Source of the DNA: Lysobacterales bacterium | GTDB taxonomy: Bacteria > Pseudomonadota > Gammaproteobacteria > Xanthomonadales > SZUA-5 | NCBI GenBank assembly: GCA_022844165.1 | Contig: JALHMH010000004.1 | Location: 10,197-74,196 of the forward strand | DNA length: 64,000 bases | Reading direction: 5' to 3' | Shown: one piece after another, positions 1 through 64,000 of the stretch | Layout: each line of letters begins with the position of its first letter | Position numbering within the stretch: the stretch's first letter is position 1 | Made by a program: the position numbers and the translations under genes | Notes under the pieces: model-generated | The model's database searches: none | The model's input: only the letters and a program-made list of their open reading frames with translations | What the model was told of the DNA's origin: nothing

Positions 1-1409
1 TGACCCAACGCGGTCGCATCGAGTTCGCGCAGGCGGGCGGATTGCTCAATACCGACTTCATCGATAACTCGGCCGGCGTCGATACTTCCGATCACGAGGT
101 CAACATCAAGATATTGCTCAACGCGATCGTGGCCAGCGGCGAAATGACGCTGACTCAGCGCGATGAGTTGTTGGTGCAGATGACCGACGAAGTCGCGGCC
201 CTGGTACTTTTCGACAACTACCGCCAGAACCTGGCGATCAGCCTGATGCAGGCGCTCTCCGTACCGCGGCTCGGGTCGAAACAGCACTTCGTTCGAACAT
301 TAGAGCAGCAGTCGTTGCTTGATCGCGCGCTCGAGTATCTGCCGACCGACAAAGAATTCGAGGAGCGGAAGAGTAAAGGCCAGGGGCTGACGCGCCCCGA
401 GCTTTCGATCTTGCTCTCTTATTCCAAGATGGTGTTGTACAACCAGTTGCTCGATTCTGATGTGCCGGAAGATCCCTATTTGTCGAAGGAGCTGCAGCTG
501 TACTTCCCAACACCACTGCGCGAGCGCATGGCGTCGGCGATGGAGCAGCACCGGTTGCGCCGCGAAATTATCGCCACGCAAGTGACGAATTCGATCGTCA
601 ATCGTATGGGCTCGACTTTCATCCTGCGCACCAGCGAGGACACTGGCGAGGCACCGGCGCAGATTGCGAAGGCATTCACCATTGCGCGCGAAGTCGTGCG
701 TGCGCGGGATTGGTGGGCCGAAATGGATCGTGCGATCCAAGTGCCCGAGAACGTTGCCATGGACGTCACACTTGGCATTTGGAACCTGCTGCGTAACCTG
801 ACACGTTGGCTGTTGCAGTTGCCTGGCAACAAACTCGAGATTGCCGCTGAGGTCGGGCGTTTTGCGCCCGGATTCGAACAGCTCATCGGCGCGCTCGGCA
901 GCGTACTGCCGCAGAGCTATCGGGATGCCTATGCAGGCGAGGAACAGCGCCTGCTGGGTGCCGGGTATTCGACGGAAATGGCCTCCCGCATCAGCAAGCT
1001 GCCGGCGTTGAGTTCGTCTTTCGACGTGCTCGATCTGGCGCAGAGCGAAAAAGTGACGGTGGCCGACGCTGCAAGCGTGTATTTCGACATTGGCGATGCG
1101 CTGCATTTGCGCTGGATCCAGGAGCAAATCGAGACTCTGCCAGTGAGCGGCCGTTGGCATGCGAATGCGCGCGGCGTTTTGCGCGACGAGCTTTTTGCGC
1201 AACGTCGCGCGCTCTCGGCGCAACTGCTCAAGCGACCGCTGCCGGCGAATGGCAGCCGTGTGCAGGCGTGGATGAGCGAGGCCTCAGGCCCACTGGCCAA
1301 CACTCTGTCGATGTTGAATGAAATCAGCAGCCAGAAGTTACTCGACTACCCAACGATCTCGGTCGCCGTGCGGCGCCTGGGCATGTTAGTCGCGGCGGGG
1401 GCACGGTGA
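1..1409 (+). CDS. gdhB: NAD-specific glutamate dehydrogenase (large bacterial GDH), C-terminal part; the 5' end lies outside the window
   Basis: The reading frame is open from the window start. The segment LNTDFIDNSAGVDTSDHEVNIKILL and the long helical C-terminal region are typical of the ~1600-aa NAD-GDH family. The stop is at 1407-1409. Confidence 0.8.
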   Translation, partial: TQRGRIEFAQAGGLLNTDFIDNSAGVDTSDHEVNIKILLNAIVASGEMTLTQRDELLVQMTDEVAALVLFDNYRQNLAISLMQALSVPRLGSKQHFVRTLEQQSLLDRALEYLPTDKEFEERKSKGQGLTRPELSILLSYSKMVLYNQLLDSDVPEDPYLSKELQLYFPTPLRERMASAMEQHRLRREIIATQVTNSIVNRMGSTFILRTSEDTGEAPAQIAKAFTIAREVVRARDWWAEMDRAIQVPENVAMDVTLGIWNLLRNLTRWLLQLPGNKLEIAAEVGRFAPGFEQLIGALGSVLPQSYRDAYAGEEQRLLGAGYSTEMASRISKLPALSSSFDVLDLAQSEKVTVADAASVYFDIGDALHLRWIQEQIETLPVSGRWHANARGVLRDELFAQRRALSAQLLKRPLPANGSRVQAWMSEASGPLANTLSMLNEISSQKLLDYPTISVAVRRLGMLVAAGAR

Positions 1410-1467
1410 TGTTTCGGGAATCGACTTGCAACCGGCCACCAACCATTCACTGTCAACGAAGCAAACA

Positions 1468-2823
1468 ATGCTCACAGCCCTAAGCCCACTGGACGGCCGC
1501 TATCAGCGGCAAACCGAACCGCTCCGGCCGATCTTCAGCGAAGCGGGGCTGATCCGGCGTCGCGTGCTGGTGGAGTTGCGCTGGCTGGAGGCGCTTGCCG
1601 CCGAGCCGAACATTGTCGAGGTGCCGGCGTTGTCGCCGGATGCGATCGCGTTTTTGCGCGGCAAGGCCGAAAACTTCTCCGAAGCCGACGCCGCGGCCGT
1701 CAAAGCGATCGAATCGACGACCAACCACGATGTCAAGGCCGTCGAATACTGGATCAAGCGTCAGCTCGGAGACCACAATGAGCTCAGGCATGTTGCCGAA
1801 TTCGTGCACTTTGCCTGCACCAGCGAGGACATCAACAATCTGGCCTATGCGTTGATGCTGAAGGACGCGCGCGAAACGGTGCTGGTGGGTGCTTTGACGC
1901 GTGTGCTGATGGCCATGCGTGGCCTTTGCCAGGAGGCCGCCGAACTGCCGATGTTGAGCCGCACCCATGGGCAAACGGCTTCGCCTACCACCTTGGGCAA
2001 AGAGCTGCGCAATGTGATGGCGCGCATCGAGCGACAGTTTCGTCAGCTCGAAGCTCAGCCGCTGTTGGGAAAAATGAACGGCGCTGTCGGCAACTTCAAC
2101 GCCCACGTTGTTGCTTACCCTGAAGTGGAATGGCGTGCACTCGCGGCTGCGTTTGTCGAATCGCTGGGTCTGACGCACAACGCGCATACCACGCAGATCG
2201 AACCGCACGACTTTATCGCCGAATACTGCGATGTGCTGCGGCGCCTGGGTGTGGTGCTGATCGATTTTTGTCGCGATATCTGGGGTTATGTATCGCTTGG
2301 GTACTTTCGTCAGCAACGTGTTTCCGGTGAAGTCGGCTCATCGACGATGCCGCACAAGATCAATCCGATCGACTTCGAAAACGCCGAAGGCAACTTTGGT
2401 CTGGCCAATGCACTGTTCGGACATTTTGCAGAAAAGTTGCCGATCAGCCGCTTCCAGCGCGACCTGACCGATTCCACAGTTTTGCGCAGTCTCGGCAGCG
2501 CGGTTGGGTACTTCTTGATCGGCTTAAGATCCTTGGAGCGGGGATTGGGCAAGTTAAAGGTCGATCCGGAACGTATTGCCGCTGATCTTGATGGCGCAAC
2601 GGAGGTGCTGGCCGAAGCGGTGCAAACGGTGATGCGCCGTTACGGACTGCCAGAGCCCTACGAACAACTCAAAGCGCTGACTCGCGGCAACGCCATCGAC
2701 GAAGCAGCGCTGCGGACATTTGTTGCAGGACTCGATTTGCCGGCGGATGCCAAACAGCGACTGCTGGCCTTGCGACCCGCTGACTACATCGGTCTTGCCG
2801 CAAGCCTGGCGCGCGCACCGTGA
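1468..2823 (+). CDS. purB: adenylosuccinate lyase
   Basis: N-terminus is MLTALSPLDGRY. It carries TSEDINNLAY and the fumarate-lyase signature GSSTMPHKINP. I chose ATG 1468 over the longer ORF start at 1426. Confidence 0.9.
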   Translation: MLTALSPLDGRYQRQTEPLRPIFSEAGLIRRRVLVELRWLEALAAEPNIVEVPALSPDAIAFLRGKAENFSEADAAAVKAIESTTNHDVKAVEYWIKRQLGDHNELRHVAEFVHFACTSEDINNLAYALMLKDARETVLVGALTRVLMAMRGLCQEAAELPMLSRTHGQTASPTTLGKELRNVMARIERQFRQLEAQPLLGKMNGAVGNFNAHVVAYPEVEWRALAAAFVESLGLTHNAHTTQIEPHDFIAEYCDVLRRLGVVLIDFCRDIWGYVSLGYFRQQRVSGEVGSSTMPHKINPIDFENAEGNFGLANALFGHFAEKLPISRFQRDLTDSTVLRSLGSAVGYFLIGLRSLERGLGKLKVDPERIAADLDGATEVLAEAVQTVMRRYGLPEPYEQLKALTRGNAIDEAALRTFVAGLDLPADAKQRLLALRPADYIGLAASLARAP

Positions 2824-3944
2824 AATGGCCCATTGAGATCGACGCGCGAGGCCAGACCTTGGGCATGCCGGCCGCCCGTTTCTTGAAGCGTTATTGGCAA
2901 AAGCAGCCGCTGTTGATCCGCAACGCTTTCGTCGACTTCGATTGCCCGATTTCGCCAAATGATCTTGCCGGCCTGGCCACGCTGGCCACGGCGCCCTCGC
3001 GTTTGGTGCGTTACACCCGAAAGACCGATCGCTGGTCCGTGGCGAGTGGCCCCTTTGCCGACGATTCGTTCGCCCGGTTGGGCCGCCGCGACTGGACGCT
3101 CCTGGTTCAGGACGTGGACAAGTTCGATGACGATGTGCGTGCTTTGCTGGCGCACTTTCGGTTTGTGCCCAGCTGGCGGCTCGACGATGTGATGATTTCC
3201 TACGCCGTACCGGGTGGTTCGGTCGGCGCGCACATCGATCGCTACGATGTTTTTCTGCTGCAAGGGCAGGGCACTCGTCGTTGGGAAATCGATGTCTCGC
3301 CAAATCCGGACGAGCGCTTTCGCGACGATGCGCCGATCAAACTGCTGCAACGATTCGAATCGACTCACGCCTTCGATGTTCGTCCTGGCGATATGTTGTA
3401 CCTGCCACCGAACGTGCCGCACTTTGGTGTCGCACTCGACGAATGCCTGACGATTTCGGTCGGTATGCGGGCACCGGGCGGCGCTGAACTGTTGGCCGCA
3501 CTTGGCGCGGAGTTATTGCAAGGAAACGATGCGCTTCGGTATAGCGATGCAGATTTGATCGAGCGGGAATCGCCGGGCGAAGTCGACAACAGCGATGTGC
3601 GCCGGTTGCGCGATTCGCTGGTTCGCACACTGGCGTTGGACGACGATGCACTGGGCGATTTTTTCGCCCGGTTCTTGTCTCAATATCGCCAAAACGTCGT
3701 TCCAAAGGTGCGGCGCACAGCACCGCGTTGGACATCGCAGCAGCATCTGCTGCCAGCGATTCGACTTAGCTGGCGACGGTCGACGCAGGGCGTTTATCTA
3801 TACGGTAACGGACAAGCCATCGCCTGCAGCGAGCGCGTGGCGCGCACTGCGTGCGGCGAAACGGACCTGTCGTGGGTGGCCGCAGCCACAGCCGACGAAC
3901 AGTCGGCACTCAGCGAGTGTTGGAAACGCGGCTGGGTGCGCTAA
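2820..3944 (+). CDS. cupin/JmjC-type ribosomal oxygenase, RoxA/YcfD-like
   Basis: GTG 2820 overlaps the purB stop (GTGA). It has FLKRYWQKQPLLIR near the N-terminus and a cupin metal site pattern (GAHIDRYDVFLLQGQGTRRWEI ... YLPPNVPHFGVA). Confidence 0.7.
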   Translation: MKWPIEIDARGQTLGMPAARFLKRYWQKQPLLIRNAFVDFDCPISPNDLAGLATLATAPSRLVRYTRKTDRWSVASGPFADDSFARLGRRDWTLLVQDVDKFDDDVRALLAHFRFVPSWRLDDVMISYAVPGGSVGAHIDRYDVFLLQGQGTRRWEIDVSPNPDERFRDDAPIKLLQRFESTHAFDVRPGDMLYLPPNVPHFGVALDECLTISVGMRAPGGAELLAALGAELLQGNDALRYSDADLIERESPGEVDNSDVRRLRDSLVRTLALDDDALGDFFARFLSQYRQNVVPKVRRTAPRWTSQQHLLPAIRLSWRRSTQGVYLYGNGQAIACSERVARTACGETDLSWVAAATADEQSALSECWKRGWVR

Positions 3945-4414
3945 CTCAATTGCGCGTGGGCGCTGCCGATTGCGCTTGCACGGCAATTGCCAGACTCGCG
4001 GAGCAGCCGCAAATTGATCAGATGCGCTGCCGCAACTGTGAGCCCACCGCAGACTTGCAGCGTCACATGCAGCCAGGCGAGGTGATGCCAGTGACCAAAG
4101 GCGCCGATCAACAACATCAGAACGCCGGCCCCGCCAACCAACAGCGCGCTGCCACGGCGATGTTTGGAGAACCCGATGCTCAGCACCGTCAGTGCGAAGA
4201 TTGCCACACCACTGGCCATCATGCGCTCAGCGCTATGCGACCAAAGCAGCCACTGCGCAAGGCCGTGCCACTCGTGATTCACCGAGCGCAGTGCCAGTTG
4301 CAGGCCCGGCAAAAAAGCGAAGGCCAGTGGCAGCAGTGCACAATGGACGGCACAAGCGAACGACGCCCCGGCTCCCAGGCCATCCCAGCTCAGCGCAGTA
4401 CGATGTAAGCGCAT
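3941..4414 (-). CDS. MerC-domain-like small membrane protein (157 aa)
   Basis: The start is ATG at 4414 (MRLHRTALSW), inside the longer ORF 3941..4789. It has four hydrophobic helices. The CAVHCALLP motif in the first helix matches MerC-domain proteins. It is divergent from the zinc-uptake locus. Confidence 0.6.
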   Translation of the reverse strand: MRLHRTALSWDGLGAGASFACAVHCALLPLAFAFLPGLQLALRSVNHEWHGLAQWLLWSHSAERMMASGVAIFALTVLSIGFSKHRRGSALLVGGAGVLMLLIGAFGHWHHLAWLHVTLQVCGGLTVAAAHLINLRLLRESGNCRASAIGSAHAQLS

Positions 4415-4463
4415 TGTGAACCTCAGGAAGTGATACCGACGCCGAGTCGACCATTCGGCACTG

Positions 4464-4482
4464 CGTAACACTATAACATTAG
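4464..4482. promoter_or_regulatory. possible Zur-box half-site in the divergent MerC-like / ZrgA-like intergenic region
   Basis: The sequence cgtaacactataacattag contains TATAACATT, the right half of the gammaproteobacterial Zur consensus (..TGTTATAWTATAACA..). The left half is poor. Confidence 0.3.
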
Positions 4483-4508
4483 TGCCCTTCCAACGTCGGA
4501 GTTTCCCA

Positions 4509-5057
4509 ATGCGAGTTGTTGCGTTATTCAGCCTGATCGCCGTATCGCCGGTTGCGCACACACAATCGGACAACCTCGCCGCGCACGTCCACGGTGCGGC
4601 GAACGCGCAGCTCACGTTCGACGGCAGCGATGTCCAGATGGTTCTGACGGTACCGATGATCGACGTCGCGGGCTTCGAAGGAAACGCTGATACCGACGAG
4701 CGTAAGGCCAGACTGGATGCCGGGTTGCGCGCGCTGGAGGCTGTTGCACGGGCAGCACGGTTTGCCGGCGGCGAGTGCACCTCGCGCACGGCGCAGGCTG
4801 CGAGTCAGGGCGACGAGCACGCGGATGAGCATGAACACGACCATGATCACGATCACGATCACGGACACGCTGAGGAGCACGCGCACAGCGATGCGATGCT
4901 CAAAGCCGCCTGGACGTGCTCTGGCGACATCCGCGCATTGACGTTCGATCCGTGGCAATCTTTCCCGACCTTAGAGACGGTGTCGTTCGAGTGGATCAAA
5001 GCGGATGGTCAGGGTTCGGCAAAGTTGGCGCGCGGAACGACCGATCTGCCGCTGTGA
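4509..5057 (+). CDS. periplasmic His-rich metal-binding protein, DUF2796/ZrgA-like
   Basis: Signal peptide MRVVALFSLIAVSPVAHT. His/Asp/Glu tract DEHADEHEHDHDHDHDHGHAEEHAH. It is followed by an ABC ATPase, an FtsX permease and DUF3299, the zrgABCD gene order. Confidence 0.7.
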   Translation: MRVVALFSLIAVSPVAHTQSDNLAAHVHGAANAQLTFDGSDVQMVLTVPMIDVAGFEGNADTDERKARLDAGLRALEAVARAARFAGGECTSRTAQAASQGDEHADEHEHDHDHDHDHGHAEEHAHSDAMLKAAWTCSGDIRALTFDPWQSFPTLETVSFEWIKADGQGSAKLARGTTDLPL

Positions 5058-5740
5058 GCGAGGCCTTGATCGAGCTTCGCGAGCTCAAATTCGGCTGGGC
5101 CAAGGATCGCGTCGATCTCGATATTCCGGCTCTCGATGTGGCCTGCGGCGGACGCGTGTTCGTGCGTGGGCCCAGCGGCAGCGGCAAGAGTACGTTGCTG
5201 TCGTTGCTGGCGGGCGTGGTGGTCGCGCGCTCCGGCTCCGTGCGCTTGCTCGGGCAGGCGATGGAAGCATTGAGTGGTTCGGCGCGCGACCGTTTCCGTG
5301 CCGAACACATCGGTTATGTGTTCCAGCAGTTCAACCTGCTGCCATATTTGAGCGCCGTCGATAATGTGCTGCTCGGGTTGCGTTTTTCGCGGCGGCGGGC
5401 TGCCGGTATCGTTGATCGAGCCGCCGCAGCGTACGAGCTTCTGCAACGGCTTGGATTGGATCTGGCCCACGCTCAGGCCTTGGCAGGCGCGTTGAGTGTT
5501 GGCCAGCAGCAGCGTGTTGCCGCGGCGCGCGCGTTGATTGGTGCGCCGGCGTTGATCATCGCCGATGAGCCGACATCAGCCCTCGATGCCGATACGCGCG
5601 ATCAGTTCCTGTCGCTGCTGCTCGACGCCAGCACCGCGGCGGGCAGCGCGGTGTTGTTTGTGAGCCACGATTCGAGTCTGGCAAGCCATTTCGATCAGAG
5701 CTGGGATTTGAATCTTCTCAATCGCGCGAGGGCGCACTGA
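5054..5740 (+). CDS. ABC transporter ATP-binding protein (MacB/LolD-like; ZrgB-like position)
   Basis: Walker A GPSGSGKST, signature LSVGQQQR, Walker B LIIADEPT. GTG 5054 overlaps the upstream stop. The longest ORF, starting at 4916, would overlap the preceding gene. Confidence 0.85.
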   Translation: MSEALIELRELKFGWAKDRVDLDIPALDVACGGRVFVRGPSGSGKSTLLSLLAGVVVARSGSVRLLGQAMEALSGSARDRFRAEHIGYVFQQFNLLPYLSAVDNVLLGLRFSRRRAAGIVDRAAAAYELLQRLGLDLAHAQALAGALSVGQQQRVAAARALIGAPALIIADEPTSALDADTRDQFLSLLLDASTAAGSAVLFVSHDSSLASHFDQSWDLNLLNRARAH

Positions 5741-6996
5741 TGCTGGCCAGGATCGCGCGGTCCAGTTTGAAAAGCCGACGGGTCTCGGCGTTATTGACGC
5801 TGCTCACCATTGCCGTCAGCGTGGCGTTGTTGCTGGCCGTCGAGCGAATTCGGGTGGAAACGCGGAACAGTTTTTCCAGCACGATTTCGGGCACCGATTT
5901 GATTGTCGGTGCGCGTACCGGGCCTGTGCAGCTGTTGTTGTATTCGGTATTTCGCATCGGCGATGCAACCAACAACATTCGCTACGCGAGCTATCAGGAG
6001 ATCGCCCAACATCCGCAGGTGGCTTTCGCGATTCCCATCTCTCTGGGCGACTCGCATCGCGGATTTCGTGTGATCGGCACCACGTCGGCGTACTTCGAGC
6101 ATTTCCGCTTTGGCGACAAGCGGTCGCTGGCTTTCGCCCAGGGTGCGCCATTCGCCGATCTGTACGATGCCGTGCTCGGCGCCGAAGTGGCGCAAGAACT
6201 GGGTTACACGCTGGATCAGCAGATCGTCATTGCGCATGGCACCGGGCGCGCCGACATCATGCGCCATGACGACAAGCCGTTTCGTATCGTCGGCATTCTG
6301 GCGCGCACCGGAACGCCAGTCGATCGCAGTGTGCATGTCAGTCTGGAAGCCATCGAAGCGATCCACGTTGACTGGCAGTCGGGCGCACGCCTGCCGGGCC
6401 GCATGATCGACGCGCAGGCTGCGCGTGCAATGGACCTCACGCCCAAAGCGGTGACGGCGGTGTTTGTTGGTCTGCGCTCGCGAATGGCGGCATTTTCGAT
6501 CCAGCGCCAGATCAACGAGTTTCGCGGCGAACCGCTGCTCGCGATTATGCCTGGCATCACCCTGACCCAACTGTGGAGTCTGATCGGCGTCGCCGAGAAC
6601 GCGCTGCTGTTGGTGGCCATTTGTGTGGTGATTGCCGGCATTCTTGGCATGGTGACAGCGCTGGTGACCACGTTGAACGAGCGACGGCGGGAAATGGCAA
6701 TACTGCGTGCTTTGGGCGCCCGGCCATGGCACATCGGTTTGCTGCTGGTGCTGGAGGCCACATTGCTCAGCGCGGTTGGTGCGTTGCTGGGTTGGTTGTT
6801 GCTCGCACTGGCGATGTTGGCTTTGGCGCCGTGGTTAGCCAGTGCCTACGGCTTGTTCATTCAACCCCTGGCGATCGTACCTCGTGAACTATTGCTCGTC
6901 GGCGCGGTCGTCGCTTCAGGTATTCTCGCCGGATTGATTCCCGCTCTGATGGCCTATTCCCGCTCGTTGAGCGATGGCCTCAGTATTCGCGTCTAG
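5740..6996 (+). CDS. FtsX-family ABC permease (ZrgC-like position)
   Basis: ATG shares one nt with the upstream TGA. It has an N-terminal TM helix, a large periplasmic loop and three C-terminal TM helices, typical of MacB/LolE-type permeases. Confidence 0.85.
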   Translation: MLARIARSSLKSRRVSALLTLLTIAVSVALLLAVERIRVETRNSFSSTISGTDLIVGARTGPVQLLLYSVFRIGDATNNIRYASYQEIAQHPQVAFAIPISLGDSHRGFRVIGTTSAYFEHFRFGDKRSLAFAQGAPFADLYDAVLGAEVAQELGYTLDQQIVIAHGTGRADIMRHDDKPFRIVGILARTGTPVDRSVHVSLEAIEAIHVDWQSGARLPGRMIDAQAARAMDLTPKAVTAVFVGLRSRMAAFSIQRQINEFRGEPLLAIMPGITLTQLWSLIGVAENALLLVAICVVIAGILGMVTALVTTLNERRREMAILRALGARPWHIGLLLVLEATLLSAVGALLGWLLLALAMLALAPWLASAYGLFIQPLAIVPRELLLVGAVVASGILAGLIPALMAYSRSLSDGLSIRV

Positions 6997-7019
6997 CAGG
7001 CTGTTGGGAAACAGCCTGC
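6996..7019 (+). terminator. perfect 10-bp stem hairpin immediately after the permease stop
   Basis: gcaggctgtt-ggga-aacagcctgc. There is no U-tract after it, so intrinsic-terminator function is uncertain. Two further hairpins follow at about 7068-7090 and 7099-7125. Confidence 0.35.
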
Positions 7020-7133
7020 GGGCGCGAACCATGGGTCGAGCACGTAGGTGCTTGATCCATGCAGAGCGAGTCCGGACATGTGTCGGACTCGCGACTTGAG
7101 AAATGCACAGGAAGTGCGTTTCTCAACAACGAG

Positions 7134-7294
7134 CTGGTGTGGTGTGTCATAAATAAGTTGAAGAAAATTCCGATGGATTTCGTCGCCAGGCAAGGCGCGG
7201 GAAGAAGGAATAGCGCTTCTATTGCGACGACGAGCAACGCAGCATGGCGGCGAAAGACGCGGAACTGGTTCAGGGTATTTATGACACACCACAC
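7134..7294. repeat. MITE-like element, family C copy 1 (~160 bp, ~20-bp terminal inverted repeats)
   Basis: The left end ctggtgtggtgtgtcataaata pairs with the right end tatttatgacacaccacac. The interior aligns, in inverted orientation, with 25403-25559. Confidence 0.6.
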
Positions 7295-7529
7295 TAACGA
7301 GGCTCCGCCTCAGACCGCCGAGCATTGTTGGCTTCGTTCAGCAGTGTACTTGCCACAACCCGCGCTTCGTGTTTCTGGCCCAGCGGCGCAGCCGCCGGGC
7401 GTTCGACTCGACACACGCCTGCGGCGTGTCAGCGTCGAGTCTCACCCCCTTAACTTAAGGGGCTGCAAAAGCCAAAGCCGCTCCTAAGAATCAGACTGAA
7501 ATGACAAGATCCAGCTTCATCAAGGACTC
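7295..7529. repeat. interspersed hairpin-rich repeat, family B copy 1 (~235 bp)
   Basis: It starts taacgaggctccgcctcagaccgccgagcattg and ends catcaaggactc. It aligns along its length with 10461-10703 and contains the internal hairpins acacgcc-tgc-ggcgtgt and ccccttaa-c-ttaagggg. Confidence 0.6.
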
Positions 7530-7667
7530 TAACGAGGCTTCGCCTCAGACCGACGAGCATTGCTGGCTTCGTCCGACAGCGTACTCGCCACAACCCCGCA
7601 CTCCGCATTTCCGGCCCAGCGGCGCACATTTGACGCATGTGTCGAGATCCGCCTCCGTCAAGGACTC
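7530..7667. repeat. family B copy 2, internally deleted, directly abutting copy 1
   Basis: It has the same 5' end (taacgaggcttcgcctcagaccgacgagcattgctggcttcg) and 3' end (ccgtcaaggactc) as B1 and B3. It lacks the central ~100 bp. Confidence 0.6.
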
Positions 7668-7689
7668 TGGCTGCAATCGAAGAGTATCC

Positions 7690-8169
7690 ATGCGCATCGT
7701 CGTTCTTACGCTGTTGTTCGTCTTGCTGGCGACTCCCGCGATGGCCGAAGGGCCGCGCGAATTGGATTGGTTGGAGATGATGCCGAAGGACGAAGTCGAC
7801 GCGCTGATGAACCAGTCCAGCATCGAGCATTCGGGCATGTTCAAGCCTGAGCAGGCGGGGAGCTTTAACGTCATCGCCGAACTGGACAATCAGCACGTCA
7901 AGATCGCCGGATACATTGTGCCGTTGGAAGTCGATGGCAAAAATCAGATGAGCGAGTTTTTCATCGTCCCGTATTTTGGCGCCTGCATCCATGTGCCGCC
8001 GCCGCCGCCGAATCAGATTGTGCTGGCGCGCCTGAAAGACCCGATTCCAGTGACGGAGATCTACGATGCGTTCTGGATCGAAGGCACGCTCAATGTTGAG
8101 ACGATCCACAACGACATTGCATCGGCTGCGTACACGCTGGATGTTCAGAGCGTGAAACTCTGGGAATAG
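7690..8169 (+). CDS. DUF3299-family periplasmic protein (ZrgD-like position)
   Basis: Signal peptide MRIVVLTLLFVLLATPAMA. It carries the hallmark FFIVPYFGACIHVPPPPPNQIV. ATG 7690 lies inside the longer ORF 7501..8169, whose first part is repeat B2. Confidence 0.75.
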   Translation: MRIVVLTLLFVLLATPAMAEGPRELDWLEMMPKDEVDALMNQSSIEHSGMFKPEQAGSFNVIAELDNQHVKIAGYIVPLEVDGKNQMSEFFIVPYFGACIHVPPPPPNQIVLARLKDPIPVTEIYDAFWIEGTLNVETIHNDIASAAYTLDVQSVKLWE

Positions 8170-8580
8170 TGTGAACAAGTCGCCTCACGCGCTGCATGGC
8201 GCGTGACATCGAGCGCCGCGATCTCGTACACTTGTCGTGTCCGCGCGCTGATTCGAGCGCTGCTCCGGTTTTTCTGGTTCGCCTGTTGTGCGCCCAACGC
8301 GTCACCGCAAGGGGAGTGCCAGAGATCGTTTGCCGGTGCAAGCGGCCCGCGACCTGGTCGATGCATAGGTCGCAATAGAGCAGATCGAATAACTGTAGCG
8401 AGCAGGTTGAGCGCACCGCGCCGGAACTGCAGTGAACCGTGGCGTTCACGAACTTTCCAGGCACAAAGTCATGCAGCGATCGAACCGCGCAACAGGTTAG
8501 TCGGAATGCTCGAAAGGGGCATCTGTAGAGCGAGAAGCTCCAGAGGCCGATCCGTTAATCGCAATTGAGAGCACGATTTG

Positions 8581-10464
8581 ATGAGTTTTGACGCACTCGG
8601 GCTGTCGCCCGCGTTGTTGCGTGCTGTGGCCGAAGAGGGCTACGGCAGTCCCACCCCAATCCAACAGCAGTTCATTCCGCCGGTTCAAAGTGGGCGCGAT
8701 GTGATCGCTTATGCGCAGTCCGGCATGGGGAAAACGGCGGCGGTGGTGCTGTCGCTGCTGGAGCGGCTGTTTCCTGGTGGCACGCGTCAGCACCACGAGC
8801 GACCCAGAGCCTTGATTCTGACGGCAACGAACGAACAAGCGACGCAGTGGCAGAGCGCGTTTGAAAATTACGCTCGACATCTCGAACTTGACGTGCCGGT
8901 TTCGATTGCACTGGCTGCTGATGCCAAAGTCGACACGGTGGACATTCTGGTGGCTACGCCGGAGGCTGCGGACAGTCTGTTCACCCAATGGCAGCAGATC
9001 GATCAGGTGCATGTGGTTTTGCTGGACGGTGTCGATGAGTGGCCCAACGACGGACAGGTTCTGCAGCGCTTGATCGACGTGCTGCCGAAGTCGCGGCAAA
9101 CGCTCGTGATCGCCGCCAGCCCTTCGGAGGAAGTCGATCGGTTGGCAACGGACTTGATGTCGGAACCGGCCATCGTCCAGGTGCAGTCTCCGAGGCGCAA
9201 TATTCCTGCGGTCGAACATCAAACCTGGGTCGTCGCACCCGGCCGAAAACGCGATGCCTTACAACATCTGATTTCTCAGAATCCCGAGCGGCAGTCGCTG
9301 GTGTTCTGTCGCACCAAACACGGCGCGGACAAAATCGCACGCTTTCTTGAGCGCTGGGGACATCTGGCGGCGGCATATCACGGCGCAAAAAGCCAAGGCG
9401 CCAGAGCGCGCGCGCTGGCTGGATTCACGAGCGGCGAGTTGAAGATTTTGGTTGCCACCGATATCGCCGCACGTCACTTCGATCTCACGGCCCTGCCGGT
9501 GGTCGTGAACTACGACTTTCCCTATGTTGCCGACGATTTCATTTCGCGGATCGCGAGAACCGGCCAGAGCGGTGGCGCGGGTGGACTGTCGTTGAATCTG
9601 GTCACGCAAGACGACACGCCGCAGTACCGCGCAGTGCAGAGTTTGTTGGACGGCATCCTCGCGCCGGCGCCGCTGGAGGGCTTCGAGCCCGCAGAAGCCT
9701 TCGACCCGAGCAAAGACCCGCCGCCGCGCGAAACGCGCGAGCCGCAGGAGCCACGTCCGCCGCGCCACCGCGCGCCAGCTCCAGCAACCGCAGAGTCGGC
9801 AGATGGCGAGCCGCGGCGCAATCGTCGTCGCCGTGGCCGAAAAGAACGAGCACCAACGGCGCAGCCCTTGTCGCTGGAGGGATTGCCGGTCGATGAGGAT
9901 GATCAGGCGCAGGCAATCGGCGCGGTGCGACCGGATGGCGAAGCGACGAACGCCGAACGCCCGCGTCGCGAGCGTCGGCGCCGCCGCAAGCGTAGCCCAG
10001 GCGATGCAAATGCGCCAGTCGACTTGAGCAACGTGCTGGACGATGTCGATGCCGATGCCCAGGCCGATATCGACGATGACCGGCCGCAGCGCGGCAACTC
10101 GATTCACGCGCCGCCGATTCCGCAGTACCCGCAAGTGCGCGGACGGCGCCGTGGGCGGAGCGATCCGTTTGCGCCGGTGGTTGTCGACGAAAACCGCGCC
10201 AACGTGTTCGATGAGCGTCAACCCGATGACTTCCGCGATCAGTGGAGCGTCCTGGGCCCCGACGCCAGCCGTCCCGCCTGGACGTATGCCGATCACCGCC
10301 AGCCCAGCCCTGAAGTGCGTCGTGCGCCTGGCGCGCCGCGCAACGCCGCACCTCGTGGCACGCCTCGTGGCGCACCCCGGAGCGTTCATTCGGACGCAGC
10401 GCCACGCGATGGTGCGCCTCGCGGTCGCCGTCGACAGCGCCCGCGGAGTGCCGCAGATCGCTAG
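8581..10464 (+). CDS. DEAD-box-like RNA helicase paralogue with substituted catalytic motifs and an Arg-rich tail
   Basis: It has a Q-motif region (GYGSPTPIQQQ), AQSGMGKT and a helicase C-domain (LVFCRTKHGADK ... ILVATDIAARHFD). The C-terminal ~230 aa are low-complexity and Arg/Pro-rich. See the finding for the motif substitutions. Confidence 0.85.
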   Translation: MSFDALGLSPALLRAVAEEGYGSPTPIQQQFIPPVQSGRDVIAYAQSGMGKTAAVVLSLLERLFPGGTRQHHERPRALILTATNEQATQWQSAFENYARHLELDVPVSIALAADAKVDTVDILVATPEAADSLFTQWQQIDQVHVVLLDGVDEWPNDGQVLQRLIDVLPKSRQTLVIAASPSEEVDRLATDLMSEPAIVQVQSPRRNIPAVEHQTWVVAPGRKRDALQHLISQNPERQSLVFCRTKHGADKIARFLERWGHLAAAYHGAKSQGARARALAGFTSGELKILVATDIAARHFDLTALPVVVNYDFPYVADDFISRIARTGQSGGAGGLSLNLVTQDDTPQYRAVQSLLDGILAPAPLEGFEPAEAFDPSKDPPPRETREPQEPRPPRHRAPAPATAESADGEPRRNRRRRGRKERAPTAQPLSLEGLPVDEDDQAQAIGAVRPDGEATNAERPRRERRRRRKRSPGDANAPVDLSNVLDDVDADAQADIDDDRPQRGNSIHAPPIPQYPQVRGRRRGRSDPFAPVVVDENRANVFDERQPDDFRDQWSVLGPDASRPAWTYADHRQPSPEVRRAPGAPRNAAPRGTPRGAPRSVHSDAAPRDGAPRGRRRQRPRSAADR

Positions 10465-10703
10465 CGAGACTTCGCCTCAGACCGACGAGCATTGCTGGCT
10501 TCGTGCGACAGCGTACTCGCCACAACACCGCGCTCCGCATTTCCGGCCCGGCGGCACAGCCGCCGGTCGTTCGGCTCAGCACACGCCTTGCGGCGTGCAA
10601 GCGCCGATCCTCACCGCCCTTGACTCAAGGGGGCTTCAAGAGCCAAAGCTGCTTCGCGGAAAATTTGACTCATTGTCGAGATCAGTCTCCGTCAAGGACG
10701 CTA
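10461..10703. repeat. family B copy 3
   Basis: The sequence ctagcgagacttcgcctcagaccgacgagcattgctggcttcg ... ccgtcaaggacgc aligns with 7295-7529. The helicase TAG stop (10462-10464) lies in its first bases. Confidence 0.6.
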
Positions 10704-10980
10704 GGCGAACCTGGTGTCTACTTGCAGAGTCTCGATGCATTCGAAGCCTATGGCATCGCCCATCGCGGCGTTGCTCATCCTCGCAATAGCGTTGGCTATT
10801 GCTGCGGTTCGCGCCTGTATCACCGGTTGCTGATGCAGCTTCACGCTCGCACTGTTCGCACGAAGACGGGTACAGGCGCGACAGCTCGCAAGCCTGAACG
10901 GCGCAATGAGAAGAAACACGCTATTCAACTGCTCATAAGGCAATAGATACATGAATCTACGGGCCTGGAAAAGCGGGCAA

Positions 10981-11197
10981 CTGAGGAGCGGTTTGAATGA
11001 CCTACCGAGCGGGTCGAGAGCAAGGCGCACCGCGCGCAGGAACCGCAGTGGACATAGAGTCCATGAGGGTGAAGCGGTCTTTCGAGCGGCATGCCGCGAG
11101 CCGCTGAACGCCACGCAACTTGTTGCGTGGCCGGGGAGCGAGCACGGAGCAACGCAGCTATCGACCCGCGCAGTAGGTCATTCAAACCGCTCTGAGG
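10981..11197. repeat. ~217-bp element with ~33-bp terminal inverted repeats (family D, single copy in the window)
   Basis: The left arm ctgaggagcggtttgaatgacctaccgagcgggtcga pairs with the right arm tcgacccgcgcagtaggtcattcaaaccgctctgagg, with a core of 19+9 identical nt. There is an internal hairpin gccacgcaa-cttg-ttgcgtggc. Confidence 0.5.
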
Positions 11198-11220
11198 CTT
11201 CCAGGTCCAATTCTCAGACC

Positions 11221-13980
11221 TCAAGTGCCGTGCTCTTCGCTCGGCGGTGCCGGCGCAAAGTAGCCCACTGCCGCCAGCAGCACGCCGACGCCGAGGAACG
11301 CGACGATGCCGGGCAAATCGCCCAGGTATTGGCGGTCGACGATCAGCAGTTTCACCACGACGATGCCGGCCAGCGTGACGCCCGCCATCCACAGCGGTCT
11401 GCGCATGGTGCGCGCGCCAACAATCATTCCGCCGATGCCCAGGATCGTCCAGACGATCGACAGTGCGGACTGTGAAACGCGGTCGCCGAAGAGCGTTACT
11501 GACCACGGCAAGTCGGCCAGATGGTGCACGCCGCGCAACGTTGCGGCGGTGATCAACAAGAATGCAACGCCGATCAGCAATTGCCGCATGCCGCGCGGTT
11601 CATGGAGCTGCGCGCTCATTTGCCAAAGCAGAAACAGTACCGCAATCTGCATCAGCTCCAGTGGATTGACGATGGGTGCCGTTGGCAGGCTCGACGATGC
11701 GCCGGCGCTAAACAGGCTGATAAACAACCAACCGCCCAAAGCCAGGAACATCGGCAGGCCCAGTGTGGGCACTCGCTCGGGCGACATGGGCATGGCGAGC
11801 AGCTGTGGTGCACGCCATGCGAGCACCGCGCCGATCAGCCATGGCAACGCCAGCATGACCATTGCCGCCGAAAGCTGAATGTCATCGCCGGCTTTCATGT
11901 AGCCGGTGTGCGACAAGAGCCAGGCGAGCGCCGCAAGCATTGAGGCGTGTACCAGCGCGATGGCGTCCAGGGTGCGGATCGTCCCTAACCCAACGGCGAA
12001 GTACAGCACCCAGAGGGACCAGGCGCCGCCGCTGATGGCACCCTCGTGCGCGACCGTGGCCAATACCGCCAGTGGCAGCGCAGCAGCCATCGCAGCGGCG
12101 CCCAGCCAGCACATCCGGGAAAAATTCGCGAGTGCTTTGCTCACAGCGCCAATCAACATCAGCAGTGCCAAAGGCACGGTCACCCAGTGCAGTTGCTCAT
12201 GGGCGACATGCACATCGATTTGATCGATGCAGGCGATGGCGTAGCTGATCGTGCCAAAGAGGAAAAGCAATGGCGCCAGTCGCGACGACTCTTCCCGATC
12301 CAGCAGCCAGGTGCCGATCCAGGCGCTGACAATAATCAGCACTGCGCCCGTCAGGCGCACCGTTGCATACGAATCGCCGCTGTTCTCGACGTAGAAGTAC
12401 AACCACGTGACGCCTGCCGCCAACATCAGTAATCCGCCCATCGCGCGCAGCGCCGTGCTGCGCTGCGCCAGACCCAGCCAGACGAACGCCAGTCCCTCCA
12501 ACGCCCACACGCCTTGTGTCCACTTTGCGCCGAATGCCAGCGGTACGGCGATTGTTGCGAAGCCGCCGGCAAGCAACAGGTAGCTGTTGGACAGCGTTTG
12601 CGCGTCTTCTTTCTTGAGCACTGATATCGCCAGCACGCTATGCACCACCGCCACAAACAGCGCACTCCACGCGAGCTGCAAATCGTTGCCATCCAGCAAC
12701 GCCGATTGCAGGCCGAAGGCGATCAGAGGCGTGCCAAATACCAGTGTGCCGTCGACCCATAAACCCTGTTGCGAGGGTTTCTTGAACGCGTACAAGTAAC
12801 CGACACCCACATAGAACAGGAAAAACAGGATCAGGAAGGGTTGGACATTGCCGTAATGCTCTGGTGCGTAGTACTGAGCGCCCCACATCAGGCCGACACC
12901 AAAGGTGGCGACAAAGCCCACCAGATTCAGTGCGCGCCACGCGCGCATCCAGGCGGCGGCGAAAATGAAGGCGTTGAGCACCGCGTAGAAACCAAAGAGC
13001 GCGACGTAATTGCCTGAACCGGTCGACGCCAGAATCGGTGCCGCGAAGCCGCCGATGGAAGCGAATACCGCGATTAACTGCGCCGATTGCCGCACCGCGA
13101 TCACCAGGCCCGCGCCGGCTAACAGGACCATCAGCACAAATGCCGTTGTGGGCGAAATCAACTGGTACAAACGCAGGGCCGCATAGACGACCAGATACAA
13201 CGTACCAATAGCGCCGCCTTGCATCGTCAGCGAGAAAGTGGGTCGTGCAGCGCGCTGGCGCCAGCCGAAGACAAAGGCACCGATCGCAGCCGCAGCAATT
13301 GCCGCAAGGCGCATTGCAGGCGGGAAGCTGACCCACGCTTGATCGACCGCATATTTCAGCAGCGCGCCGACGCCAGCCAAGACCAGGAGCACGCCCACTT
13401 TGACCGGCGCATTGCCTTCGGTGAAGAAGCGCACGATGGCGCTGGCACCACGCGCCACGGCATCGTTTTCTGTGCGCAAGGCAGGCGCGGGCGCTGCTCG
13501 TCGCCGTGAGCGTGGATCAATGTCATCTGGCGGCAGCGGCGGTGGTAAGGTGTCGCGCGACGCTCGTTCCGGTTTTCGCGACAGCGGCGTAAACGCGGGC
13601 GTGGGTTCCCGCCTCGTATCCGGCACCGGCGCGGGTTCCCGGGCTTCGAATCGCGCCGGCCCGACGGGTGTCTGCAGCCGTGCGTCAGCGACCACTTCAG
13701 GCACGTCGATCGGATCGCCGGTTTCGTCCGGCTCGCTTTCGGCAACGGTAGCGGCCGGCGTGGGTGGCGCCGTTGCGCGCGAACGCAACAGGCGAGCCTC
13801 CAGTGCCGCGATTTCGGAGCGACTGAGCTGAATTTGCCGCTCCAGCCCATCAACGCGTTCTCGCTGGCGCTGCGAGGACCACCACAGAATCGCTGCCAGA
13901 CCCCAGGCAATCACCGCGCCCAGGTTTTCGTCGAATAGAATAATCAGCAGGCCAAGGCCAAACAGCCACCAGATTCCCAT
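11221..13980 (-). CDS. large polytopic membrane protein, DUF2339-like
   Basis: Start ATG 13980 (MGIWWLFGLGLLIILF). It has an N-terminal TM helix, a coiled-coil (ERQIQLSRSEIAALEARLL), a Pro/Arg-rich linker and then more than 20 hydrophobic helices. This is the DUF2339 layout as I recall it. Confidence 0.65.
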   Translation of the reverse strand: MGIWWLFGLGLLIILFDENLGAVIAWGLAAILWWSSQRQRERVDGLERQIQLSRSEIAALEARLLRSRATAPPTPAATVAESEPDETGDPIDVPEVVADARLQTPVGPARFEAREPAPVPDTRREPTPAFTPLSRKPERASRDTLPPPLPPDDIDPRSRRRAAPAPALRTENDAVARGASAIVRFFTEGNAPVKVGVLLVLAGVGALLKYAVDQAWVSFPPAMRLAAIAAAAIGAFVFGWRQRAARPTFSLTMQGGAIGTLYLVVYAALRLYQLISPTTAFVLMVLLAGAGLVIAVRQSAQLIAVFASIGGFAAPILASTGSGNYVALFGFYAVLNAFIFAAAWMRAWRALNLVGFVATFGVGLMWGAQYYAPEHYGNVQPFLILFFLFYVGVGYLYAFKKPSQQGLWVDGTLVFGTPLIAFGLQSALLDGNDLQLAWSALFVAVVHSVLAISVLKKEDAQTLSNSYLLLAGGFATIAVPLAFGAKWTQGVWALEGLAFVWLGLAQRSTALRAMGGLLMLAAGVTWLYFYVENSGDSYATVRLTGAVLIIVSAWIGTWLLDREESSRLAPLLFLFGTISYAIACIDQIDVHVAHEQLHWVTVPLALLMLIGAVSKALANFSRMCWLGAAAMAAALPLAVLATVAHEGAISGGAWSLWVLYFAVGLGTIRTLDAIALVHASMLAALAWLLSHTGYMKAGDDIQLSAAMVMLALPWLIGAVLAWRAPQLLAMPMSPERVPTLGLPMFLALGGWLFISLFSAGASSSLPTAPIVNPLELMQIAVLFLLWQMSAQLHEPRGMRQLLIGVAFLLITAATLRGVHHLADLPWSVTLFGDRVSQSALSIVWTILGIGGMIVGARTMRRPLWMAGVTLAGIVVVKLLIVDRQYLGDLPGIVAFLGVGVLLAAVGYFAPAPPSEEHGT

Positions 13981-14088
13981 TCGCGAGTTCCCCTTTGCTG
14001 CCGTTGATTGAGGATGCCGTGAAAGCGCGAACTGTGCAAAGTGCATTGGGCATGGCAACATCGCCCACGATTGTTCTGGATCAAACGC

Positions 14089-14988
14089 ATGACATCCACG
14101 GCAGACCGTCTCGTTGTTGCGATTTCCTCGCGAGCGCTATTCGATCTTTCTGACGAACATGCGCTGTTCGAGCGCGACGGCCTGGACGCGTATCAGGCCT
14201 ATCAGCTGGCGAACGAAAATCAAATCCTGAAACCCGGCATTGCATTCGTGCTGGTGCAGAAGCTGCTGCGTCTGAACCGACTCGCGCCAGAGACGCCTAA
14301 GGTTGAGGTGATACTGCTGTCGCGCAACAGCGGCAATTCCGGCTTGCGTATCTTCAACTCCATCGAACACTACGGTCTGGACATCGCACGCGCTGCGTTC
14401 ACCAACGGTGCGCCGCCGTATCAGTACATCGAGCCCTTCGCGGCGAACCTTTTCTTGTCGGCGCACGCCGACGATGTGCGCCAGGCCCTGGATGCAGGCT
14501 ATGCCGCGGCGAGTATTTTGCCGTCCAAATCGAGCCAAAGCGATCACCCCGAGTTGCGCATCGCGTTCGATGGCGACGCCGTATTGTTTTCCGATGAGGC
14601 CGAGCGCGTCAGTCACGAACAAGGTCTGGATCGTTTTCACGAGTCGGAAAAGGCGCTCGCCCAGGAACCGCTGAGCGGCGGTCCGTTCCGATCCGTGTTG
14701 CACGCGTTGCATCGCATCCAGGCTGCGTTCCCGGCAGAAGAATCGCCGATTCGTACGGCGCTGGTCACTGCGCGTTCGGCCCCCGCGCACAAACGTGTGA
14801 TCCTGACCTTGCGCGAATGGGGCGTGCGCCTCGACGAGGCCCTGTTTCTCGGTGGCCGCGACAAAGGCCCGTTCCTGGCGGCCTTCGGCGCGGACATCTT
14901 TTTCGACGACCAGCGCCGCAATGCTGAAAACGCATCGCGCTATGTTCCCACGGGTCACGTACCGCATGGAGTTGCCAATTCGCGATGA
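14089..14988 (+). CDS. 5'-nucleotidase-family protein (cN-I / PF06189-like)
   Basis: MTSTADRLVVAISSRALFDLSDEH ... RIAFDGDAVLFSDEAE ... IFFDDQ. The HAD-like DxD and FDDQ pattern matches my recollection of the family. Confidence 0.55.
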   Translation: MTSTADRLVVAISSRALFDLSDEHALFERDGLDAYQAYQLANENQILKPGIAFVLVQKLLRLNRLAPETPKVEVILLSRNSGNSGLRIFNSIEHYGLDIARAAFTNGAPPYQYIEPFAANLFLSAHADDVRQALDAGYAAASILPSKSSQSDHPELRIAFDGDAVLFSDEAERVSHEQGLDRFHESEKALAQEPLSGGPFRSVLHALHRIQAAFPAEESPIRTALVTARSAPAHKRVILTLREWGVRLDEALFLGGRDKGPFLAAFGADIFFDDQRRNAENASRYVPTGHVPHGVANSR

Positions 14989-15731
14989 GTTTGATTGTGC
15001 TCGATAACATCACAACCGTGCTGGTGCACACCTCGCATCCCGGCAACATCGGCTCGTCCGCGCGCGCGATGAAGACCATGGGTTTGTCTAACCTGACCTT
15101 GGTGCACCCACAAATCTATCCTGACGCCGAGGCGAACGCGCTGGCCTCCGGCGCCGAAGACGTACTCGAAAGCGCGCGCATCGTGCCAACGCTGGAGCAG
15201 GCACTGTCCGGCGCGTCCGTGGTGTTTGGCTGCAGCGCGCGCAAGCGCGGCATTCGTATGCAAGAACTCGATGCCCGCAGCGCCGCCAAACTGGCCGTCG
15301 ATGCCGCCGTCAATGGCAAGGTCGCCTTCGTGCATGGCACCGAACGCACCGGCCTGACCAACGAAGAACTCGAACTCTGCCAGTTCCTGGTGACCATTCC
15401 GGCGAATCCCGAATACAGCTCGCTCAACCTCGCCGCAGCCGTGCAAGTCTTAAGCTACGAGCTGCGCATGGAAGCCCTGTCCCGCGGCGAGCCGGCCGAA
15501 AGCGACGAGCCGCACATCCCAGCATCCGTGGAAGATCTCGAGCGCTTCTTCGAACATCTTGAACAAGTGCTCGATCTGATTGGATTCCTGGGCGACCGCG
15601 TATCGACCAAACTCATGCGCCGCCTGCGCCGCATGTATCAGCGCGCCATGCCCGACGAACGCGAAGTCAACATCCTGCGCGGCATCCTCACCGAAACCGA
15701 AATCGCCGTCCGCGGACGCGGCCAGCGCTAA
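14985..15731 (+). CDS. trmJ: tRNA (cytidine/uridine-2'-O-)-methyltransferase
   Basis: The start overlaps the upstream stop. It has the SpoU-type motif VLVHTSHPGNIGSSARAMKTMGL and FGTERTGLTNEEL. Confidence 0.85.
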   Translation: MSLIVLDNITTVLVHTSHPGNIGSSARAMKTMGLSNLTLVHPQIYPDAEANALASGAEDVLESARIVPTLEQALSGASVVFGCSARKRGIRMQELDARSAAKLAVDAAVNGKVAFVHGTERTGLTNEELELCQFLVTIPANPEYSSLNLAAAVQVLSYELRMEALSRGEPAESDEPHIPASVEDLERFFEHLEQVLDLIGFLGDRVSTKLMRRLRRMYQRAMPDEREVNILRGILTETEIAVRGRGQR

Positions 15732-15740
15732 CCCCTGTGC

Positions 15741-15892
15741 GTCGCGATATAGCGCGACGCTGTGCGCGGTTCCCTCCAGGACACGATCTTCCCCCGTGGG
15801 TCGCGCTATAGCGCGACGCTGTGCGCTGTTCCCTCCAGGACACGATCGTCTGCCCCGCGACGCCGTCTTCTGTTCCGAGCAGACTCACGATC
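15741..15892. repeat. 2.7 tandem copies of a 59-bp palindrome-containing unit downstream of trmJ
   Basis: Unit: gtcgcgMtatagcgcgacgctgtgcgcKgttccctccaggacacgatc, at 15741-15788 and 15800-15847, with a degenerate third copy at 15856-15892. Each unit starts with the palindrome tcgcgctatagcgcga. Confidence 0.7.
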
Positions 15893-15966
15893 ACCCCCCA
15901 GATCTAAATCGCCTCCACCACCAGCCGCGCCACGGTGGTGGTAAGGGCGAACTGGTGGTTCGACTT

Positions 15967-16365
15967 TCACGCCGAGGAAAGCCTGCTCTGTAAATCAATA
16001 ACTGAGTTAATCCACTCATCTGTGCCCGCGTCAGCCCAAACCTCTTGGAGTTCCGAGCCATTCACCACTATTTGGATTGAAGATTTGGCAAGATCGACAA
16101 GAGACGCGCTAGGTTTTGGCTTTCCCTCAATCCACCGGCTAACACGATCCGGAATTTTGTGGAAGGGCCGACCCAAGAGAGCCGCCACAACTTCTCCAGC
16201 GGCTATCGCGTTGGAACACTCAGGCATTTCCAAATACTCACCATCAGCTTCTGAGATCCTCCGAAAGGCGGACTCTAGGACAGACAGTCCTTCGCTCTCT
16301 TCCAATTTCCTGAGCCAATCCATTGCATCGTCGTTTTCAAAACTCTGATGTCCCCACGCACCCAT
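15967..16365 (-). CDS. DUF4259-family protein
   Basis: MGAWGHQSFENDDAMDWL matches the conserved DUF4259 N-terminus. GC is visibly lower (about 53-57% in sampled lines) than in the flanking trmJ and leuB. Confidence 0.7.
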   Translation of the reverse strand: MGAWGHQSFENDDAMDWLRKLEESEGLSVLESAFRRISEADGEYLEMPECSNAIAAGEVVAALLGRPFHKIPDRVSRWIEGKPKPSASLVDLAKSSIQIVVNGSELQEVWADAGTDEWINSVIDLQSRLSSA

Positions 16366-16386
16366 TCCATTCTCCTCATTGAAAAT

Positions 16387-17433
16387 CTAGATCGCCTCCA
16401 CCACCAGCCGCGCCATCGCATCCGTCCCAATCGGATTGTCCTGCGACAAATCCGCCGTGCGCGCCCCGCCATGCAGCACGTCCGAGACCGCCTTCTCGAT
16501 CGCCGCCGCCTCGGCCTCCAGCTGAAAGCTCCAACGCAACATCATCGCCACGCTCAAGATTGTGCCGATGGGATTGGCGATATTGCGCCCCGCAATGTCC
16601 GGCGCACTGCCGTGGATCGGCTCGTATACCCCCGGTCCACCCGAACCAATCGAGGCGCTCGGCAACAGCCCCAACGAGCCGGCAAGCACCGCGGCCTCAT
16701 CCGTCAAGATATCGCCAAAAAGATTCTCGGTCACGATCACATCGAAGGCGCTCGGTTTGCTGATCAGGTGCATCGCCATCGAATCGACCAACTGATGTTC
16801 GATCGCCACATCGGGAAACTCATCGCGCATCACGCGCGTCGTCACTTCCCGCCACAAGCGCGAGGTTTCCAGCACATTCGCCTTGTCGACCTGCGTCACC
16901 CGTTTGCCGCGAGCCTTCGCCAATCGCCCGGCAACACGCACCACCCGCTCCACTTCACCCACGCTGTAGCGACAACCATCGATCGCAACATCGCCCTCGC
17001 GACGCTTCTCGCCAAAGTAGATCCCGCCCGTCAATTCGCGCACCACCAGCAAATCCACACCGCGCAAACGATCCGCCTTGATCGGCACCAGATCGATCAG
17101 CGCCGGATGCACCGTCACCGGCCGCAGGTTCGCAAACAAACCCAGCTCCGAGCGCAGCCGCAGCAAACCCTGCTCCGGCCGCACCTTCGACTGCGGATCG
17201 CTCCACTTCGGGCCACCCACCGCCCCTAACAAAATCGCATCGCTGTCACGGCACAGCGCCAACGTCGCATCCGGCAACGGCGCCCCGCACGCATCAATCG
17301 CCGCGCCACCAATCAGCGCCTGCCGAGTCTCCACCGAATGCCCAAACCGCTGCGCCACCCGATCCAACACCCCAAGCCCCGCCACCGTCACCTCAGGCCC
17401 AATCCCATCCCCCGGCAACACCGCGATGCGCAT
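16387..17433 (-). CDS. leuB: 3-isopropylmalate dehydrogenase
   Basis: [15 protein letters not shown] ... GSAPDIAG ... NPIGTILS. Start ATG 17433 lies inside the longer ORF. Confidence 0.9.
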
Positions 17434-17619
17434 ATGCATGAAGCCACACCTCAAAACAAAGAGCACCGAAGGCTAACGAGATCGGGGGGAGTAAGCCAAC
17501 CTTGGAGGCGAAAGACGCTGGGTTCGCTGCTGTTGCCTGTGTTGGGACCGGGGCTGTTCGCTGGGCCGCCATATGGCGGCTGCTGGCTGCACCCTGCTTC
17601 CGCGCCCGCGTCGTGCCTT

Positions 17620-18633
17620 TCAGCGCTCGAAATGTGGGTGTTGCAAGGCCCGCACGCGATCGGCATCGGCTGTTCGGCCGCGGTGGTGTAGCTCGGCGGC
17701 AACGCCGTCGATGATCTGCGCAACGATCTCCCGATCCCAATCGATAGATTCCGCGAGTCCCGCACGCCACCATGGGTTATCGGTAGCTTCGACGATCGAG
17801 CGCAAAGATAGGTCGAGATCAGATTGGGCCGGATTGGTGGCGTCCAGTGCAGTGTAGGCAGCAACGAGCGCACGCACTGGATCGTCGCCGATGATCGCCT
17901 TGGCCTCCTCAGTGCGGTTGGCTTGCGTCAGCGAATGCGCAACTCTGGCGATCATCGAGGCCGAGAGGAATCTGTCGGGCGTGTCGCCTGGAGGGGTCTC
18001 GGCTCGCAGCCGTGCCATGTGGCTCGCATGCAGCGCGGCGCGATCGAGGTTCTCCAGCTGCAATGCGTTGCCAAGCGCGATATTGAGTGCCAGTGGCAGC
18101 ATCGTGTCGGGCAGGTCCGCGTACATCTCCGAGTCGCGCAACATGTCGAGGAACATCACGCGGGCATCGAGATGCGGCGCGGCGAGTTCAGGCTGCTTGG
18201 CGAGGTCGATACCCAAATGATTCGACACCGTCTCAAACCAGTAGTTGGTGAATTCATCGCGCTCTGGTTGGCCCAGGTATTCCGCTTGCGCGGCAATGAC
18301 CAGGCGCGCTGCCTCGGTCAACTGCTTGCGTTTGGAATAAGCCAGTGCCAGTCGCAGCCCAAGGTTCGCGCGCACGAAGGCATCGGTGCTCGGGTTGGCC
18401 AAGTCCGCACGCATGCGCGCCTCCACCGCCGCGCTGGTCTCCGGCTCGCCGGCCTTGTCGCATTGGAGGATCCACATCCCGCCCGACCGGTCCAAACTCC
18501 CTTTGCCCCCGTTTAAAAAGGCTCGCGCCTCGGCACACCCCGCGACGTTGTAATCCAGCTCAGACTCCGCCATTGCCGGCTGACCGACGCATGCCGCAAA
18601 CACGATAAGGCAGCGGTGAAACTTGAAAGCCAT
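17620..18633 (-). CDS. exported hypothetical protein (337 aa), helical-repeat-like
   Basis: Signal peptide MAFKFHRCLIVFAACVGQPAMA. Codon usage is consistent with coding. I recognised no family motif. Confidence 0.55.
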   Translation of the reverse strand: MAFKFHRCLIVFAACVGQPAMAESELDYNVAGCAEARAFLNGGKGSLDRSGGMWILQCDKAGEPETSAAVEARMRADLANPSTDAFVRANLGLRLALAYSKRKQLTEAARLVIAAQAEYLGQPERDEFTNYWFETVSNHLGIDLAKQPELAAPHLDARVMFLDMLRDSEMYADLPDTMLPLALNIALGNALQLENLDRAALHASHMARLRAETPPGDTPDRFLSASMIARVAHSLTQANRTEEAKAIIGDDPVRALVAAYTALDATNPAQSDLDLSLRSIVEATDNPWWRAGLAESIDWDREIVAQIIDGVAAELHHRGRTADADRVRALQHPHFER

Positions 18634-18920
18634 GGTTAACCTCCAGCGGATGCCAACAGCGATGGACTTCAGACCTCAAACCAGCGCCGGCACGACCACT
18701 TTCAGCATGTGCAGGCGGTAGAGTCGATGGGCAGCGAAGCTACTGAACGAAAGCTACGCAAATTCGCGAAGACGAGGGCCATTTCCAGATTTGCAGATGC
18801 CCGGCGAGCCAAATGGCCGGACTGGCGATTCAACTCGACATCAATCTCGCTGGTCCCCGCGTCACTCGGTCTCGCGCGTCTTGAGATCGACGCACCAGGA
18901 ACGGCGGCATGAATCGATGG

Positions 18921-21575
18921 TCATGGCCCTTCGAATCCATTCTCGAAAACCGCGTCGCCGATCGTAGTGTGCATCGCCGGTGCGGAGCCACTGTAGGCGT
19001 GGGCGATCGAGCCTATGTACTCGGCGAGGACGATGGCAATTCCGGCAGTATCGAAAGTGATCGTGCAAGCGAATTCAATGGTGTCAAGCGTAACCGGCGA
19101 TGGTGTACTGTCGATGCAGGTCTCGCCGCTGTTGGCCATGAATCGAACCTGACCTGTGGTCGGCCGGGGAGATGCGCTCACGCGAGCGGTGAACATGACG
19201 GGTTGACCCACGGTCGATGGATCTGGCGAGTCGCCGGTGATGATAGTAGAGGTGGCTACGCCCGTTCGGTGCAAAACGACTCGATTGCTCGCTCGCTGTC
19301 CAACGGCGAGCTGGTTTCGCAGCGGGTCATAACTGAAAACCTGTACCGCACCCTCGCCAGGAACCAGACCCAGCACACTGTGTGTATCGTTGATCTGCCC
19401 GACAACACTGCCGTTCGCCAGACCGAGCGTAATCGCACCCGTCGCGTTGAAAATGTTGCTCCAGTTCCGGCTCTTGACGACAAAATTCCCGTTGGGCATC
19501 GGGACAATGCCAGCGTCTCCAACGCTGTCATTTGCGATAGTGCCGATGATCGAATTGAGCGGCGACACCACGCCGCTGATACCCGTCGTGCCGTTTCCGA
19601 GGGTCACCGAGCCGACGTCACCAATCGGGCCGTTGTCCCACGCCGTGCTTTGCACCACATAGTCTCCGTTGGGTAGCGCGGTGACACCGAGGCCGCCGAT
19701 GTAATCATTTACCTTGCTTCCCACCAGCGAGTTCGACGGCGAAACAACGCCGACGATTCCAGTCGTGCCGGATGCAAAGGTTACGGCGCCTACATTGGCG
19801 ATCGCCCCATTGTCCCAATACGGGGAATTGATCACGTAGTTGCCATTGGACAGTGCTGTAACACCATGACTGCCCAAGACGTGTTCGGTCGCCTCACCGA
19901 CCAGCGAATTGACTGGCGACACAACTCCCGTGATGCCCGTTGCGCCCGAGGCGAAGGTGATTGCGCCAGCATTGGCAATCGCGCCATTGCGCCAAGCGAA
20001 GGACCGAACCACATAGTTGCCGTTGGTCAAAGCAGTCACGCCGCCGATGCCTACTTGATCGTTCGCGACGCTTCCGATCAGCGAGTTCGATGCAGACATG
20101 GGGCCCGCGACCCCGACCGACCCCGAACCAAAAGCAACGGCGCCAACGTCGGCGACTGAGCCGTTGTCCCAGCGGGAGTTCGCGACCACATAGTTGCCGT
20201 TAGACAACGGCGTTACGAAGCTGCCAAGGTTTTCGTTTGCGGTGGCGCCGACCAAGGAATTAGTTTGCGAAACCGTACCGACGATCCCAACCACCCCCGA
20301 CCCGAAGGTAACAGCGCCTGCATCAGGTATCGCGCCGTTGTCCCACGCCGCAGAACCGACGACGTAGTTACCATTCGCCAACGCCGTCACGCCGCTGCTA
20401 CCAATGGCATCGGCCACGCCTGTGCCGATCAATGAGTTCGCTGCTGATATCGTCCCGCGTATGCCTTGCGTTCCTGATCCAAAGGTCACCGCTCCCACAT
20501 CGGTGAGTGAGCCGTTGTCCCAGCTTATGGAGCGAACCACGTAGTTGCCGTTGGTTAGCGCCGTGACGCCAGCCGCACCTACTTGATCGCGAAACGAACT
20601 GCCAATCAGCGAGTTGTCGGACGAGATAGGGCCGCGTACACCCAACGTGCCCGAGCCGAACGTCACGGCGCCGACATCGCCGATGAAGCCATTGTTCCAG
20701 TCGGGGCTGGCAACTACGTAATTTCCGTTGGCGAGAACCGTTATTTCTTCAATCCCGATGTTGTCGAAGGAGGAACTTCCAACAAGCGAGTTCTCTGCCG
20801 AAACCAGCCCGACGATCCCAGTTAAGCCATTGCCGAAAGTGACGGCACCTTGATCATCACTGCCCCAAAACGGGCTTCTGATCACATAGTTACCATTGGG
20901 GAGCCCGGTCACTCCCAGGGAACCTACTTGATCGAAAGGCACACCGACCAGAGAGTTCGACGCTGACACAACGCCAGCGACGCCGATTGTTCCCGAGCCA
21001 AAGGTTACCGCGCCAGCACCATTGCTCCACCGGGCAGTGGCGACCACGTAGTTGCCGTTCGTCAACGCCGTGACCCCGGTGTTACCTACCGCATCGTTCG
21101 CCGAGCTGCCGACCAGCGAATTGGCCGACGACACCTGGCCGTTGATACCTGAGCTTGCCGAACAAAAAGTGACCGCGCCAGCGGCCGGGATTGATCCGTT
21201 GTTCCACTCCGGGCTCCTGACAACGAAGTTGCCGTTCGCCAAGACGACAATGCCGCCGACGCCGACGCGGTCGTTCTCGGCGCTGCCTCGAAGGGTGCTG
21301 ATCAATGTGCCGGTCGGCCGATACAAGTAAACCGCACCGATGTCGGAAACAGCTGGATTCGGTAAATCGAAGAACGGATCGGTGACAACAATATTGCCGT
21401 TCGGCAACGTAGTTACCGAGGTACCGAACAGGCTGCTGCCCGGTGGGCCCGCAATGACCATCTGCGCTGCGTAAACATCGCCGACAAGCAGTGCGAATGC
21501 ACAAACCGCGAACCGGTAAACCCGAGTCGCAGTGTCTTCAGAAAGTCGACGACTGGATTTGGTGGAGTTGCTCAT
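18921..21575 (-). CDS. exported protein with about 11-12 tandem ~60-aa repeats, a C-terminal Ig-like domain and a terminal FENGFEGP
   Basis: Start ATG 21575 (MSNSTKSSRR..., signal-like FAVCAFALLVGDVYAAQ). The repeat consensus is NGNYVV-SP-WdNG-x5-GAVTFGSG-x-G-x-G-VS-x-NSLVG. The tail reads TSTIITGDSPDPSTVGQPV ... DAVFENGFEGP. Confidence 0.8.
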   Translation of the reverse strand: MSNSTKSSRRLSEDTATRVYRFAVCAFALLVGDVYAAQMVIAGPPGSSLFGTSVTTLPNGNIVVTDPFFDLPNPAVSDIGAVYLYRPTGTLISTLRGSAENDRVGVGGIVVLANGNFVVRSPEWNNGSIPAAGAVTFCSASSGINGQVSSANSLVGSSANDAVGNTGVTALTNGNYVVATARWSNGAGAVTFGSGTIGVAGVVSASNSLVGVPFDQVGSLGVTGLPNGNYVIRSPFWGSDDQGAVTFGNGLTGIVGLVSAENSLVGSSSFDNIGIEEITVLANGNYVVASPDWNNGFIGDVGAVTFGSGTLGVRGPISSDNSLIGSSFRDQVGAAGVTALTNGNYVVRSISWDNGSLTDVGAVTFGSGTQGIRGTISAANSLIGTGVADAIGSSGVTALANGNYVVGSAAWDNGAIPDAGAVTFGSGVVGIVGTVSQTNSLVGATANENLGSFVTPLSNGNYVVANSRWDNGSVADVGAVAFGSGSVGVAGPMSASNSLIGSVANDQVGIGGVTALTNGNYVVRSFAWRNGAIANAGAITFASGATGITGVVSPVNSLVGEATEHVLGSHGVTALSNGNYVINSPYWDNGAIANVGAVTFASGTTGIVGVVSPSNSLVGSKVNDYIGGLGVTALPNGDYVVQSTAWDNGPIGDVGSVTLGNGTTGISGVVSPLNSIIGTIANDSVGDAGIVPMPNGNFVVKSRNWSNIFNATGAITLGLANGSVVGQINDTHSVLGLVPGEGAVQVFSYDPLRNQLAVGQRASNRVVLHRTGVATSTIITGDSPDPSTVGQPVMFTARVSASPRPTTGQVRFMANSGETCIDSTPSPVTLDTIEFACTITFDTAGIAIVLAEYIGSIAHAYSGSAPAMHTTIGDAVFENGFEGP

Positions 21576-21946
21576 AGCTGCCCCAAAGAAAGCCGGTTGT
21601 GAAGCCGATGCCCGAATCCATCGATCTCGACGAGATTTCCTGTCGCCCTTTCCGGGACCCAGCGGCACCAAGACATCACACCATACGCATCGAAAATGAC
21701 CAACGTCCACTCGTCGTGTAGTCGCGGCACGACAGTCGGAAAGGCCCTATCAACTGGCTTCGCATCCTCCCCGGCCGTGGGTTTGCCCCACGAAAGAAGC
21801 AAAGATTGGCTTTCAAGCGATTCGTCCATACGCTGTTGAGTCCTTTCTTGCGACCGATCCTGCATCGAGAGCGCAAGTGACCGGATTCCCTCGAGTTGGC
21901 GCTCAATCACCGACCAGGGAATCGAGTATGAAATCGGCCAATCCAA
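21572..21946 (-). CDS. possible 124-aa ORF translationally coupled to the repeat protein
   Basis: Its TGA overlaps the downstream ATG (ATGA at 21572-21575). Codon bias is only moderate and there is no recognisable motif. Confidence 0.3.
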   Translation of the reverse strand: MDWPISYSIPWSVIERQLEGIRSLALSMQDRSQERTQQRMDESLESQSLLLSWGKPTAGEDAKPVDRAFPTVVPRLHDEWTLVIFDAYGVMSWCRWVPERATGNLVEIDGFGHRLHNRLSLGQL

Positions 21947-22016
21947 TCAATTGCGCAACGGATGACGCAACCGCCTCGGGCTCGGACGCGGGCAAGTGCC
22001 TTCTCCCATTCAGATA

Positions 22017-22096
22017 GGGCCGGCGGCGGAAACCGCGCGGACGGATCGCGGCACGGTCATTGGATTCGGCGCGCGTGTTCCGCCCTACGTCTGCTG
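22017..22096. repeat. REP-like family A, partial copy 1
   Basis: The sequence gggccggcggcggaaaccgcgcggacggatcgcggcacggtcattggattcggcgcgcgtgttccgccctacgtctgctg is near-identical to parts of 28765-28927 and 38243-38399. Confidence 0.65.
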
Positions 22097-22119
22097 CGGC
22101 GTTCTTGATGCGCGACCCG

Positions 22120-22863
22120 TCATTTCGATCGAACTGTTGACCAGCTCGGCGTCGGCGCTGCGAGGTCAGGTTCGAATCCGTTGGCGAGAAATCCATCGTC
22201 GAAGCGCACATCGTCGAGCATGTAGTTGCCGACGCCCGATGGCTGCAGCCGAGTCACGAATGCGCGATCGAAAGCTTGCGCGCTGACCACGCCGACGAAG
22301 CGCACCGTAGAATCGAACGCTGTTGTCACTTCATCGACGCCGACCACATCGTCGCCGTTACGTAACTCGATGCGCATTCGACTCGGCGCAGCGCCGCTGG
22401 AATCGCAACCCACGCACTGCAGCGTCATGCCCAATGAGCGCGTCGGGTGCGCGAATACCAGCGCAAAATCGCGCCAATTCACCAGCACATAGTTGGGCGG
22501 CGATGCCTGGCCTTGAAAGACGGTCGAGTGTTGATCGCTGCTGATGCTCGGCGCGTTCGGAAACTCGACACCGCTCAGCACCACACCCGGCGTGAGCAGT
22601 GGCGCCAGCGCGCCCGCCGTTAGCCGATCGAAGCCCTCCGCCCGTTGCTGCGGCGCCGCCTGCGCAAAGGCTTGGAGATTCGTGAAGGTCGTCGTTTGCG
22701 TGCCTGCCGCACTCGCGGTTGCGCTATCCGCGCCGGATCCGCCAAAGACAGCCGCACGATCGACGGGCAGGTTCGACAAGAAGACAGCTTCTGCAGATGC
22801 CGCAAAACCGCTGATGAGGGCAGCCAGCACAGCGCAACTGGAAAGGGATCGGGATACTCTCAT
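22120..22863 (-). CDS. exported hypothetical protein (247 aa) with a near-C-terminal FLANGFE
   Basis: Signal peptide MRVSRSLSSCAVLAALISGFAASAEA. The tail reads ...DDVRFDDGFLANGFE followed by 16 residues. Repeat A1 lies just 3' of the stop. Confidence 0.65.
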   Translation of the reverse strand: MRVSRSLSSCAVLAALISGFAASAEAVFLSNLPVDRAAVFGGSGADSATASAAGTQTTTFTNLQAFAQAAPQQRAEGFDRLTAGALAPLLTPGVVLSGVEFPNAPSISSDQHSTVFQGQASPPNYVLVNWRDFALVFAHPTRSLGMTLQCVGCDSSGAAPSRMRIELRNGDDVVGVDEVTTAFDSTVRFVGVVSAQAFDRAFVTRLQPSGVGNYMLDDVRFDDGFLANGFEPDLAAPTPSWSTVRSK

Positions 22864-22986
22864 GGCGACTTTTGGAGCAATGGTATCGGCACAGCGGCCA
22901 ACGATATCCAGATACTAGGAAAGCTCGCCTGAATCGCTCAGCGTCGAACCCAGCACGAAGCCGGTGGATGTTCAACCGCGATGAAG

Positions 22987-23346
22987 CTAACCAGCGTGGC
23001 AAACTTCATAGATACCAATGTTTTGATCGCCGCCGTTGTCGGTGTAGAACGCCGAGAAGCGAATCCCCGAGCCGTTGTCGTAGCGCCCACGAAGCGCAAA
23101 CCCCAGCCGACCATCCAGGTTGGGCCCGAAGGGTTGGGTGCCGTCGACGCGTTGCGCGCCGAACCGCCGCGGGTCGCGAAGCGAGGGCAGTGGCAGCAGC
23201 GGCAGCGCCTCGCCATACACCGAGAGTCGATTGTTGTCTGCATCGTGAAGATTGCGCGCGGCTGCGTTCAGCAGCTTGACGATATCGCCGCGCACTGGCG
23301 CATGCGCCTTGAGGCGTCCAATACGCGCCAGGTTTTCAAGCGTCAT
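22987..23346 (-). pseudogene. HEPN-like partner of the upstream nucleotidyltransferase, truncated or fused after ~45 aa
   Basis: The N-terminus MTLENLARIGRLKAHAPVRGDIVKLLNAAARNLHDAD resembles the HEPN-type proteins that follow wHTH-NTase genes. The rest (..GFALRGRYDNGSGIRFSAFYTDNGG..) looks unrelated. The start overlaps the upstream stop by 11 nt. Confidence 0.35.
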
Positions 23347-23937
23347 CGAGGGCTCCGATCAATGGCAGAGTGGGATCCCGCAGAACGCGAGCGATAAAGC
23401 CATCGTCCTGACGCCGCTGCTCGAATTCTGCGCGGTGCATCACCAGCGGGTTGACCTCACGCCCCAGGCGCTCATGGCACTGATAGAGCGCTGCGACCAC
23501 GTCGGCGAAGCTTGCGTCACCGACAATCAGCACATCGATATCGCTGCGGGGGCCTTCCTCACCCTTGGCACCGAGCCGAACACAAAGGCCAGTTCGATCT
23601 CGTGAGTCAATGGCGCCAAAGCCTCGCGCAGCACATCAGTCAGTCCTACCGATTTGCGCAGTATCGATTGCAACTCAGCGAAGATCGGACAGTCGCGCCG
23701 AGCTTGGTAATGCACCTGATTGCCGACGCGGCGCGAATGCACCAGGCCAGCCGTTTCCAGGCGCTTGAGCTCGCGGTGGGCAGTGCCGGCATTGACACCA
23801 GCGAGCCGCTCCAGTTCGCGCAGATGAAAGGACTGGTCAGGGCGCATGAGCAACACGGCGAGCAGCCGCAAATGATAGGCCGCGAAAAGAAGTGCCGCTG
23901 GCGTGGTCGGCGAGGCGCGATGAGCGGATGAGTTCAT
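23336..23937 (-). pseudogene. winged-helix + minimal nucleotidyltransferase (MNT-type) gene split by a 1-nt frameshift
   Basis: ORF 23527..23937 ends ..FVFGSVPRVRKAPAAISMC. The adjacent frame reads AKGEEGPRSDIDVLIVGDASF and continues as ORF 23336..23533. The shift is at about 23567-23572. Confidence 0.6.
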
Positions 23938-24017
23938 ATGGACAACGATTGTTGTCCATTCGACAAATCAGCGCAAGGTTTCGATGACTGTGCCGTGGGT
24001 CTTGCCGTCAGCCGCAG

Positions 24018-24263
24018 CTATTTGAAAACTTCGAATAACTGAGCCCTCATCCAGTTCGCTGTCCTCGTACACCTTTTCAGGCGGTAGTTGATCGTCGGGA
24101 CTTGGACGTCAAAAAGTTGCGCCATCATTTTCTGGCTCAGCCAGACGTTCTCGTCTGCGTAAATCGCCTCGACACCGCTTGTGCCACTGGCCGCGACGAA
24201 GGTCAGGTATTCGGCGGCTGAAGAGCGCACGAGCGCATTGGCGGTCTTCTTCTTGATCGTCAT
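24018..24263 (-). pseudogene. N-terminal fragment of a RhuM-like protein
   Basis: AEYLTFVAASGTSGVEAIYADENVWLSQKMMAQLFDVQVPTINYRLK resembles the RhuM-family N-terminal region. Only 81 aa are present, against about 330 aa in full-length members as I recall. Confidence 0.45.
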
Positions 24264-24358
24264 GCGGGCTCAGAACCAGAGGTCTTGAACGAGGGCGGTC
24301 GAAATAGCCAGCCTCGTCGGCGGGTGATCCGCCACAACGGCGACGATGATAAATACCA

Positions 24359-25063
24359 TCAAGCCCAGGTCAGAGTGGCCATGTAACCCAAGCCGGCCAC
24401 TAACACCGTTGCGCCCAAACCAAGAAATCCCCAGCGCAGCCTCGTTTTGAAGACCAACGACAAACCGGCGAAGAACAAGGACACAGTGAAGATGACCACG
24501 GCCAAAGAGAACTGGTCGCCCTTGGTATTGGCGTCGTTCCCTTCTTCGAAACGCTTGTCGGCGGCGGCGAACTCGGCGGCGCTGTCGGCAAACAACTCAT
24601 CAACATAATCCGAGGAGAGATCGTTTACCAATGCGTTCTCCAAATGCTCTGGCGTCAGGACAGCCTCCGCATTTCCGTCCCAGTAGGCTTTGCGCACCTC
24701 TTCGGGCAAGCCGAGATGCATGTAGGCGGTGGCGGACAGCTGCGAGATCAGCATCCAGCTGGCCATTCCGGCGCTGCGGCCGGCCTGATCCTCGTCCTCG
24801 ATTTCGCGCGACTCCCAAATCAGCTCTTTGGTGCGACGTTCGATGTCCACGTCGTTGTCGTAGGTGGACTGTTCATTGTTGAAGGTGGTCGATGCGCTGG
24901 TGGTCATCGCCGTGGCAGCGCTATAGGCTTGCACGCTCAGCCCACCCCAAAGGTTGTTTTGGTGGCCGGCGACCGAGGCCGCAGTGGCGCCGAGGCCCAG
25001 CAGGATTGCGGCGGTCAGTTCGAAGGGGTCGAACGGCTTTTTCTCGTCTTGCGATTGGCTCAT
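24359..25063 (-). CDS. hypothetical membrane protein (234 aa)
   Basis: ATG 25063 (MSQSQDEKKPFDPFELT). It has one N-terminal and two C-terminal hydrophobic helices around an acidic helical middle. I recognised no family. Confidence 0.55.
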   Translation of the reverse strand: MSQSQDEKKPFDPFELTAAILLGLGATAASVAGHQNNLWGGLSVQAYSAATAMTTSASTTFNNEQSTYDNDVDIERRTKELIWESREIEDEDQAGRSAGMASWMLISQLSATAYMHLGLPEEVRKAYWDGNAEAVLTPEHLENALVNDLSSDYVDELFADSAAEFAAADKRFEEGNDANTKGDQFSLAVVIFTVSLFFAGLSLVFKTRLRWGFLGLGATVLVAGLGYMATLTWA

Positions 25064-25201
25064 GGCAGGCCTTTGGTAGCGATGTGAATTGCGCGAGGCG
25101 CAGACGGATTCTGCGCGAATACGGCGAGTCGCGCAGAACCTTGACGCGCGCGGAGGTAGTCTGCGGGTCCGACCTTGCCCCATCAACTACGCTGGCACCG
25201 A

Positions 25202-25402
25202 ATGACTCCGTTGATCGATTGCCAATCGCTCCGCCACGCGTTTGGCTACCACCAAGTGCTGAAGGGTCTCACCTGGCGCGTTTCGCCGGGTGAACGTGTG
25301 GGCTCTTTGGGCGTAACGGCTGCGGCAAGAGTACGTTGTTGAAGGGTCTTGTTGGCCTGTTCAAGTTCGACGGTGGGCAGGCGACCGTGCTCGGTGAGCC
25401 TA
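25202..25402 (+). pseudogene. ABC-ATPase 5' fragment, frameshifted and truncated by repeat C2
   Basis: MTPLIDCQSLRHAFGYHQVLKGLTWRVSPGERVG is followed by the Walker A in another frame (RNGCGKSTLLKGLVGLFKFDGGQATVLGEP). There is a 1-nt deletion near 25311. Coding ends at the repeat boundary, 25402/25403. Confidence 0.65.
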
Positions 25403-25559
25403 GTGTGGTGTGTTGCAAATACCCTGGACCATTTCCGCGCCTTTTGACCCGAATACGTCGTTGTTCGTCGTCGCCATAGCGCTGCTATGCCTCCTCCTCT
25501 CGCCTAGTCTCGGGCCAAAATGCATCGGAACTTAGTTCAAGGTATCGCAGCGATCACAG
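25403..25559. repeat. MITE-like family C copy 2 (inverted relative to copy 1, one end degenerate)
   Basis: tagtgtggtgtgttgcaaataccctggaccatttccgcg... aligns with the reverse complement of 7134-7294. Confidence 0.55.
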
Positions 25560-25750
25560 TTCTGGTGACAGTTCGCGGTTGGACGAAACCGTGCTCACCG
25601 CCGTTGATGCTGCAGCGGGACAAGTATTCCTAAGGGCGATCATGTGAACAAAGTGCGAGTGCGCCCTGCCGTTCGATGCAGCTGCCGCCTGACAGGGCGG
25701 CAGCGAACGCGATATCGAAGCGGTCCAGAAGTTGATTGTGCTCACTGGGC

Positions 25751-25948
25751 TCAGCACGTCAGCAAGCTCACATCATTGATGACGAACGAGGTTTGCAACG
25801 TACCGCCTTCGGTGCATTCGAAGTGCAAGCGCACGGTTTGGCCCTTGTACGGAAGCTGGCGGAAGCTGCGTTCCACGTCGCCCGACGTTTTGGTCAAGTT
25901 CGAGTGGCTGGCCAGGGTTGTGAGAGCACAATCCCGCGTTACCGTTCA
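25751..25948 (-). pseudogene. start-less C-terminal remnant (..VRLHFECTEGGTLQTSFVINDVSLLTC*), followed 5' by a cupin-gene 3' end remnant
   Basis: It lies within the duplicated block 25802-26000, which matches 45556-45754. There is no start codon. The tail resembles C-terminal beta-sandwich domains of secreted hydrolases, from memory only. Confidence 0.3.
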
Positions 25949-26141
25949 GCGCATGTCGGCGCCCACGATGTCCACCACCAGCGCGCGCGCGGTCTGGTCC
26001 ATCCCGGTTGGAGTCTTTGCTCCAGACGTCACGGCTCGAAGCTTCAACACGTGGTTTGCGGGAACGCGAGGAATGACGAGGCTGTGCTGCCCATCGGGCC
26101 GGAGGCTCTCGGACTCGACCGTGCTACGGACGTTAGCATGG

Positions 26142-26711
26142 CTACTTCTCGTGGATCGGATGGATGTCCGCTGGCGAGTCAGTCAGGGGTGCCGCAACTG
26201 GCTTCAGGGACAAAGACTCGGTCGCATAGTCGATCACGGCGGCATGGGCGTCAAATACGTCCGCCCCGAGAATTACCTCGACATCGGCCGACCCATTTGC
26301 TCGGAGCGGTGCATTCACGTGCTCGAAATCTAACCCGGCAGAGCCCGCCAGCCGCGGGATAAAGGACCCAAGCTGCAAGACCGCCCCCTCGACCCAGTAC
26401 TGATCAAGCGCGCCGCCGGCACCGGCTGCCTCGCGGTTCAACCACGTTGTGCGAAGACCGATGCTCCGAACCACCGTCTGTGGAGACGTTCGCATCACAA
26501 ACACGGCTCGATTCAGACGAGATCGCGTGACATAGGAAAGAACGCTTCTCCCGGTGTACGCCTTGAAAACCCGATGAAAGTGAAACGGCGAGAAGTTCGC
26601 GACACGGGCGAGCGCGTCGAGGGAGAGGTCCGAATCTGGATGGCGATCGATATGGTCGATGACCCGATCCAGGCGATGCCGGAACTCGGCGAGGGCGGCG
26701 TCAGATTTCAC
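26142..26711 (-). CDS. chimeric ORF: AraC/XylS-type N-terminal HTH fused to the C-terminal two-thirds of a retropepsin-like protease
   Basis: Residues 1 to about 78 read LSLDALARVANFSPFHFHRVFKAYTGRSVLSYVTRSRLNRA (AraC HTH). From ..IGLRTTWLNREAAGAGG onward the DNA is near-identical to 44147..44480 (block 26092-26477 matches 44096-44480). The DTGA catalytic region is absent. Confidence 0.6.
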   Translation of the reverse strand: MKSDAALAEFRHRLDRVIDHIDRHPDSDLSLDALARVANFSPFHFHRVFKAYTGRSVLSYVTRSRLNRAVFVMRTSPQTVVRSIGLRTTWLNREAAGAGGALDQYWVEGAVLQLGSFIPRLAGSAGLDFEHVNAPLRANGSADVEVILGADVFDAHAAVIDYATESLSLKPVAAPLTDSPADIHPIHEK

Positions 26712-27484
26712 GGCGTGGCGAGTTTGGTTTCCAGGTCGATGAGACGTTGCGCCAATCGGTCATGGCCGGCTTCGCGCGCGAAGTCGCTGGCCAGTTTGCC
26801 TTCCTCGTTGCGCGCCAACGGGTCGGCGCCGAACATCAGGAGCATGGCGACCGCCGGCAGACTACCCGCGGCGGAAGCCTCGTGCAGCGGCCTCATCAAG
26901 CGCTGCTGGGCGAGATTGGGGTCCGCGCCCGACTCCAGGAGCAGGGAAAGCGTCGATAGGTCCGATCGTGCGACGGCGGCGTGGATGGGCCCCACCTGCA
27001 GGCTGTTGCTGGCTTTTGCATCGAGATCAGCCCCGGCGTCGATGAGCAGCTTCGCGGCGGCCGGCTCGCGGAAAAAGACGCTCAGGCCCAAGGGCGTGAA
27101 CCCGTCGACTGCTCGCTGATTCACGTCCACACCTCGGGCCAGAAAGCGCCGGAGCGTTGGAAGATCTCCAACCACGCAGGCCTCAAAGAAATCCAGATCG
27201 GTAACTTTACCGCGCAGATAGTCGACCATGGCTGGCTGCTCGCGGTAGGCCGCAAATAGCAGCGGCGAGAGCCCCTCTTCGGAGCGTCGCGAGGCCTCCG
27301 CCGGGTCTTGCTCGATCAGGGACCGTAGTTCGTTGAGGTTGTTGCTTCGGATCGCTTCAAAAGCGGGCAGCTCCGCGGCTCGAATCGCGCCCGAAAAAAG
27401 CAGCGCAAGCACGGCCAGAGCGTTGAGCACCCGAGCGTTGGGCATCAGACAGTGGAGCAGGGAACCGGTAACACGCATGTTCAT
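26708..27484 (-). CDS. exported ankyrin-repeat protein
   Basis: ATG 27484 (MNMRVTGSLL.., signal-like ALAVLALLFSGAIRAAE). It has about 5 ANK repeats (GFTPLGLSVFF.., PIHAAVARSD.., RPLHEASAAGS..). Its stop overlaps the downstream GTG (GTGA). Confidence 0.75.
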   Translation of the reverse strand: MNMRVTGSLLHCLMPNARVLNALAVLALLFSGAIRAAELPAFEAIRSNNLNELRSLIEQDPAEASRRSEEGLSPLLFAAYREQPAMVDYLRGKVTDLDFFEACVVGDLPTLRRFLARGVDVNQRAVDGFTPLGLSVFFREPAAAKLLIDAGADLDAKASNSLQVGPIHAAVARSDLSTLSLLLESGADPNLAQQRLMRPLHEASAAGSLPAVAMLLMFGADPLARNEEGKLASDFAREAGHDRLAQRLIDLETKLATP

Positions 27485-27782
27485 TCTTTCCTCCGTTCGG
27501 ACGTGTGCGGCTGAGACGACGGGCTCCACCCGGGTGGAGCACGGGCGGCGTCCGGCAACATACGAACCGTCGGGGCGATTTTCACTACCCGAGCGCGTAC
27601 GGGCGCTTTCGCTCGGTGATGTGCTGGAACGCCGGCGCCTCAGCTCCATTGAAGCGCGCCGACGTCGGGCTCGCGTTGCTTACGTTCGAAAGTCTTTCGA
27701 GGCCACGCGCCTGGGCACCATCGAAGCGTACCTTCCGGCGGCTTTGTAGTCGCTCAGGCCGGCATGAGGAAACAATGGTACG

Positions 27783-28121
27783 TCAGCCGATCAAGAGAGC
27801 GATGCAATGGCGCAATGTTCGTTGGTCGTCGTCTGCCAGGCGGCCGAGCGATTTGCGAATGAGCTTGGCCTCCATGGTGAACAGGATCGGCTTGATGATG
27901 CCGGGCAACAGGAGACCGGCGGCGGTGATGTCGGTGATGTGGACGTCTCCGAACCGAGTCGATTTCTGGTTCTGGCTGGTGATGGGCATCAATATCAAAT
28001 CCGGCCGTTCGCGCTGGTAACGCGCGGAGTTGACTACGACGGAGGGTCGCTGCTTGCCGCCAGTCTGGTCCGTGAACGGGAAGGGCACCAGTACTACATC
28101 GCCGAAGTCATAGCCGGTCAT
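27783..28121 (-). CDS. PemK/MazF-family type II toxin
   Basis: MTGYDFGDVVLVPFPFTDQTGGKQRPSVVV ... LILMPITSQ fits the PemK/MazF pattern. Start ATG 28121 lies inside the longer ORF and overlaps the antitoxin by 14 nt. Confidence 0.8.
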   Translation of the reverse strand: MTGYDFGDVVLVPFPFTDQTGGKQRPSVVVNSARYQRERPDLILMPITSQNQKSTRFGDVHITDITAAGLLLPGIIKPILFTMEAKLIRKSLGRLADDDQRTLRHCIALLIG

Positions 28122-28308
28122 ACGCGGCGTCAGTCTCGTTGGTCCAGAGCGTTGCCAACGAGGCTTCACTAACGGCTTGGGTGGCGCGGACCAAGCGACG
28201 TTCTTGCTCGCGAGAGGCGATGAAGTCAACGAAGTCGACGACCTCTTCGAGTCGCTCCTGAGGCAACTGTGCCAGCTGCATGGTGATGTGTTCGATCGCG
28301 GTGCTCAT
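28108..28308 (-). CDS. cognate antitoxin (DUF2281-like)
   Basis: A 66-aa protein with LPQERLEEVVDFVDFIASRE, as in DUF2281-type antitoxins. It sits immediately upstream of, and overlaps, the toxin. Confidence 0.65.
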   Translation of the reverse strand: MSTAIEHITMQLAQLPQERLEEVVDFVDFIASREQERRLVRATQAVSEASLATLWTNETDAAYDRL

Positions 28309-28475
28309 TGGGGGCGGCGCTCGATCCGGTCTGATGGATCCAATGATAACGCGCCGCAGACCACTTCCCGACCAGGGCCGGCAGGCGCTACAACGGGGCC
28401 GCCCGACTCAGGAGTAGCATCGTGCAATCGTTCTCGATCACCAGACCCTAGGGCGCATTACGGATCGCTGAGTCA

Positions 28476-28685
28476 ATGACCAAAGAACTCAAAACCTTTG
28501 TTACCGCCTGGCGCGAGGTCTCGCCGATCCTGGAAGCGATGCGCGATGAGGAACTGCGCTCCACGCCGCTGCCGGTGGCGATGGCGCAGCTGTCCAGCAT
28601 GATCGACTCTGCCGTGTTCTTGAAGCCGCTATCGAACACCTCGGGTCTGGTCGAAATGCAGCGCATTTTCGCCAAGCTGCGATGA
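28476..28685 (+). CDS. 69-aa protein, paralogue of 42176..42385
   Basis: MTKELKTFVTAWREVSPILEAMRDEELRSTPLPVAMAQLSSMIDSAVFLKPLSNTSGLVEMQRIFAKLR. It has 5 aa differences from the second copy. It lies inside the duplicated block 28389-28707, which matches 42089-42407. Confidence 0.5.
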   Translation: MTKELKTFVTAWREVSPILEAMRDEELRSTPLPVAMAQLSSMIDSAVFLKPLSNTSGLVEMQRIFAKLR

Positions 28686-28750
28686 ACGTTCTGATCGATG
28701 CGGCGGACCAGTTCGAACGACTGGTGGCGCGGGTGCGCTCGACGCCTTGA
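28682..28750 (+). pseudogene. 22-codon stub of the nucleotidyltransferase-like gene that is intact at 42382..42792
   Basis: MNVLIDAA is identical to the intact copy. It then diverges and stops just before repeat A2. Confidence 0.5.
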
Positions 28751-28764
28751 CGGGCCGTCAGGCC

Positions 28765-28927
28765 CACGGCACGACGAACGATGGTTGTCGCGGGCCGGCG
28801 GCGGAAACCGCGCGGACAGATCGCGGCACGGTCATGGTATTCGGCGCGCGGGTTCCGCCCTACGTCTGCACACCGCGGACGGCGTGTAGGGTGGAACCCG
28901 CACAAGCTTCATCGTGCGGATTCCGCC
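28765..28927. repeat. REP-like family A copy 2 (rearranged: body + end, then hairpin module)
   Basis: cacggcacgacgaacgatggttgtcgcgggccggcggcggaaaccgcg...gggttccgccctacg, followed by gtagggtggaacccgcacaagcttcatcgtgcggattccgcc. Confidence 0.65.
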
Positions 28928-28928
28928 G

Positions 28929-30652
28929 TCAGGCGCTCGGCGCCAGGCGAGTCCAAACCCGTTGACCCAGATCCAGCTCGAACATTGCGTCGTTGTTGTT
29001 ATGCGCATCATCGCCATGGTCGATGCGACCACCGAATACGCGAATGCGCCCGGCCGTCGTCAGCACGGCGCGATGTTTGTAGATCGATCCTGGAGCGTCG
29101 CCGCTGGTTTCCAGTCGGGTGATGCGCAGCGTGCGCGTATCGAGTGCGAACACGGGCGTCTCGCTCTGAACACGCTGGTGCTGATAGCCGAGCGAACCGA
29201 TGAGGTAAATCGTGTCGCCCACGAGCGTGGCCGTGTGGAAATCGGTCGGCGGAAAAACGTCCGCTGGATAGCCGTAGATTTCGATGCGGCCATCCGGGTA
29301 GTGCACAAACACATCGTTGTAGATGCAGAAGTCCGGGTCGTAGCCATCCTCGTGCTCGCCCGCTATCTGGATGATTCGCCCGTCGGCAGAAAACTGATCG
29401 ACTGACCGAATCGCTCCGCGCACCACACCGGATGCTCAATGGACGACGGTTTGTCGCTGAACTGCGTTCGCGCCAGCCATGCACTGATCCCGGATCGCAC
29501 CATGGCCATCCAGAATGGATCGTCCATGCGCTCCGGGTTGCTGGTGCCGAAGCGCCGCTGCGCGCCGCGCGAGAAGGCCTCAGGCGTCGCATCGAAATGG
29601 CGCACACTGGGTTCGGCGGGCAGTCCAACCAGCGCACGCCGAATCTCGAACTGCAGGTTGTTCGGGTCCGCGCCGGCGTCGAGCAACGCCCGTGCCGTGG
29701 TCGCCTCACGACAGCAGTACAGTGCGTTGAGATGGCCCTGATGTTGATCCGGATCCTGCCCGTCATCGAGCAGCGCTCGGACCGCTTCGAAGCAGCCGCT
29801 CTCACACGCGCAGGCTAACGCCGACGTGCCGAATTCATCCGTGTCCAGCAATGAGAAGCCTTGCTCGACCAGCCAAGACAACATCGCGACGTTTTGCATT
29901 TCGATGGCATAGAAAACCGCCGGCTTGCCACAACGTCCACGGGCGTTGCGCGCCACACCATGCAGCAACAACAGCTCAACCTTGTGCTGATCGCCCGTTT
30001 GAATCGCCAGCAGCAACGGCGTGCGCTCCCAGCCGTCCCGCCCTTCCGCATCTTCGCCTGCATCCAGGGCCGCGTTGACCTCCGCCAACGTGCCGAGCGC
30101 GATCGCTCGATGCAGCGCCGACCATTCCAGCGGCGTCGGACGCGCGCCGGCCGCCAGCAAACAACGCACGCCTTCGAAGTGGCCGATGTTCGACAGGACC
30201 GACAAGGCGGATTCGCCATATCGGGTGACCACATCCAGCTTCGCGCCGCGCTCGATCAGCAAAGTCAGCAAGGGCAGCAGCTCTTCTGGCGTTCGCCCGG
30301 TGGCGCTACACGCAGCGTCAATCAGCACAGAGTAGCCATTGCGCGAGGCGTGAATGTCCGCACCCGCATCCAGCAGCAATCGCGCCTTGCGAACATCGCA
30401 AGCCGCCAACGCAAACGACAGCGGCGTGCGGCCGCGGTCGTATTCGCGCTGCGCGCCGATGTTCACCGCTGCGCCTGCGTCGATCAGCGCCCTTACGATC
30501 TCGGGACCCGCTTGCGCGCTGCTCGCGGCAATCATCAGCGGCGTCAAGCCGGCTTCGTCGAAGCGATCGATTGCGTCGCCGTTTGCGAGCGCAATAACGC
30601 CTTCGATATCGCCGACTTCCGCGGCGCGATGTAGTTCGTACTGTGGCTTCAT
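28929..30652 (-). pseudogene. ankyrin-repeat protein with a C-terminal beta-propeller/Kelch-like region, interrupted by a frameshift
   Basis: ORF 29363..30652 (MKPQYELHRAAEVGDIEG.., at least 9 ANK repeats) ends ..ERFGQSISFLPTGESSR*. The +1 frame continues FSADGRIIQIAGEHEDGYDPDF.. as ORF 28929..29426. The shift is within about 29380-29400. Confidence 0.65.
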
Positions 30653-30975
30653 TCGGAAAACGGGAGGCGGCAACAGGTGAGTGTAGCGCTGAAGGTTGGT
30701 GCGCATCGATCGTTTGCCGCAGAGGTAAACGCTGTGACGGTCTTCGGGGACTGAGAGTCGGCGAGCTTGGGTCATGCGGCAATCATGACCTCGTACCAAG
30801 GCCGTATCTGTCGGACTAGCGCTGGAGTTCGTGTCAGAATCTTCCAACAGCTGACGGCTGTCCGCGATCGATTCTGATGAACTGGACCTTGCTCATCCAA
30901 GGAAATGCTGGTGAGGGGCATTCGGGCGCAGGCCACACGGGAACTGATACGGAAGATTCGGGAGACAAAGCCGAA

Positions 30976-32352
30976 ATGGGAAACAACTCTGACATCGATT
31001 TCGTGCTTCGTTTTGAAACGGCTCCCAAGGGAACCGTCTACCTCTCGGTCTCGTGGCAGCCCGATTCAGGCAAGGATTTCGGGTACAAAGTCATCCGGAA
31101 GCTGGATGAGGAGAGGTACCTGGCCGTCGGCGATGTCAAGGGGTTCGCAGATATGAACACCGCGCGCCTCAGGAGAATCATGGGCCAAGCTGACGCATTC
31201 CTGTCGCTCCTTCCGTTCCGACCCGACAAGCCGTTGAAGACGTCTGGATTTATGCTTGACGAGATCCAACTGGCAGTAGAACTCGGAATCCCGATTGGCA
31301 TTCTTTATGACGCTCGGATCTCACCGGTTATCACAGACGAACCTGGCAGGGATTCCGTTGTCGTCGCCACAAGCGACAGGCAGATCACCATCCCGCGAGA
31401 ACGTCTGGCATTGCTCACGCCATTTGATTTCGGTGTTAGGAGGTCGGAGGAGCTTCAGCTCGTCGAACTCGCCGAGTTTCTCAGGAAGGTAACCACACGG
31501 CAGTCTGTTGTGGGTCCCTATGCATTCTTGATTTCCCGCCTGCAGCCAGACTTCCGTCTTCCACGGGAGGCCTGCCTAGCCGCCGCAGAGCGCGGATCTG
31601 GTGTGCCTTGCTACTGGATTGACTCCGAAGACTACCGGAGCAATGTTGACGACACGATCGATCGCGCCCGCTTGCTGATCAAGCACGCCACTTTTGTTGT
31701 TGCGGAGATATCCCTGACCGACGAAAACCCCGACTTTGACAATCCGAGCCGAGCACATGAGATCGGGTTAGCCACCGCTTATGGGAAGGTAGTGTTCCCA
31801 GTTTCCCATGCACCGCGTCGTCATCCGTACCACGGCCTCGTGGATCAGCAGTTGGTCTGGTGGGATGACGAAGAAGACCTTTTCGAGAAGCTTGTCGCTG
31901 CCGTGCATGCAAAAAGGGGATTAATCGGTCGGCACGTCTACAACTGGGAGCTGGAACGAGTTGACAAGGGACAGATGCCGCAGTTTCGATCGCCTAGGTT
32001 TGAGCCAGAAGGGGACCGTTGGCAACCACCAACCAACGCGGCAGAAAACCAGACTCAAGGTTGGATCTACGCTGTCAGTTTCGGAGTGATCGCATTCACC
32101 GTGGCGCTGCTACTTCGTCACGGGGTCGGTTATGACGATTCACTCGACCTAGCGGCGATACTTGCGGGGGTCGCTACCTTCATGTTTTCGTCGAGAATCA
32201 GCAGAAGCATCCAGTCGGCACTGACGCGAATTCGGTATCTAAGATGGCTCATACCCTGGATCGCGGCGCTACTCCTAGCCGCTACCATTGTTTTTCTCAG
32301 TCCGAGCGGGGATGGTGACCCGCCGGGTAGAGAGGAACGAAACGAGCGATAA
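30976..32352 (+). CDS. two tandem nucleoside 2-deoxyribosyltransferase/TIR-like domains + three C-terminal TM helices
   Basis: ATG 30976 is preceded by GGAGA. Domain 2: HATFVVAEISLTDENPDFDNPSRAHEIGLATAYGKVVFPV. Domain 1: ADAFLSLLPFRPDKPLKTSGFMLDEIQLAVELGIPIGILYD. TM helices: WIYAVSFGVIAFTVALLL, LAAILAGVATFMFSS, WLIPWIAALLLAATIVFL. GC is about 50-60%. Confidence 0.7.
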   Translation: MGNNSDIDFVLRFETAPKGTVYLSVSWQPDSGKDFGYKVIRKLDEERYLAVGDVKGFADMNTARLRRIMGQADAFLSLLPFRPDKPLKTSGFMLDEIQLAVELGIPIGILYDARISPVITDEPGRDSVVVATSDRQITIPRERLALLTPFDFGVRRSEELQLVELAEFLRKVTTRQSVVGPYAFLISRLQPDFRLPREACLAAAERGSGVPCYWIDSEDYRSNVDDTIDRARLLIKHATFVVAEISLTDENPDFDNPSRAHEIGLATAYGKVVFPVSHAPRRHPYHGLVDQQLVWWDDEEDLFEKLVAAVHAKRGLIGRHVYNWELERVDKGQMPQFRSPRFEPEGDRWQPPTNAAENQTQGWIYAVSFGVIAFTVALLLRHGVGYDDSLDLAAILAGVATFMFSSRISRSIQSALTRIRYLRWLIPWIAALLLAATIVFLSPSGDGDPPGREERNER

Positions 32353-32802
32353 ACAAGCGATAAACTCCAGGGGACGCATGTACGCCTCCGGTTAACACCT
32401 GATTCGCTTCTAGGTTTCGCTTGAACTCTTTCCGCTTGGGTCAACACCGCCTCGTCTCGATATTCGAGCTCGGAAAGGCGCCGGCGCGGATCGGATTGAG
32501 ATTGACGTAGGCCATCGCTGACCGTCACCGTACCAGAGTCCAACGCTCGGCCCACGACTCGTGCCCACACCGTCGCTGGTGCGACCGTCGCCTGGGGGGC
32601 TCTGAACAAGTCAGAGATTCCGCCGGCCAAGGAAGGCCGGCCCGTCATTAAAGCAAGCAAGTGATGGAATGCTGGAAACCAAGTCCGAACGTACGCCAGA
32701 CTGAAGCGTGGGCCTACAAGTCCAGCATGGACTTGTTTAGACCTTCCCTAAGAGCCAGACTGGCCGAAAAGACGCAGCGCCGATTCTGCAAGGAACGCCT
32801 TT

Positions 32803-33609
32803 TTGGCCAAGTCTGCTCACAACTGGATCGTGCGTGCGCCTGGCGAGGTGTCGCGTGTGGAGGCCTGTTTCACCGGCCAGCCCTTTGCACCGCATCGGCA
32901 CGACACTTATGCCGTGGCGATCACGGTCGCTGGCGTGCAGAGCTTCCGCTACCGCGGTGCGGCGCGGCAATCGCTGCCGGGTCAGGTTGTCGTGATCCAT
33001 CCCGACGAGTTGCACGACGGCCGCGCCGGCGATGGCGCGGTGTTTCGCTATCGGAGCCTGTACCTTCAACCCACCGATCTGCAGTCCATTCTGGGCGGTC
33101 GATCGCTGCCGTTTCTTGACGGCGGCGTGTCGAGCCATCCGCGTCTCGTCCGTGCGACGCGTGCCTTGCTGGAGGATCTGACGCGCCCGCTCGAATCGAC
33201 GGAATGCGACGAAGCCCTGCATGATCTGGCCATCGCTCTGCTCGAAGCCGCCGGCGCGCCGCTCAGGCCCGCCCGCGTCGACTACGCCGCCGTGCAGCGC
33301 GCGCGCGAGTATGTCGACGCGCATCTCGACGATACGATTGAGCTGGCGACGCTCGCGCAGATTTGCGGGCGCGATCGCTGGCAGTTGTCGCGCGATTTTC
33401 GGGCCGTGCTCGGCGCAAGTCCTTATCGCTACGCGGTGCTGCGCCGCCTCGATCGCGCGCGCGCGATGATGCGCACGAGGCAGTCGCTCGCCGACGTCGC
33501 CATCGCCTGCGGCTTCGCCGATCAAAGCCATTTCACGCGACACTTCAAGAAGACCTTCGGCATGACGCCGAGCACCTGGTCTGCGCACGAGCGTTCAAGA
33601 CCCGACTGA
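32803..33609 (+). CDS. AraC-family transcriptional regulator (N-terminal cupin-type sensor, C-terminal HTH)
   Basis: ..FAPHRHDTYAVAI.. and the C-terminal ..LATLAQICGRDRWQLSRDFRAVLGASPYRYAVLRRLDRARAMM...IACGFADQSHFTRHFKKTFGMTP. The start (TTG 32803 or GTG 32830) is uncertain. Confidence 0.8.
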   Translation: MAKSAHNWIVRAPGEVSRVEACFTGQPFAPHRHDTYAVAITVAGVQSFRYRGAARQSLPGQVVVIHPDELHDGRAGDGAVFRYRSLYLQPTDLQSILGGRSLPFLDGGVSSHPRLVRATRALLEDLTRPLESTECDEALHDLAIALLEAAGAPLRPARVDYAAVQRAREYVDAHLDDTIELATLAQICGRDRWQLSRDFRAVLGASPYRYAVLRRLDRARAMMRTRQSLADVAIACGFADQSHFTRHFKKTFGMTPSTWSAHERSRPD

Positions 33610-33871
33610 GGCTTCGCGATCCCGATCGTGGTCGCACGACCGCCGATATTGCGCTCTCCCACCGAGACTCTCGACGTCCGCGCGCGCCGACGTGCGTTTG
33701 CCGCTGATGGCACCGGCGCGCCGAACAGCGGCGATCTGGCCACGGCCCGCCGCGCGATCTGAATCGCGCACGATCGTTCTAGAGCGCTCGCGCTTTCCGT
33801 CACTATCGTTCCGCTCATCAACCGAAGTCCCCGCTACGACCTGACGCCCGCTCCGGAGCCAACGCTTGCCG

Positions 33872-35209
33872 ATGAAGACCCTTGCCACGCTTTCGTATTT
33901 GCTGCGCCGCCTGGCCGTTCTGGGCCTGCTGCTGGGCTGCATGAGCTGGACTGCGCCTGCCCAGGCCGCCGGCGATCATGCCGAGCATGCTCCCATTGCG
34001 GTGGTAGCCGTCGACGACGCGTGGCGCGCGGCCTTGCCCCGTGACGCGGCCTTGGCCACCCAGGCCTATCTGGACCGCCTGCCCGCCGAGGCCGTGCAGC
34101 GCGCCAATCGCTACGAAGAAGGCGGCTACTGGCTGCAGCTTTGGGAGTTCCTGCTCGGCCTGGCCATCGCCGCGCTGATGCTCGGGGGACGTCGTTCGGC
34201 GCGCGTGCGCGACCGGGCGCAGCGGGTGGGGCGCTTTGCCTGGCTGCGCGACGGCCTCTATGGCGCCGTCTACGGCTTCAGCGCGGCGCTGCTGGCCCTG
34301 CCACTAACCTTCTACCGAGGCTATGTGCGCGAACACGCCTATGGCATGTCCACGCAGAGTCTGTGGGACTGGGGATCGGAGCAGATGGTGTCCCTGGCCA
34401 TCGAGGCGGTGGGCGCGGCCCCGGCGGTGGCCGTGCTCTACGCGGTGATCCGTCGCGCCGGTGAGCGCTGGTGGTTATGGGGCACGGCCGCGTGCAGCGC
34501 CCTGCTGGCGCTGATGCTGTTGGTGAGCCCGGTGCTGATCGCGCCCCTGTTCAACACCTACAAGCCGCTGGAACCCGGCCCGGTGCGCGATGCGGTGCTG
34601 ATGATGGCGCGGTCCAACGGCGTGCCGACCGACGAGGTCTACGCCGTCGATGCCTCGCGCCAGACCCAGCGCATCAGCGCCAACGTCAGCGGCCTCGGCG
34701 GCACCGCCGCCATCCGGCTCAACGACAACCTGTTGAATCGCACCTCGTTGCCCGAGATCCGCGCCGTCATGGCGCATGAGCTGGGCCATTACGTGCTGAA
34801 CCATGCGCCCAAGATGCTGATGCAGTTCAGCTTGCTGATCCTGTTCGGCTTCCTGTTCTGCCAGTGGGCCATGCAGCGCCTGTTCGCACGCTTCGGCGAA
34901 CGCTGGGGCACGCGGGCGGCGGGCGACGTGGCCAGCCTGCCCTTGCTGGCGGCGCTGTTCTCGGTCTTCATGATGGGCGCCACACCGGTCTTCAACACCA
35001 TCATCCGCACCCAGGAGATCGAGGCCGACCGCTTTGGCCTGAACCTGGCGCGCGATCCGCACGGCTTTGCCGAAGTGATGCTGAAACTGGCGGATTACCG
35101 CAAGCCCGAACCTGGCGCCCTCGAAGAAGTCGTGTTCTTCCACCACCCGAGCGCGCGGCACCGCATCCATGACGCGATGCGCTGGCGGGAGGCGATGGGG
35201 ACGCCTTGA
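33872..35209 (+). CDS. M48-family (Ste24/HtpX-like) membrane zinc metalloprotease
   Basis: HELGHYVLNH, with upstream TM helices and a downstream EIEADRFG. ATG 33872 (MKTLATLSYLL). Confidence 0.8.
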   Translation: MKTLATLSYLLRRLAVLGLLLGCMSWTAPAQAAGDHAEHAPIAVVAVDDAWRAALPRDAALATQAYLDRLPAEAVQRANRYEEGGYWLQLWEFLLGLAIAALMLGGRRSARVRDRAQRVGRFAWLRDGLYGAVYGFSAALLALPLTFYRGYVREHAYGMSTQSLWDWGSEQMVSLAIEAVGAAPAVAVLYAVIRRAGERWWLWGTAACSALLALMLLVSPVLIAPLFNTYKPLEPGPVRDAVLMMARSNGVPTDEVYAVDASRQTQRISANVSGLGGTAAIRLNDNLLNRTSLPEIRAVMAHELGHYVLNHAPKMLMQFSLLILFGFLFCQWAMQRLFARFGERWGTRAAGDVASLPLLAALFSVFMMGATPVFNTIIRTQEIEADRFGLNLARDPHGFAEVMLKLADYRKPEPGALEEVVFFHHPSARHRIHDAMRWREAMGTP

Positions 35210-35252
35210 CCCTGGCGTGCAGGCGCCCGTTGGTCCCCAGACCGTGGATGCC

Positions 35253-35312
35253 CAGATCGTGGACAGGCACTGTTTCGGTAGATCGTGCAGATCGTGGACA
35301 GGCACTGTTTCG
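35253..35312. repeat. two perfect 25-bp direct repeats spaced 10 bp apart
   Basis: cagatcgtggacaggcactgtttcg occurs at 35253-35277 and 35288-35312. Extra gatcgtg/atcgtg motifs surround it. A GAGGCC-ggta-GGCCTC hairpin follows. Confidence 0.8.
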
Positions 35313-35589
35313 AGTCGTGATCAGATCAAGAGGCCGGTAGGCCTCCGGCCGCCCCAGCTTGCGCCGGCCAAGCGTGCGATTTGACGCGACCTCAGGCCAA
35401 CGCCGGTCTCAAGGTATGCGGCAGCACTGCGCCGATGCGGCTGGCCGGCATCGTTGGCAATCGCCCGAGTACGACGTGCAGCACTCCCCAACCAGCGTGC
35501 GCGATCCGGCGAGGGCTGCGCTCACCCCGAAGCACCGCGCCAGTCACAAACAATCGAAGACTTGCGCGTGCAACCGGGGAGGCGTCTAC

Positions 35590-35830
35590 CTATGTCGTGG
35601 TTCCGGTCCCGAAGCGGGACAGCAGGCTTCGGATGGTCGCTGCCGAACACTCGGCCACAAAGCGCATGAGAAGCTCGTATCGGCCGTCGTCGGCAGCAGC
35701 GAGCGCGTCGAGGTAGTGGGACTTCGGCGGGAATTCGATGGGCAAGGGGCGCCCGGTGCTGCGCTCCAGGCAGATGGCGGCCAGGGCGCGTGCGACCCGT
35801 CCATTGCCGTCGGCGAACCTGGATGGGCAA
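35590..35830 (-). pseudogene. C-terminal remnant of a Fic-domain protein
   Basis: ..SRFADGNGRVARALAAICLERSTGRPLPIEF... Removing 2 nt (gg) upstream restores HPFADGNGR. There is no Fic N-terminal half, because the upstream DNA is the 3' end of the next gene. Confidence 0.55.
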
Positions 35831-35893
35831 CCCGTCGTCGGTGCGGCGATCGGTGCCGGCTCTCCAGGCGGTTGCCGAATCCAAAGGCGCGCT

Positions 35894-37321
35894 TCACTCA
35901 AATCCGTTGCCGAACAATTGGTCGTCGCGGATGCGGAAGGCCCACATGTCGAAGTTCTGGGGATTGCCGAGGATGTCGCTGGTGATGTAACCGGCGGCGA
36001 CGAGGCGTCGCTGCGGGTCGAAGGCGATGGCGGAAAGGCCCGCATCGATGCTGGGGCTGTCGAGATTGTAGGTGCCGAAGCCGCCATCGCCGAACCCGGG
36101 ATCGGGCGCGCCACCGAGCGCCGGGTCGAAACGCACGAGATGGCCGCGCCAGCCGGGGCTGGTGAGCCCGGTGGTGAAAGCCAGGTAGACGCGACCGCGA
36201 TCGTCGCGTGCAATGTCGCCAAGGCTGACAAAGGCGCCGTCGCCGCCGCAGCAGGATGCGCGGGTGCTGGTGCTGCCGACCGTCGCCAGCGCAGAGGTGG
36301 CGAGGTCAAGTTCGCGGGCGCCGAAGGACGATGCCGGGACGTCGGGGCAGGCAGCGTTGTCGATGCTCTGCTGCTGCGCGATGTACGCGCGCGCGCCGGT
36401 CGAGACCACGGCCGTGTAGTAGAGCCAGCGCTGGCCGGCGTTGGCTGCGCAATCCAGAGGGGAGTCGACTCGCGCGTGTTCCAGCAGCCCGGTCGGTCCG
36501 AGCACGAGGGCGGTGCCGTAGGCGACGGATTCGCTCGAACGGCCAGTGTAGCCGACGACGACAAGTCGGCCGTTGGCATCCACGGCCATCCCTAAGAGGT
36601 AGTCGCGGTAGTCGCGGCGATTCTGCGAGTCGACATGGCCCCACCGGAAGGAAAACTCGTTGTTCCAGTTCGGACGTGCGCCGCCGGTGAGCGAGTAAGC
36701 GTTGACCCAGAGATCGATACTGGTGAACTGGTCAGCGAAGGGGGAGGAGCCGGCGACGAAGATGCCCCCTGCATCAGCGGCGATCGCGATCGGCTCCTGG
36801 TTGATGAAGCCCACCACGCCGCCGTTGCCGATGCTGGTGACCGGGTTGCCCGCGAAATTGATCAGGACGACGAAGCCGAACACGTTGCCGTCCACGAAGT
36901 TGCCTGCGATCGCGATGCCCACACCGGGCACGATCGCGGCGTCGGCGACGGTCACATCGCGGAGCATGCCGGATGAGGTCAGCTTGAAGCTTCGTTGACC
37001 CGTGCCGAAAAAGCCGGTGTTGAGCTGGCCGTTGGCATCGAGGCTGGTGATCGAGATGGCTTTCTGTACCGGCTGGACCCCGGCCGCGGTGACCCCGGTG
37101 CCGACCAGGTAGTGGGTGCCTGAGCTGGTGATCAGCAGGCGTTGCGGGGTGGACGACAGATAGGTACTGGTGCCGAGGAATGAGGTGATCTTGGCGAAGC
37201 CCTGCGGCGCGGCAAAGTCGGGGTCGCGGTTTGGGGTGTCGGCGCGGGACGTGCCAGCCGAAAGGAGGACGAGGCACAGCGAGATCTGGCGCAGGCAGAC
37301 AATCAGCGAACGGCAGAACAC
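35894..37321 (-). CDS. exported beta-propeller-type repeat protein (delta-60-repeat-like), ending ..LFGNGFE
   Basis: GTG 37321 (VFCRSLIVCLRQISLCLVLLSAGTSRA signal). It has recurring xDxNGxLdxxFgxxG-type segments (LDANGQLNTGFFGTGQ; DPGFGDGGFG). The terminal sequence is RIRDDQLFGNGFE*. Confidence 0.7.
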   Translation of the reverse strand: MFCRSLIVCLRQISLCLVLLSAGTSRADTPNRDPDFAAPQGFAKITSFLGTSTYLSSTPQRLLITSSGTHYLVGTGVTAAGVQPVQKAISITSLDANGQLNTGFFGTGQRSFKLTSSGMLRDVTVADAAIVPGVGIAIAGNFVDGNVFGFVVLINFAGNPVTSIGNGGVVGFINQEPIAIAADAGGIFVAGSSPFADQFTSIDLWVNAYSLTGGARPNWNNEFSFRWGHVDSQNRRDYRDYLLGMAVDANGRLVVVGYTGRSSESVAYGTALVLGPTGLLEHARVDSPLDCAANAGQRWLYYTAVVSTGARAYIAQQQSIDNAACPDVPASSFGARELDLATSALATVGSTSTRASCCGGDGAFVSLGDIARDDRGRVYLAFTTGLTSPGWRGHLVRFDPALGGAPDPGFGDGGFGTYNLDSPSIDAGLSAIAFDPQRRLVAAGYITSDILGNPQNFDMWAFRIRDDQLFGNGFE

Positions 37322-37452
37322 GATGCGGGCTCCGGGTGGCGACGCGGCGGGCTGCCGCGGCGCGCACTGTGCAAGCGCTGCCGAGCAGCTGCTTGATCAC
37401 CAGATTATCGGTACCTTATCGGCGCGCTCAGAGCACGTAAGGCATTGAACGA
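37292..37452. repeat. ~160-bp direct repeat, copy P (5' end + upstream region of the 35894..37321 gene)
   Basis: It is near-identical to 38490-38650 (caggcagacRatcagcgaacggcagaacacgatgcgggctccgggtggcgac...cagattatcggtaccttatcggcg). Confidence 0.8.
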
Positions 37453-37736
37453 AATAGGATTTGGCGTAGGAAGTTGCGCGCTGGCAGATGGCAACCGCTC
37501 GCTTCTGCGGCTCGATCGCCCCGGACGCCGTGTTTCGGAATGGCTTTGAGTTGGCGAATTGAGGGCAGCGTACAGCCGGCCGCACGCTGCAATAACCGGG
37601 TTGTCACACGAGGGTCGCCCCTACAACGGCACCACTTAACCCTGACGATTCACGCTCCTCTACTATCCGCTCAAGCCGCTTTCGCTCGTGGCGGCGCTGA
37701 GTTGCAATGCGTGAGCCCCAAGAAAGGAGGATTGAG

Positions 37737-38246
37737 ATGCCCGAGTACCGCAGGAACCTGGACATCTACCAGGGCTACAACTACACGAATGACAAGCAGA
37801 CACCGGTCGGCTTTATCACGCAGATGCAGATCGGCACCCTGGCGCTCGCTGCAGATCAGACGGTCAAAAACCCGAGCGACGCCACCATGGACCTGCAGGT
37901 CGTCGGCGTGATGAGCGGCGTCCTGTGGGAGACCGGCGTGACCGATGCCGTCTTCCTGGCGGCGCAGATCTCGATGACGAATCGCCAGGAAGTCGCGCGC
38001 CTGGTGATGGGCAGCCTCACCAACATCCAGGTCGTCTTCCAGTTCTCGATCTACGAGTACGATTCGCTCGCGCAGAGGTACTTCCTCGCGTTCCACAGCA
38101 CAAGCACGGACATGAACGGGGTGCTCCAAGCGCGCGGCGCGGAGCTCAACCTGTCTGTGGCCGACGATCCCTCGCCGGAGGTGCCGTCACCCGAGAACTA
38201 TGCGTTCCAGATCGCGATCAACCCGCGTAAGGCGGATTCCCCGTAG
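37737..38246 (+). CDS. hypothetical 169-aa protein, beta-rich, no recognised family
   Basis: A strong RBS (aaggagg) lies 6 nt before ATG 37737 (MPEYRRNLDIYQGYNYTNDK..). The TAG stop and the last codons lie inside repeat A3. Confidence 0.6.
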   Translation: MPEYRRNLDIYQGYNYTNDKQTPVGFITQMQIGTLALAADQTVKNPSDATMDLQVVGVMSGVLWETGVTDAVFLAAQISMTNRQEVARLVMGSLTNIQVVFQFSIYEYDSLAQRYFLAFHSTSTDMNGVLQARGAELNLSVADDPSPEVPSPENYAFQIAINPRKADSP

Positions 38247-38399
38247 GGTGGAACCCGCACACGCTTCATCGTGCGGATTCCACCGTTACGCGCACGGCAC
38301 GATGAACGATGGTTGTCGCGGGCCGGCGGCGGAAACCGCGCGGACGGATCGCGGCACGGTCATTGGATTCGGCGCGCGGGTTCCGCCCTACGTCTGCTG
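38243..38399. repeat. REP-like family A copy 3 (most complete; inverted ends gtagggtggaacccgc / gcgggttccgccctac)
   Basis: gtagggtggaacccgcacacgcttcatcgtgcggattccacc...cacggcacgatgaacgatggttgtcgcgggccggcggcggaaaccgcgcggacggatcgcggcacggtcattggattcggcgcgcgggttccgccctacgtctgctg. Confidence 0.7.
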
Positions 38400-38489
38400 T
38401 ACCTGGATGGGCAACCCATCGTCGGTGCGGCGATCGGTGCCGGCTCAGCGCGTCGGTTCTGATCTCGCCACGCTGCGCTGGCCTGGCAC

Positions 38490-38650
38490 AGGCAGACGAT
38501 CAGCGAACGGCAGAACACGATGCGGGCTCCGGGTGGCGACGCGGCGGGCTGCCGCGGCGCGCACTGTGCAAGCGCTGCCGAGCAGCTGCTTGATCACCAG
38601 ATTATCGGTACCTTATCGGCGTGCCAGGAGCATGTAAGTTGTTGAACGAG
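38490..38650. repeat. ~160-bp direct repeat, copy P' (orphan promoter / 5'-end remnant)
   Basis: See 37292-37452. It is preceded at 38403-38445 by a copy of 35819-35861, which lies just 3' of the intact gene. It is therefore a paralogue from which the gene body has been deleted. Confidence 0.8.
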
Positions 38651-38762
38651 AGAGGAGTTTGCGTGGCTCTGTCAACACGGAGATCGAGATGATGAAAGTG
38701 CTGCACGTCGCCCGGTCCGCGCCCGCCCTGGGCCGGGCGTTGCTGCTACGAGCGCCGCTGCG

Positions 38763-40145
38763 TCATGCTCGGTTTCGCCGTAGGAAGCTCACCTTCATGG
38801 GTGTTTTGGGTTTGAGTGCCAGGTCAACGAAGGGCTGCGGCAGTTCATCGCCTGATGCCAGATCAAGCTCGAAATGACGCACCAGATGGGCCGCAATCAG
38901 CGCGATTTCCACGCTGGCGAACTGCTGGCCTAAGCAAAACCGTGGGCCCGCGCCAAAGGGCATGAACGCGCCGCGCGGGATCGGCGGGGCGTCGGGCAGG
39001 AAGCGCCCCGGGTCGAAGGATTCCGGGTTCGCAAAGTAGCGTTCGTTGCGATGCATCTGCCAGATCGGCGCCACCACCAGGGTGCCCTTGCGCACGGCGG
39101 TTCCGGCAATCTCCAGATGGCGCTTGGCAACCCGCGTGAACAGGGCAGTGGAGGGCGGATAGATCCGCATGGCTTCCTTGATCGTCGCGTTCAGCAAAGG
39201 CAGGCGCGCCACGGCCGCGAGGTCCAGATTGTCGGCGAAAGCGGCATCGACTTCGGTGCGCAGCTCAGACATCACCTCCGGGTGGGTCGCCATCAAGCCG
39301 ATCCACCAGGTCAAGGCAGATGCGGACGTATCGAATCCTGCGCCGAACAGCAGCATGCAGTTGTCGAGGACTTCCTGGGTGCTGAGCCGGGCGGTGGCGT
39401 CACCCGCGGCCAGCATCATGTCCAGCACGTCGCCGTCGGCAGGGTCCGCTTCGGTCTGGCCTTCACCCCGACGCTGCAGACGCGCATCCACATGGGCCGC
39501 AATCAAGTCCCGCAGCGTCTTCAAATGTCTCATTTTCTCCGCGCGCCCTGGATACGGGAACCAAGCGGGCGGAACCAGCGCCCAATAGACCTCGCGCATG
39601 CTCTGGCGGGAGAGCGCACGGATCGCCACCGAGGCCTGGCGGGTTTCTTCGCGCGAGCTCGCATGGGAAAACAAGGTCCGCAGGATCACGTCCATGGTGA
39701 TGCGCGTGGTGAACGCATCGACATCGATGCTGGTGGATTGCCCTGAATCGGCAGGCAATTCCTGGCCCACGCAGTGGTCGATCGCCGCCTGCATCAGGGC
39801 CATATAGCCGCACATGCGTTTGGGCGAAAACGCGGGCGTGAGCAGGCGCCGCTGCCGTTCCCAGTCCGCGCCTTCGGTGGTCAGCACGTTCCTTCCTTGG
39901 AAGGACTCGAAGATGCGCAACAGGCGGGCTTCGCGCTCGAAATCATCGTGATGATCGACAAGGATCTTGCGGACTGCCTCCGGGGCGAAGAAATAAACGA
40001 TCCGGCGAAACAGGATGTCGAGTTCAGCCACGTCGCCGCACTGATGCTGCAATCGAGTGGCTGCAGCGAGGGGATCGGCCTGGATTGCCTTGAGCAGCGG
40101 CAGGCCGAGAAAAGGAGCTTTGATCACGTTGGAGTGATGGGACAT
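38763..40145 (-). CDS. cytochrome P450
   Basis: Heme-binding loop FGAGPRFCLGQQFA, EXXR (EAMRIYPP) and an I-helix-like LLFGAGFDTSAS. Start ATG 40145 (MSHHSNVIKAPFLG). Confidence 0.85.
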   Translation of the reverse strand: MSHHSNVIKAPFLGLPLLKAIQADPLAAATRLQHQCGDVAELDILFRRIVYFFAPEAVRKILVDHHDDFEREARLLRIFESFQGRNVLTTEGADWERQRRLLTPAFSPKRMCGYMALMQAAIDHCVGQELPADSGQSTSIDVDAFTTRITMDVILRTLFSHASSREETRQASVAIRALSRQSMREVYWALVPPAWFPYPGRAEKMRHLKTLRDLIAAHVDARLQRRGEGQTEADPADGDVLDMMLAAGDATARLSTQEVLDNCMLLFGAGFDTSASALTWWIGLMATHPEVMSELRTEVDAAFADNLDLAAVARLPLLNATIKEAMRIYPPSTALFTRVAKRHLEIAGTAVRKGTLVVAPIWQMHRNERYFANPESFDPGRFLPDAPPIPRGAFMPFGAGPRFCLGQQFASVEIALIAAHLVRHFELDLASGDELPQPFVDLALKPKTPMKVSFLRRNRA

Positions 40146-40173
40146 GAGGACGGTCCGATGGGAAAAATCTGGG

Positions 40174-40824
40174 TCAGCTCGCCGCCGCGTCACGCGCGCT
40201 TGCGACCCCGTACATCACGAGATCGAAGGCACTGAGAAAGCGCTGCGCAAGATCCGGCTCCGGTTCGGCCAGCCATGCATGGATCGCAGCGAACAACAGG
40301 TATTCGAAGTTCATCGCCAGTTGTTCTGCGCCTGGATCCGGCTTGACTTCGCCAGATTGCTGTGCGGCCCCAAACATCGCCGCCAGAATCTGGCGACCAT
40401 CACTGCTGGCGTCGACCGAAGCCGGGCTTCGTTCGTCAGGCCGCCGCGTCAGGTAGCGAATGTAGTGCGGCAGGTAGGCTCTGCGCTCACTGTGCCAGGC
40501 GGCGGACTCGCGCAGCAGGTAGCGCATTCTCGAATCGAATGTCCGATGCGTTTGCAACGCTTTCGCGCGTTCGGCCATGCCATCGGCAATGTCCAGGCGG
40601 AATCGATGGGCGATCAGCGCTTCTTTGACCGGGAAGTACTTGTAAAGCGTGGCCTTGGCGACATCGGCCACCTCGGCGACCTGCTCCATGGAGACCGCGT
40701 CGTAGCCGTGGGCCTCGAACAGACGGTAGGCGGTGGCCGACAGGTGATCGGCGGTCTGATCCTGCTTGCGCTGGCGGCGCGACATTTGAGGCTGGGCAGG
40801 GGTCACTGTAGTAGTCATTTGCAT
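40174..40824 (-). CDS. TetR-family transcriptional regulator
   Basis: HTH: ATAYRLFEAHGYDAVSMEQVAEVADVAKATLYKYFPVKEAL. The start is ATG 40824 or 40818. The stop is 29 nt upstream of the P450 start. Confidence 0.85.
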   Translation of the reverse strand: MQMTTTVTPAQPQMSRRQRKQDQTADHLSATAYRLFEAHGYDAVSMEQVAEVADVAKATLYKYFPVKEALIAHRFRLDIADGMAERAKALQTHRTFDSRMRYLLRESAAWHSERRAYLPHYIRYLTRRPDERSPASVDASSDGRQILAAMFGAAQQSGEVKPDPGAEQLAMNFEYLLFAAIHAWLAEPEPDLAQRFLSAFDLVMYGVASARDAAAS

Positions 40825-40857
40825 ACGACGTTCAAAACTATACGTCGTATGGAAATG
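40816..40857. promoter_or_regulatory. 16-bp inverted repeat (15/16) with a 10-bp spacer, containing the start codons of both divergent genes; candidate TetR operator
   Basis: catttgcatacgacgt (40816-40831), tcaaaactat, acgtcgtatggaaatg (40842-40857). Confidence 0.5.
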
Positions 40858-41220
40858 GAGATCAATCGAGAGGTTGGGGCTTTGTGGACCAATGTTCCAA
40901 CGTTCCTGACCGAGTTCGGCATCATTCAAAAGCGCTTCGAAAACGGCTGGTTTCGGGTTGGGTTCCACGATCCGGATGCGACGTCGATCAACGGCTTCCC
41001 CACGCCCGTGAACCGGCCGCCGCTGGTGGAAACCGGCGTCGTTGCGCCACTCGTGCCGGACCGCTACTTCGGACTGCCAGCAACAGGCTTCTGGGCTCTG
41101 CGCGTCGAGAACCAGAATGCCCGGCCGGGTGTGATCGGGTTCTACAGCGGCGCTTACTCGCATCGCGCCACGCGCGCTTGCTACAAGGGTCAGTTCGGCG
41201 CTTCTCAGCTGTGCGACTGA
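40849..41220 (+). CDS. hypothetical 123-aa protein divergent from TetR
   Basis: MEMEINREVGALWTNVPTFLTEFGIIQKRFENGWFRVGFHD... It has GC3-biased codons. Its start lies in the palindrome arm. I recognised no family. Confidence 0.45.
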   Translation: MEMEINREVGALWTNVPTFLTEFGIIQKRFENGWFRVGFHDPDATSINGFPTPVNRPPLVETGVVAPLVPDRYFGLPATGFWALRVENQNARPGVIGFYSGAYSHRATRACYKGQFGASQLCD

Positions 41221-41302
41221 CGCCGGAACAGGTTCTTGGTATGGATTGTGGCGCCTCGCGCGGCGGGAGCTAAAGCCGCGTTGGGCGACAGAGGAGGTGA
41301 GC

Positions 41303-41734
41303 GTGAATAACCTTTCCAATGTCTTCATATTCAAGATCGCCGCGACCGTGATCTTCTGGTGTATTCCGCTGATCATGCTTCCGGCCGAACTGCTCGCTGC
41401 CCTGGGTCTCCCTGACCAGCCGAGCTATCTGTTCGTCCGTCTGCTGGGCTGGGCGTATCTGGCGCTTTGTGTCGGCTACGCATTTGGTTTGTCCATGTCT
41501 CTACAAGGGCAAAGAGCTCTCGGCCCCATCTGGGTTGGAATGGTGAGCAATGGGGGCGCTTGCGCTTATCTGATGTAGTACGGCCTTTCAGGGGAGTGGG
41601 CCCGATGGGGCGGCTTCGTACAGTTCGTGCTTTGGTCGTCTATCGTCGCTACGGCTGCGATTACAACCGGGCTCTACGTCTTCGGCGTCAAAGGTGGTCT
41701 GCCGCCCACCAATTCGCTGCAGGCTGCGGCCTGA
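41303..41734 (+). pseudogene. small membrane protein interrupted by an in-frame TAG
   Basis: GAGGAGG RBS, then GTG 41303. VNNLSNVFIFKIAATVIFWCIPLIM...NGGACAYLM-TAG(41576-41578)-YGLSGEWARWGGFVQFVLWSSIVATAAITTGLYVFG... continues in the same frame to TGA 41732-41734. Confidence 0.45.
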
Positions 41735-42175
41735 GCTGCATCGGAATGAATGTCCTCGCCTTTGTGTTTGCGTCCTTGGGATGTGCAACGAGTAGTGGAT
41801 GAACCGAATTAGCGTGCTCAAAAATTAGGTCCTTAGTTGCTTTTTGGTTTATGAAGCGAAGGTCCAAAAATGTTCGAGCCGACCGCCGTCCCTTAGCTTG
41901 CATTTACCAACGCTGTCGCAGGGAACCGCACGTTATCTGGAGATTAAGGGCGCCGACCATGATCTCGTCTTGCACCGCACAGCTGAAGAGGCGTGCGCGG
42001 ATGCGGAGAGCACGCAGCGGCGAGACAAAGAGTTTTTCGACGCGCTCGCCCAGATGATGCGACAGGCGATGCGTTAGGACGCCTTCATTACAACGGGGCA
42101 GCCCGACACAGGAGTAGCATCCTGCAATCGTTCTCGATCACGAGACCCTGGGGCGCATTACCGATCGCTGAGCCA

Positions 42176-42385
42176 ATGACCAAAGAACTCAACACCTTTG
42201 TTGCCGCCTGGCGCGAGGCCTCGCCGATCCTGGAAGCGATGCGCGATGAGGAACTGCGCTCTACGCCGCTGCCGGTGGCGATGGCGCAGCTGTCCAGCAT
42301 GATCGACTCTGCCGTGTTCTTAAAGCCGCTATCGGACAGCTCGGGCCTGGTTGAAATGCAGCGCATTTTCGCCAAGCTGCGATGA
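42176..42385 (+). CDS. 69-aa protein, upstream partner of a minimal nucleotidyltransferase
   Basis: MTKELNTFVAAWREASPILEAMRDEELRSTPLPVAMAQLSSMIDSAVFLKPLSDSSGLVEMQRIFAKLR. Its stop overlaps the next ATG (ATGA). Confidence 0.55.
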   Translation: MTKELNTFVAAWREASPILEAMRDEELRSTPLPVAMAQLSSMIDSAVFLKPLSDSSGLVEMQRIFAKLR

Positions 42386-42792
42386 ACGTCCTGATCGATG
42401 CGGCGATAGCGGTGCAACGAGTGTTGGAAGAAGCCGGCATCGGTTTTTGCTTCATCGGTGGCTTTGCTGCACAACGCCACGCCGAACCTCGCGTCACGCG
42501 CGATGTCGATGTCGCCGTGCTCACCGGCTTGGGCAACGAAGCGCATGTCATCGACGTCTTGCTCGCCGCGTTCCCGGCGCGGCGCAGCGACGCGCGAGCA
42601 TTCGCCGAGCGCTATCGCGTTCTGCTGCTCAGCACGGCAGCCGGCGTCGGCATCGACGCCACGCTCACCGCGTTGCCATTCGAATCCGACATGATCGCCC
42701 GCTCCTCAAAGTTCGAATTCGCGCCAGGCGTTTTGTTGCAGATTTTCGACTTCTTCACGGCGCATCATCGCCACAGGCGGACTGTCCAGTAG
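42382..42792 (+). CDS. minimal nucleotidyltransferase-fold protein (136 aa)
   Basis: The NTase signature G-[GS]-x(9-13)-D-h-D-h is present: IGGFAAQRHAEPRVTRDVDVAVL. It is followed 9 nt later by the UDG-family gene. Confidence 0.6.
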   Translation: MNVLIDAAIAVQRVLEEAGIGFCFIGGFAAQRHAEPRVTRDVDVAVLTGLGNEAHVIDVLLAAFPARRSDARAFAERYRVLLLSTAAGVGIDATLTALPFESDMIARSSKFEFAPGVLLQIFDFFTAHHRHRRTVQ

Positions 42793-42801
42793 CACCGACA
42801 T

Positions 42802-43386
42802 ATGGGCGAATTCGAGAAGCTGTTGACAGAAGTACGGGCATGCATGTTGTGCAGCTGCCATTTGCCATTGGGCCCACGACCGGTGCTGCAGGCGCTGCCG
42901 AGCGCTCGCTTGTTGATCGTCGGCCAGGCGCCCGGACGGAAGGTCCACGAAACCGGCATTCCGTTTCGCGATGCCAGCGGCGATCGGCTACGCGACTGGA
43001 CAGGGCTATCCGACGAAGCGTTCTACGACGCGCGGCGCGTTGCGATACTGCCGATGGGCTTCTGCTATCCAGGAACGGGTAAATCGGGCGATCTGCCGCC
43101 GCGTCCAGAATGCGCGGCTGCATGGCGCGAGCGCTTACTCGCGGGTCTGAAGAAGATCAAACTCACGCTGGTCATCGGCGCCTATGCACAGGCCTACCAT
43201 TTGCCGGGCGCGAAGGGCACGCTCACCGAAATCGTGAGCGCCTGGCGCGATCATCTGCCCGCGCTCCTGCCGCTGCCGCATCCGAGTCCGAGGAACCAGC
43301 TGTGGCTCAGGCGCAATCCGTGGTTCGAGGAAGAGCTGCTGCCGGTGCTAAAGGATCGGGTTCGGGCGGCTTTGAGCGACTCCTAA
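42802..43386 (+). CDS. uracil-DNA glycosylase superfamily protein (family 4/5-like)
   Basis: VGQAPGRKVHETGIPF (GQAPG motif) and the C-terminal LPHPSPRN motif. Confidence 0.8.
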   Translation: MGEFEKLLTEVRACMLCSCHLPLGPRPVLQALPSARLLIVGQAPGRKVHETGIPFRDASGDRLRDWTGLSDEAFYDARRVAILPMGFCYPGTGKSGDLPPRPECAAAWRERLLAGLKKIKLTLVIGAYAQAYHLPGAKGTLTEIVSAWRDHLPALLPLPHPSPRNQLWLRRNPWFEEELLPVLKDRVRAALSDS

Positions 43387-43530
43387 AAAGCCATCCTTGG
43401 CATATCAGTCCAAGCCAGAACCGGCGCAGGTCCGGACCTGGCTTGGACACGGGTCAGCGCGATCGATTTGCGGTCAGACCATCGATCCGGCACCAGCAAC
43501 AAAACAATTACAGCATCGCCGAGGTCGACC

Positions 43531-44100
43531 TCAAAATCCGAGTTGCGTCATGCAGGAACCGGCCACCTGCTGCAGCAGCGCTGTAAACTGGCCTTTAGTG
43601 GCATCAAGCTGGGCCGGCGTTAGCAAGATCGAGTCGTCGAAGATGGGTGCGATCGGGTCGTAAGCAGCGCCGCCAACCGATTTGCGGGAAACGAGATCGG
43701 TCAGTTGGATTGCCAGTACCGCATGCAGCCCGGAAAACGGATCCAATCCAAAAACACTGCGCTGAAAAAGCCCAATCCCACGTTGGAGCTGATTGGTGCC
43801 GCCGATTTGGTCCGGGAATACGCCGGGCTCGATGTGCAAAAGCACATCGACAGCCAAGGTCTGTGTTGATGCGCGTTTGGCGTCGGTGCAGCGCGGCAAG
43901 ACCTTAACGTCGCTGAAAAGCGCGCTGCTCTGCAACGCAGCCAACACCGCCTGTTCGGTCGTGGCGGCAAATCGCCAGTCCGGGACCGGCTGCTCGGCAG
44001 AGTCGTTGTTGAACACCGTGGTGCCTATCCAGACGTTTTGCAGTTCGTCCCTCAAGCAGACGCTGACCCCAACGCTTCGGCCAGTCACGGCGGTACGCAT
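43531..44100 (-). CDS. hypothetical protein, possibly 5'-truncated at a duplication boundary
   Basis: The codon bias is plausible. The first ATG (44100) lies at the edge of the duplicated block that begins at 44096. I recognised no family. Confidence 0.4.
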   Translation of the reverse strand: MRTAVTGRSVGVSVCLRDELQNVWIGTTVFNNDSAEQPVPDWRFAATTEQAVLAALQSSALFSDVKVLPRCTDAKRASTQTLAVDVLLHIEPGVFPDQIGGTNQLQRGIGLFQRSVFGLDPFSGLHAVLAIQLTDLVSRKSVGGAAYDPIAPIFDDSILLTPAQLDATKGQFTALLQQVAGSCMTQLGF

Positions 44101-44146
44101 CGGGCCGGAGGCTCTCGGACTCGACCGTGCTACGGACGTAGCATGG

Positions 44147-44683
44147 CTACTTCTCGTGGATCGGATGGATGTCGGCTGGCGAGTCCGTCAGGGGTGCCGC
44201 AACTGGCTTCAGGAACAAAGACTGGGTGGCGTAGTCGATCACGGCGGCATGGGCGTCAAATACGTCCGCCCCGAGAACCACCTCGACATCGGCCGACCCA
44301 TTTGCTCGGAGCGGTGCATTCACGTGCTCGAAATCTAACCCGGCCGGGCCCGCCAGCCGCGGGATAAACGATCCAAGCTGCAAGACCGCGCCCTCGACCC
44401 AGTACTGATCGAGCGCGCCGCCGGCACCGGCTGCCTCTCGGTTCAACCACGTTGTGCGAAGACCGATGTCCCGAACCACCGACATGGCGACCACGGTGAT
44501 AGCAGCCCCGGTATCCACCAATACCTCTACCGGCCTGCCGTTGAGAATGCCGTCTGTGTGGAAATGACCCACGACGCTGCGCCTGAGCGGCAAGCGAACG
44601 TATCCATCGGCGGCCAGGAAGTCGGTCAACTCGCTCATAACATCAGGCTCCAAAGCCGATCGATTGTCAGCAACGACCGCCAA
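44147..44683 (-). CDS. retropepsin-like (clan AA) aspartic protease
   Basis: LVDTGAAITVV catalytic motif and a second-half GADVFDAHAAVIDY. The start is 44683 or 44638. Confidence 0.7.
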   Translation of the reverse strand: MAVVADNRSALEPDVMSELTDFLAADGYVRLPLRRSVVGHFHTDGILNGRPVEVLVDTGAAITVVAMSVVRDIGLRTTWLNREAAGAGGALDQYWVEGAVLQLGSFIPRLAGPAGLDFEHVNAPLRANGSADVEVVLGADVFDAHAAVIDYATQSLFLKPVAAPLTDSPADIHPIHEK

Positions 44684-44742
44684 ACGGCACGTTATTGGCC
44701 GCAGCGGACCGGTTCGGTGGTCGCGGTCTCCGGGCGCAAAGC

Positions 44743-45135
44743 TTAAAGCAAGGAATAGAACTGCAGACTATTCTGGCCGGGATCGCGAACGTGGAACTCT
44801 CGGGTACCCCAGGGCGTATTCGCGGGCGCGGCCCATGGGCTGCCTTGGGACGTGCCTGCGTTGATCCTCCCGGTCTCGAGAAACTCTCCATAAAGCGCAT
44901 CCACATCGCTGACAAGGAAACGGTAAGTCGGGCGATCTGTTGGGTAGACCCATTGCTGCGGATCAGCCCATTGAATGTGCAGTTCGACGCCATCGCGCGC
45001 AACGCCTGCGTACTTGGGGTCCGTGGGGTTGTCCTGGAACAAAATCCTGAACCCAAGATCGCGGTAGAACTGCACTGCCGCCGCCACGTCATTGGCTGCA
45101 AGTACTGGGTGGACACGTTGAAGTTGGGCTTTCAT
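44743..45135 (-). CDS. VOC/glyoxalase-bleomycin-resistance family protein
   Basis: MKAQLQRVHPVLAANDVAAAVQFYRDLGFRILF ... GVELHIQ ... WGTREFHVRDPGQNSLQFY. Confidence 0.7.
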   Translation of the reverse strand: MKAQLQRVHPVLAANDVAAAVQFYRDLGFRILFQDNPTDPKYAGVARDGVELHIQWADPQQWVYPTDRPTYRFLVSDVDALYGEFLETGRINAGTSQGSPWAAPANTPWGTREFHVRDPGQNSLQFYSLL

Positions 45136-45699
45136 CGGCGCCTCGGGCTTGGCGGTGAGAGAACAGCGATTGGCAGTTGCGAGATTCTGGCACGCGCCGG
45201 CAACGCCCGAACGGTTGGCCGCCGCCACCGAGTCCGACGAAACAGCCGACCAGCGCGCTCAATCCCTTCCCGATGCAGGCAACGTGCACGGCTTTCTGAC
45301 CATCCTGGCAAAGACCGAATTCGAACTCGGCGACGGCTCAGATGCCTCCCGCGCCGCCATCACCGCCAAGGTCTCCAGTATCCGCACCGTGGGCGAGGCC
45401 GAAGACTACGCCGAACACGTAGCCCAACTCGTGCGCGCGGTTCGGGAGCGCGGGAGTTAGGAGGGCGGAGTACAGGGGCCATATCGAACTCGGCGCTTTG
45501 GCCGGCATGGAGCGGCCTGTTTGCCGAGCGGTTAACGGAACTATCCGCGGAAGGTGCCGCCTTCCGTGCATTCGAAGTACAAGCGCACGGTTTGGCCCTT
45601 GTACGGAAGCTGGCGGAAGCTGCGTTGCACGTCGCTCGACGTTTTGGTCAAGTTCGAGTGGCTGGCCAGGGTTGTGAGAGCACAATCCCGCATTACCGT

Positions 45700-46146
45700 T
45701 CAGCGCATGTCGGCGCCCACGATGTCCACCACCAGCGCGCGCGCGGTCTGGTCCGTTTCGTTCCTCCACCAATGCACCACTCCCGTGGCCTCGAACGAGA
45801 CCGCGCCCACGCCGCGTTTGATCGGCCCGCTGGCATCATTGCGGTATTCGGTCAACTCACCCTGCAGCACGTAGGCCATACCCGGGCGTTGCCGGTGCTC
45901 GTGCACCGCGATCTGCGCCCGAGGCGCGAGCACAAATTCGCGCGCGCGAAGCACCTTGCCGTCTGCGCCCGGGATCTCATTGTCCAGCGGCAGCCGGCCC
46001 AGTTCCGCTGCCGATTCCACGCCACGGGTTTCCTTCGGTCCATCGGCCATCAGCCGCTGCGCGGCTTCCTTCTCGTGTTCCGGGATCACGTCGTGGGCTA
46101 GAGCAGGCAGAGCGATGAGGGCAAGCAGCAAACACGAAAAGCGCAT
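45700..46146 (-). CDS. exported cupin-domain protein
   Basis: ATG 46146 (MRFSCLLLALIALPALA). Cupin motifs: VHEHRQRPGMAYVLQGEL ... GVVHWWRN. Confidence 0.7.
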   Translation of the reverse strand: MRFSCLLLALIALPALAHDVIPEHEKEAAQRLMADGPKETRGVESAAELGRLPLDNEIPGADGKVLRAREFVLAPRAQIAVHEHRQRPGMAYVLQGELTEYRNDASGPIKRGVGAVSFEATGVVHWWRNETDQTARALVVDIVGADMR

Positions 46147-46243
46147 GGCAGTGTCGACTCCGTGGCATGTTGAGGGCCACGATGTTGCCGTGCGCTGGAA
46201 GCGCTGTCCATGCCCGCCAAATTTCGCGGCGGACATCCCAGCG

Positions 46244-46373
46244 CCTGCTGCGTGCCCGGAAGGCGCCGCCACCCTGGTCGGCACGCACCTCGCCCGCAGC
46301 AAGGCCTGATCGCCCCCGGCAAGCACATCGTGCTGGTCAATTGCGCCAGCGGCTGCAGCATCCGTTGCCGGTG
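46244..46373 (+). pseudogene. 3'-end remnant of the PLP enzyme gene found at 47015..47912
   Basis: It aligns with 47773-47906 (gcctgctgc..gaaggcgccgccaccct..gcccgc(c)agcaagg..gatcgcccccggc..tccgttgccggtg) with a 1-nt deletion and scattered substitutions. Confidence 0.5.
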
Positions 46374-46492
46374 CAGGCTTGAGGTGCAGCGCTTGCGCGA
46401 AAACGACGATTCCGTCGCGTTTCAGTCCGAGCACGTGATCCGGCAGTCAGTTGGTCATCCACCGAGACGAGAAAACGGCTCTCGCGCTGCGC

Positions 46493-47012
46493 TTATTCGA
46501 ATCCATCGCGAAAGAGCTCCGATCGTCGTTCTTGTGCGCCTTGGTCCTGTGGGCCGAGCAGGTTGACAAAAGGTAGATCCACCGATCGCGTGCGCTGATT
46601 GAGGTCGAGTGGACGGGTGCTTGTTGGACAAGCATCCGTCGCGTTGCCTGTAGCGTTTGGCAAAAAGTCCGCATCCAAGCCCGTATTGCCGGCGACTCGG
46701 CCAATGCTGCCGCCACCGATGCTGGTGTTCTCGTTGACCATCGGCAAGCAGGTGCCCGGGAGTGCGCTGATCGCTCCCGATCCGCCGGCGTTCACGGGCA
46801 CGCTATGGAAGATGATGCTGTGACCCAAGTTGACTCGAGATGGGTGACTTCCGGTCCGAGCGAAAGCACTGCCAGTGATCGAATTCGCAGCCAGCGTCGA
46901 CGAAGTGATCAACACATCGGGGACCGTATTTGGCAATTCGAGCGTGACTAAGCGCGCACCTTGGTTGCCGGTGATCAAAGAGTTTCTGATCTCCAGGGTG
47001 CCAGTATTGCCA
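46493..47012 (-). pseudogene. 5'-truncated C-terminal remnant of a parallel beta-helix protein ending ..LFRDGFE
   Basis: GNTGTLEIRNSLITGNQGARLV..VLITSSTLAANSITGSAFAR.. (beta-helix-like turns) ...ERRSELFRDGFE*. There is no plausible N-terminus. It abuts the truncated PLP gene head to head. Confidence 0.5.
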
Positions 47013-47014
47013 GA

Positions 47015-47912
47015 AGCATCCCTCGATGTGCGCATCGAGGTCAAGGACGAGGGCCGTCTGCCCACGGGCTCATTCAAAGCGCGCGGCCTGGTGATGGCGG
47101 TGAACATGGCCAAGGCGCTCGGCATCACGCGCATGGCAATTCCCACCAACGGCAACGCCGGTGCGGCGCTCGCCGCCTACGGCGTGCGTGCCGGTATCGA
47201 GGTACATTGCTTCTGTCCGGCCGACACCTCCGAAGCCAATCTGCGCGAAATCGTGCTGCAGGGCGCACAGCTGACGCGCGTGGACGGCATGATCGATGAC
47301 TGCGGAAAACTGGTCGCCGCCGGCGAACGCGAGGGCCGCTGGTTCTCGATCGCAACATTGCGCGAGCCGTATCGCATCGAGGGCAAGAAGACCATGGGCC
47401 TTGAACTCGCAGAGCAACTCGGTTGGACCGTACCGGATGCGATCTTCTATCCCACCGGCGGTGGCACCGGCTTGATCGGCATGTGGAAAGCCTTCGACGA
47501 GCTGCAAGCCCTCGGTTGGATCGGCGCCAGGCGGCCGCGCATGTTCGCCGTGCAGGCCACCGGTTGTGCGCCCATCGTGCGCGCTTTCGAACGCGGCGAG
47601 GAGTTTGCCGAACGCTGGGCGAACGCGGCCACGCAGGCGCATGGCATCCGCGTGCCCGCAGCCCTCGGCGATTTTCTGATCCTGCGCGCGGTGCGCGCCT
47701 CCGGCGGCGCGGCGATCGCTGTCGACGAAGACGCCATCGCCAGCGCCTGGCGCGATGCAGGCCAACATGACGGCCTGCTGCTCTGCCCCGAAGGCGCCGC
47801 CACCCTCGCCGGCGCACGCCTCGCCCGCCAGCAAGGCTTGATCGCCCCCGGCGAGCACGTGGTGCTGTTCAACTGCGCCAGCGGCTACAAGTATCCGTTG
47901 CCGGTGTGGTGA
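47015..47912 (+). pseudogene. threonine-synthase-like PLP-dependent enzyme lacking about the first 60-80 codons
   Basis: VKDEGRLPTGSFKARG (PLP-lysine motif) lies only about 10 residues from where homology starts. The rest is intact (..NGNAGAALAAY.., ..PTGGGTGLIGMWKAF..). The upstream in-frame sequence is antisense to the beta-helix remnant. Confidence 0.6.
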
Positions 47913-48236
47913 TGCTGGGGCGGGCGAGGGTAGCGCGGAGCCCAATCGGTCGATCGTTTGTCGCCGTTCGGTTCGCTGTGCTTATTGTCGAGCACGTGGG
48001 ACCCGATTGCGGAGCGTGCAAGTATTGCTATCCGATCCGCCGAGAATTGACATGTTGATCGGCTGTGGTTCCCGCAAATGGTCAGCAGGAGGTCTCTGAT
48101 GAGCGCTCTGTGCGCCTGGTGCTGACAGCTGTGAAGGGCTAAACCCAGGGTGCGCTTTCTGCGTCTTCAGCGAGCGCGACATGAGCGGCGGGGAATCCTG
48201 GCGCTGAGGCCAGGGCGATTCCTCTGGGCCGAGCAG

Positions 48237-50051
48237 TTAACAACCGCAGGGTCTGGCGTGCAAGCGTCGAAGTAGTGCAGCGCGCAGTTTAGGATTGCGA
48301 GGATCTTGCATCAGCGGCGCATGCTCCACGCCGACACCGGCGAAATACCAGCGCTGTTGTTCAATTCGCAAACTGCTTTTAACGCTCTTGCGGATGACAT
48401 ACTCAAGCTGCCCCCGCTCGTCGATGATCAGAGTGCAGCCACCCAGGAACTCGCCAAATCCATGGGCAAATCGTGTCTGCACGAGTTCGACGACATAGCC
48501 AAGCGCCAGTGCACTTTGCGTTGCGCGTCTTCGTAATGCGCGCACCGATTCGATGCGGATCGGTCCAAACTCCTCCGAAGGCAGCGCGAGGCCCAATTTT
48601 TCAAGCTCCGGCTCGCCAGCGTCTCGAAGCGCCTCCAGAAACTGCGCAACGTGATCCGCTTGGGCGATCCGCCAGTCATGTGTGGGTATGGCCGTGGCGA
48701 AGTTGATCGGCGCCCAATTTGCGCCTTCGTTGAGCCAGCCGATTCGACTGAGGCGATGCAACGCAACAACGGGTAGCGAGAGCAATTCCGCGCGATCCCA
48801 GAGCAGTTCGTTTTCATCCAGCGTCAGCACATCGTCGACGGGGATACTATAGCGACGAAACGCAAGAATCAGCGCTTCCCGATAGCCCCATGGGTCGTCG
48901 CGAACCAGATCGTGATCGGCTGTCACCATGGCCCGCAAGTACTCGCCGAAAGTGACATCGACCGGTGGCAGGTAGTCGATCGCGCGGATACAGATATCGA
49001 GAAACTGATCGGCCAGATCTGTAGCCGCTTTGGCCAAAAGGTCGATGAGCGCTGCACCAGGTGGACCGTTGCCACGCAATGAGCGCAGGCGTTCGGTCTT
49101 GCGTCGGTAGACAATGCGGAAAGCTTCGAAGACGGCAGTTGACAAAATTGAGCCGCGAGCATGCGGCTCGGTTCCGTGATCGTAGCGAAACCTGGACTTG
49201 TTGAGCGATTCGGGGTCCTCATCGTCGATGACGGCGCGACGCAGCGCACTGGCATTGCCCTGAACGGCCTGACCAAACTCGCGTGCCAGTTCCGACAGCA
49301 ATTTGTCGGCGAGGTCGGAAGGATCGTGTTCGATACAGCGTCGGACCTGATCGGGAAAAGCAAAGTGCGAGAACAGTGCCACGAGATCGGCAAAGCCCTC
49401 ATGGATGGCCAGCACATCGACATTCGTTGGCACCAGCATATGGCTGCGAATGCCATCGAGCAAAGCATGCGCCGTCTCATGGACAATCACGTCGAAGGAC
49501 AACGCGGTGCTGACTTGGGTGCCGGTTTGCAGTCGGCCGACAGCGTCTGTCGGCGATGGGAAGTAGCCGAAAGCCAGCCGGCGCCCTTCCGGATCGTAGT
49601 AGGCGTTTGCTTCCGGTAAGTCCACGTTGATTTGCAGCCTGCCTTCGAAAGAGAACTCAGGCTCGCGGCCCAAGGCCTTGGCAACTCGGGCGATTGTCCA
49701 ACTGGCGACGGCATAGCTCATTTGCTGTGCAAACCCAGGATCGCTCGAAGAGGGCTCCAGTCCGCCGTCAACCAACGCAGCAGGTGTGTTTAAATCGGGA
49801 AACGGCTTGTGCGGAGGACGCACGCGCTTCAGACGCGACGGCCATGCGCCTTCGTCCAGCCGCGACAGCTGCAGGCGGCGTCCAATCCCGTTCTGCAGTG
49901 TTTCGTGGGGAATGGCCAGCACGCCGATCGGCCCGTCGACCTTGGGTAGTTGCGGATCTCGGGTGAAGACGCGCAATAGACGACGTTGCTTCGCCGCTGG
50001 CGAAACATCATCGATACGTAAGATGCGCTCGCCTGGTACGGTGAGAATCAT
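48237..50051 (-). CDS. cytoplasmic gluzincin-type metalloprotease (604 aa), thermolysin-like active-site spacing
   Basis: VHETAHALLDGIRSHMLVPTNVDVLAIHEGFADLVA: HExxH, then Glu 23 residues after the second His in an xxHEGFAD context resembling the NExxSD of M4 proteases. There is no signal peptide (MILTVPGERILRIDD). The ~300-aa C-terminal region is unassigned. Confidence 0.75.
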   Translation of the reverse strand: MILTVPGERILRIDDVSPAAKQRRLLRVFTRDPQLPKVDGPIGVLAIPHETLQNGIGRRLQLSRLDEGAWPSRLKRVRPPHKPFPDLNTPAALVDGGLEPSSSDPGFAQQMSYAVASWTIARVAKALGREPEFSFEGRLQINVDLPEANAYYDPEGRRLAFGYFPSPTDAVGRLQTGTQVSTALSFDVIVHETAHALLDGIRSHMLVPTNVDVLAIHEGFADLVALFSHFAFPDQVRRCIEHDPSDLADKLLSELAREFGQAVQGNASALRRAVIDDEDPESLNKSRFRYDHGTEPHARGSILSTAVFEAFRIVYRRKTERLRSLRGNGPPGAALIDLLAKAATDLADQFLDICIRAIDYLPPVDVTFGEYLRAMVTADHDLVRDDPWGYREALILAFRRYSIPVDDVLTLDENELLWDRAELLSLPVVALHRLSRIGWLNEGANWAPINFATAIPTHDWRIAQADHVAQFLEALRDAGEPELEKLGLALPSEEFGPIRIESVRALRRRATQSALALGYVVELVQTRFAHGFGEFLGGCTLIIDERGQLEYVIRKSVKSSLRIEQQRWYFAGVGVEHAPLMQDPRNPKLRAALLRRLHARPCGC

Positions 50052-50105
50052 GACGGCATGCTCACACCGGCCCTGCGCCAGAAGTCGCTCATCTCCTTGC
50101 TCCAG

Positions 50106-50783
50106 TCAATTGCTGCTTTGAATTTTGGCGGCCGGCGTAACTGCCGCCGCAGGGGAAACGCCCTTCAAGAGGCGCACGATCAAGCCCATGGCTTCGTAGG
50201 AACAGAGCGCGCCGCGTGCGCTGTTATTGCGGTCTTCGATGAGGCCGCTGATGTCGATGGCCGAGACGCGCGAATCGCTGCCGGGCGCCAGCCCTGCGCT
50301 GGCCATGCACGGCCTGCCGTCGGTCCCTTCTTTGGGCCCGAGGATTCTCGATTGGGCGGTGATGTCGCCCGGGCAATAAAGTACAACGACCCGTTGCACC
50401 GCACCGAGTGCGCGCATCGGTATCGTGGATGGGAACTGAGACGAGGCGAAGGCATCCCAGCACAAAGCTGGCGCCAGCATCACCAGGACCGAGTGCGGTG
50501 CGTCGAGCGGAGAATTGCTCCAGCGCTTTTTTGCGCGATCGAGATCGCGATCTGCCAACGCAATCAAGAGCGACCCGCAACCGTCGATGACCGACAACAT
50601 GGGCGCATTGGCGTTATTTTCGCCGATAGTCGTTTGGACATCTGTGGGAAACCAAATCGCATCGAGCCGCGCGTCGCTGTTAGGACATCTGAACCCGTGT
50701 TCCAACAGGACCTTTTGGTTGGACTCGGGATCAAAATTGACTATTCCGCTACCGCTGCTCGCGACCAGAACTTTGTTGGGCAT
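50106..50783 (-). CDS. hypothetical 225-aa protein, middle gene of the operon
   Basis: RBS gagaggaga lies 5 nt before ATG 50783 (MPNKVLVASSGSGIV). The start is 14 nt after the upstream stop. There is no signal peptide, no TM helix and no recognised motif. Confidence 0.6.
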   Translation of the reverse strand: MPNKVLVASSGSGIVNFDPESNQKVLLEHGFRCPNSDARLDAIWFPTDVQTTIGENNANAPMLSVIDGCGSLLIALADRDLDRAKKRWSNSPLDAPHSVLVMLAPALCWDAFASSQFPSTIPMRALGAVQRVVVLYCPGDITAQSRILGPKEGTDGRPCMASAGLAPGSDSRVSAIDISGLIEDRNNSARGALCSYEAMGLIVRLLKGVSPAAAVTPAAKIQSSN

Positions 50784-50797
50784 CGTTGTCTCCTCTC

Positions 50798-53700
50798 TCA
50801 CCAACCTACGTGTTCCAAGATGGGCCGAATCAGCCCACCGCCCCATTGCATGACACCCGGCATCTCCAGCACGACGATGGCCAACGCCAAGATCACAAAC
50901 GGCGTCAAGAACGCCGAAATAAAGGTCCAGGAAATGTCGGTGCGACCGGAGGTGTTCGACAACAAGCGGCTCAGCGCTTCATTGCGCTCACACCAGATCA
51001 GCGCGTAACAAAATCCGAATGCGCCCAGCAGGAGATAGCCCAGTGCCACCAGCAGTAAGCCATCGCGCGCACTGATCGGCCAGGCGTAACCGCATGCAAT
51101 CAATGCACCGGCGGCGACAAATGCGCCGTAAAAGCAAAGTCGAATTCGCCTGACCAGATAAGCGGCCAACGTCGCCGCAATCGTCCGATGGGTCAGCGAG
51201 TCGACGTACTGCTGACTAATTTCTGCCATGCCTCCGACGAAGGCGTTGGCCTGTGTAATTCCCAAGAACTTAAGCGACGGCAGCCAATCATGCTCATCGG
51301 CGTTGAACGGCGACTCGCGGAAGAAAGGCGGTATCCAGCGAAGTCGAACCTCACTTCCGTTGTGAACCAGCGCCGTGGTCGGGAGCACCGCCCAGTCGCC
51401 AAGCCTGAACTTGCCATCGGCGCTCGGCAGCGCTTGCATCATGCGCATCGTCAAGCGGCCGCTGAAGCGTCGCAATTCCGACAGCCACATAGCTGCCTGG
51501 AGCAACGCGGTCCAAGCCAGCAATCCGAGCAGCGCGGTCGCCGCGAAGGATGCCCAGGCGACCCAAGCCGAATATGGGACGAAGTGCAATCGAGGGCCCG
51601 AAATGGTCGGTGCGACCACAACGATCAGCGGCAGCAGCGCCAACACACCGACAGCGCCGATCGGACCTCGCGGCAGGCGGACATAGCGGACGAGCAGTTG
51701 TTGCGGATCTCTGATCAGCTCGACGAACCTGGTCGGTGGCTCCTTGTCTCCGTTCGCAATGAAATCGGCCCGCCAGCAGAGCAACCAGGTAGTCAAGAGT
51801 ACGCTTCCGATGACGACCGCGGTCAGCAATGGCAGACTGACGCCGTCGAAGATGCTCCCGGCAGAAGAACCCATCAGCTCATAGAGATTCCAAACAGCTG
51901 GACCGCTGGCCACTGCAGTCGCAACACTCAGCAAACATAGCGGCAATTGCGTTAGCGTCATTTCGGTCCAGACGTTCCATCCAGGAGCGAACTTGGCTGT
52001 TCTTACACTTGCCCAGAAGACGTATCCCAGGCACGCCAAGTTTGTGGTCAGCAAAAGAACTTCTGTGACCGCGGACGACAAGAGAAGAATAGTGAAGCCG
52101 GCCATCCAGGTTATCAAAGGCATCCAGGCGCGCATGGTCGACGACGCGCCAGGGGTTGGGCCGCCCTCCCCGGGCAGAGTGCCGGAGAGCACAATCGCAA
52201 AGAGGACAAAGGCAAAAAGCACCAAGGCAAGGAGCGACATGAACACGGCTCCTCGTCCAGCTAATTTGGCTTCCAATGCCTTCTCTGAAGCGTCCGCCAG
52301 AGACCTTGTTGTTGCGGTATGGAAAAGCGGCGGAAAACCAACGCTGATTCGAAGCGTTGACTGATTGCACCATCTTGTGCAAGCTTTTTCTTCGATGCCC
52401 AAAGATCGAACAAGGCAAAACAGCAGCGCCTGGTCGTCGGTGGAAAACGACTCATAGCTAGGAGTTTGGCCGTGGCTGTGGATCTCAAACTCCAGCGGAT
52501 GCGATGCCAACATCACGGCACCACGCGTGGCATGCGCGACGCTCGAGTGCGACATCAAGACATCGGCCTCTAAGTCGATGAATAAGGCTTGCGGCAGCTC
52601 ACCGCGCAACCGCTGCATCAGAAAGATCCGATCTCTGACATCGGTGGCGGCGATCACGACGATGCGTGGCCTGACATTGATTTTGATGTGGCGGATTGCC
52701 TGTTCAAGTTCGAGTTCGGCGCTGGCGATGGTGGTCGACGCTTGCGTACTTTCTGGAAACTCCGAGCCGTTTTCGGCACCGGGCGCCAGGTCGAGCAGCG
52801 AGTGGGAGTTGGGCAGTCCAAGCGCATCGCGCGCTATCGCTTCGGCACGCCGTTCGCGTTCACGGGCGCCGTGTCGGATGTCGGCGATGTTGGCTGGAAA
52901 ATGGACCTCTAATGCGCGCTGACACAGCTCAAGCTTGGACTCGTCGGCGCAAACTCCGCTGCCAAAAACCGACGCTTCGGAGAAGATCGCGACGTCACGA
53001 GATTGCGCGTTTGGCTGCTCCGGCAACACACCATTGCTGACGAGGCGAGCATGCAGATTCTCGAGCTTGACGTCGTCCGGAACTGCAAATGACCGATAGC
53101 TGAAACCGCCGTACCGCTTAGCCGCATGTTCGTTACTGGAAGACGTCGCAGCGGCCGACACCAGCGTCATCGTCGGCAGCTCACCCGGACGGGTTTGAAT
53201 GCCACGCAGCATTTGAATCGCCGCACTCAGCGGCTTGCAAGCAGCATCGGACTTCCAGCGCTCCTTCAGCCGCTTAACGCCATCGTTGGAGACGCGCCTT
53301 GGTCGATGCTCGGCGAGCAGTGCGGTGAACTCACTGGTGAACAGTGCGAGCTTGCGCCGTTCACGTGCACGACAACGGGTGTCCAATTGAGTGTCCGATT
53401 GAGCGTCTGCACGGGCGTGGCGCAGATGCGCTTCCAGCTTACGAAACGCATCGTGCTGAACCCGATCGATTCGTTCGTAGCGCTTGTGGCTTGATCGCAA
53501 GAGCGCGAAGGCACTGGCGATCGAGGACATTGAGCCGGAAAAAGCGGGACCGATCACCAGCACCGGTTTGACGTCTTCGTGCGTGACTAAAGCCAGCTGG
53601 TCTGGAGGACAGGTGGACTGACGTGTTGGCGTGAACGAACCAGGGATCGGTGCGTTGTCGAACGTCAATGCACGCTGCGGCAGGCATCCATCCCGACCGA

Positions 53701-54982
53701 GCGCCTTCCAGTGCGCCCGTCCAACGGCGTTGGCAAAGGCTTCTCGTTGCACGCCGAAGGAACCCGACTCGCCCACCACGTACAGTGCTCGGACAATGAA
53801 GCCCTCGGCATTGTTTCGACGGTAATCGTCGCGCCGAAACACCAGCACGCCGAACTTGCCATCGTCCACCAGCTGACTGCCGCCGCGTTCGACCGGAGCT
53901 ACGTATTTGGGATCGTCGAGGTACTGCTGCCAGGGCACGCTGTAGCGATCGAGTACGAATCCCGCGCTGAGCATGCCGCGCATGACTGCGTGTACGGATA
54001 GCTCGTACGCTCGGCGATGGCGTGGAATACGCGGGTCGGGAACCAACAACACGCCGTATTCGATGGCATCTGCGTCGGTGTAGATCTCTTCGAAATCGGC
54101 TTCGGGATCGATTTGCCGCGCAATGCCGCTGGTTGGTGTGGGTCGGCCCAGCAAACCGATCTCGATTGCGGTTGCGATCTCGTTCAGCCCCTCATGGGCT
54201 TCCAGACCGAGTTCGTCGATCGCTTCGGCTATTTGCTTATTGGCTGTTGCGACCCCATTGGTCGCATGGGCGATGTTCTGGGTTGCCGAACTCAGTGAAC
54301 TTGGGTTGGCCTGTTCGTCTTTCGTTGAGTCGCGCTTCGAATGCACCGCCTGAGCCACCAGTTCAGTCGCGCCCGACAAAACACTAGCGTGGTGAATGAC
54401 GGCCGAGACCTGGTTTGCTGTATTGGTTCTGTCGTTGATTTGTCCGCGTTCGATCAATCGCAACTCGACCCGTGCGTTTTCCAGTTGTTCCTGCCACAGG
54501 TTGGACTTGTCGCGCAGCCGACGAATGCAACCGTGGATCGAATCGCAGCGCTGGTTGTAGATCAACTCGGTCAGCTTGATCGGGTCGACAAAACGCGGAA
54601 ACTCCGTATCGCCCGCGCACTCGGGGTCTGCCAGCTCATCCACACTCACACACGCCGCTCGTTTCAGGTCACGGACGGTCTGTTCGTTGATCGGCGAAAA
54701 GTGACGGGCTGTAGCGTTGTTTTTCCAGATCGGACCCGATTGCCTTGAGTGGGGCAAAGGACAAAGCTCTTTAACCTTGTCCTGGCATGTTCTCGCCAAG
54801 TCGCACTGACGCTGCACATCAAACTCGAGGTTTGGCGATTGTCCTTGTGGGATGCCCCGCACGACGCGATGGCACTCAAGCACGGTATTGCAGTAGGGCC
54901 GCAACTCCCTCAAATCGGAAATGCACGCTTCCGCTGTTGCAGCCGACGCAAGAATGATCAAGCAGGCAAGTAGAGCGCGCAT
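50798..54982 (-). CDS. giant (about 1394 aa) membrane protein: signal peptide, Cys-rich/coiled-coil region, periplasmic-binding-protein-like region, about 10-12 C-terminal TM helices
   Basis: MRALLACLIILASAATAEA (ATG 54982; alternative 55093). There are 14+ Cys in the first ~200 aa. Type-I-PBP-like strands: YGVLLVPDP, VLVIGPAFSGSMSSIASAF, IVVIAATDVRDRIFLMQRL. A long hydrophobic C-terminal third follows. Confidence 0.75.
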   Translation of the reverse strand: MRALLACLIILASAATAEACISDLRELRPYCNTVLECHRVVRGIPQGQSPNLEFDVQRQCDLARTCQDKVKELCPLPHSRQSGPIWKNNATARHFSPINEQTVRDLKRAACVSVDELADPECAGDTEFPRFVDPIKLTELIYNQRCDSIHGCIRRLRDKSNLWQEQLENARVELRLIERGQINDRTNTANQVSAVIHHASVLSGATELVAQAVHSKRDSTKDEQANPSSLSSATQNIAHATNGVATANKQIAEAIDELGLEAHEGLNEIATAIEIGLLGRPTPTSGIARQIDPEADFEEIYTDADAIEYGVLLVPDPRIPRHRRAYELSVHAVMRGMLSAGFVLDRYSVPWQQYLDDPKYVAPVERGGSQLVDDGKFGVLVFRRDDYRRNNAEGFIVRALYVVGESGSFGVQREAFANAVGRAHWKALGRDGCLPQRALTFDNAPIPGSFTPTRQSTCPPDQLALVTHEDVKPVLVIGPAFSGSMSSIASAFALLRSSHKRYERIDRVQHDAFRKLEAHLRHARADAQSDTQLDTRCRARERRKLALFTSEFTALLAEHRPRRVSNDGVKRLKERWKSDAACKPLSAAIQMLRGIQTRPGELPTMTLVSAAATSSSNEHAAKRYGGFSYRSFAVPDDVKLENLHARLVSNGVLPEQPNAQSRDVAIFSEASVFGSGVCADESKLELCQRALEVHFPANIADIRHGARERERRAEAIARDALGLPNSHSLLDLAPGAENGSEFPESTQASTTIASAELELEQAIRHIKINVRPRIVVIAATDVRDRIFLMQRLRGELPQALFIDLEADVLMSHSSVAHATRGAVMLASHPLEFEIHSHGQTPSYESFSTDDQALLFCLVRSLGIEEKACTRWCNQSTLRISVGFPPLFHTATTRSLADASEKALEAKLAGRGAVFMSLLALVLFAFVLFAIVLSGTLPGEGGPTPGASSTMRAWMPLITWMAGFTILLLSSAVTEVLLLTTNLACLGYVFWASVRTAKFAPGWNVWTEMTLTQLPLCLLSVATAVASGPAVWNLYELMGSSAGSIFDGVSLPLLTAVVIGSVLLTTWLLCWRADFIANGDKEPPTRFVELIRDPQQLLVRYVRLPRGPIGAVGVLALLPLIVVVAPTISGPRLHFVPYSAWVAWASFAATALLGLLAWTALLQAAMWLSELRRFSGRLTMRMMQALPSADGKFRLGDWAVLPTTALVHNGSEVRLRWIPPFFRESPFNADEHDWLPSLKFLGITQANAFVGGMAEISQQYVDSLTHRTIAATLAAYLVRRIRLCFYGAFVAAGALIACGYAWPISARDGLLLVALGYLLLGAFGFCYALIWCERNEALSRLLSNTSGRTDISWTFISAFLTPFVILALAIVVLEMPGVMQWGGGLIRPILEHVGW

Positions 54983-55330
54983 GAGCGGTCCAAACTCTCT
55001 TGCCTGAAAGGAGATGCTTTGAGGTAACGTGTCCCAGATGTTCTGGTAAAGTTTTGTCAAAACTGCCGGCAGGTACTCGTTGCAACTCGGCAACCTGGCC
55101 GGCGCTCGCCGGCGAGCGCTATGGACCTCCAGCGCCTGGCGCGATGCCGGTCAATCCGACGGCCTGCGGCTGTGCACGAAAGCGCCGTCACCCCGGCCGA
55201 CTGCCCTGAAGTCGATTGCGCCAACGCCGCTGGGAATTGCTGCGTCGGATCTCCGCTGATTCGCGGTGTCGTTGTGCGATTGGCCGCGCGAACGCGTTTC
55301 AGTTTCGGACATGCATCCACGAGGTTTCTT

Positions 55331-56005
55331 ATGAGGTCGGTTACCTGGCAGCTAGCAGCGGCAGGTCTGGTGTCGATACTGGTTGTGGCCACGGCGCATG
55401 CGCGCACCGCCAGCGTGCGCGATACGCGACTTGTCGTCGAAAGCGACCACCCGTGCCAGTTGCGTATTGATGGGCGAGAACAGGGGGAAGTGGCGCCTGG
55501 CAAATCCCTGCATTTGAACCTGGATCTCGATGAAGTATTCGTCGAGTGCCAAAGCGAGCGCTTTCAGGACCTGAGGCATGAAGAGGTTTACGCACTGCCC
55601 AAGCTCGATCGAGCAGTGCTGTCCATCGTTTTCGGCGATGCCGTTCGCGACGCAGAAGAGAAGCTCGCGCGACAGCAGACACGGTTTCAAAGTCGATCGG
55701 ACGGCGTATTCGACAAGCAGCAGGGACTGGTCTGGGCGCGGGCCGAAAGCGATAAGGCACTGAACTGGCAACAGGCGCACGACTATTGCCCGAGTCTGGG
55801 CAGCGGCTGGCAATTGCCATCGGTTGCTCAGCTTGAGAGCCTGGCGCATCAGGATGCGCCGTTGGATTTCGGTGTCCAATACCAATGGAGCAACAAACGT
55901 GTTGATACGGATCGCGCGATCGCCGTTCGCGCGAAGTTCGGCATGTGGTCGGTCGAGAAAACGGACAGGCCATACGCTGCGCTCTGCGTGCTGATAAGTG
56001 AGTGA
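55331..56005 (+). CDS. exported DUF1566 (Lcl C-terminal-like) protein with a PEGA-like N-terminal half
   Basis: MRSVTWQLAAAGLVSILVVATAHA. QGLVWARAESDKALNWQQAHDYCPSLGSGWQLPSVAQLESL is the DUF1566 pattern. Confidence 0.65.
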   Translation: MRSVTWQLAAAGLVSILVVATAHARTASVRDTRLVVESDHPCQLRIDGREQGEVAPGKSLHLNLDLDEVFVECQSERFQDLRHEEVYALPKLDRAVLSIVFGDAVRDAEEKLARQQTRFQSRSDGVFDKQQGLVWARAESDKALNWQQAHDYCPSLGSGWQLPSVAQLESLAHQDAPLDFGVQYQWSNKRVDTDRAIAVRAKFGMWSVEKTDRPYAALCVLISE

Positions 56006-56060
56006 AGGCAGTCCCGTCGGGTTTTTGTACTCGGCCGAAGGCGGAGATGGGCGATGCGGG

Positions 56061-56693
56061 ATGCGAGGAAACAGCGGTGCCTGGTTTGTGGAGCCGATCC
56101 ATGCACGTGACCTGCGTGAGAACAGCATCGGGCCTTCGTTTCGTGACCTGGACCTTCGCCACATGGATGATCGGCTGACGCGACTTCGCCAATGGCTGAC
56201 GCCGAATTATCTGCACCGTGCGCTGGCGGTCCCGGAACACGTGCTGCTGAAGCCGGGCTGGCGGTTGTACGTGTTGAAAATCGACGGGCTCACGCGTCAA
56301 CTGACGGGTCCGCGAACGCGAGTCCTGGCATTCGAGCAATTGCGGACGCGGCTGTTTCCCCAGATCTTATTGCGCCTGGATTTCACTGACGTCGTCGACA
56401 TCACCCAGGATGGACATCAGCTATGGCTCTCCGAAGCGGCGACCGTGCGGTGGCGCAATGCCGCACCGAACCCTGCTTCGACCATCGCCTTTGCATTCCA
56501 GTATCTGCCCTTCGCCATCGCTCTGGATGGCGAGTGTCTTAGTGGCGGTTGGATCGTGCCGGCACAAAGTCGCGCCATCGGGGCAGCGCCGCGCATGCGC
56601 CTTCTGGTTGGGTCGCGACAGCTGACCATCGAGTTCGTTGCCGATGGCAACGACGATCCGGCTCGCGCCATGATTGCCAGCCGCAACGGTTGA
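56061..56693 (+). CDS. hypothetical protein
   Basis: The in-frame ATG is at 56061 (or 56163). It has coding-like codon bias. I recognised no family. Confidence 0.45.
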   Translation: MRGNSGAWFVEPIHARDLRENSIGPSFRDLDLRHMDDRLTRLRQWLTPNYLHRALAVPEHVLLKPGWRLYVLKIDGLTRQLTGPRTRVLAFEQLRTRLFPQILLRLDFTDVVDITQDGHQLWLSEAATVRWRNAAPNPASTIAFAFQYLPFAIALDGECLSGGWIVPAQSRAIGAAPRMRLLVGSRQLTIEFVADGNDDPARAMIASRNG

Positions 56694-56835
56694 GACTCGG
56701 CATCGCCTCGTCCCGACATTCGAGCGTGGTTGTGTTGGCGTCACGCTGCATACGCCGTGCGCGGCTTCCTCGTGGGTTGGCCCGTCGCCATCAACTCGTG
56801 AGGGCTGTTCGCGTTGAACCGTCGAGTGCTGGCGC

Positions 56836-58407
56836 CTAAGGATTGAGCAACTCGAAGCGCCTCACATCCAGATTCGGATGGCGCGATTTCAATGCGATCA
56901 GCCAATCTTCCTCTGTCTCTGGCTCGCCAGTCGCCGGCGCCAGACCACCGACGCCGCGCGTCGGTTCGAACGCATAGAGGCCTTCGCCCGGCGTATCCAG
57001 CGCCGCCTGCTGCGCCGCCTGGATATGTTCGCTGTCGATCGGCTCGGCGCTCAACAGCACGAAAAAGCGCTCGCGACCGCCGCGACTGGTAATGCGCCAA
57101 TCGAGCGCCGCATCGGGCAGCCGGTAGCTGCCTGGAGCGAGTGGGTTTTTGAGTGTTGAGGTGTTCAGCGGAAACAGCAAAAAGCGCGCACCAGCCAGGT
57201 CCTCATTGATGACGTAGACGTGGCGGCGGCTGCTCAACGAGAGATTCAGTGCCAAGGCATCGCCGACGCGGGCAGTGGCGCCGTTAGCGAGGATTTCGAT
57301 GCCTTGATCGGTGGTGCGCAGCCATTCGGTGCGATGCGGCACCGGTGCAACCGGCCACCACGCGATGACGGCTGCTACCATCGCGGCGGCCGCAGCCGCG
57401 GCCAGGGGCAGCGCTCGACTTCGCGACGGTGCGGCCCGCAGTGCCGCCGCAAAATTGCCGCAACTCAGGTGTCGCCTGGCCGGATCGGTGACCAGGGCCC
57501 TTTCGATCGCATCGATCAATGTGCGCGGCAGGTCCGGTCGCAAGTCCATCAGTCGTCGGCGCTCGCCGTTCCGTTGCCGGGTTTTGAGCTCGATTACGGT
57601 CTCGGCAGCGTAGGGATAGCTGCGTGTTGCAAGAAAGAACAGCAATACACCCAGGCTGTATTGGTCGGCCAGCGACGTGATCGCCGTTGACGTAAAGCGC
57701 TCCGGCGCCATGAACAGCGGCGTGCCGCTGGCGCCTAAGGGATCGTCGGCGTATTGGCTGGAGCCGAAATCGGCGACGACCCAACGGCCATCGCGATGGC
57801 GCAAGACATTGGCCGGCTTCAGATCGCCGTGGACGATATTGCCCTGATGCAGCGCGCATAGCGCGGCGCACAATTCGGTGCCGATCATGGTCAACTCGCT
57901 GGCGCTGAGTTTGCCCTGGCGTGCCAGCCACTGCTCAAGCGATTCGCCCGGAAGCAACTCGCCGACAAATCCGATGATGCGATCGGTCTCGATGGCGCCG
58001 TACACCTTCAGCACGTTCGGGTGGTCGATGCGTGCCATCAACTGTCCTTCGCGCAGCAGATCCTGGCGGTGGCCGCTCTTGAACACTTTGAGCGCAACGT
58101 CGCGATCCAGTCGCACATCGTGGGCGCGATACACGGTGCCATAACTGCCCTCACCGAGTACCGCGGCGATGCGCAAGTCGCCCACGATGGTGCCGATGGA
58201 TATCGGCCCCGCGGCCTCCGGCACGTCGGCAGCGACCGCAAAACTGCCCGCCAGGGCAGCCACCTGGCGGAGGCTTCCCAGCAGCGCTGGACTTAAGTCC
58301 TCCGCTGCCTTCGTCCAATCGATGGGCAATCCTTCGGCCAGCCGGGTCGTCCACTTGAGTAAGGGATCGGCGTGCAGTGGGGTGACATTACTTGCGGTCG
58401 CCGCCAT
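56836..58407 (-). CDS. Ser/Thr protein kinase with one TM helix and a periplasmic C-terminal domain
   Basis: GEGSYGTVYRA, VALK, HGDLKPANVL, ADFGSS. TM helix LPLAAAAAAAMVAAVIAWW. The C-terminal beta-rich domain is DUF4384-like. Confidence 0.85.
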   Translation of the reverse strand: MAATASNVTPLHADPLLKWTTRLAEGLPIDWTKAAEDLSPALLGSLRQVAALAGSFAVAADVPEAAGPISIGTIVGDLRIAAVLGEGSYGTVYRAHDVRLDRDVALKVFKSGHRQDLLREGQLMARIDHPNVLKVYGAIETDRIIGFVGELLPGESLEQWLARQGKLSASELTMIGTELCAALCALHQGNIVHGDLKPANVLRHRDGRWVVADFGSSQYADDPLGASGTPLFMAPERFTSTAITSLADQYSLGVLLFFLATRSYPYAAETVIELKTRQRNGERRRLMDLRPDLPRTLIDAIERALVTDPARRHLSCGNFAAALRAAPSRSRALPLAAAAAAAMVAAVIAWWPVAPVPHRTEWLRTTDQGIEILANGATARVGDALALNLSLSSRRHVYVINEDLAGARFLLFPLNTSTLKNPLAPGSYRLPDAALDWRITSRGGRERFFVLLSAEPIDSEHIQAAQQAALDTPGEGLYAFEPTRGVGGLAPATGEPETEEDWLIALKSRHPNLDVRRFELLNP

Positions 58408-58536
58408 CGCTCAGTCCTTGCGTATGCTCATGTGATGCGCCAGATTCGTCAGGGCCGGCTGTCTACGTGCTGGGTGGTCGCGGCCGGAAACCGGCCGGAC
58501 GCGCCGGATTCTGGCATGCCTATGGTTCGCCCTGCA

Positions 58537-61500
58537 TCACTCGAAGCCACTGGCGAACAGGCTGTCAAGTACGACTTCGTGAGTCGTGTTACGGCTGCTG
58601 GGATTGAAGTTGGCATTGCCCAGATAGTTGAAACTGATGCTGCGCACGCCGACCTGAGTCAATGTCAGCTGGCAACTGGTGGCAGGCAACGCGATGGTGC
58701 AGTTCTCACTGGCGCTGGCCGAAACCGTAATACTGCCGGTCGGCGATCCAGCGCCCGGCGCCTCGACGCCCAGAATTGCGCTCGCTGTGACGGTTTGGCC
58801 CGCAATCGATGGCGAGGGTGCGATCGAGAGCCCATTGAGTGCCGTATTGGCCGCCAGCACTTGCTGCGCCTGGCCGTCGCAACTGCCGTTGAAACCATTC
58901 CCAGCGGGGAAACATGCTGTGAGCAGTGTGTTGCCGGCAACACTGCTCACCAGTTGGCAACTGCCCGAGCCATTGGTGACGACGCCATTGCACGACGGAC
59001 TTCCGCCGCTTCCGTTGATGAAAAAGCCACCAGTTGGCAAGCTGCCATTGGCCGCGGTGACCAGGACGTTGACGACGTAGGCTTCTCCCACTCGAGAAGG
59101 ATTTGGCGCCTGGCCGGTGATGGTGATTGTGGTGTTCACCGCCTGCGGCATCGTCACAGTATGCGGCTCGGTATCGCTGCTGGATGCATAGCTGGCGTTG
59201 CCCGAGTAGTTGGCGGTGAGCGTTTTTTGCCCGGCACTGGTGGATGTCAACTGACAGGAGGCCATGCCGCCGCTGAGGGTCACGTTGGTGCAGCTGGCGC
59301 CGCTGCCATCGTTGATACTGACCGTGCCGGTCGGCGTGGCGCCGGCGCCCGCGACTTGCACCATGACGGTGTAGGGCTGATTCACCTCGGAGGGATCCGG
59401 TAGATCCGAGGTGATGGTGGTGGTGCTCGGCGGCAAAGTGACCGTGTGCGATTCGGTGTCCTGGCTGGCGGCGAAAGCCTGACTGTTCGGTGTGTAGACG
59501 GCGGTCAGGGTTTTCTGGCCCGGTGTGCTCGATGCCATCTGACAGGAACCGCCGCCGGTGCTGAGCACGATGGTGCAACTGGCGCCGCTCCCATCGCTGA
59601 CGCCGACAGTGCCGGTGGGTGCTGCGAATCCCAGGTTGGTCGCAACCGCTACTACCACTGTGTAGTTCTGACCGATGATCGAGGGATCCGGCGTGTCACT
59701 GATGATCGTGGTCGTGGTGCTGGCCGCCACCACCACGTGCGACTCGGTGTCGCTACTGTTCAAGAAGTTGGGGGCGCCGCTGAAGGTTGCGCTCAAGGTT
59801 TTGTTTCCGACCGTCAACGAGGTGAGCGCGCAGCTGCCATTGCCGCCGCTCAGGGAGGCGATCTGGCAGGTCTGGCCGGTTCCATCGGACACCGTCACCG
59901 TGCCCTGCGGAACCGCCAGATTCCCGTTCGGCGTGCGCACCTGGACTTGCACCTCATATGGCTGCCCAACTTCGCTGGGATCAGGTTGATCGCTGGTGAT
60001 GGTCAGTTGCGTGCCCACCGGATTGATCTGGTGGGGCTCGGTATCTGAGCTCGGCAGATGGAACAGCGATCCGGGAAAGTTGGCGGTCAGGGTTTTGTTG
60101 CCCAGCGTGGTCGACAGCATCTGGCAGCTGCCGCTGCCACTGGCGCTCAGCGCGATAACACACTGCACGCCGCTGCCGTCGCTGATCGTGATCTCGCCAT
60201 TGGGCGTGCCGCTCGGACTCGTGGTTTGCGCCGTCACCTGGTACGGCTGGCCGAACGCCGATGGATCTGGGGTGTCGGCCGTGATGGTGGTGGTACTCGC
60301 GCTGGCTTCGAGGAAACACAGACTCGCTTCGCTGGTGTCGCCGGTGGAGATACGGGTCGCCACGGCCGACAGCACGCCTCCCGTGGCGGTTCCTGGCACC
60401 GCCACGTTGAAGCCCACGACGCCCACCAGATTGGTCACAAACTGGGTCCCGACCAGATTCAGCATGTTGGCGCGGCCGTTGGGACAATCCGGCGAACGAT
60501 AGATGTCGATGATGTACTGGCCGGTCTGAGTGGCCAGCGAGCCCGACACCTGGCGAGTGCCATCGGGGTTGATCGTGGAGGCATTAATGACCGGCTTGTT
60601 CTGGCCGTTGTTCGGGCCGCCATCGGCATCGCCCGGGTCGTTGTCGAGCGGGCCAAGATCGCCGAGTTCGATGTTCTGGGCCAGCGTATTGGTCAGTCCG
60701 TTGGCGAATATCCGGTTCGGCCGGATGGCAACGCCAACGCCGGCGGTGGTCGTCAGGTGCACACCGGGCCCTTCGCTATTGGTGATGGTATTCGACGCGG
60801 CGCTGTTAAGAATGCCGCCAATCTGGTGGTTACCCGAGCCGCCGGTGATGACGATGCCGCTGGCATTGCGGAACGCCGGCGTGGGCACGCCGCTCGCCGC
60901 CGTGCCGAAGCGATTGCGCGCGATCTCGTAGCCGGTGGCAGTGGCGCCGGTGATCGAGAGTCCGGCGGAGTTCTGCGATGCGGCAATCACGTTGTCGAGG
61001 ATGCGTACATCCGGGCTGGCGCTGGCGAAGATGCCGTTACCGGTGATCGGTGAGGCGGCGAGGCCACTGGCGGCTACCCCGATGTAGTTGTTCTGGATCG
61101 TGTGACCGCCGCTGGTGCTGTCGAACAAGGTGATGCCGCTGGTCGACTGGCCGCCGAAGGTGTTGCGATGCTCAGGTTCAGGGCCGCCCACCGTGGCGTC
61201 CTGCGCGCTATCCTCGATGCGCAGGCCGAAACTGAAGGTGCCCAGATTCGCGTGCACACCGGGCCCGGCACCGCCAAAGGCATTGCCCTGCACGATGTGG
61301 TCGCTGCCGCCGCGCAGGCGCACGGCGCTGGTGGCGCTACCGGCAATTGCGTTGAACGCAACACCGCGTAAGATCAGGCTGGTGCCGGCCGGCGCGTTGG
61401 CCGGCACTTGCAGGTAGTGAGTCATGGTCGATCCGAAGGCATGGCTCATCGCCAGACAGATCACCGCATCGCTGCCAAGGGTCTGGGTATTGGGCACGGC

Positions 61501-62760
61501 GCCCGGCTGGCTGTAGCCATCGATTTCCAGGCTGTCGGTGATGTCCGGTAGCGGCGTCAGCAGTTGCACCAAGGGGATATTGGCCAGTACATTGCAACTG
61601 CCAGTGATGTCGAAGACGATCTTCTGTGTGCCCGGCGTGGCATTGGCCGAAGTGATCGCCGCGCGCAGTGAGCCGGCGCCGCTGTCATTCTCGTTGGTGA
61701 CGCTGAGCACCGGCAGATCGCTGATCGAAGACTCAAAGGCGCCCATGTCGTAACGTGTGCCGACCAGGCGCCCGCCGGCAGGGCCATCCAGATCCTGTGC
61801 GGGCGGCGAAAAATTGAGCTGGCTGGCTTCCACACTATTCAGACCGGCGTTGATCGCCACCGACACCGGCGCCGTTTCGCGCAGGCGGAAGTTGCCGCCA
61901 CCCACGAATCCGGGTGTTGAGCTGATGATATTGCCAGCGGATCCACCGGCTGGCAGCAGGCCTTGTGGGATGGCGGGGTAGAGGTTTTCGCGGAACACCC
62001 AGGCCTTCGCATCCGACAGATTCGGTACAGTTATGGCTGTCACGCAGCCGCTGGTGGCGACGATGTTCTGCACGAACAAGGAGTTGCTGCGCTCGCTGTA
62101 AAGACTGAGCGCCGGATCGTTGCCGTTGCACGACAGCGAAAAGGTGTTGAAAGCCACTTCGGGACGCGCGTCAGCGTTGGCATAGGACAGATCGACCGTG
62201 GAGTTGCCCAGCGTGGAGCCCAGCAGGCCCGCCATCACGTTGTTGGAAATGTTGTAGGTCTGGGCGTCGCTGGCGGCGATGAGCACGTACAAGCCGGTCA
62301 CGAATTCGTTGAAGCGAATGCGTATGAAGTCGGTATCCGGGCAGGACTGGCCGAACGGGCATGTGTTTTCGAACAAGAAGAACTGCCGGAAATTCTGGAA
62401 GCGAATGCCCTCGATCCGGAAACTGCGCTGGTTGCCGGTGAAGCTGAAGTCGCTGCCATTGGAGAGCGCACCGCTGCCAGTGAACACTGTGTTGGCGGAG
62501 TTGATCGTGCGTGCGGTGCATCCGCTATTCCAGCCGCCGGTCAAGGAAAACTCCTTGTCCTCACCGCTGCCGAAGCTCAGCCCGGCCGGCAGGGCGTAAC
62601 TGCCGCCGCGCACACGGATGTCCTGCACCGTGCCGTCGGCGTCGCCATTGGCGCTTGCAAACGCCGACTGAATTTCGCTGCTCGTATCGACGCAGTACAC
62701 GGCTGCGTCTACGCCCAAGGCAATCGTGGAGGCCAGGAAGGCACAATAGAAGCGCTGCAT
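58537..62760 (-). CDS. exported 1407-aa protein: parallel beta-helix region + about 8 Ig-like (~95-aa) repeats, ending ..LFASGFE
   Basis: ATG 62760 (MQRFYCAFLASTIALGVDAAVYC). It has beta-helix turns (NNVMAG.., IQNNYIGV.., ILDNVIAAS..). Repeats of T-x-I-x-S/D-x-PDPS-x-x-GQ-x-Y-x-V ... DG-x-G-x-C ... GNKTLTA. The terminal sequence is VVLDSLFASGFE*. Confidence 0.85.
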   Translation of the reverse strand: MQRFYCAFLASTIALGVDAAVYCVDTSSEIQSAFASANGDADGTVQDIRVRGGSYALPAGLSFGSGEDKEFSLTGGWNSGCTARTINSANTVFTGSGALSNGSDFSFTGNQRSFRIEGIRFQNFRQFFLFENTCPFGQSCPDTDFIRIRFNEFVTGLYVLIAASDAQTYNISNNVMAGLLGSTLGNSTVDLSYANADARPEVAFNTFSLSCNGNDPALSLYSERSNSLFVQNIVATSGCVTAITVPNLSDAKAWVFRENLYPAIPQGLLPAGGSAGNIISSTPGFVGGGNFRLRETAPVSVAINAGLNSVEASQLNFSPPAQDLDGPAGGRLVGTRYDMGAFESSISDLPVLSVTNENDSGAGSLRAAITSANATPGTQKIVFDITGSCNVLANIPLVQLLTPLPDITDSLEIDGYSQPGAVPNTQTLGSDAVICLAMSHAFGSTMTHYLQVPANAPAGTSLILRGVAFNAIAGSATSAVRLRGGSDHIVQGNAFGGAGPGVHANLGTFSFGLRIEDSAQDATVGGPEPEHRNTFGGQSTSGITLFDSTSGGHTIQNNYIGVAASGLAASPITGNGIFASASPDVRILDNVIAASQNSAGLSITGATATGYEIARNRFGTAASGVPTPAFRNASGIVITGGSGNHQIGGILNSAASNTITNSEGPGVHLTTTAGVGVAIRPNRIFANGLTNTLAQNIELGDLGPLDNDPGDADGGPNNGQNKPVINASTINPDGTRQVSGSLATQTGQYIIDIYRSPDCPNGRANMLNLVGTQFVTNLVGVVGFNVAVPGTATGGVLSAVATRISTGDTSEASLCFLEASASTTTITADTPDPSAFGQPYQVTAQTTSPSGTPNGEITISDGSGVQCVIALSASGSGSCQMLSTTLGNKTLTANFPGSLFHLPSSDTEPHQINPVGTQLTITSDQPDPSEVGQPYEVQVQVRTPNGNLAVPQGTVTVSDGTGQTCQIASLSGGNGSCALTSLTVGNKTLSATFSGAPNFLNSSDTESHVVVAASTTTTIISDTPDPSIIGQNYTVVVAVATNLGFAAPTGTVGVSDGSGASCTIVLSTGGGSCQMASSTPGQKTLTAVYTPNSQAFAASQDTESHTVTLPPSTTTITSDLPDPSEVNQPYTVMVQVAGAGATPTGTVSINDGSGASCTNVTLSGGMASCQLTSTSAGQKTLTANYSGNASYASSSDTEPHTVTMPQAVNTTITITGQAPNPSRVGEAYVVNVLVTAANGSLPTGGFFINGSGGSPSCNGVVTNGSGSCQLVSSVAGNTLLTACFPAGNGFNGSCDGQAQQVLAANTALNGLSIAPSPSIAGQTVTASAILGVEAPGAGSPTGSITVSASASENCTIALPATSCQLTLTQVGVRSISFNYLGNANFNPSSRNTTHEVVLDSLFASGFE

Positions 62761-63114
62761 GAAGATCCCTGAGTGGTTTGGCTTGCCATGGAAAACGTCG
62801 ACACCAGGCAAAGCGCACAACAGGGCTGCGAATCTCTGCGGATTTCGTCTGCGCGGTCGGCCAGCAGCACTTCGAGGCGCTCAAGGCGGTCTCCCAGCTC
62901 GAACAACTCAGCATGAACCTCGGCCGTGACTTCGATGCGGGGGCTTAAGGTCTCATAGCTGCCCGAGGCGGCAGGCTTGATCCGCACGTCCAGCCATTGC
63001 CAATCGCCCGCGAACTGGGCGATGCCAAAGTCGAGTCGCACACTGAACAGGCCGTTGTTGTACTCCGATCGAGCCGGCTTGCCTTGCTCTATCGGATTCG
63101 GATGGGGGCAGGGT

Positions 63115-64000
63115 TCAATCGCTGTTGCGCGATGACGGCAACACCGTCACTGGATCAAGTGCGGCCAGCGCTTCCAGATCTTCGACAACATTTGGGTGGC
63201 TGTCATCGCCATACAGTTCACGATCGATCGACAATGCCTCGGTCCATTCACTGCGCGCTTGCGCGATACGACCAACCGCCGCTAATGCACGGGCGCGAGA
63301 GGTGCGCCAATTGCGAACTCCCAGGCTGCGCGGGCCGCGGTACTCGCGCGTGGCCTCGCCAACGCGTTCCAGCCGGTCGAGCGCCGCCTGCGGCTGACCG
63401 AGTTCGACCTCCAGATTTGCATAGTTGACCTCAAGACGCAGTGTGGCGCTGTTGTCCGCGCCATATACCGCTCGTCCGTCTTCGAGTGCGCGTTGATACC
63501 AGGGCTGACTTGCAGCGACGTCGCCGCCCAGACGGAGAGCGGATCCAATCATGGACGCAACGTTGACGGCCTGGACGCTGCGCGCGCCGAATCTTCGCTC
63601 CACGATAGGATAAAGCGGCTTCAGCAGTCCTCTCGCTTTGTCGTATTGCTGGTGCACGAGGTAAAGTACTGCGAGCGAGTTCTGCGCAGAAATGGTTCGG
63701 CTATGCGCCTCGCCGCGCAGCGTTGTCAGCCGCGCGATAACGCTGAGATAGGTGCTCTCTGCATTCTCGAAATCGCCGGCATCGCCCAGGGCGATAGCAA
63801 TTGTGTGCAGGTTGCCCAGGGTCGCCGGATCGTCGGCGCCAAGATGCGTCTCAAGCAGCGGTTGCAGCGGCTGCGCCAGGGCCAACGCACGCCGTGCATC
63901 TCCACTACGTGCGATCTGATCGACCAACGCCTGGCGGCGCTCCAGGGTGTCGGAATCGAGGGCACCGAAGGCCTGCTCGCTCTCGCGCGCAACTGCCTCC
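63115..64000 (-). CDS. TPR-repeat protein, C-terminal part (the 5' end probably lies beyond the window)
   Basis: It has repeated A-x-x-x-Y-x-x-A-L / LG-x-x-HP-type TPR units (ESTYLSVIARL.., QPWYQRALEDG.., RSEWTEALSID..). The frame stays open to position 64000. Confidence 0.7.
   Translation of the reverse strand, partial: EAVARESEQAFGALDSDTLERRQALVDQIARSGDARRALALAQPLQPLLETHLGADDPATLGNLHTIAIALGDAGDFENAESTYLSVIARLTTLRGEAHSRTISAQNSLAVLYLVHQQYDKARGLLKPLYPIVERRFGARSVQAVNVASMIGSALRLGGDVAASQPWYQRALEDGRAVYGADNSATLRLEVNYANLEVELGQPQAALDRLERVGEATREYRGPRSLGVRNWRTSRARALAAVGRIAQARSEWTEALSIDRELYGDDSHPNVVEDLEALAALDPVTVLPSSRNSD

Follow-up and report, generated by a model that had tools for sequence, protein, structure and literature searches.

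What does a single protein that joins two flavodoxin-fold domains to a hydrophobic C-terminal tail do in a Lysobacterales-like bacterium? This question is raised by the complete gene at positions 30976–32352 (458 codons plus stop) of the 64-kb stretch of DNA analysed here (the window), which lies on the plus strand, as do all of its features given below. The enclosing frame in the ORF list spans 30877–32352, and the in-frame ATG at 30877, further upstream, probably does not serve as a start, as judged from the alignments; the Met at 30976 is the start in 18 of 18 full-length homologues, which align from it and give a product of 458 aa, and the protein collection, in which homologue E-values were as low as 1e-260, holds an identical 458-aa protein (P0001). 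A candidate ribosome-binding site, GGGAG, can be read directly from the sequence 11 nt 5′ of this ATG (30960–30964); no sigma-70-like promoter was found in 30500–32900, nor was a convincing terminator seen near the gene. The gene is intact and under purifying selection (dN/dS of 0.17, with the 85% identical gene of locus L007 as the reference). The overall AF2 model, with a mean pLDDT of 78.5, showed two beta-alpha-beta domains with helices C-terminal to them. The observation made in the preliminary description of this DNA, namely a stand-alone protein with two domains of NDT/TIR-like fold and three hydrophobic tail segments, was confirmed as a whole, and both of the motifs quoted there were found, DEIQLAVELGIPIGIL at aa 95–110 and AHEIGLATAYGKVVFPV at aa 260–276.

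Domain 1 (aa 8–175; 30997–31500) has a divergent TIR-like flavodoxin fold according to AF2, Foldseek, and hhalign, and its AF2 model alone reached a pLDDT of 85. Its beta-A motif is YLSVSW, and E96 is borne on the helix TSGFMLDE. When the domain 1 profile was aligned by hhalign with TIR_2, using a reference set of 46 Pfam-confirmed TIR_2 domains, the probability was 96% and the E-value 4.3e-9 over 129 columns, in a register that placed YLSxSW opposite FlShah and E96 (codon 31261–31263; retained in 94% of 125 relatives) opposite the Glu of the TIR pattern “WV..Ey..A,” that is, at the TIR catalytic Glu position. Foldseek with domain 1 alone returned T. brucei NDT, the SARM1 TIR, DNPH1, the CMP N-glycosidase BcmB, and plant TIRs, with TM-scores of ~0.54–0.62 (target-normalised) and probabilities of 0.99–1.0 against the SARM1 and RPS4/RRS1 TIRs, and a BFVD search with domain 1 only matched viral CMP hydrolases and NDTs. 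A four-stranded beta insertion (aa 113–150; 31312–31425), has DSSP strands at aa 118–150 in both AF2 models; P0088 and other TIR-fused relatives have a shorter version of it. The preliminary description had called both halves NDT/TIR-like; structure and profile support this and refine it, in that domain 1, judged by these comparisons, is specifically a divergent TIR domain and only domain 2 is NDT-like.

In its TIR_2 homology with the Glu in register, its TIR/NDT-type fold, and its single-gene organisation, the protein resembles the bacterial TIR immune proteins (Swarozyc/DUF4062, TIR-SAVED, TIR-STING, and PycTIR), and its sister proteins carry a canonical TIR ahead of the same domain pair. 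It differs from them in that domain 1 is unmatched by the Pfam TIR models (TIR_2, PF13676, and TIR, PF01582; no match at E ≤10 with the whole protein or isolated domain 1), is always fused to the NDT-like domain 2, and is here accompanied by a tail of three transmembrane (TM) helices, with no SAVED, STING, or cNMP-binding domain and no cyclase partner.

Domain 2 (aa 179–331; 31510–31968) was assigned as NDT-like from a sub-threshold Pfam match, a profile alignment, the relative P0074, and Foldseek. The Pfam model Nuc_deoxyrib_tr (PF05014) matched aa 231–283 with 14.2 bits (E-value 0.049), below its gathering score of 28.8, and matched P0074 with 24.7 bits (E-value 2.7e-5), likewise below the cutoff. 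A PDB sequence search with the single sequence gave no match, and the family profile aligned domain 2 to T. brucei NDT (PDB 2a0k) at a sub-threshold E-value of ~0.3. With the overall model, Foldseek returned DNPH1, Chroococcidiopsis NDT, and Leishmania NDT at a probability of 1.0 and TM-scores of 0.5–0.68 (target-normalised), matches that are not assigned to one domain, since domain 1 alone matches both DNPH1 and NDT too; matches of the overall model to flavodiiron, GlmS, and glycosyltransferases were spurious global ones (TM-score ~0.2) that dominated the output and were disregarded, whereas matches at the level of single domains were informative. The motif D255-N-P-S-R-A-H-E262-I-G-x-A of domain 2 is invariant. 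E262 (codon 31759–31761) falls opposite the “FEVG” Glu of 2a0k, at the NDT catalytic Glu position, and is present in 98% of 118 relatives, while E244 (codon 31705–31707), opposite the Asp at the end of the “IADLS” strand of 2a0k, lies at a position where 77% of relatives have Asp and 21% have Glu; it presumably acts as the general acid, as known for the NDT family. Domain 2 therefore retains the Asp/Glu plus Glu dyad of NDT, and domain 1 can be aligned with domain 2 over the helix that bears the Glu (hhalign E-value 7.5e-5). Conservation of the acidic residues, which had been posited beforehand, held when tested across ~120 diverse relatives (E96, 94%; E262, 98%), in which the other conserved polar residues were D/E244, D53, R64, R82, T89-S90, and R281-R282. 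Such a conserved polar pocket is what small-molecule sites typically show, in contrast to surfaces for protein recognition, which evolve fast.

With the NDT-type dyad and the TIR Glu both retained, these residues suit active enzymes no less well than a sensor, and the closest structures (DNPH1, NDT, BcmB, and the SARM1 TIR) are enzymes, not SLOG sensors. The pair might therefore be a toxic or signalling enzyme in its own right, either an NAD+ glycohydrolase/cyclase or a nucleotide N-glycosidase, which the TM helices localise or restrain; phage infection would turn the enzyme on, perhaps through oligomerisation of the kind seen with TIRs or with the NDT filaments of Retron-Eco1, and the outcome would be depletion of NAD+ or nucleotides, not membrane damage. 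There are precedents for this alternative. Infected cells can be killed or arrested by proteins with the NDT fold (PMC12887533; 10.64898/2025.12.03.692087): the filaments built by the NDT-like effector of Retron-Eco1 hydrolyse NAD+ (cited in PMC12887533), and Thoeris counts a CMP hydrolase, ThsI, among its effectors (10.64898/2025.12.03.692087). In addition, DUF4062, a TIR/NDT-like domain that had no annotation and conserves a single Glu, acts as a single-gene NADase defence (10.64898/2026.05.01.722283). Domain 2 shares with the Retron-Eco1 effector and with ThsI of type VIII Thoeris (CMP-hydrolase + TPR) an NDT/DNPH1/CMP-hydrolase-like domain with a nucleophile Glu. In contrast to these systems, the protein comes without reverse transcriptase, ncRNA, TPR, or a nearby ThsB, and its domain 2, sub-threshold in Pfam (14.2 versus 28.8 bits), forms one chain with a TIR-like domain and TM helices.

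The membrane tail bears directly on whether the helices are only an anchor. It is preceded by a linker (aa 332–361; 31969–32058) that was modelled at low confidence (pLDDT ~55–80) without regular secondary structure. The three hydrophobic C-terminal helices reported from the sequence alone were located as TM helix 1 (aa 362–383; 32059–32124; model helix aa 355–384), with a family mean hydropathy of 1.47 and the conserved residues W363, A366, and F369; TM helix 2 (aa 392–406; 32149–32193), which is short, with a mean hydropathy of 2.08 and conserved F404 and S406; and TM helix 3 (aa 425–443; 32248–32304), with a mean hydropathy of 2.15 and conserved P427 and A430. Loop 1 (aa 384–391; 32125–32148) is acidic (mean K+R 0.1 versus D+E 2.8), contains the near-invariant D391 (88% of sequences), and is predicted to be extracytoplasmic, whereas loop 2 (aa 407–424; 32194–32247) is a basic amphipathic helix/loop (mean K+R 4.2 versus D+E 0.4), modelled as helical at aa 407–423 and predicted to be cytoplasmic. 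With this difference in charge between the loops, the tail fits a predicted topology of three membrane helices with the N-terminus inside and the C-terminus outside. The C-terminal end after TM helix 3, up to the stop at 32352, is variable and of low complexity (pLDDT <50). W363, A366, D391, F404, S406, R423-W424, and P427 each occur in 72% or more of 36 sequences; as judged from these alignments, the conservation of the tail is greater than a simple anchor needs, and its polar and aromatic component argues against the enzyme-with-anchor alternative. The TM tails of five diverse members matched no SLATT or other pore-forming Pfam family at E ≤10, and the scan returned chance-level matches only, the best to DUF4231 (E-value 0.53).

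The relatives of the protein bear on the same alternative. An exhaustive profile search for the domain pair yielded 269 clusters, in which the same pair also sits C-terminal to TIR_2, patatin, Trypsin_2+TIR, or caspase+TIR; in the type represented by the target, the TM tail replaces the effector domain. TIR, patatin, Trypsin_2+TIR, and caspase+TIR are all classical abortive-infection effectors. No other observation argues as strongly for a role in conflict as this recurrence of the pair behind TIR, patatin, and protease domains. The modularity of the two-domain unit, as seen in these architectures, is a new result of the analysis. A larger sister family, found in Burkholderiales, Nitrospirales, and gut Bacteroidota (Alistipes and Prevotella), consists of ~420-aa proteins named “TIR domain-containing proteins,” an annotation that at present covers only their first third. 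The TIRs fused to the pair retain their own catalytic Glu. Were the pair itself a killing enzyme, relatives that add a canonical TIR with its own Glu, a patatin, or proteases would carry two to three killing enzymes per chain, which is less parsimonious than a regulator plus an effector. We therefore regard an enzyme restrained by an anchor as rather unlikely, its conserved Glu and Asp/Glu residues and its enzymatic structural neighbours notwithstanding.

By analogy, the logic of a pair followed or preceded by an effector parallels that of SAVED (a fused CARF pair) or SLOG placed before TIR, patatin, protease, and TM effectors, and the alternative effector set (TIR, patatin, protease, and TM) is the same as that of the SAVED/CARF scaffolds. 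Likewise, the protein has the logic of Macro-TM (ThsC, type II Thoeris), SLATT (ThsH, CBASS), Cap14 2TM-SAVED, PycTM, and the CARF-TM protein Cam1, in that a cytoplasmic nucleotide-binding domain is joined to a few TM helices. Once activated, the TM helices of such signal-gated membrane effectors presumably disrupt the membrane. Here, however, the TM module is C-terminal, has three helices and no SLATT or other Pfam match, the fold of the receptor-like part is TIR/NDT and not Macro, SAVED, CARF, or cNMP-binding, and there is no linked signal synthase. With ThsA (SIR2-SLOG) and the SLOG of the TIR-DRHyd-SLOG assemblage, the protein shares a conserved Glu on a helix after a Gly- or Ser/Thr-rich loop and a position beside an effector domain. 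It differs from them in being a tandem heterologous pair and not a dimerising single SLOG, and in matching no SLOG model: the Pfam SLOG families gave no match at E ≤10 with the whole protein or with isolated domain 1 of five diverse members, no ThsA, SLOG, or LOG structure was among the top 50 PDB Foldseek matches of the overall model or domain 1, and the YpsA-like matches of domain 1 in BFVD were weak (ranks 31 and 46). Neither domain is closer to SLOG than to enzymes, and membership of SLOG and SLATT was rejected, given the lack of a Pfam match in domain 1 or in the tail pieces of five members.

The preliminary description could assign the architecture to no named system, and this judgement stood. 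Domain 1 and the tail are both without a model in Pfam, NCBIfam, PADLOC, and PHROG; whole-protein scans with these libraries produced only the sub-threshold NDT match in Pfam and a chance match to Rv1733c, and none of the PADLOC-DB 2.0 families matched the target at E ≤10, nor did any model of the DefenseFinder type. When the TIR-, patatin-, and protease-fused relatives were scanned with PADLOC, matches were confined to their N-terminal effector domains. Cluster look-ups for relatives gave no informative names, and the domain pair is not described in the literature searched, including the text of the Thoeris survey preprint.

We then considered the genes around the locus and its homologues. 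The neighbours in the window are ankyrin, MazF, truncated AraC, and M48 peptidase genes. The MazF pair of the preliminary description was confirmed as a MazF/PemK toxin gene with a small overlapping ORF upstream, and the frameshifted ankyrin gene was also borne out, in that one of two ankyrin genes is followed by an out-of-frame Kelch fragment, fitting a frameshifted gene; the phrase “TA-rich island,” on the other hand, was an overstatement, because a single TA pair is demonstrable. Since no neighbour is conserved across the homologous loci, the system is a single gene, in agreement with its earlier description as a stand-alone protein. Nucleotide-salvage operons, looked for as a housekeeping context among the homologues, were not found, and a role as a nucleotide-salvage enzyme was rejected for want of such a context.

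A further possibility is that the protein is a receptor-effector acting in trans within a TIR (Thoeris-like) or nucleotide-signalling pathway, in which a TIR or cyclase whose gene is not linked would make the signal, the pair would bind it, and the response would be carried out by the TM tail. Macro-TM and SLATT have been described as signal-gated membrane effectors (10.64898/2025.12.03.692087; PMC11204291), and together with DUF6650-TM they are established as TM effectors gated by Thoeris signals (10.64898/2025.12.03.692087). Two loci point the same way: the patatin-type relative P0155 is directly adjoined by a small TIR_2 gene and a NUDIX gene, and at L001 a TIR_2-Pterin_4a gene lies 2 kb away. 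These are the only instances of a nearby TIR, and a separate TIR (ThsB) gene in the operon, as in Thoeris, is lacking; at ten of the remaining TM-type loci that were sampled, no TIR adjoins the gene, and a search of the 64-kb window with a TIR profile and Pfam annotation of the neighbours found no TIR or cyclase that could act as a signal-producing partner. Nor does the protein fit CBASS or Pycsar, as no CD-NTase or pyrimidine cyclase is adjacent and no SAVED, STING, or cNMP-binding receptor domain is present in it. Defence effectors are nearly always encoded beside their signal generators, and we consider reception of a signal from an unlinked gene very unlikely.

The context evidence comes from ~11 independent loci and is mixed with respect to defence. 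About half of the sampled loci contain restriction, Abi, TA, candidate defence, or mobile genes, including an HsdR-like REase_I (L003-6), AAA_16 and HEPN_AbiU2 (L007), Trypco1/Trypsin_2 (L013), a GmrSD/NsnA-like gene with IS91 (L015), the PADLOC candidate PDC-S54 directly upstream of the gene (L016; E-value 2.4e-105), and MazF in the window. Meanwhile, several sampled loci sit amid housekeeping genes; no defence genes were found nearby at L018, L011 (between mreBCD and lpdA), L002, or L008, and at L008 and L022 the gene begins exactly at the end of a giant cadherin/Big_9 repeat protein gene. These adhesin-linked loci, the ordinary metabolic or envelope neighbours at L018, L011, and the upstream region of L016, and the absence of a PADLOC match are what could be expected of a non-defence accessory membrane protein, one that processes or senses nucleosides or nucleotides in envelope physiology or signalling or is a component linked to giant surface adhesins, and whose resemblance to immune modules is evolutionary only. 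Against this explanation stand the lack of a conserved operon, the sister architectures with TIR, patatin, and caspase/trypsin, which are hallmarks of conflict systems and not of housekeeping, a composition atypical for the host, and an extremely patchy distribution, so that a role outside defence appears very unlikely.

Both composition and distribution suggest mobility. The GC content of the gene is 0.558 and its GC3 is 0.62, compared with a GC3 of 0.72–0.87 in the adjoining genes, as expected from the lower GC content that had been noted relative to the flanks. A scan of genome representatives found the gene in 2 of 185,579 species representatives, both Planctomycetota metagenome-assembled genomes, and a metagenome scan found six loci, mostly duplicates; the distribution is patchy, with a Lysobacterales-like host here and Planctomycetota elsewhere. 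From the GC3 difference and the mismatch between the host and Planctomycetota, we infer that the gene was horizontally acquired. No relatives were found on IMG/VR viral contigs, and PLSDB plasmids yielded neither TM-type nor TIR-type relatives; mobility is therefore deduced solely from composition and phyletic patchiness. There were no flanking direct or inverted repeats pointing to a discrete mobile element, and no tRNA or Rfam features in the 64-kb window. A phage-encoded anti-defence protein was rejected as a candidate, as there are no viral homologues on the IMG/VR contigs.

The reading that we prefer is that of a single-polypeptide abortive-infection protein of an unannotated family, in which nucleotide binding or processing by the TIR/NDT-like pair would gate the membrane tail; we put its probability at roughly 45%. 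The locus probably represents a new anti-phage suicide module consisting of one gene. DUF4062, the Macro-TM and SLATT effectors, and ThsI, all cited above, are precedents for this reading as well. The abortive-infection interpretation in the preliminary description is thus supported in part: it keeps its fold, acidic residues, absence of a salvage context, and lack of a named system for the architecture, loses the TA-rich island, and has its domain 1 refined to TIR. Mechanistically, the fused flavodoxin-fold pair would be cytoplasmic and connected by the flexible linker to the conserved three-helix membrane module. The two domains together would form an intramolecular pseudo-dimer that holds a nucleotide pocket, and the ligand of this pocket may be derived from NAD+ or ADP-ribose or may be a (deoxy)nucleotide. 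Occupancy or turnover of the pocket during phage infection would lead to oligomerisation, and oligomerisation would in turn switch on the attached killing module, which in this protein would be the three-TM tail; by depolarising or permeabilising the inner membrane, the tail would stop the infected cell. A bolder proposal is that the pair is an unrecognised portable immune sensor-transducer, the counterpart in the TIR/NDT fold of SAVED in the CARF fold, and, in the strongest form, that a whole TIR-type signalling pathway is contained in one chain: domain 1 would turn NAD+ into an ADP-ribose-derived product upon sensing infection, domain 2 would bind or process this product, and the three-TM tail, or the TIR, patatin, or protease of the sisters, would execute death, making a partner gene unnecessary. 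We hold this proposal to be quite improbable.

If the preferred reading of a nucleotide-gated membrane tail is true, an unannotated two-domain module has been plugged by evolution onto at least five different killing domains. A single-gene, membrane-acting member would be added to the TIR/NDT branch of bacterial immunity, and the ~420-aa sister family that is currently annotated as TIR would gain a function. The protein would also provide a compact test case for whether TIR/NDT-fold domains can be ligand sensors as well as enzymes, and it bears on how infection may be detected by a stand-alone protein that has no dedicated signal synthase.

The gene at window positions 30976–32352 (+) encodes a protein of 458 amino acids. 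In the ORF list, the frame spans 491 codons (30877–32352, +); the start methionine lies at 30976 in all full-length homologues (alignment A1), with a GGGAG sequence 11 nt 5′ of this ATG. The same 458-aa sequence is recorded as P0001 from a 215-kb NCBI contig. The frame is intact, and dN/dS was 0.17 against the 85%-identical gene at locus L007, so the gene is functional and evolves under purifying selection. Its GC content was 0.558 and its GC3 0.62, compared with a GC3 of 0.72–0.87 in the adjoining genes, which bears out the compositional anomaly claimed in the preliminary description.

The two motifs on which that description had based its pair of NDT/TIR-like domains are located at aa 95–110 and aa 260–276. 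The sole Pfam match of the whole protein was to Nuc_deoxyrib_tr, in domain 2 (aa 179–331), at a sub-threshold E-value of 0.049; PADLOC and PHROGs gave no match to the whole protein, NCBIfam gave nothing useful, and none of the family models tested reached its curated threshold. When the Trypanosoma brucei NDT (2a0k) was aligned to domain 2 by the family profile, E262 fell on the catalytic Glu position and E244 on the Asp ending the preceding strand, and a relative, P0074, matched Nuc_deoxyrib_tr with an E-value of 2.7e−5. Domain 1 (aa 8–175) aligned over 129 columns with a profile built from 46 N-terminal domains of relatives, all recognized by Pfam as TIR_2 (hhalign probability 96%, E-value 4.3e−9), which brought YLSxSW into register with the beta-A motif of TIR domains and E96 with their catalytic Glu. 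Domain 2 aligned with this profile in the same register, not significantly (E-value 0.06), and the two domains matched each other with an E-value of 7.5e−5.

The AlphaFold2 model of the whole protein, built from a 19-sequence alignment, had a pLDDT of 78.5. Domain 1 (about aa 19–173 in the model) was predicted as beta-alpha-beta-alpha-beta-alpha-beta, followed by a four-stranded beta insertion (aa 118–150) and, at the C-terminal end, a long helix. The core order was the same in domain 2 (about aa 183–329). In Foldseek, the full model matched DNPH1 and NDTs with a probability of 1.0 and target-normalized TM-scores of 0.5–0.68. The best PDB matches of domain 1 modelled alone (pLDDT 85) were T. 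brucei NDT, the SARM1 TIR, DNPH1, the CMP N-glycosidase BcmB, and plant TIRs, and its BFVD matches were viral CMP hydrolases, NDTs, and one Cap12/Pycsar-type TIR. The SLOG identity also considered earlier found no support: SLOG models were unmatched and no SLOG structure was among the top structural matches. After a low-confidence linker, helices were modelled at aa 355–384, 389–418, and 425–441, and family-wide hydropathy and charge gave three membrane segments (aa 362–383, 392–406, and 425–443). Across the family, loop 1 is acidic (K+R 0.1, D+E 2.8), loop 2 basic (K+R 4.2), so hydropathy and loop charge, read by the positive-inside rule, predict cytoplasmic N-terminal domains and an external C-terminus. 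On the profile, fold, and Glu-register comparisons of the two domains, the protein consists of a divergent TIR domain, an NDT-like domain, and three predicted TM helices. The original observation as a whole was confirmed and its domain assignment sharpened. Its interpretation found partial support: the structural part gained strength from the fold and profile comparisons, and the proposed defence function is a plausible hypothesis.

A word-indexed search retrieved only 23 family proteins, and an exhaustive profile search gave 269 matches at E ≤ 1e−3 among 1.84 billion cluster representatives. Mapping three sub-profiles (domain 1, domain 2, and tail) onto 172 sequences, together with a Pfam scan of representatives, separated five architectures: (a) the type studied here, domain 1-domain 2-3TM (the TM type, about 440–480 aa); (b) TIR_2-domain 1-domain 2, the commonest distant type (about 420–450 aa); (c) patatin-domain 1-domain 2 (about 600 aa); (d) Trypsin_2-TIR-domain 1-domain 2 and caspase-TIR-domain 1-domain 2 (about 680 aa); and (e) short proteins with a partial domain 1 and domain 2, one of which also carries a CwfJ_C_1 (HIT-like) domain. 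With the two-domain part of a type (b) protein as the query, 141 clusters at 90% identity were found (P0186–P0299), making this sister family far commoner than the TM type. The named clusters, of about 420 aa, came from Burkholderiales, Nitrospirales, and gut Bacteroidota (Alistipes and Prevotella) and are publicly annotated as TIR domain-containing proteins, with the N-terminal TIR third alone recognized. PADLOC likewise matched the N-terminal effector parts of the fused relatives and never the two-domain unit. At locus L002, the family gene occurs as two overlapping ORFs (L002:9763–10047 and 9824–11218), a split that reflects either pseudogenization by frameshift or a fault in the assembly; P0015 is therefore an N-terminally truncated call.

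Among 185,579 species-representative genomes, only two carried the TM type; these are MAGs of Planctomycetota (Pirellula and Phycisphaerales). The TM type was absent from IMG/VR and from PLSDB plasmids. Judged by the best named homologues of a LolC/E-type permease encoded in it, the window seems to derive from a Lysobacterales-like gammaproteobacterium. This patchiness across phyla, together with the atypical GC content, indicates that the gene was horizontally acquired.

In the window, the MazF neighbour noted previously is present as a PemK/MazF toxin gene overlapped by a small upstream ORF. There are two ankyrin-repeat genes; a Kelch-repeat fragment (28929–29426, −) overlaps the 3′ end of one of them, a 494-aa ORF (29363–30847, −), and is read in a different frame, pointing to a broken ankyrin-Kelch gene. 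The PADLOC “Ankyrin” model PDLC02908 was matched by two members of the neighbour set (best E-value 7.5e−10), presumably these two ORFs. A truncated AraC-family gene adjoins the ankyrin gene (26142–26711, −), with its first HTH alone recognizable and the remainder unrelated sequence; an intact AraC regulator lies at 32803–33609 (+). The repeat search in the window returned short palindromes and chance-level repeats only, nothing to bear out the REP elements or further TA remnants described before. The 450-nt stretch 3′ of the gene (32353–32800) is non-coding, and neither a gene nor an RNA family could be detected in it; it includes a hairpin rich in GC (GCCGGCC-AAGGAA-GGCCGGC, around 32623–32642) and may be what was called a TA-like or REP remnant. 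Across the 64 kb there is neither a TIR gene nor another copy of the module. Large surface-repeat proteins are abundant there: a 929-aa protein with 11 DUF5650 repeats (18921–21710, −) and two ORFs of about 1430 aa (50798–55093 and 58537–62820, both −), one with no Pfam match and the other with four Big_3_5 Ig-like domains.

Among about 11 independent TM-type loci, which besides this MazF-associated one included those with a PIN TA pair plus, at a distance of 2 kb, a TIR_2-Pterin_4a gene (L001), an HsdR-like REase_I (L003–L006, E-value 2.6e−132), AAA_16 and HEPN_AbiU2 (L007), or a GmrSD/NsnA-like gene with IS91 and group II intron remnants (L015), the association with defence islands is suggestive rather than statistical. 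At L016 and L017, the PADLOC candidate PDC-S54, a candidate single-gene defence protein, is matched full-length directly upstream (L016:5519–6757 and L017:2566–3807, E-value 2.4e−105), with a 55-aa ORF between it and the family gene. No conflict-related or mobile neighbours were found at L002, L008, L010, L018, or L022/L023. In two metagenomic contigs, the stop codon of a giant repeat-protein ORF overlaps the start of the family gene (L008:25–8001, at least 2659 aa with Cadherin/Big_9/PKD-type domains; L022:135–10001, at least 3289 aa), and in one lineage the gene may share a transcript with a surface adhesin. Of the other types, one TIR-type relative is located between mreBCD and lpdA, and a protease-TIR-type relative adjoins Trypco1/Trypsin_2 and MAP3K_TRAF_bd/TPR-S genes. 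Since no neighbour is shared between the compared loci, the family gene acts alone or with unlinked partners. The patatin-type P0155 (JGI 3300047160) is adjoined by genes for a small, divergently transcribed TIR_2 protein (143 aa; 971–1402, −) and a NUDIX protein (29–613, −), a Thoeris-like arrangement hinting that, in some lineages, the two-domain unit may act as the receiver of a signal that a TIR produces.

By fold, the protein is a member of the TIR-DRHyd-SLOG assemblage of Aravind and colleagues (PMC7159879); among named defence systems it has no match. It appears functionally similar to signal-gated TM effectors (Macro-TM, SLATT, Cap14, PycTM, and Cam1) and to single-gene TIR-like defences, but differs in the nature of its cytoplasmic unit, its C-terminal 3-TM module, and the lack of a linked signal generator. 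No description of the two-domain unit was found in the literature searched, which included the main text of the large Thoeris survey. The building blocks and logic are familiar; the module and architecture are unannotated in the resources checked.

In about 120 diverse sequences, Glu was kept at E96 in 94% and at E262 in 98%, and Y22, W27, D53, R64, R82, T89-S90, F184, C212, D216, D/E244, G264, R281-R282, and N323 were further conserved; the invariant polar residues cluster at the active-site positions of TIR and NDT enzymes. The main rival reading is that the pair itself is an enzyme effector, an NADase or N-glycosidase, in keeping with its intact catalytic dyad, its enzyme-like structural neighbours, and the precedents of the Retron-Eco1 NDT filaments (as cited in PMC12887533), ThsI (10.64898/2025.12.03.692087), and DUF4062/Swarozyc (10.64898/2026.05.01.722283). 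The canonical TIRs fused to the pair retain their own catalytic Glu (consensus S.WV..Ey..A).

A constant pair with swappable TIR, patatin, protease, or TM parts is the pattern seen in ligand-sensing scaffolds. SAVED (a fused pair of CARF-like domains), CARF, STING, and SLOG are such scaffolds with interchangeable modules. In our preferred model, the two domains would make up an intramolecular pseudo-dimer that provides a nucleotide pocket, and ligand binding or turnover there during infection would lead to oligomerization, switching on the killing module joined to the pair. For the protein encoded in the window, this module would be the conserved 3-TM tail, which would act on the inner membrane, with membrane damage and phage defence as the proposed outcome. 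The sensor and enzyme readings are compatible, and a ligand-degrading sensor would fit both.

Follow-up and report, generated by a model that had tools for sequence, protein, structure and literature searches.

Within a 64,000-nt stretch of DNA (the window), three adjacent genes, here called BIG, MID and PROT, encode proteins that each lack a match in Pfam, NCBIfam and PADLOC. What might such a set of genes do, and does it recur elsewhere?

Three tightly linked genes form one operon

BIG, MID and PROT lie on the same (minus) strand and form one operon, with a gap of 14 nt followed by one of 54 nt. This layout had been proposed in a first-pass annotation made from the sequence alone, and the ORF coordinates agree with it, including the claimed ribosome-binding site, present as GGAG in the 14-nt BIG-MID gap. 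The BIG ORF starts at the ATG at position 54982, MID starts at an internal ATG, and each of the three ORFs runs its full length, uninterrupted by a frameshift or stop. The features of the region are as follows (basis of each assignment in brackets):

50798..54982, minus strand: BIG, a 1394-aa exported polytopic membrane protein (ORF, start codon, homology)
54926..54982, minus strand: BIG signal peptide, MRALLACLIILASAATAEA (translation, hydropathy)
54116..54925, minus strand: BIG Cys-rich and coiled-coil-like N-terminal region, residues 20 to ~289 (Cys count, alignment)
52283..54115, minus strand: BIG predicted extracytoplasmic Venus-flytrap/type I periplasmic-binding-protein (PBP)-like domain, residues ~290-900 (AF2, Foldseek, motifs)
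50867..52255, minus strand: BIG membrane domain, residues ~910-1372, with ~10 TM helices (hydropathy, K/R distribution, AF2 helices, conserved columns)
50106..50783, minus strand: MID, a 225-aa cytoplasmic protein, putative DUF900-like alpha/beta-hydrolase remnant (hhalign, synteny)
50048..50092, minus strand: 14-codon mini-ORF in the MID-PROT gap, MSDFWRRAGVSMPS followed by a stop (sequence reading, gene order in L001/L004/L173)
48237..50051, minus strand: PROT, a 604-aa cytoplasmic protein, predicted gluzincin-type metallopeptidase (homology, motif, AF2)
49386..49481, minus strand: PROT catalytic motif region, HETAH (191-195), 22 residues, EGFAD (218-222) (translation, alignment)

The GC contents first given, 50-58% here against 65-70% in core genes, were wrong: the computed values are 58.9% for the three-gene region and 61.5% for the whole window. 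What stands of the proposed compositional anomaly is that the region has the lowest GC of all segments of its size, yet it lies only ~1 SD under the gene-level mean; the GC3 of its genes is 0.64-0.69, as compared with a mean of 0.72 (SD 0.06). The GC-based case for a foreign origin of the operon is weak.

BIG resembles a Venus-flytrap receptor

The structural model gives BIG the character of a receptor-like membrane protein with a PBP/Venus-flytrap domain outside the cytoplasm. An N-terminal hydrophobic segment equivalent to its signal peptide occurs in most family members, and its first 152 residues hold 11 Cys, in columns that are kept in the subfamily alignment. The Cys-rich/coiled-coil region is confined to a narrow subfamily of ~10 proteins and is missing in distant relatives of ~1100 aa; this subfamily, in which BIG shares 35% identity over its full length with the L001 homologue, sits inside a broad unannotated family of at least 1,024 clusters at 50% identity. 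When the AF2 model of residues 280-1394 (pLDDT 75, pTM 0.77) was compared with the PDB using Foldseek, all 50 top matches were type I PBP/Venus-flytrap domains, including LIVBP-type binding proteins, mGluR, CaSR and T1R (prob ~1.0, best E 5.5e-4). The flytrap carries a helical insertion around residues 484-595 and the conserved motifs VPDPRxPRHRR, GPxFSGS and ATDVRDR. Hydropathy places ~10 TM segments within residues 910-1372, together with a conserved 112-residue loop (1168-1279) bearing an invariant P1225; under the positive-inside rule, the K/R-rich loops predict that the 112-residue loop is cytoplasmic and that both termini are outside. The signal peptide, the many N-terminal cysteines, the PBP-like stretch and the ~10-12 TM helices of the first-pass annotation were thus all borne out.

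As in LIVBP, mGluR and CaSR, a bilobed type I PBP fold is modelled outside the membrane and joined to a polytopic membrane domain, an architecture that would be that of a ligand-gated receptor. Unlike class C GPCRs, however, BIG has ~10 rather than 7 TM helices and a large insertion in its flytrap, and it lacks sequence-level membership in any Venus-flytrap receptor family (no Pfam match across 44 BIG family members). Its membrane domain matched no known transporter, giving only weak, composition-like matches to SLC13 and GPCRs; the GPCR profile matches (E 0.003-0.02) are most likely compositional.

MID and PROT are predicted cytoplasmic proteins

MID, which also lacks a PDB match, had been described as free of recognizable motifs, but alpha/beta-hydrolases of the DUF900 type align with its C-terminal half (hhalign prob 82%, E 1.1e-5). 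The relation is weak, and MID has no catalytic serine and no conserved nucleophile.

PROT is predicted to be an intracellular thermolysin-motif gluzincin (HExxH...ExxxD) of an unannotated family. The HETAH-x22-EGFAD arrangement recognized at the outset is present, with H191, E192, H195, E218 and D222 invariant across 35 homologues, and thermolysin and aureolysin profiles match PROT weakly (E 0.2-0.5), exactly at this region. As in thermolysin (M4), the helix after that of HExxH carries ExxxD, and the AF2 model (pLDDT 87.5, pTM 0.92) shows a beta-sheet, then the active-site helix, then the Glu helix, an order consistent with a zincin core. PROT departs from thermolysin in lacking a Pfam M4 match and any Foldseek neighbour at E<=0.001 in PDB or BFVD, in its additional N-terminal beta region and ~170-residue C-terminal alpha/beta domain of unassigned fold, and in being cytoplasmic, with no propeptide and, in line with the first-pass annotation, no N-terminal hydrophobic segment or signal peptide. 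The PROT family comprises >2,564 homologous clusters, none with a Pfam domain, and at least 584 matches in species-representative genomes, mostly of soil bacteria.

The operon lacks the metacaspase gene of a four-gene cassette

BIG, a MID-position gene and PROT do adjoin elsewhere: together with a metacaspase gene, they cluster in five further, independent loci, ordered BIG-MID-metacaspase-PROT in L001, L004 (Tahibacter harae) and L173, and metacaspase-PROT-BIG-MID in L086 and L172. A MID homologue follows BIG in L001, L004, L085 and L086, whereas the 209- and 203-aa genes in the MID position of L172 and L173 are assigned by position alone. The fourth gene, found in 5/5 of these loci, encodes a protein of ~1000 aa with a PGRP(Amidase_2)-alpha/beta-hydrolase-like-metacaspase architecture; the metacaspase partners retain the PGRP zinc ligands and the His/Cys dyad and, like MID, have no signal peptide. 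Among six complete loci, only that of the window lacks this gene, and because all five others carry the gene we consider the window operon, judging from gene content, to be a reduced, caspase-less variant of a rare four-gene cassette rather than a complete system.

The slot of the PGRP-metacaspase gene is occupied in the window by the mini-ORF, which is preceded by AAGGAG and whose stop overlaps the PROT start (ATGA); it may be a deletion scar or a translational-coupling element. One explanation is that the operon is a decaying relic, its function lost with the deleted metacaspase gene and its intact frames reflecting only a recent loss. This is unlikely in our view. The absence of the metacaspase from this locus alone is what a relic would show, as is a mini-ORF with its own ribosome-binding site exactly in the missing gene's slot, and the closest PROT relatives (60%, 46% and 42% identity) all have a metacaspase. 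However, the three uninterrupted frames keep their catalytic and family-invariant residues, and the overlap of the mini-ORF stop with the PROT start appears to keep PROT expression in a functional-looking way. Moreover, since identity to the nearest relatives is only 35-60%, BIG, MID and PROT have persisted through long divergence, the date of the deletion being a separate matter; a metacaspase may also sit elsewhere in the genome, of which our view covers 64 kb.

A literature search for such a system found no description, and the four-gene cassette is so far undescribed, consistent with the initial impression, and with the empty database searches, that this combination of genes belongs to no described system. 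Asplund-Samuelsson et al. 2012 listed Amidase_2 (PGRP)-metacaspase proteins from Polaromonas, Nitrosococcus and other bacteria (PMC3501461). This is exactly the architecture of the partner gene in all related cassettes, and Polaromonas loci recur here (L029 and L057). That study makes no mention of the adjacent PROT gene, BIG or MID, and proposes no function (PMC3501461); the window differs from its set in having no Amidase_2-metacaspase gene altogether.

Genomic surroundings of the operon and its relatives

The 41-48 kb part of the window, initially taken for a field of gene remnants, contains recognizable genes for UDG, a retropepsin-like protease, a cupin and a PLP enzyme, with TetR and P450 genes immediately upstream at 38.8-41.4 kb. 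Nor does the proposed accessory context hold clearly, as the immediate surroundings are not clearly a defence or mobile island: the window's flanks (PLP enzyme, Lcl_C protein, Ser/Thr kinase, adhesin, P450, TetR) include no defence or mobile genes.

PROT relatives directly adjoin a PGRP-metacaspase gene in ~42/73 genomes. Others adjoin an M43 peptidase, an astacin-like gene or a patatin, and some are fused to S8 and have downstream of them an MBL nuclease-like gene that matches LmuA/Avs1a models. A Hymenobacter plasmid has the order LmuB-like ATPase, PROT relative, MBL (a Lamassu-like locus), and the plasmid pColt5.8d the order patatin, PROT relative, MBL, with CBASS and Septu-like genes alongside. 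Across 30 genomes, the genes right beside the metacaspase-PROT pair are for the most part ordinary metabolic ones, defence matches are few, and these surroundings are not conserved. Far flanks were read for two of the five cassette loci, L001 and L004, and these hold restriction-modification, ParDE, integrase or MmeI genes. Distant BIG-like genes adjoin patatin, trypsin-NucA, C14 and muramidase-papain genes whose products lack signal peptides. They also adjoin a CHAT gene, and the N-terminus of the CHAT protein is hydrophobic. A sigma-70-family gene occurs close to one distant BIG-like locus, and TPR/Trans_reg_C regulators close to others.

The metabolic flanks could reflect uptake and catabolism, with BIG, as a substrate-binding domain plus permease, importing peptides or peptidoglycan fragments for degradation by PROT in the cytoplasm. 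In the full cassette the AmpD-like amidase/hydrolase/peptidase protein would degrade them too, an analogue of AmpG/AmpD-type muropeptide recycling or cell-wall-debris scavenging. Amidase_2 is the family of cytoplasmic AmpD, and the conserved zinc ligands of the partner, the LIVBP-type ABC-transporter binding proteins among the closest structures to the flytrap and the mostly soil-dwelling hosts all suit this explanation, as do the signal-peptide-bearing amidohydrolases, TonB-dependent receptors, S9 peptidases and sedolisins that often adjoin members of the broad BIG-like family. Nevertheless, we regard it as improbable: the BIG membrane domain resembles no known transporter, neither an ATPase nor any other transport component is encoded alongside, and metacaspase-type peptidases are not known to degrade muropeptides. 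Catabolism also leaves unexplained why, in defence islands, PROT relatives are paired with patatin, MBL nuclease-like and LmuB-like genes, and the unconserved surroundings of the pair are those expected of a self-contained accessory module.

A candidate conflict or cell-death module

We lean, tentatively, towards the operon being a reduced version of a so far undescribed module in which a sensor-coupled protease acts in conflict or cell death; the extracytoplasmic sensor coupled to an intracellular protease that the first-pass annotation suggested is a plausible arrangement. In this scheme, for which we infer the ligand, the membrane signalling route and the roles of MID and PROT, BIG would bind a periplasmic ligand (our leading guess being a peptide, muropeptide or similar molecule derived from the envelope) and relay the signal via its membrane domain and conserved cytoplasmic loop, with MID as a non-catalytic adaptor. 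Cytoplasmic proteolysis would then be switched on, by the metacaspase and PROT in the full cassette and by PROT alone here, making PROT the sole proteolytic output in the window if this reading is true. PROT would cut cellular targets or pro-enzymes, and the cell would stop growing, die or show some other drastic response, in the manner of abortive-infection-like conflict modules.

The operon structure, the intact catalytic residues of PROT and the linkage in five loci argue for such a module, as does the modelled sensor character of BIG (signal peptide, Cys-rich N-terminus, Venus-flytrap fold, topology). The metacaspase, patatin, MBL, LmuB-like and CBASS genes beside PROT relatives, the L001/L004 flanks, the neighbours of distant BIG-like genes and the signal-peptide-less partners point the same way. 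Against it, PADLOC holds no matching model for the three proteins, the flanks are metabolic in the 30 genomes and free of defence or mobile genes in the window, and many neighbours of the broad BIG-like family suit nutrient acquisition equally well; the window operon may also be inactive, because it lacks the metacaspase of every other complete locus.

The sensor-like architecture of BIG would serve non-lethal envelope signalling too, in which, by analogy with anti-sigma-factor cleavage, BIG would sense a periplasmic cue and PROT would cleave a regulator, shifting gene expression with no killing. PROT is a site-specific-looking cytoplasmic zinc endopeptidase as judged from its motif, the window context is chromosomal and non-island, and regulators occur near some distant BIG-like loci, as noted above. 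But the cassette has no conserved regulator gene, and the conserved partners (metacaspase, patatin, MBL, S8) are degradative enzymes typical of effector modules; we hold this to be a distinctly unlikely account.

For the conflict reading, precedent exists in Avs, Hachiman and Lamassu, which combine a trypsin-like protease with a gated MBL pro-nuclease, and in the caspase-nuclease system canu, in all of which proteases activate co-encoded pro-enzymes (PMC12799240). As in these pairs, the PROT gene is recurrently coupled to a gene for a second degradative enzyme: a caspase-family protease in the cassette and, as in Avs and Lamassu, MBL nuclease-like genes matching LmuA/Avs1a beside PROT relatives, once next to an LmuB-like ATPase. 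In contrast to them, PROT is a gluzincin metallopeptidase rather than a trypsin-like protease or caspase, the window has no MBL gene, any cleavage relation here is putative, and sensing would fall to an exported membrane receptor rather than to a cytoplasmic ATPase.

A second precedent comes from sections 32-33 of PMC7159879, which describe conflict systems with caspase or trypsin effectors from the Aravind lab, among them System 3 (peptidases with NucA) and System 4, in which membrane-associated EACC1 occurs with a caspase, some cases having TM helices and an extracellular PBP domain. PROT, MID and BIG are not named in the text of PMC7159879 that was searched. Relative to the systems in these sections, our assignment includes no EACC1, EAD, STAND or vWA-MoxR component, and the PBP domain is carried by a separate ~10-TM protein instead of being fused to the caspase. 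Shared with System 4, as described there, are the membrane-proximal setting, the caspase-superfamily peptidase and a PBP domain outside the cell (in System 4, in some cases); as in the conflict systems of these sections, trypsin, C14 and trypsin-NucA genes share operons with distant BIG-like genes, and muramidase-papain genes lie close to such genes.

Organization of the operon

The operon consists of three minus-strand genes, here named BIG (1394 aa), MID (225 aa) and PROT (604 aa), with a mini-ORF in the gap that precedes PROT:

50798-54982, minus strand: BIG; the ATG at 54982 was chosen, and the longest ORF opens with a TTG at 55093
50106-50783, minus strand: MID; its ATG follows a GGAG, 14 nt past the BIG stop codon
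50048-50098, minus strand: AAGGAG and, after it, a mini-ORF of 14 codons, MSDFWRRAGVSMPS*, in the 54-nt MID-PROT gap
48237-50051, minus strand: PROT, 54 nt past the MID stop codon

Scans of the three proteins against Pfam, NCBIfam and PADLOC gave zero matches even at E<=1, and the PADLOC-DB v2 anti-phage models likewise gave 0 matches for all three at this threshold. Exact-sequence look-ups turned up no database record of proteins encoded in the window. A sigma-70 promoter scan returned no match, and terminator-like matches were no better than those in shuffled sequence.

The three genes belong to a four-gene cassette

The first-pass annotation had treated the three genes as one system, a view that would be undermined if they did not occur together elsewhere. 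They proved to be neighbours in other loci as well. A MID homologue follows BIG in four loci from other genomes, plasmids or metagenomes (L001, L004, L085 and L086, of which L085, from Pseudomarimonas arenosa, is cut by the contig end), and in L172 and L173 the MID slot, assigned by position, holds an unnamed gene of 209 and 203 aa, respectively. Five of the loci, L001, L004 (Tahibacter harae), L086, L172 and L173, have PROT in the operon-like cluster as well. The genes are found in two orders, BIG-MID-CASP-PROT and CASP-PROT-BIG-MID, where CASP is a fourth gene encoding a PGRP-metacaspase protein of about 1000 aa. Linkage in two different orders is strong evidence of a functional connection, and chance juxtaposition was therefore rejected. 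The window shares with these loci a BIG homologue (Cys-rich N-terminus, Venus-flytrap domain and about 10 TM helices), a MID homologue and a PROT homologue in the same operon.

The PGRP-metacaspase gene is missing from the window

All other complete loci (5/5) carry the protein of about 1000 aa, with an N-terminal PGRP/Amidase_2 domain, a middle region and a C-terminal metacaspase. Its genes were located as follows (alignment A8):

L001, 6962-9985: metacaspase partner gene
L004, 7093-9996: metacaspase partner gene
L086, 5232-8201: metacaspase partner gene
About 40 further loci: metacaspase partner genes

Judged by their motifs, these partners appear to be three-enzyme proteins: the zinc ligands of the PGRP/Amidase_2 domain are conserved, the middle region has an invariant GHSAG elbow of the alpha/beta-hydrolase type and lacks Pfam annotation, and the metacaspase domain has a conserved His/Cys dyad and matches solved metacaspases at E 1e-37. 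No signal peptide was found in the PGRP-metacaspase protein. Proteins with this Amidase_2-metacaspase architecture were pointed out in 2012; no function was assigned, and the neighbouring gene went unmentioned (PMC3501461).

In the 64-kb window, tblastn with two such proteins (E<=1e-5) found no trace of the gene, and MID and PROT are separated by only 54 nt. The mini-ORF occupies the exact slot that the gene takes in related loci, and its TGA shares bases with the ATG of PROT (ATGA). The mini-ORF may be the scar of a deletion, may serve translational coupling, or both. The PGRP-metacaspase gene lies immediately upstream in about 42/73 loci of the wider PROT family, and the nearest PROT relatives (60%, 46% and 42% identity, the first two being the L001 and Tahibacter proteins) all have it, so that secondary loss in the lineage of the window is the parsimonious reading. 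The window copy, without the metacaspase present in every other complete locus, could accordingly be a non-functional relic of the cassette; with the three remaining genes still arranged as one operon and the PROT metal-binding motif intact, we regard this as unlikely. The same copy also offers a natural deletion showing which parts of the cassette might be dispensable.

BIG is an exported membrane protein with a Venus-flytrap domain

From the ATG at 54982, BIG opens with a signal peptide of the classic type, MRALLACLIILASAATAEA, which places the region behind it outside the cytoplasm. The first 152 residues contain 11 Cys, plus a coiled-coil-like stretch; the soluble part reaches to about residue 900, and about 10 TM helices then span residues 910-1372. 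An AF2 model of residues 280-1394, built from a 44-sequence alignment (pLDDT 75, pTM 0.77), has a bilobed fold like that of LIVBP and mGluR ectodomains. All of its best 50 Foldseek matches in the PDB (50/50) were type I periplasmic-binding-protein or Venus-flytrap domains, including LIVBP-type ABC binding proteins, mGluR2/3/5, CaSR and T1R (prob ~1.0, best E 5.5e-4, target-normalised TM-score 0.25-0.40), supporting the earlier description of this stretch as PBP-like. No Pfam match to ANF_receptor or Peripla_BP_x was found in BIG or in 43 relatives.

The Lys/Arg distribution fits a topology with both termini outside, from which a conserved 112-residue loop (1168-1279, with an invariant P1225) would be cytoplasmic. 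A profile search of PDB sequences gave no convincing relative of the membrane domain, its matches to SLC13 and GPCRs being weak and compositional-looking, of the TM type.

BIG is 29-40% identical along its full length to the cassette members. Only 11 of 5.8 billion proteins belong to the subfamily whose N-terminus is Cys-rich, and the flytrap region detects at least 1,024 cluster representatives at 50% identity, mostly proteins of about 1100 aa with N-terminal signal peptides; no Pfam domains were found in this wider family. Distant BIG-like genes adjoin CHAT and patatin genes, and trypsin, C14 and trypsin-NucA genes in one operon; others adjoin muramidase-papain genes, DUF900 hydrolases and peptidoglycan hydrolases, and also amidohydrolases, TonB-dependent receptors, S9 peptidases and sedolisins. 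Neighbours of these last kinds, together with the likeness to ABC binding proteins, are consistent with a module for uptake and catabolism of peptides or muropeptides, an explanation to which we give a low probability. If it were the right one, the operon would represent a widespread soil-bacterial pathway for peptidoglycan or peptides.

On one metagenome contig (k127_23217235; L089, 1-13543), a same-strand string encodes a trypsin, a 782-aa C14 peptidase, a 1137-aa GMC oxidoreductase, a small protein, a trypsin-Endonuclease_NS protein and then a distant BIG-like membrane protein. This string resembles 'System 3' (peptidase + NucA) of Kaur et al. 2020, to which the flytrap membrane protein is an addition.

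PROT belongs to a large family of zincin-like proteases

PROT contains the HExxH and downstream ExxxD motif of peptidase family M4 (HETAH-x22-EGFAD), and H191, E192, H195, E218 and D222 are invariant in 35 homologues. No match to Pfam Peptidase_M4 or M4_C was found at E<=1, and in a search of PDB sequences the family profile touched thermolysin and aureolysin only at the motif (E 0.2-0.5), the thermolysin matches as a whole reaching no better than E 0.2-0.9. In a confident AF2 model (pLDDT 87.5, pTM 0.92) the two motif helices come after a beta-sheet, as in zincins; the chain also has a beta region at its N-terminus and an alpha/beta domain at its C-terminus. Whole-chain Foldseek comparison gave no match to the two-lobed fold of thermolysin: nothing was found at E<=0.001 in the PDB or the viral BFVD, and thermolysin is absent from the best PDB matches. 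PROT has no signal peptide and is thus assigned to the cytoplasm.

At E<=1e-3 the family comprises more than 2,564 homologous clusters (90% identity); all of them lack Pfam domains, and the source names a few 'peptidase M4'. A scan of one genome per species gave at least 584 confirmed matches, in Acidobacteriota, Pseudomonadota, Planctomycetota, Gemmatimonadota, Verrucomicrobiota and others; the family occurs on 57 plasmids and is near-absent from phage records. Two of the three operon proteins, BIG and PROT, thus belong to large families without annotation, and PROT is found in hundreds of species.

MID weakly resembles alpha/beta-hydrolases and is probably non-catalytic

MID directly follows BIG and is 49% identical to its L001 homologue and 44% to that of L004 over the C-terminal half. 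Five MID homologues have in common the motifs LVLLAPxLxxDxF and VVLxCPxD and a conserved C-terminal helix. By hhalign, the C-terminal half alone aligns weakly (prob 82%, E 1.1e-5; no Pfam match) with three DUF900 (PF05990) alpha/beta-hydrolases whose genes neighbour distant BIG-like genes, and a profile search of PDB sequences found nothing. No Ser or His is conserved across the five sequences at the positions matching a GxSxG nucleophile elbow; since the nucleophile Ser is not conserved, MID is probably non-catalytic.

Two further relationships were considered. The metacaspase protein's middle domain shows no more than a suggestion of homology to MID, with aligned motifs (AVGHSAG/AVGxG and FLAPAxRVDxF/LLAPxLxxDxF) and a non-significant hhalign score (prob 2%, E 0.023). 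A search for MID-like domains fused to effectors at other BIG-like loci gave weak matches only, to DUF900 proteins.

PROT relatives occur with other hydrolases and in some defence loci

Beyond the cassette, PROT relatives lie downstream of a Peptidase_M43 gene and a small protein, lie upstream of an astacin-like gene, or are fused to an N-terminal S8 subtilase, with a downstream MBL-fold gene that matches the PADLOC LmuA/Avs1a models. A Hymenobacter volaticus plasmid (L171; NZ_CP095066.1, 4592-10339) has a PROT relative between an LmuB-like ATPase and an LmuA/Avs1a-type MBL gene. On R. rhizogenes pColt5.8d (L170; 5813-10528) a PROT relative lies between a patatin and an MBL gene, and CBASS (cyclase + SAVED), ImmA/IrrE and Septu-like PtuA/PtuB genes flank this arrangement. 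Some Lamassu-like 'hydrolase-protease' modules contain a protease that is still uncharacterised, and these loci suggest that it may be a PROT family member. The window differs from Lamassu: the LmuB-like neighbour was found only for the distant relative on the Hymenobacter plasmid, and no LmuB-like SMC/AAA ATPase is present among the flanking ORFs of the window.

In 30 genomes the four genes closest to the metacaspase-PROT pair showed no enrichment in defence islands, though some loci do lie in islands. These flanking genes are mostly metabolic, with few defence matches, so that the defence-island association is patchy rather than general, and only a minority of neighbourhoods speak for a defence role. 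A further alternative, a non-lethal signalling pathway of regulated proteolysis, we consider quite improbable.

A model for sensor-coupled proteolysis

The best-supported reading of the operon, which we hold tentatively, is a sensor-coupled proteolytic conflict or cell-death module. The analysis establishes the operon, the folds and motifs, the gene linkage and, from the signal peptides, which proteins are exported or cytoplasmic; ligand, signalling, adaptor and proteolytic targets are parts of the model. BIG would act as an exported flytrap receptor that binds a ligand and signals across the membrane to cytoplasmic proteases, MID would be a dead-hydrolase adaptor between BIG and the proteases, and in the window the proteolytic output would be cut down to PROT alone. 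Two lines of precedent bear on this model: in Avs, Hachiman, Lamassu and canu, a protease activates a pro-enzyme encoded with it (PMC12799240), and the caspase systems that Kaur et al. described at the membrane in some cases include a PBP domain outside the cell (PMC7159879). That bacteria build conflict modules from proteases and membrane sensors is a known theme; in the databases and literature searched we found no published description of an equivalent system, or of the PROT and BIG families.

A broader proposal is more doubtful. In it, the full cassette would represent a cell-death or immune system of a new class that senses the envelope: the flytrap receptor would detect a periplasmic danger signal and trigger a cytoplasmic cascade of PGRP-metacaspase and PROT. 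Proteases of the PROT family would generally serve to activate or to execute, recruited repeatedly by many conflict systems (metacaspase, S8, patatin, MBL nuclease and Lamassu-like modules), and the window would hold a natural 'minimal', caspase-less working version.

Most characterised bacterial immune sensors work in the cytoplasm, so that extracytoplasmic input would be unusual. If true, the sensor-to-protease model would show an extracytoplasmic receptor coupled to intracellular caspase-type proteolysis in bacteria, a layout that formally parallels the receptor-triggered caspase pathways of animals, and PROT, as part of a widespread effector module, would add a zinc protease to the kinds of partner known from the protease/pro-nuclease pairs described recently. 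The operon is a good candidate for experimental follow-up.

Composition and flanks of the operon region

No other 6.7-kb stretch of the window has a GC content as low as that of the operon region, whose GC3 is 0.64-0.69 (gene mean 0.72, SD 0.06). The contrast first put at 50-58 vs 65-70% GC is in reality far smaller (58.9% vs 61.5%), and a foreign low-GC island, as worded there, was rejected because the difference is 2.6 GC points. Nor is the stretch at 41-48 kb obviously the field of gene remnants it had been taken for, since it contains recognisable genes.

Next to the operon are genes for a PLP-dependent enzyme, an Lcl_C-domain protein, a DUF4384-containing Ser/Thr kinase, a Big_3_5 adhesin and a TPR protein, and more distantly for a P450, TetR, UDG, a retropepsin-like protease and a cupin. 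Among these flanking genes in the window there was neither an integrase nor a transposase, nor any recognised defence gene. At 55121-63927, the Lcl_C-domain gene lies upstream of BIG and is transcribed divergently, followed by the kinase gene, a gene for a 1427-aa protein with five Big_3_5 Ig-like repeats and the TPR gene. This group is not conserved beside the cassette in other loci and may form a separate surface or signalling cluster. On the other side, a 178-aa ORF (44147-44683, minus strand), surrounded by small ORFs without family assignment, matches retropepsin-like aspartyl protease domains (Asp_protease_2 / gag-asp_proteas). The stretch at 33000-37500 departs further in composition than the operon region does and is the real outlier in the 64 kb: its GC (0.66-0.69) and GC3 (0.84-0.87) lie clearly above the remainder of the window.
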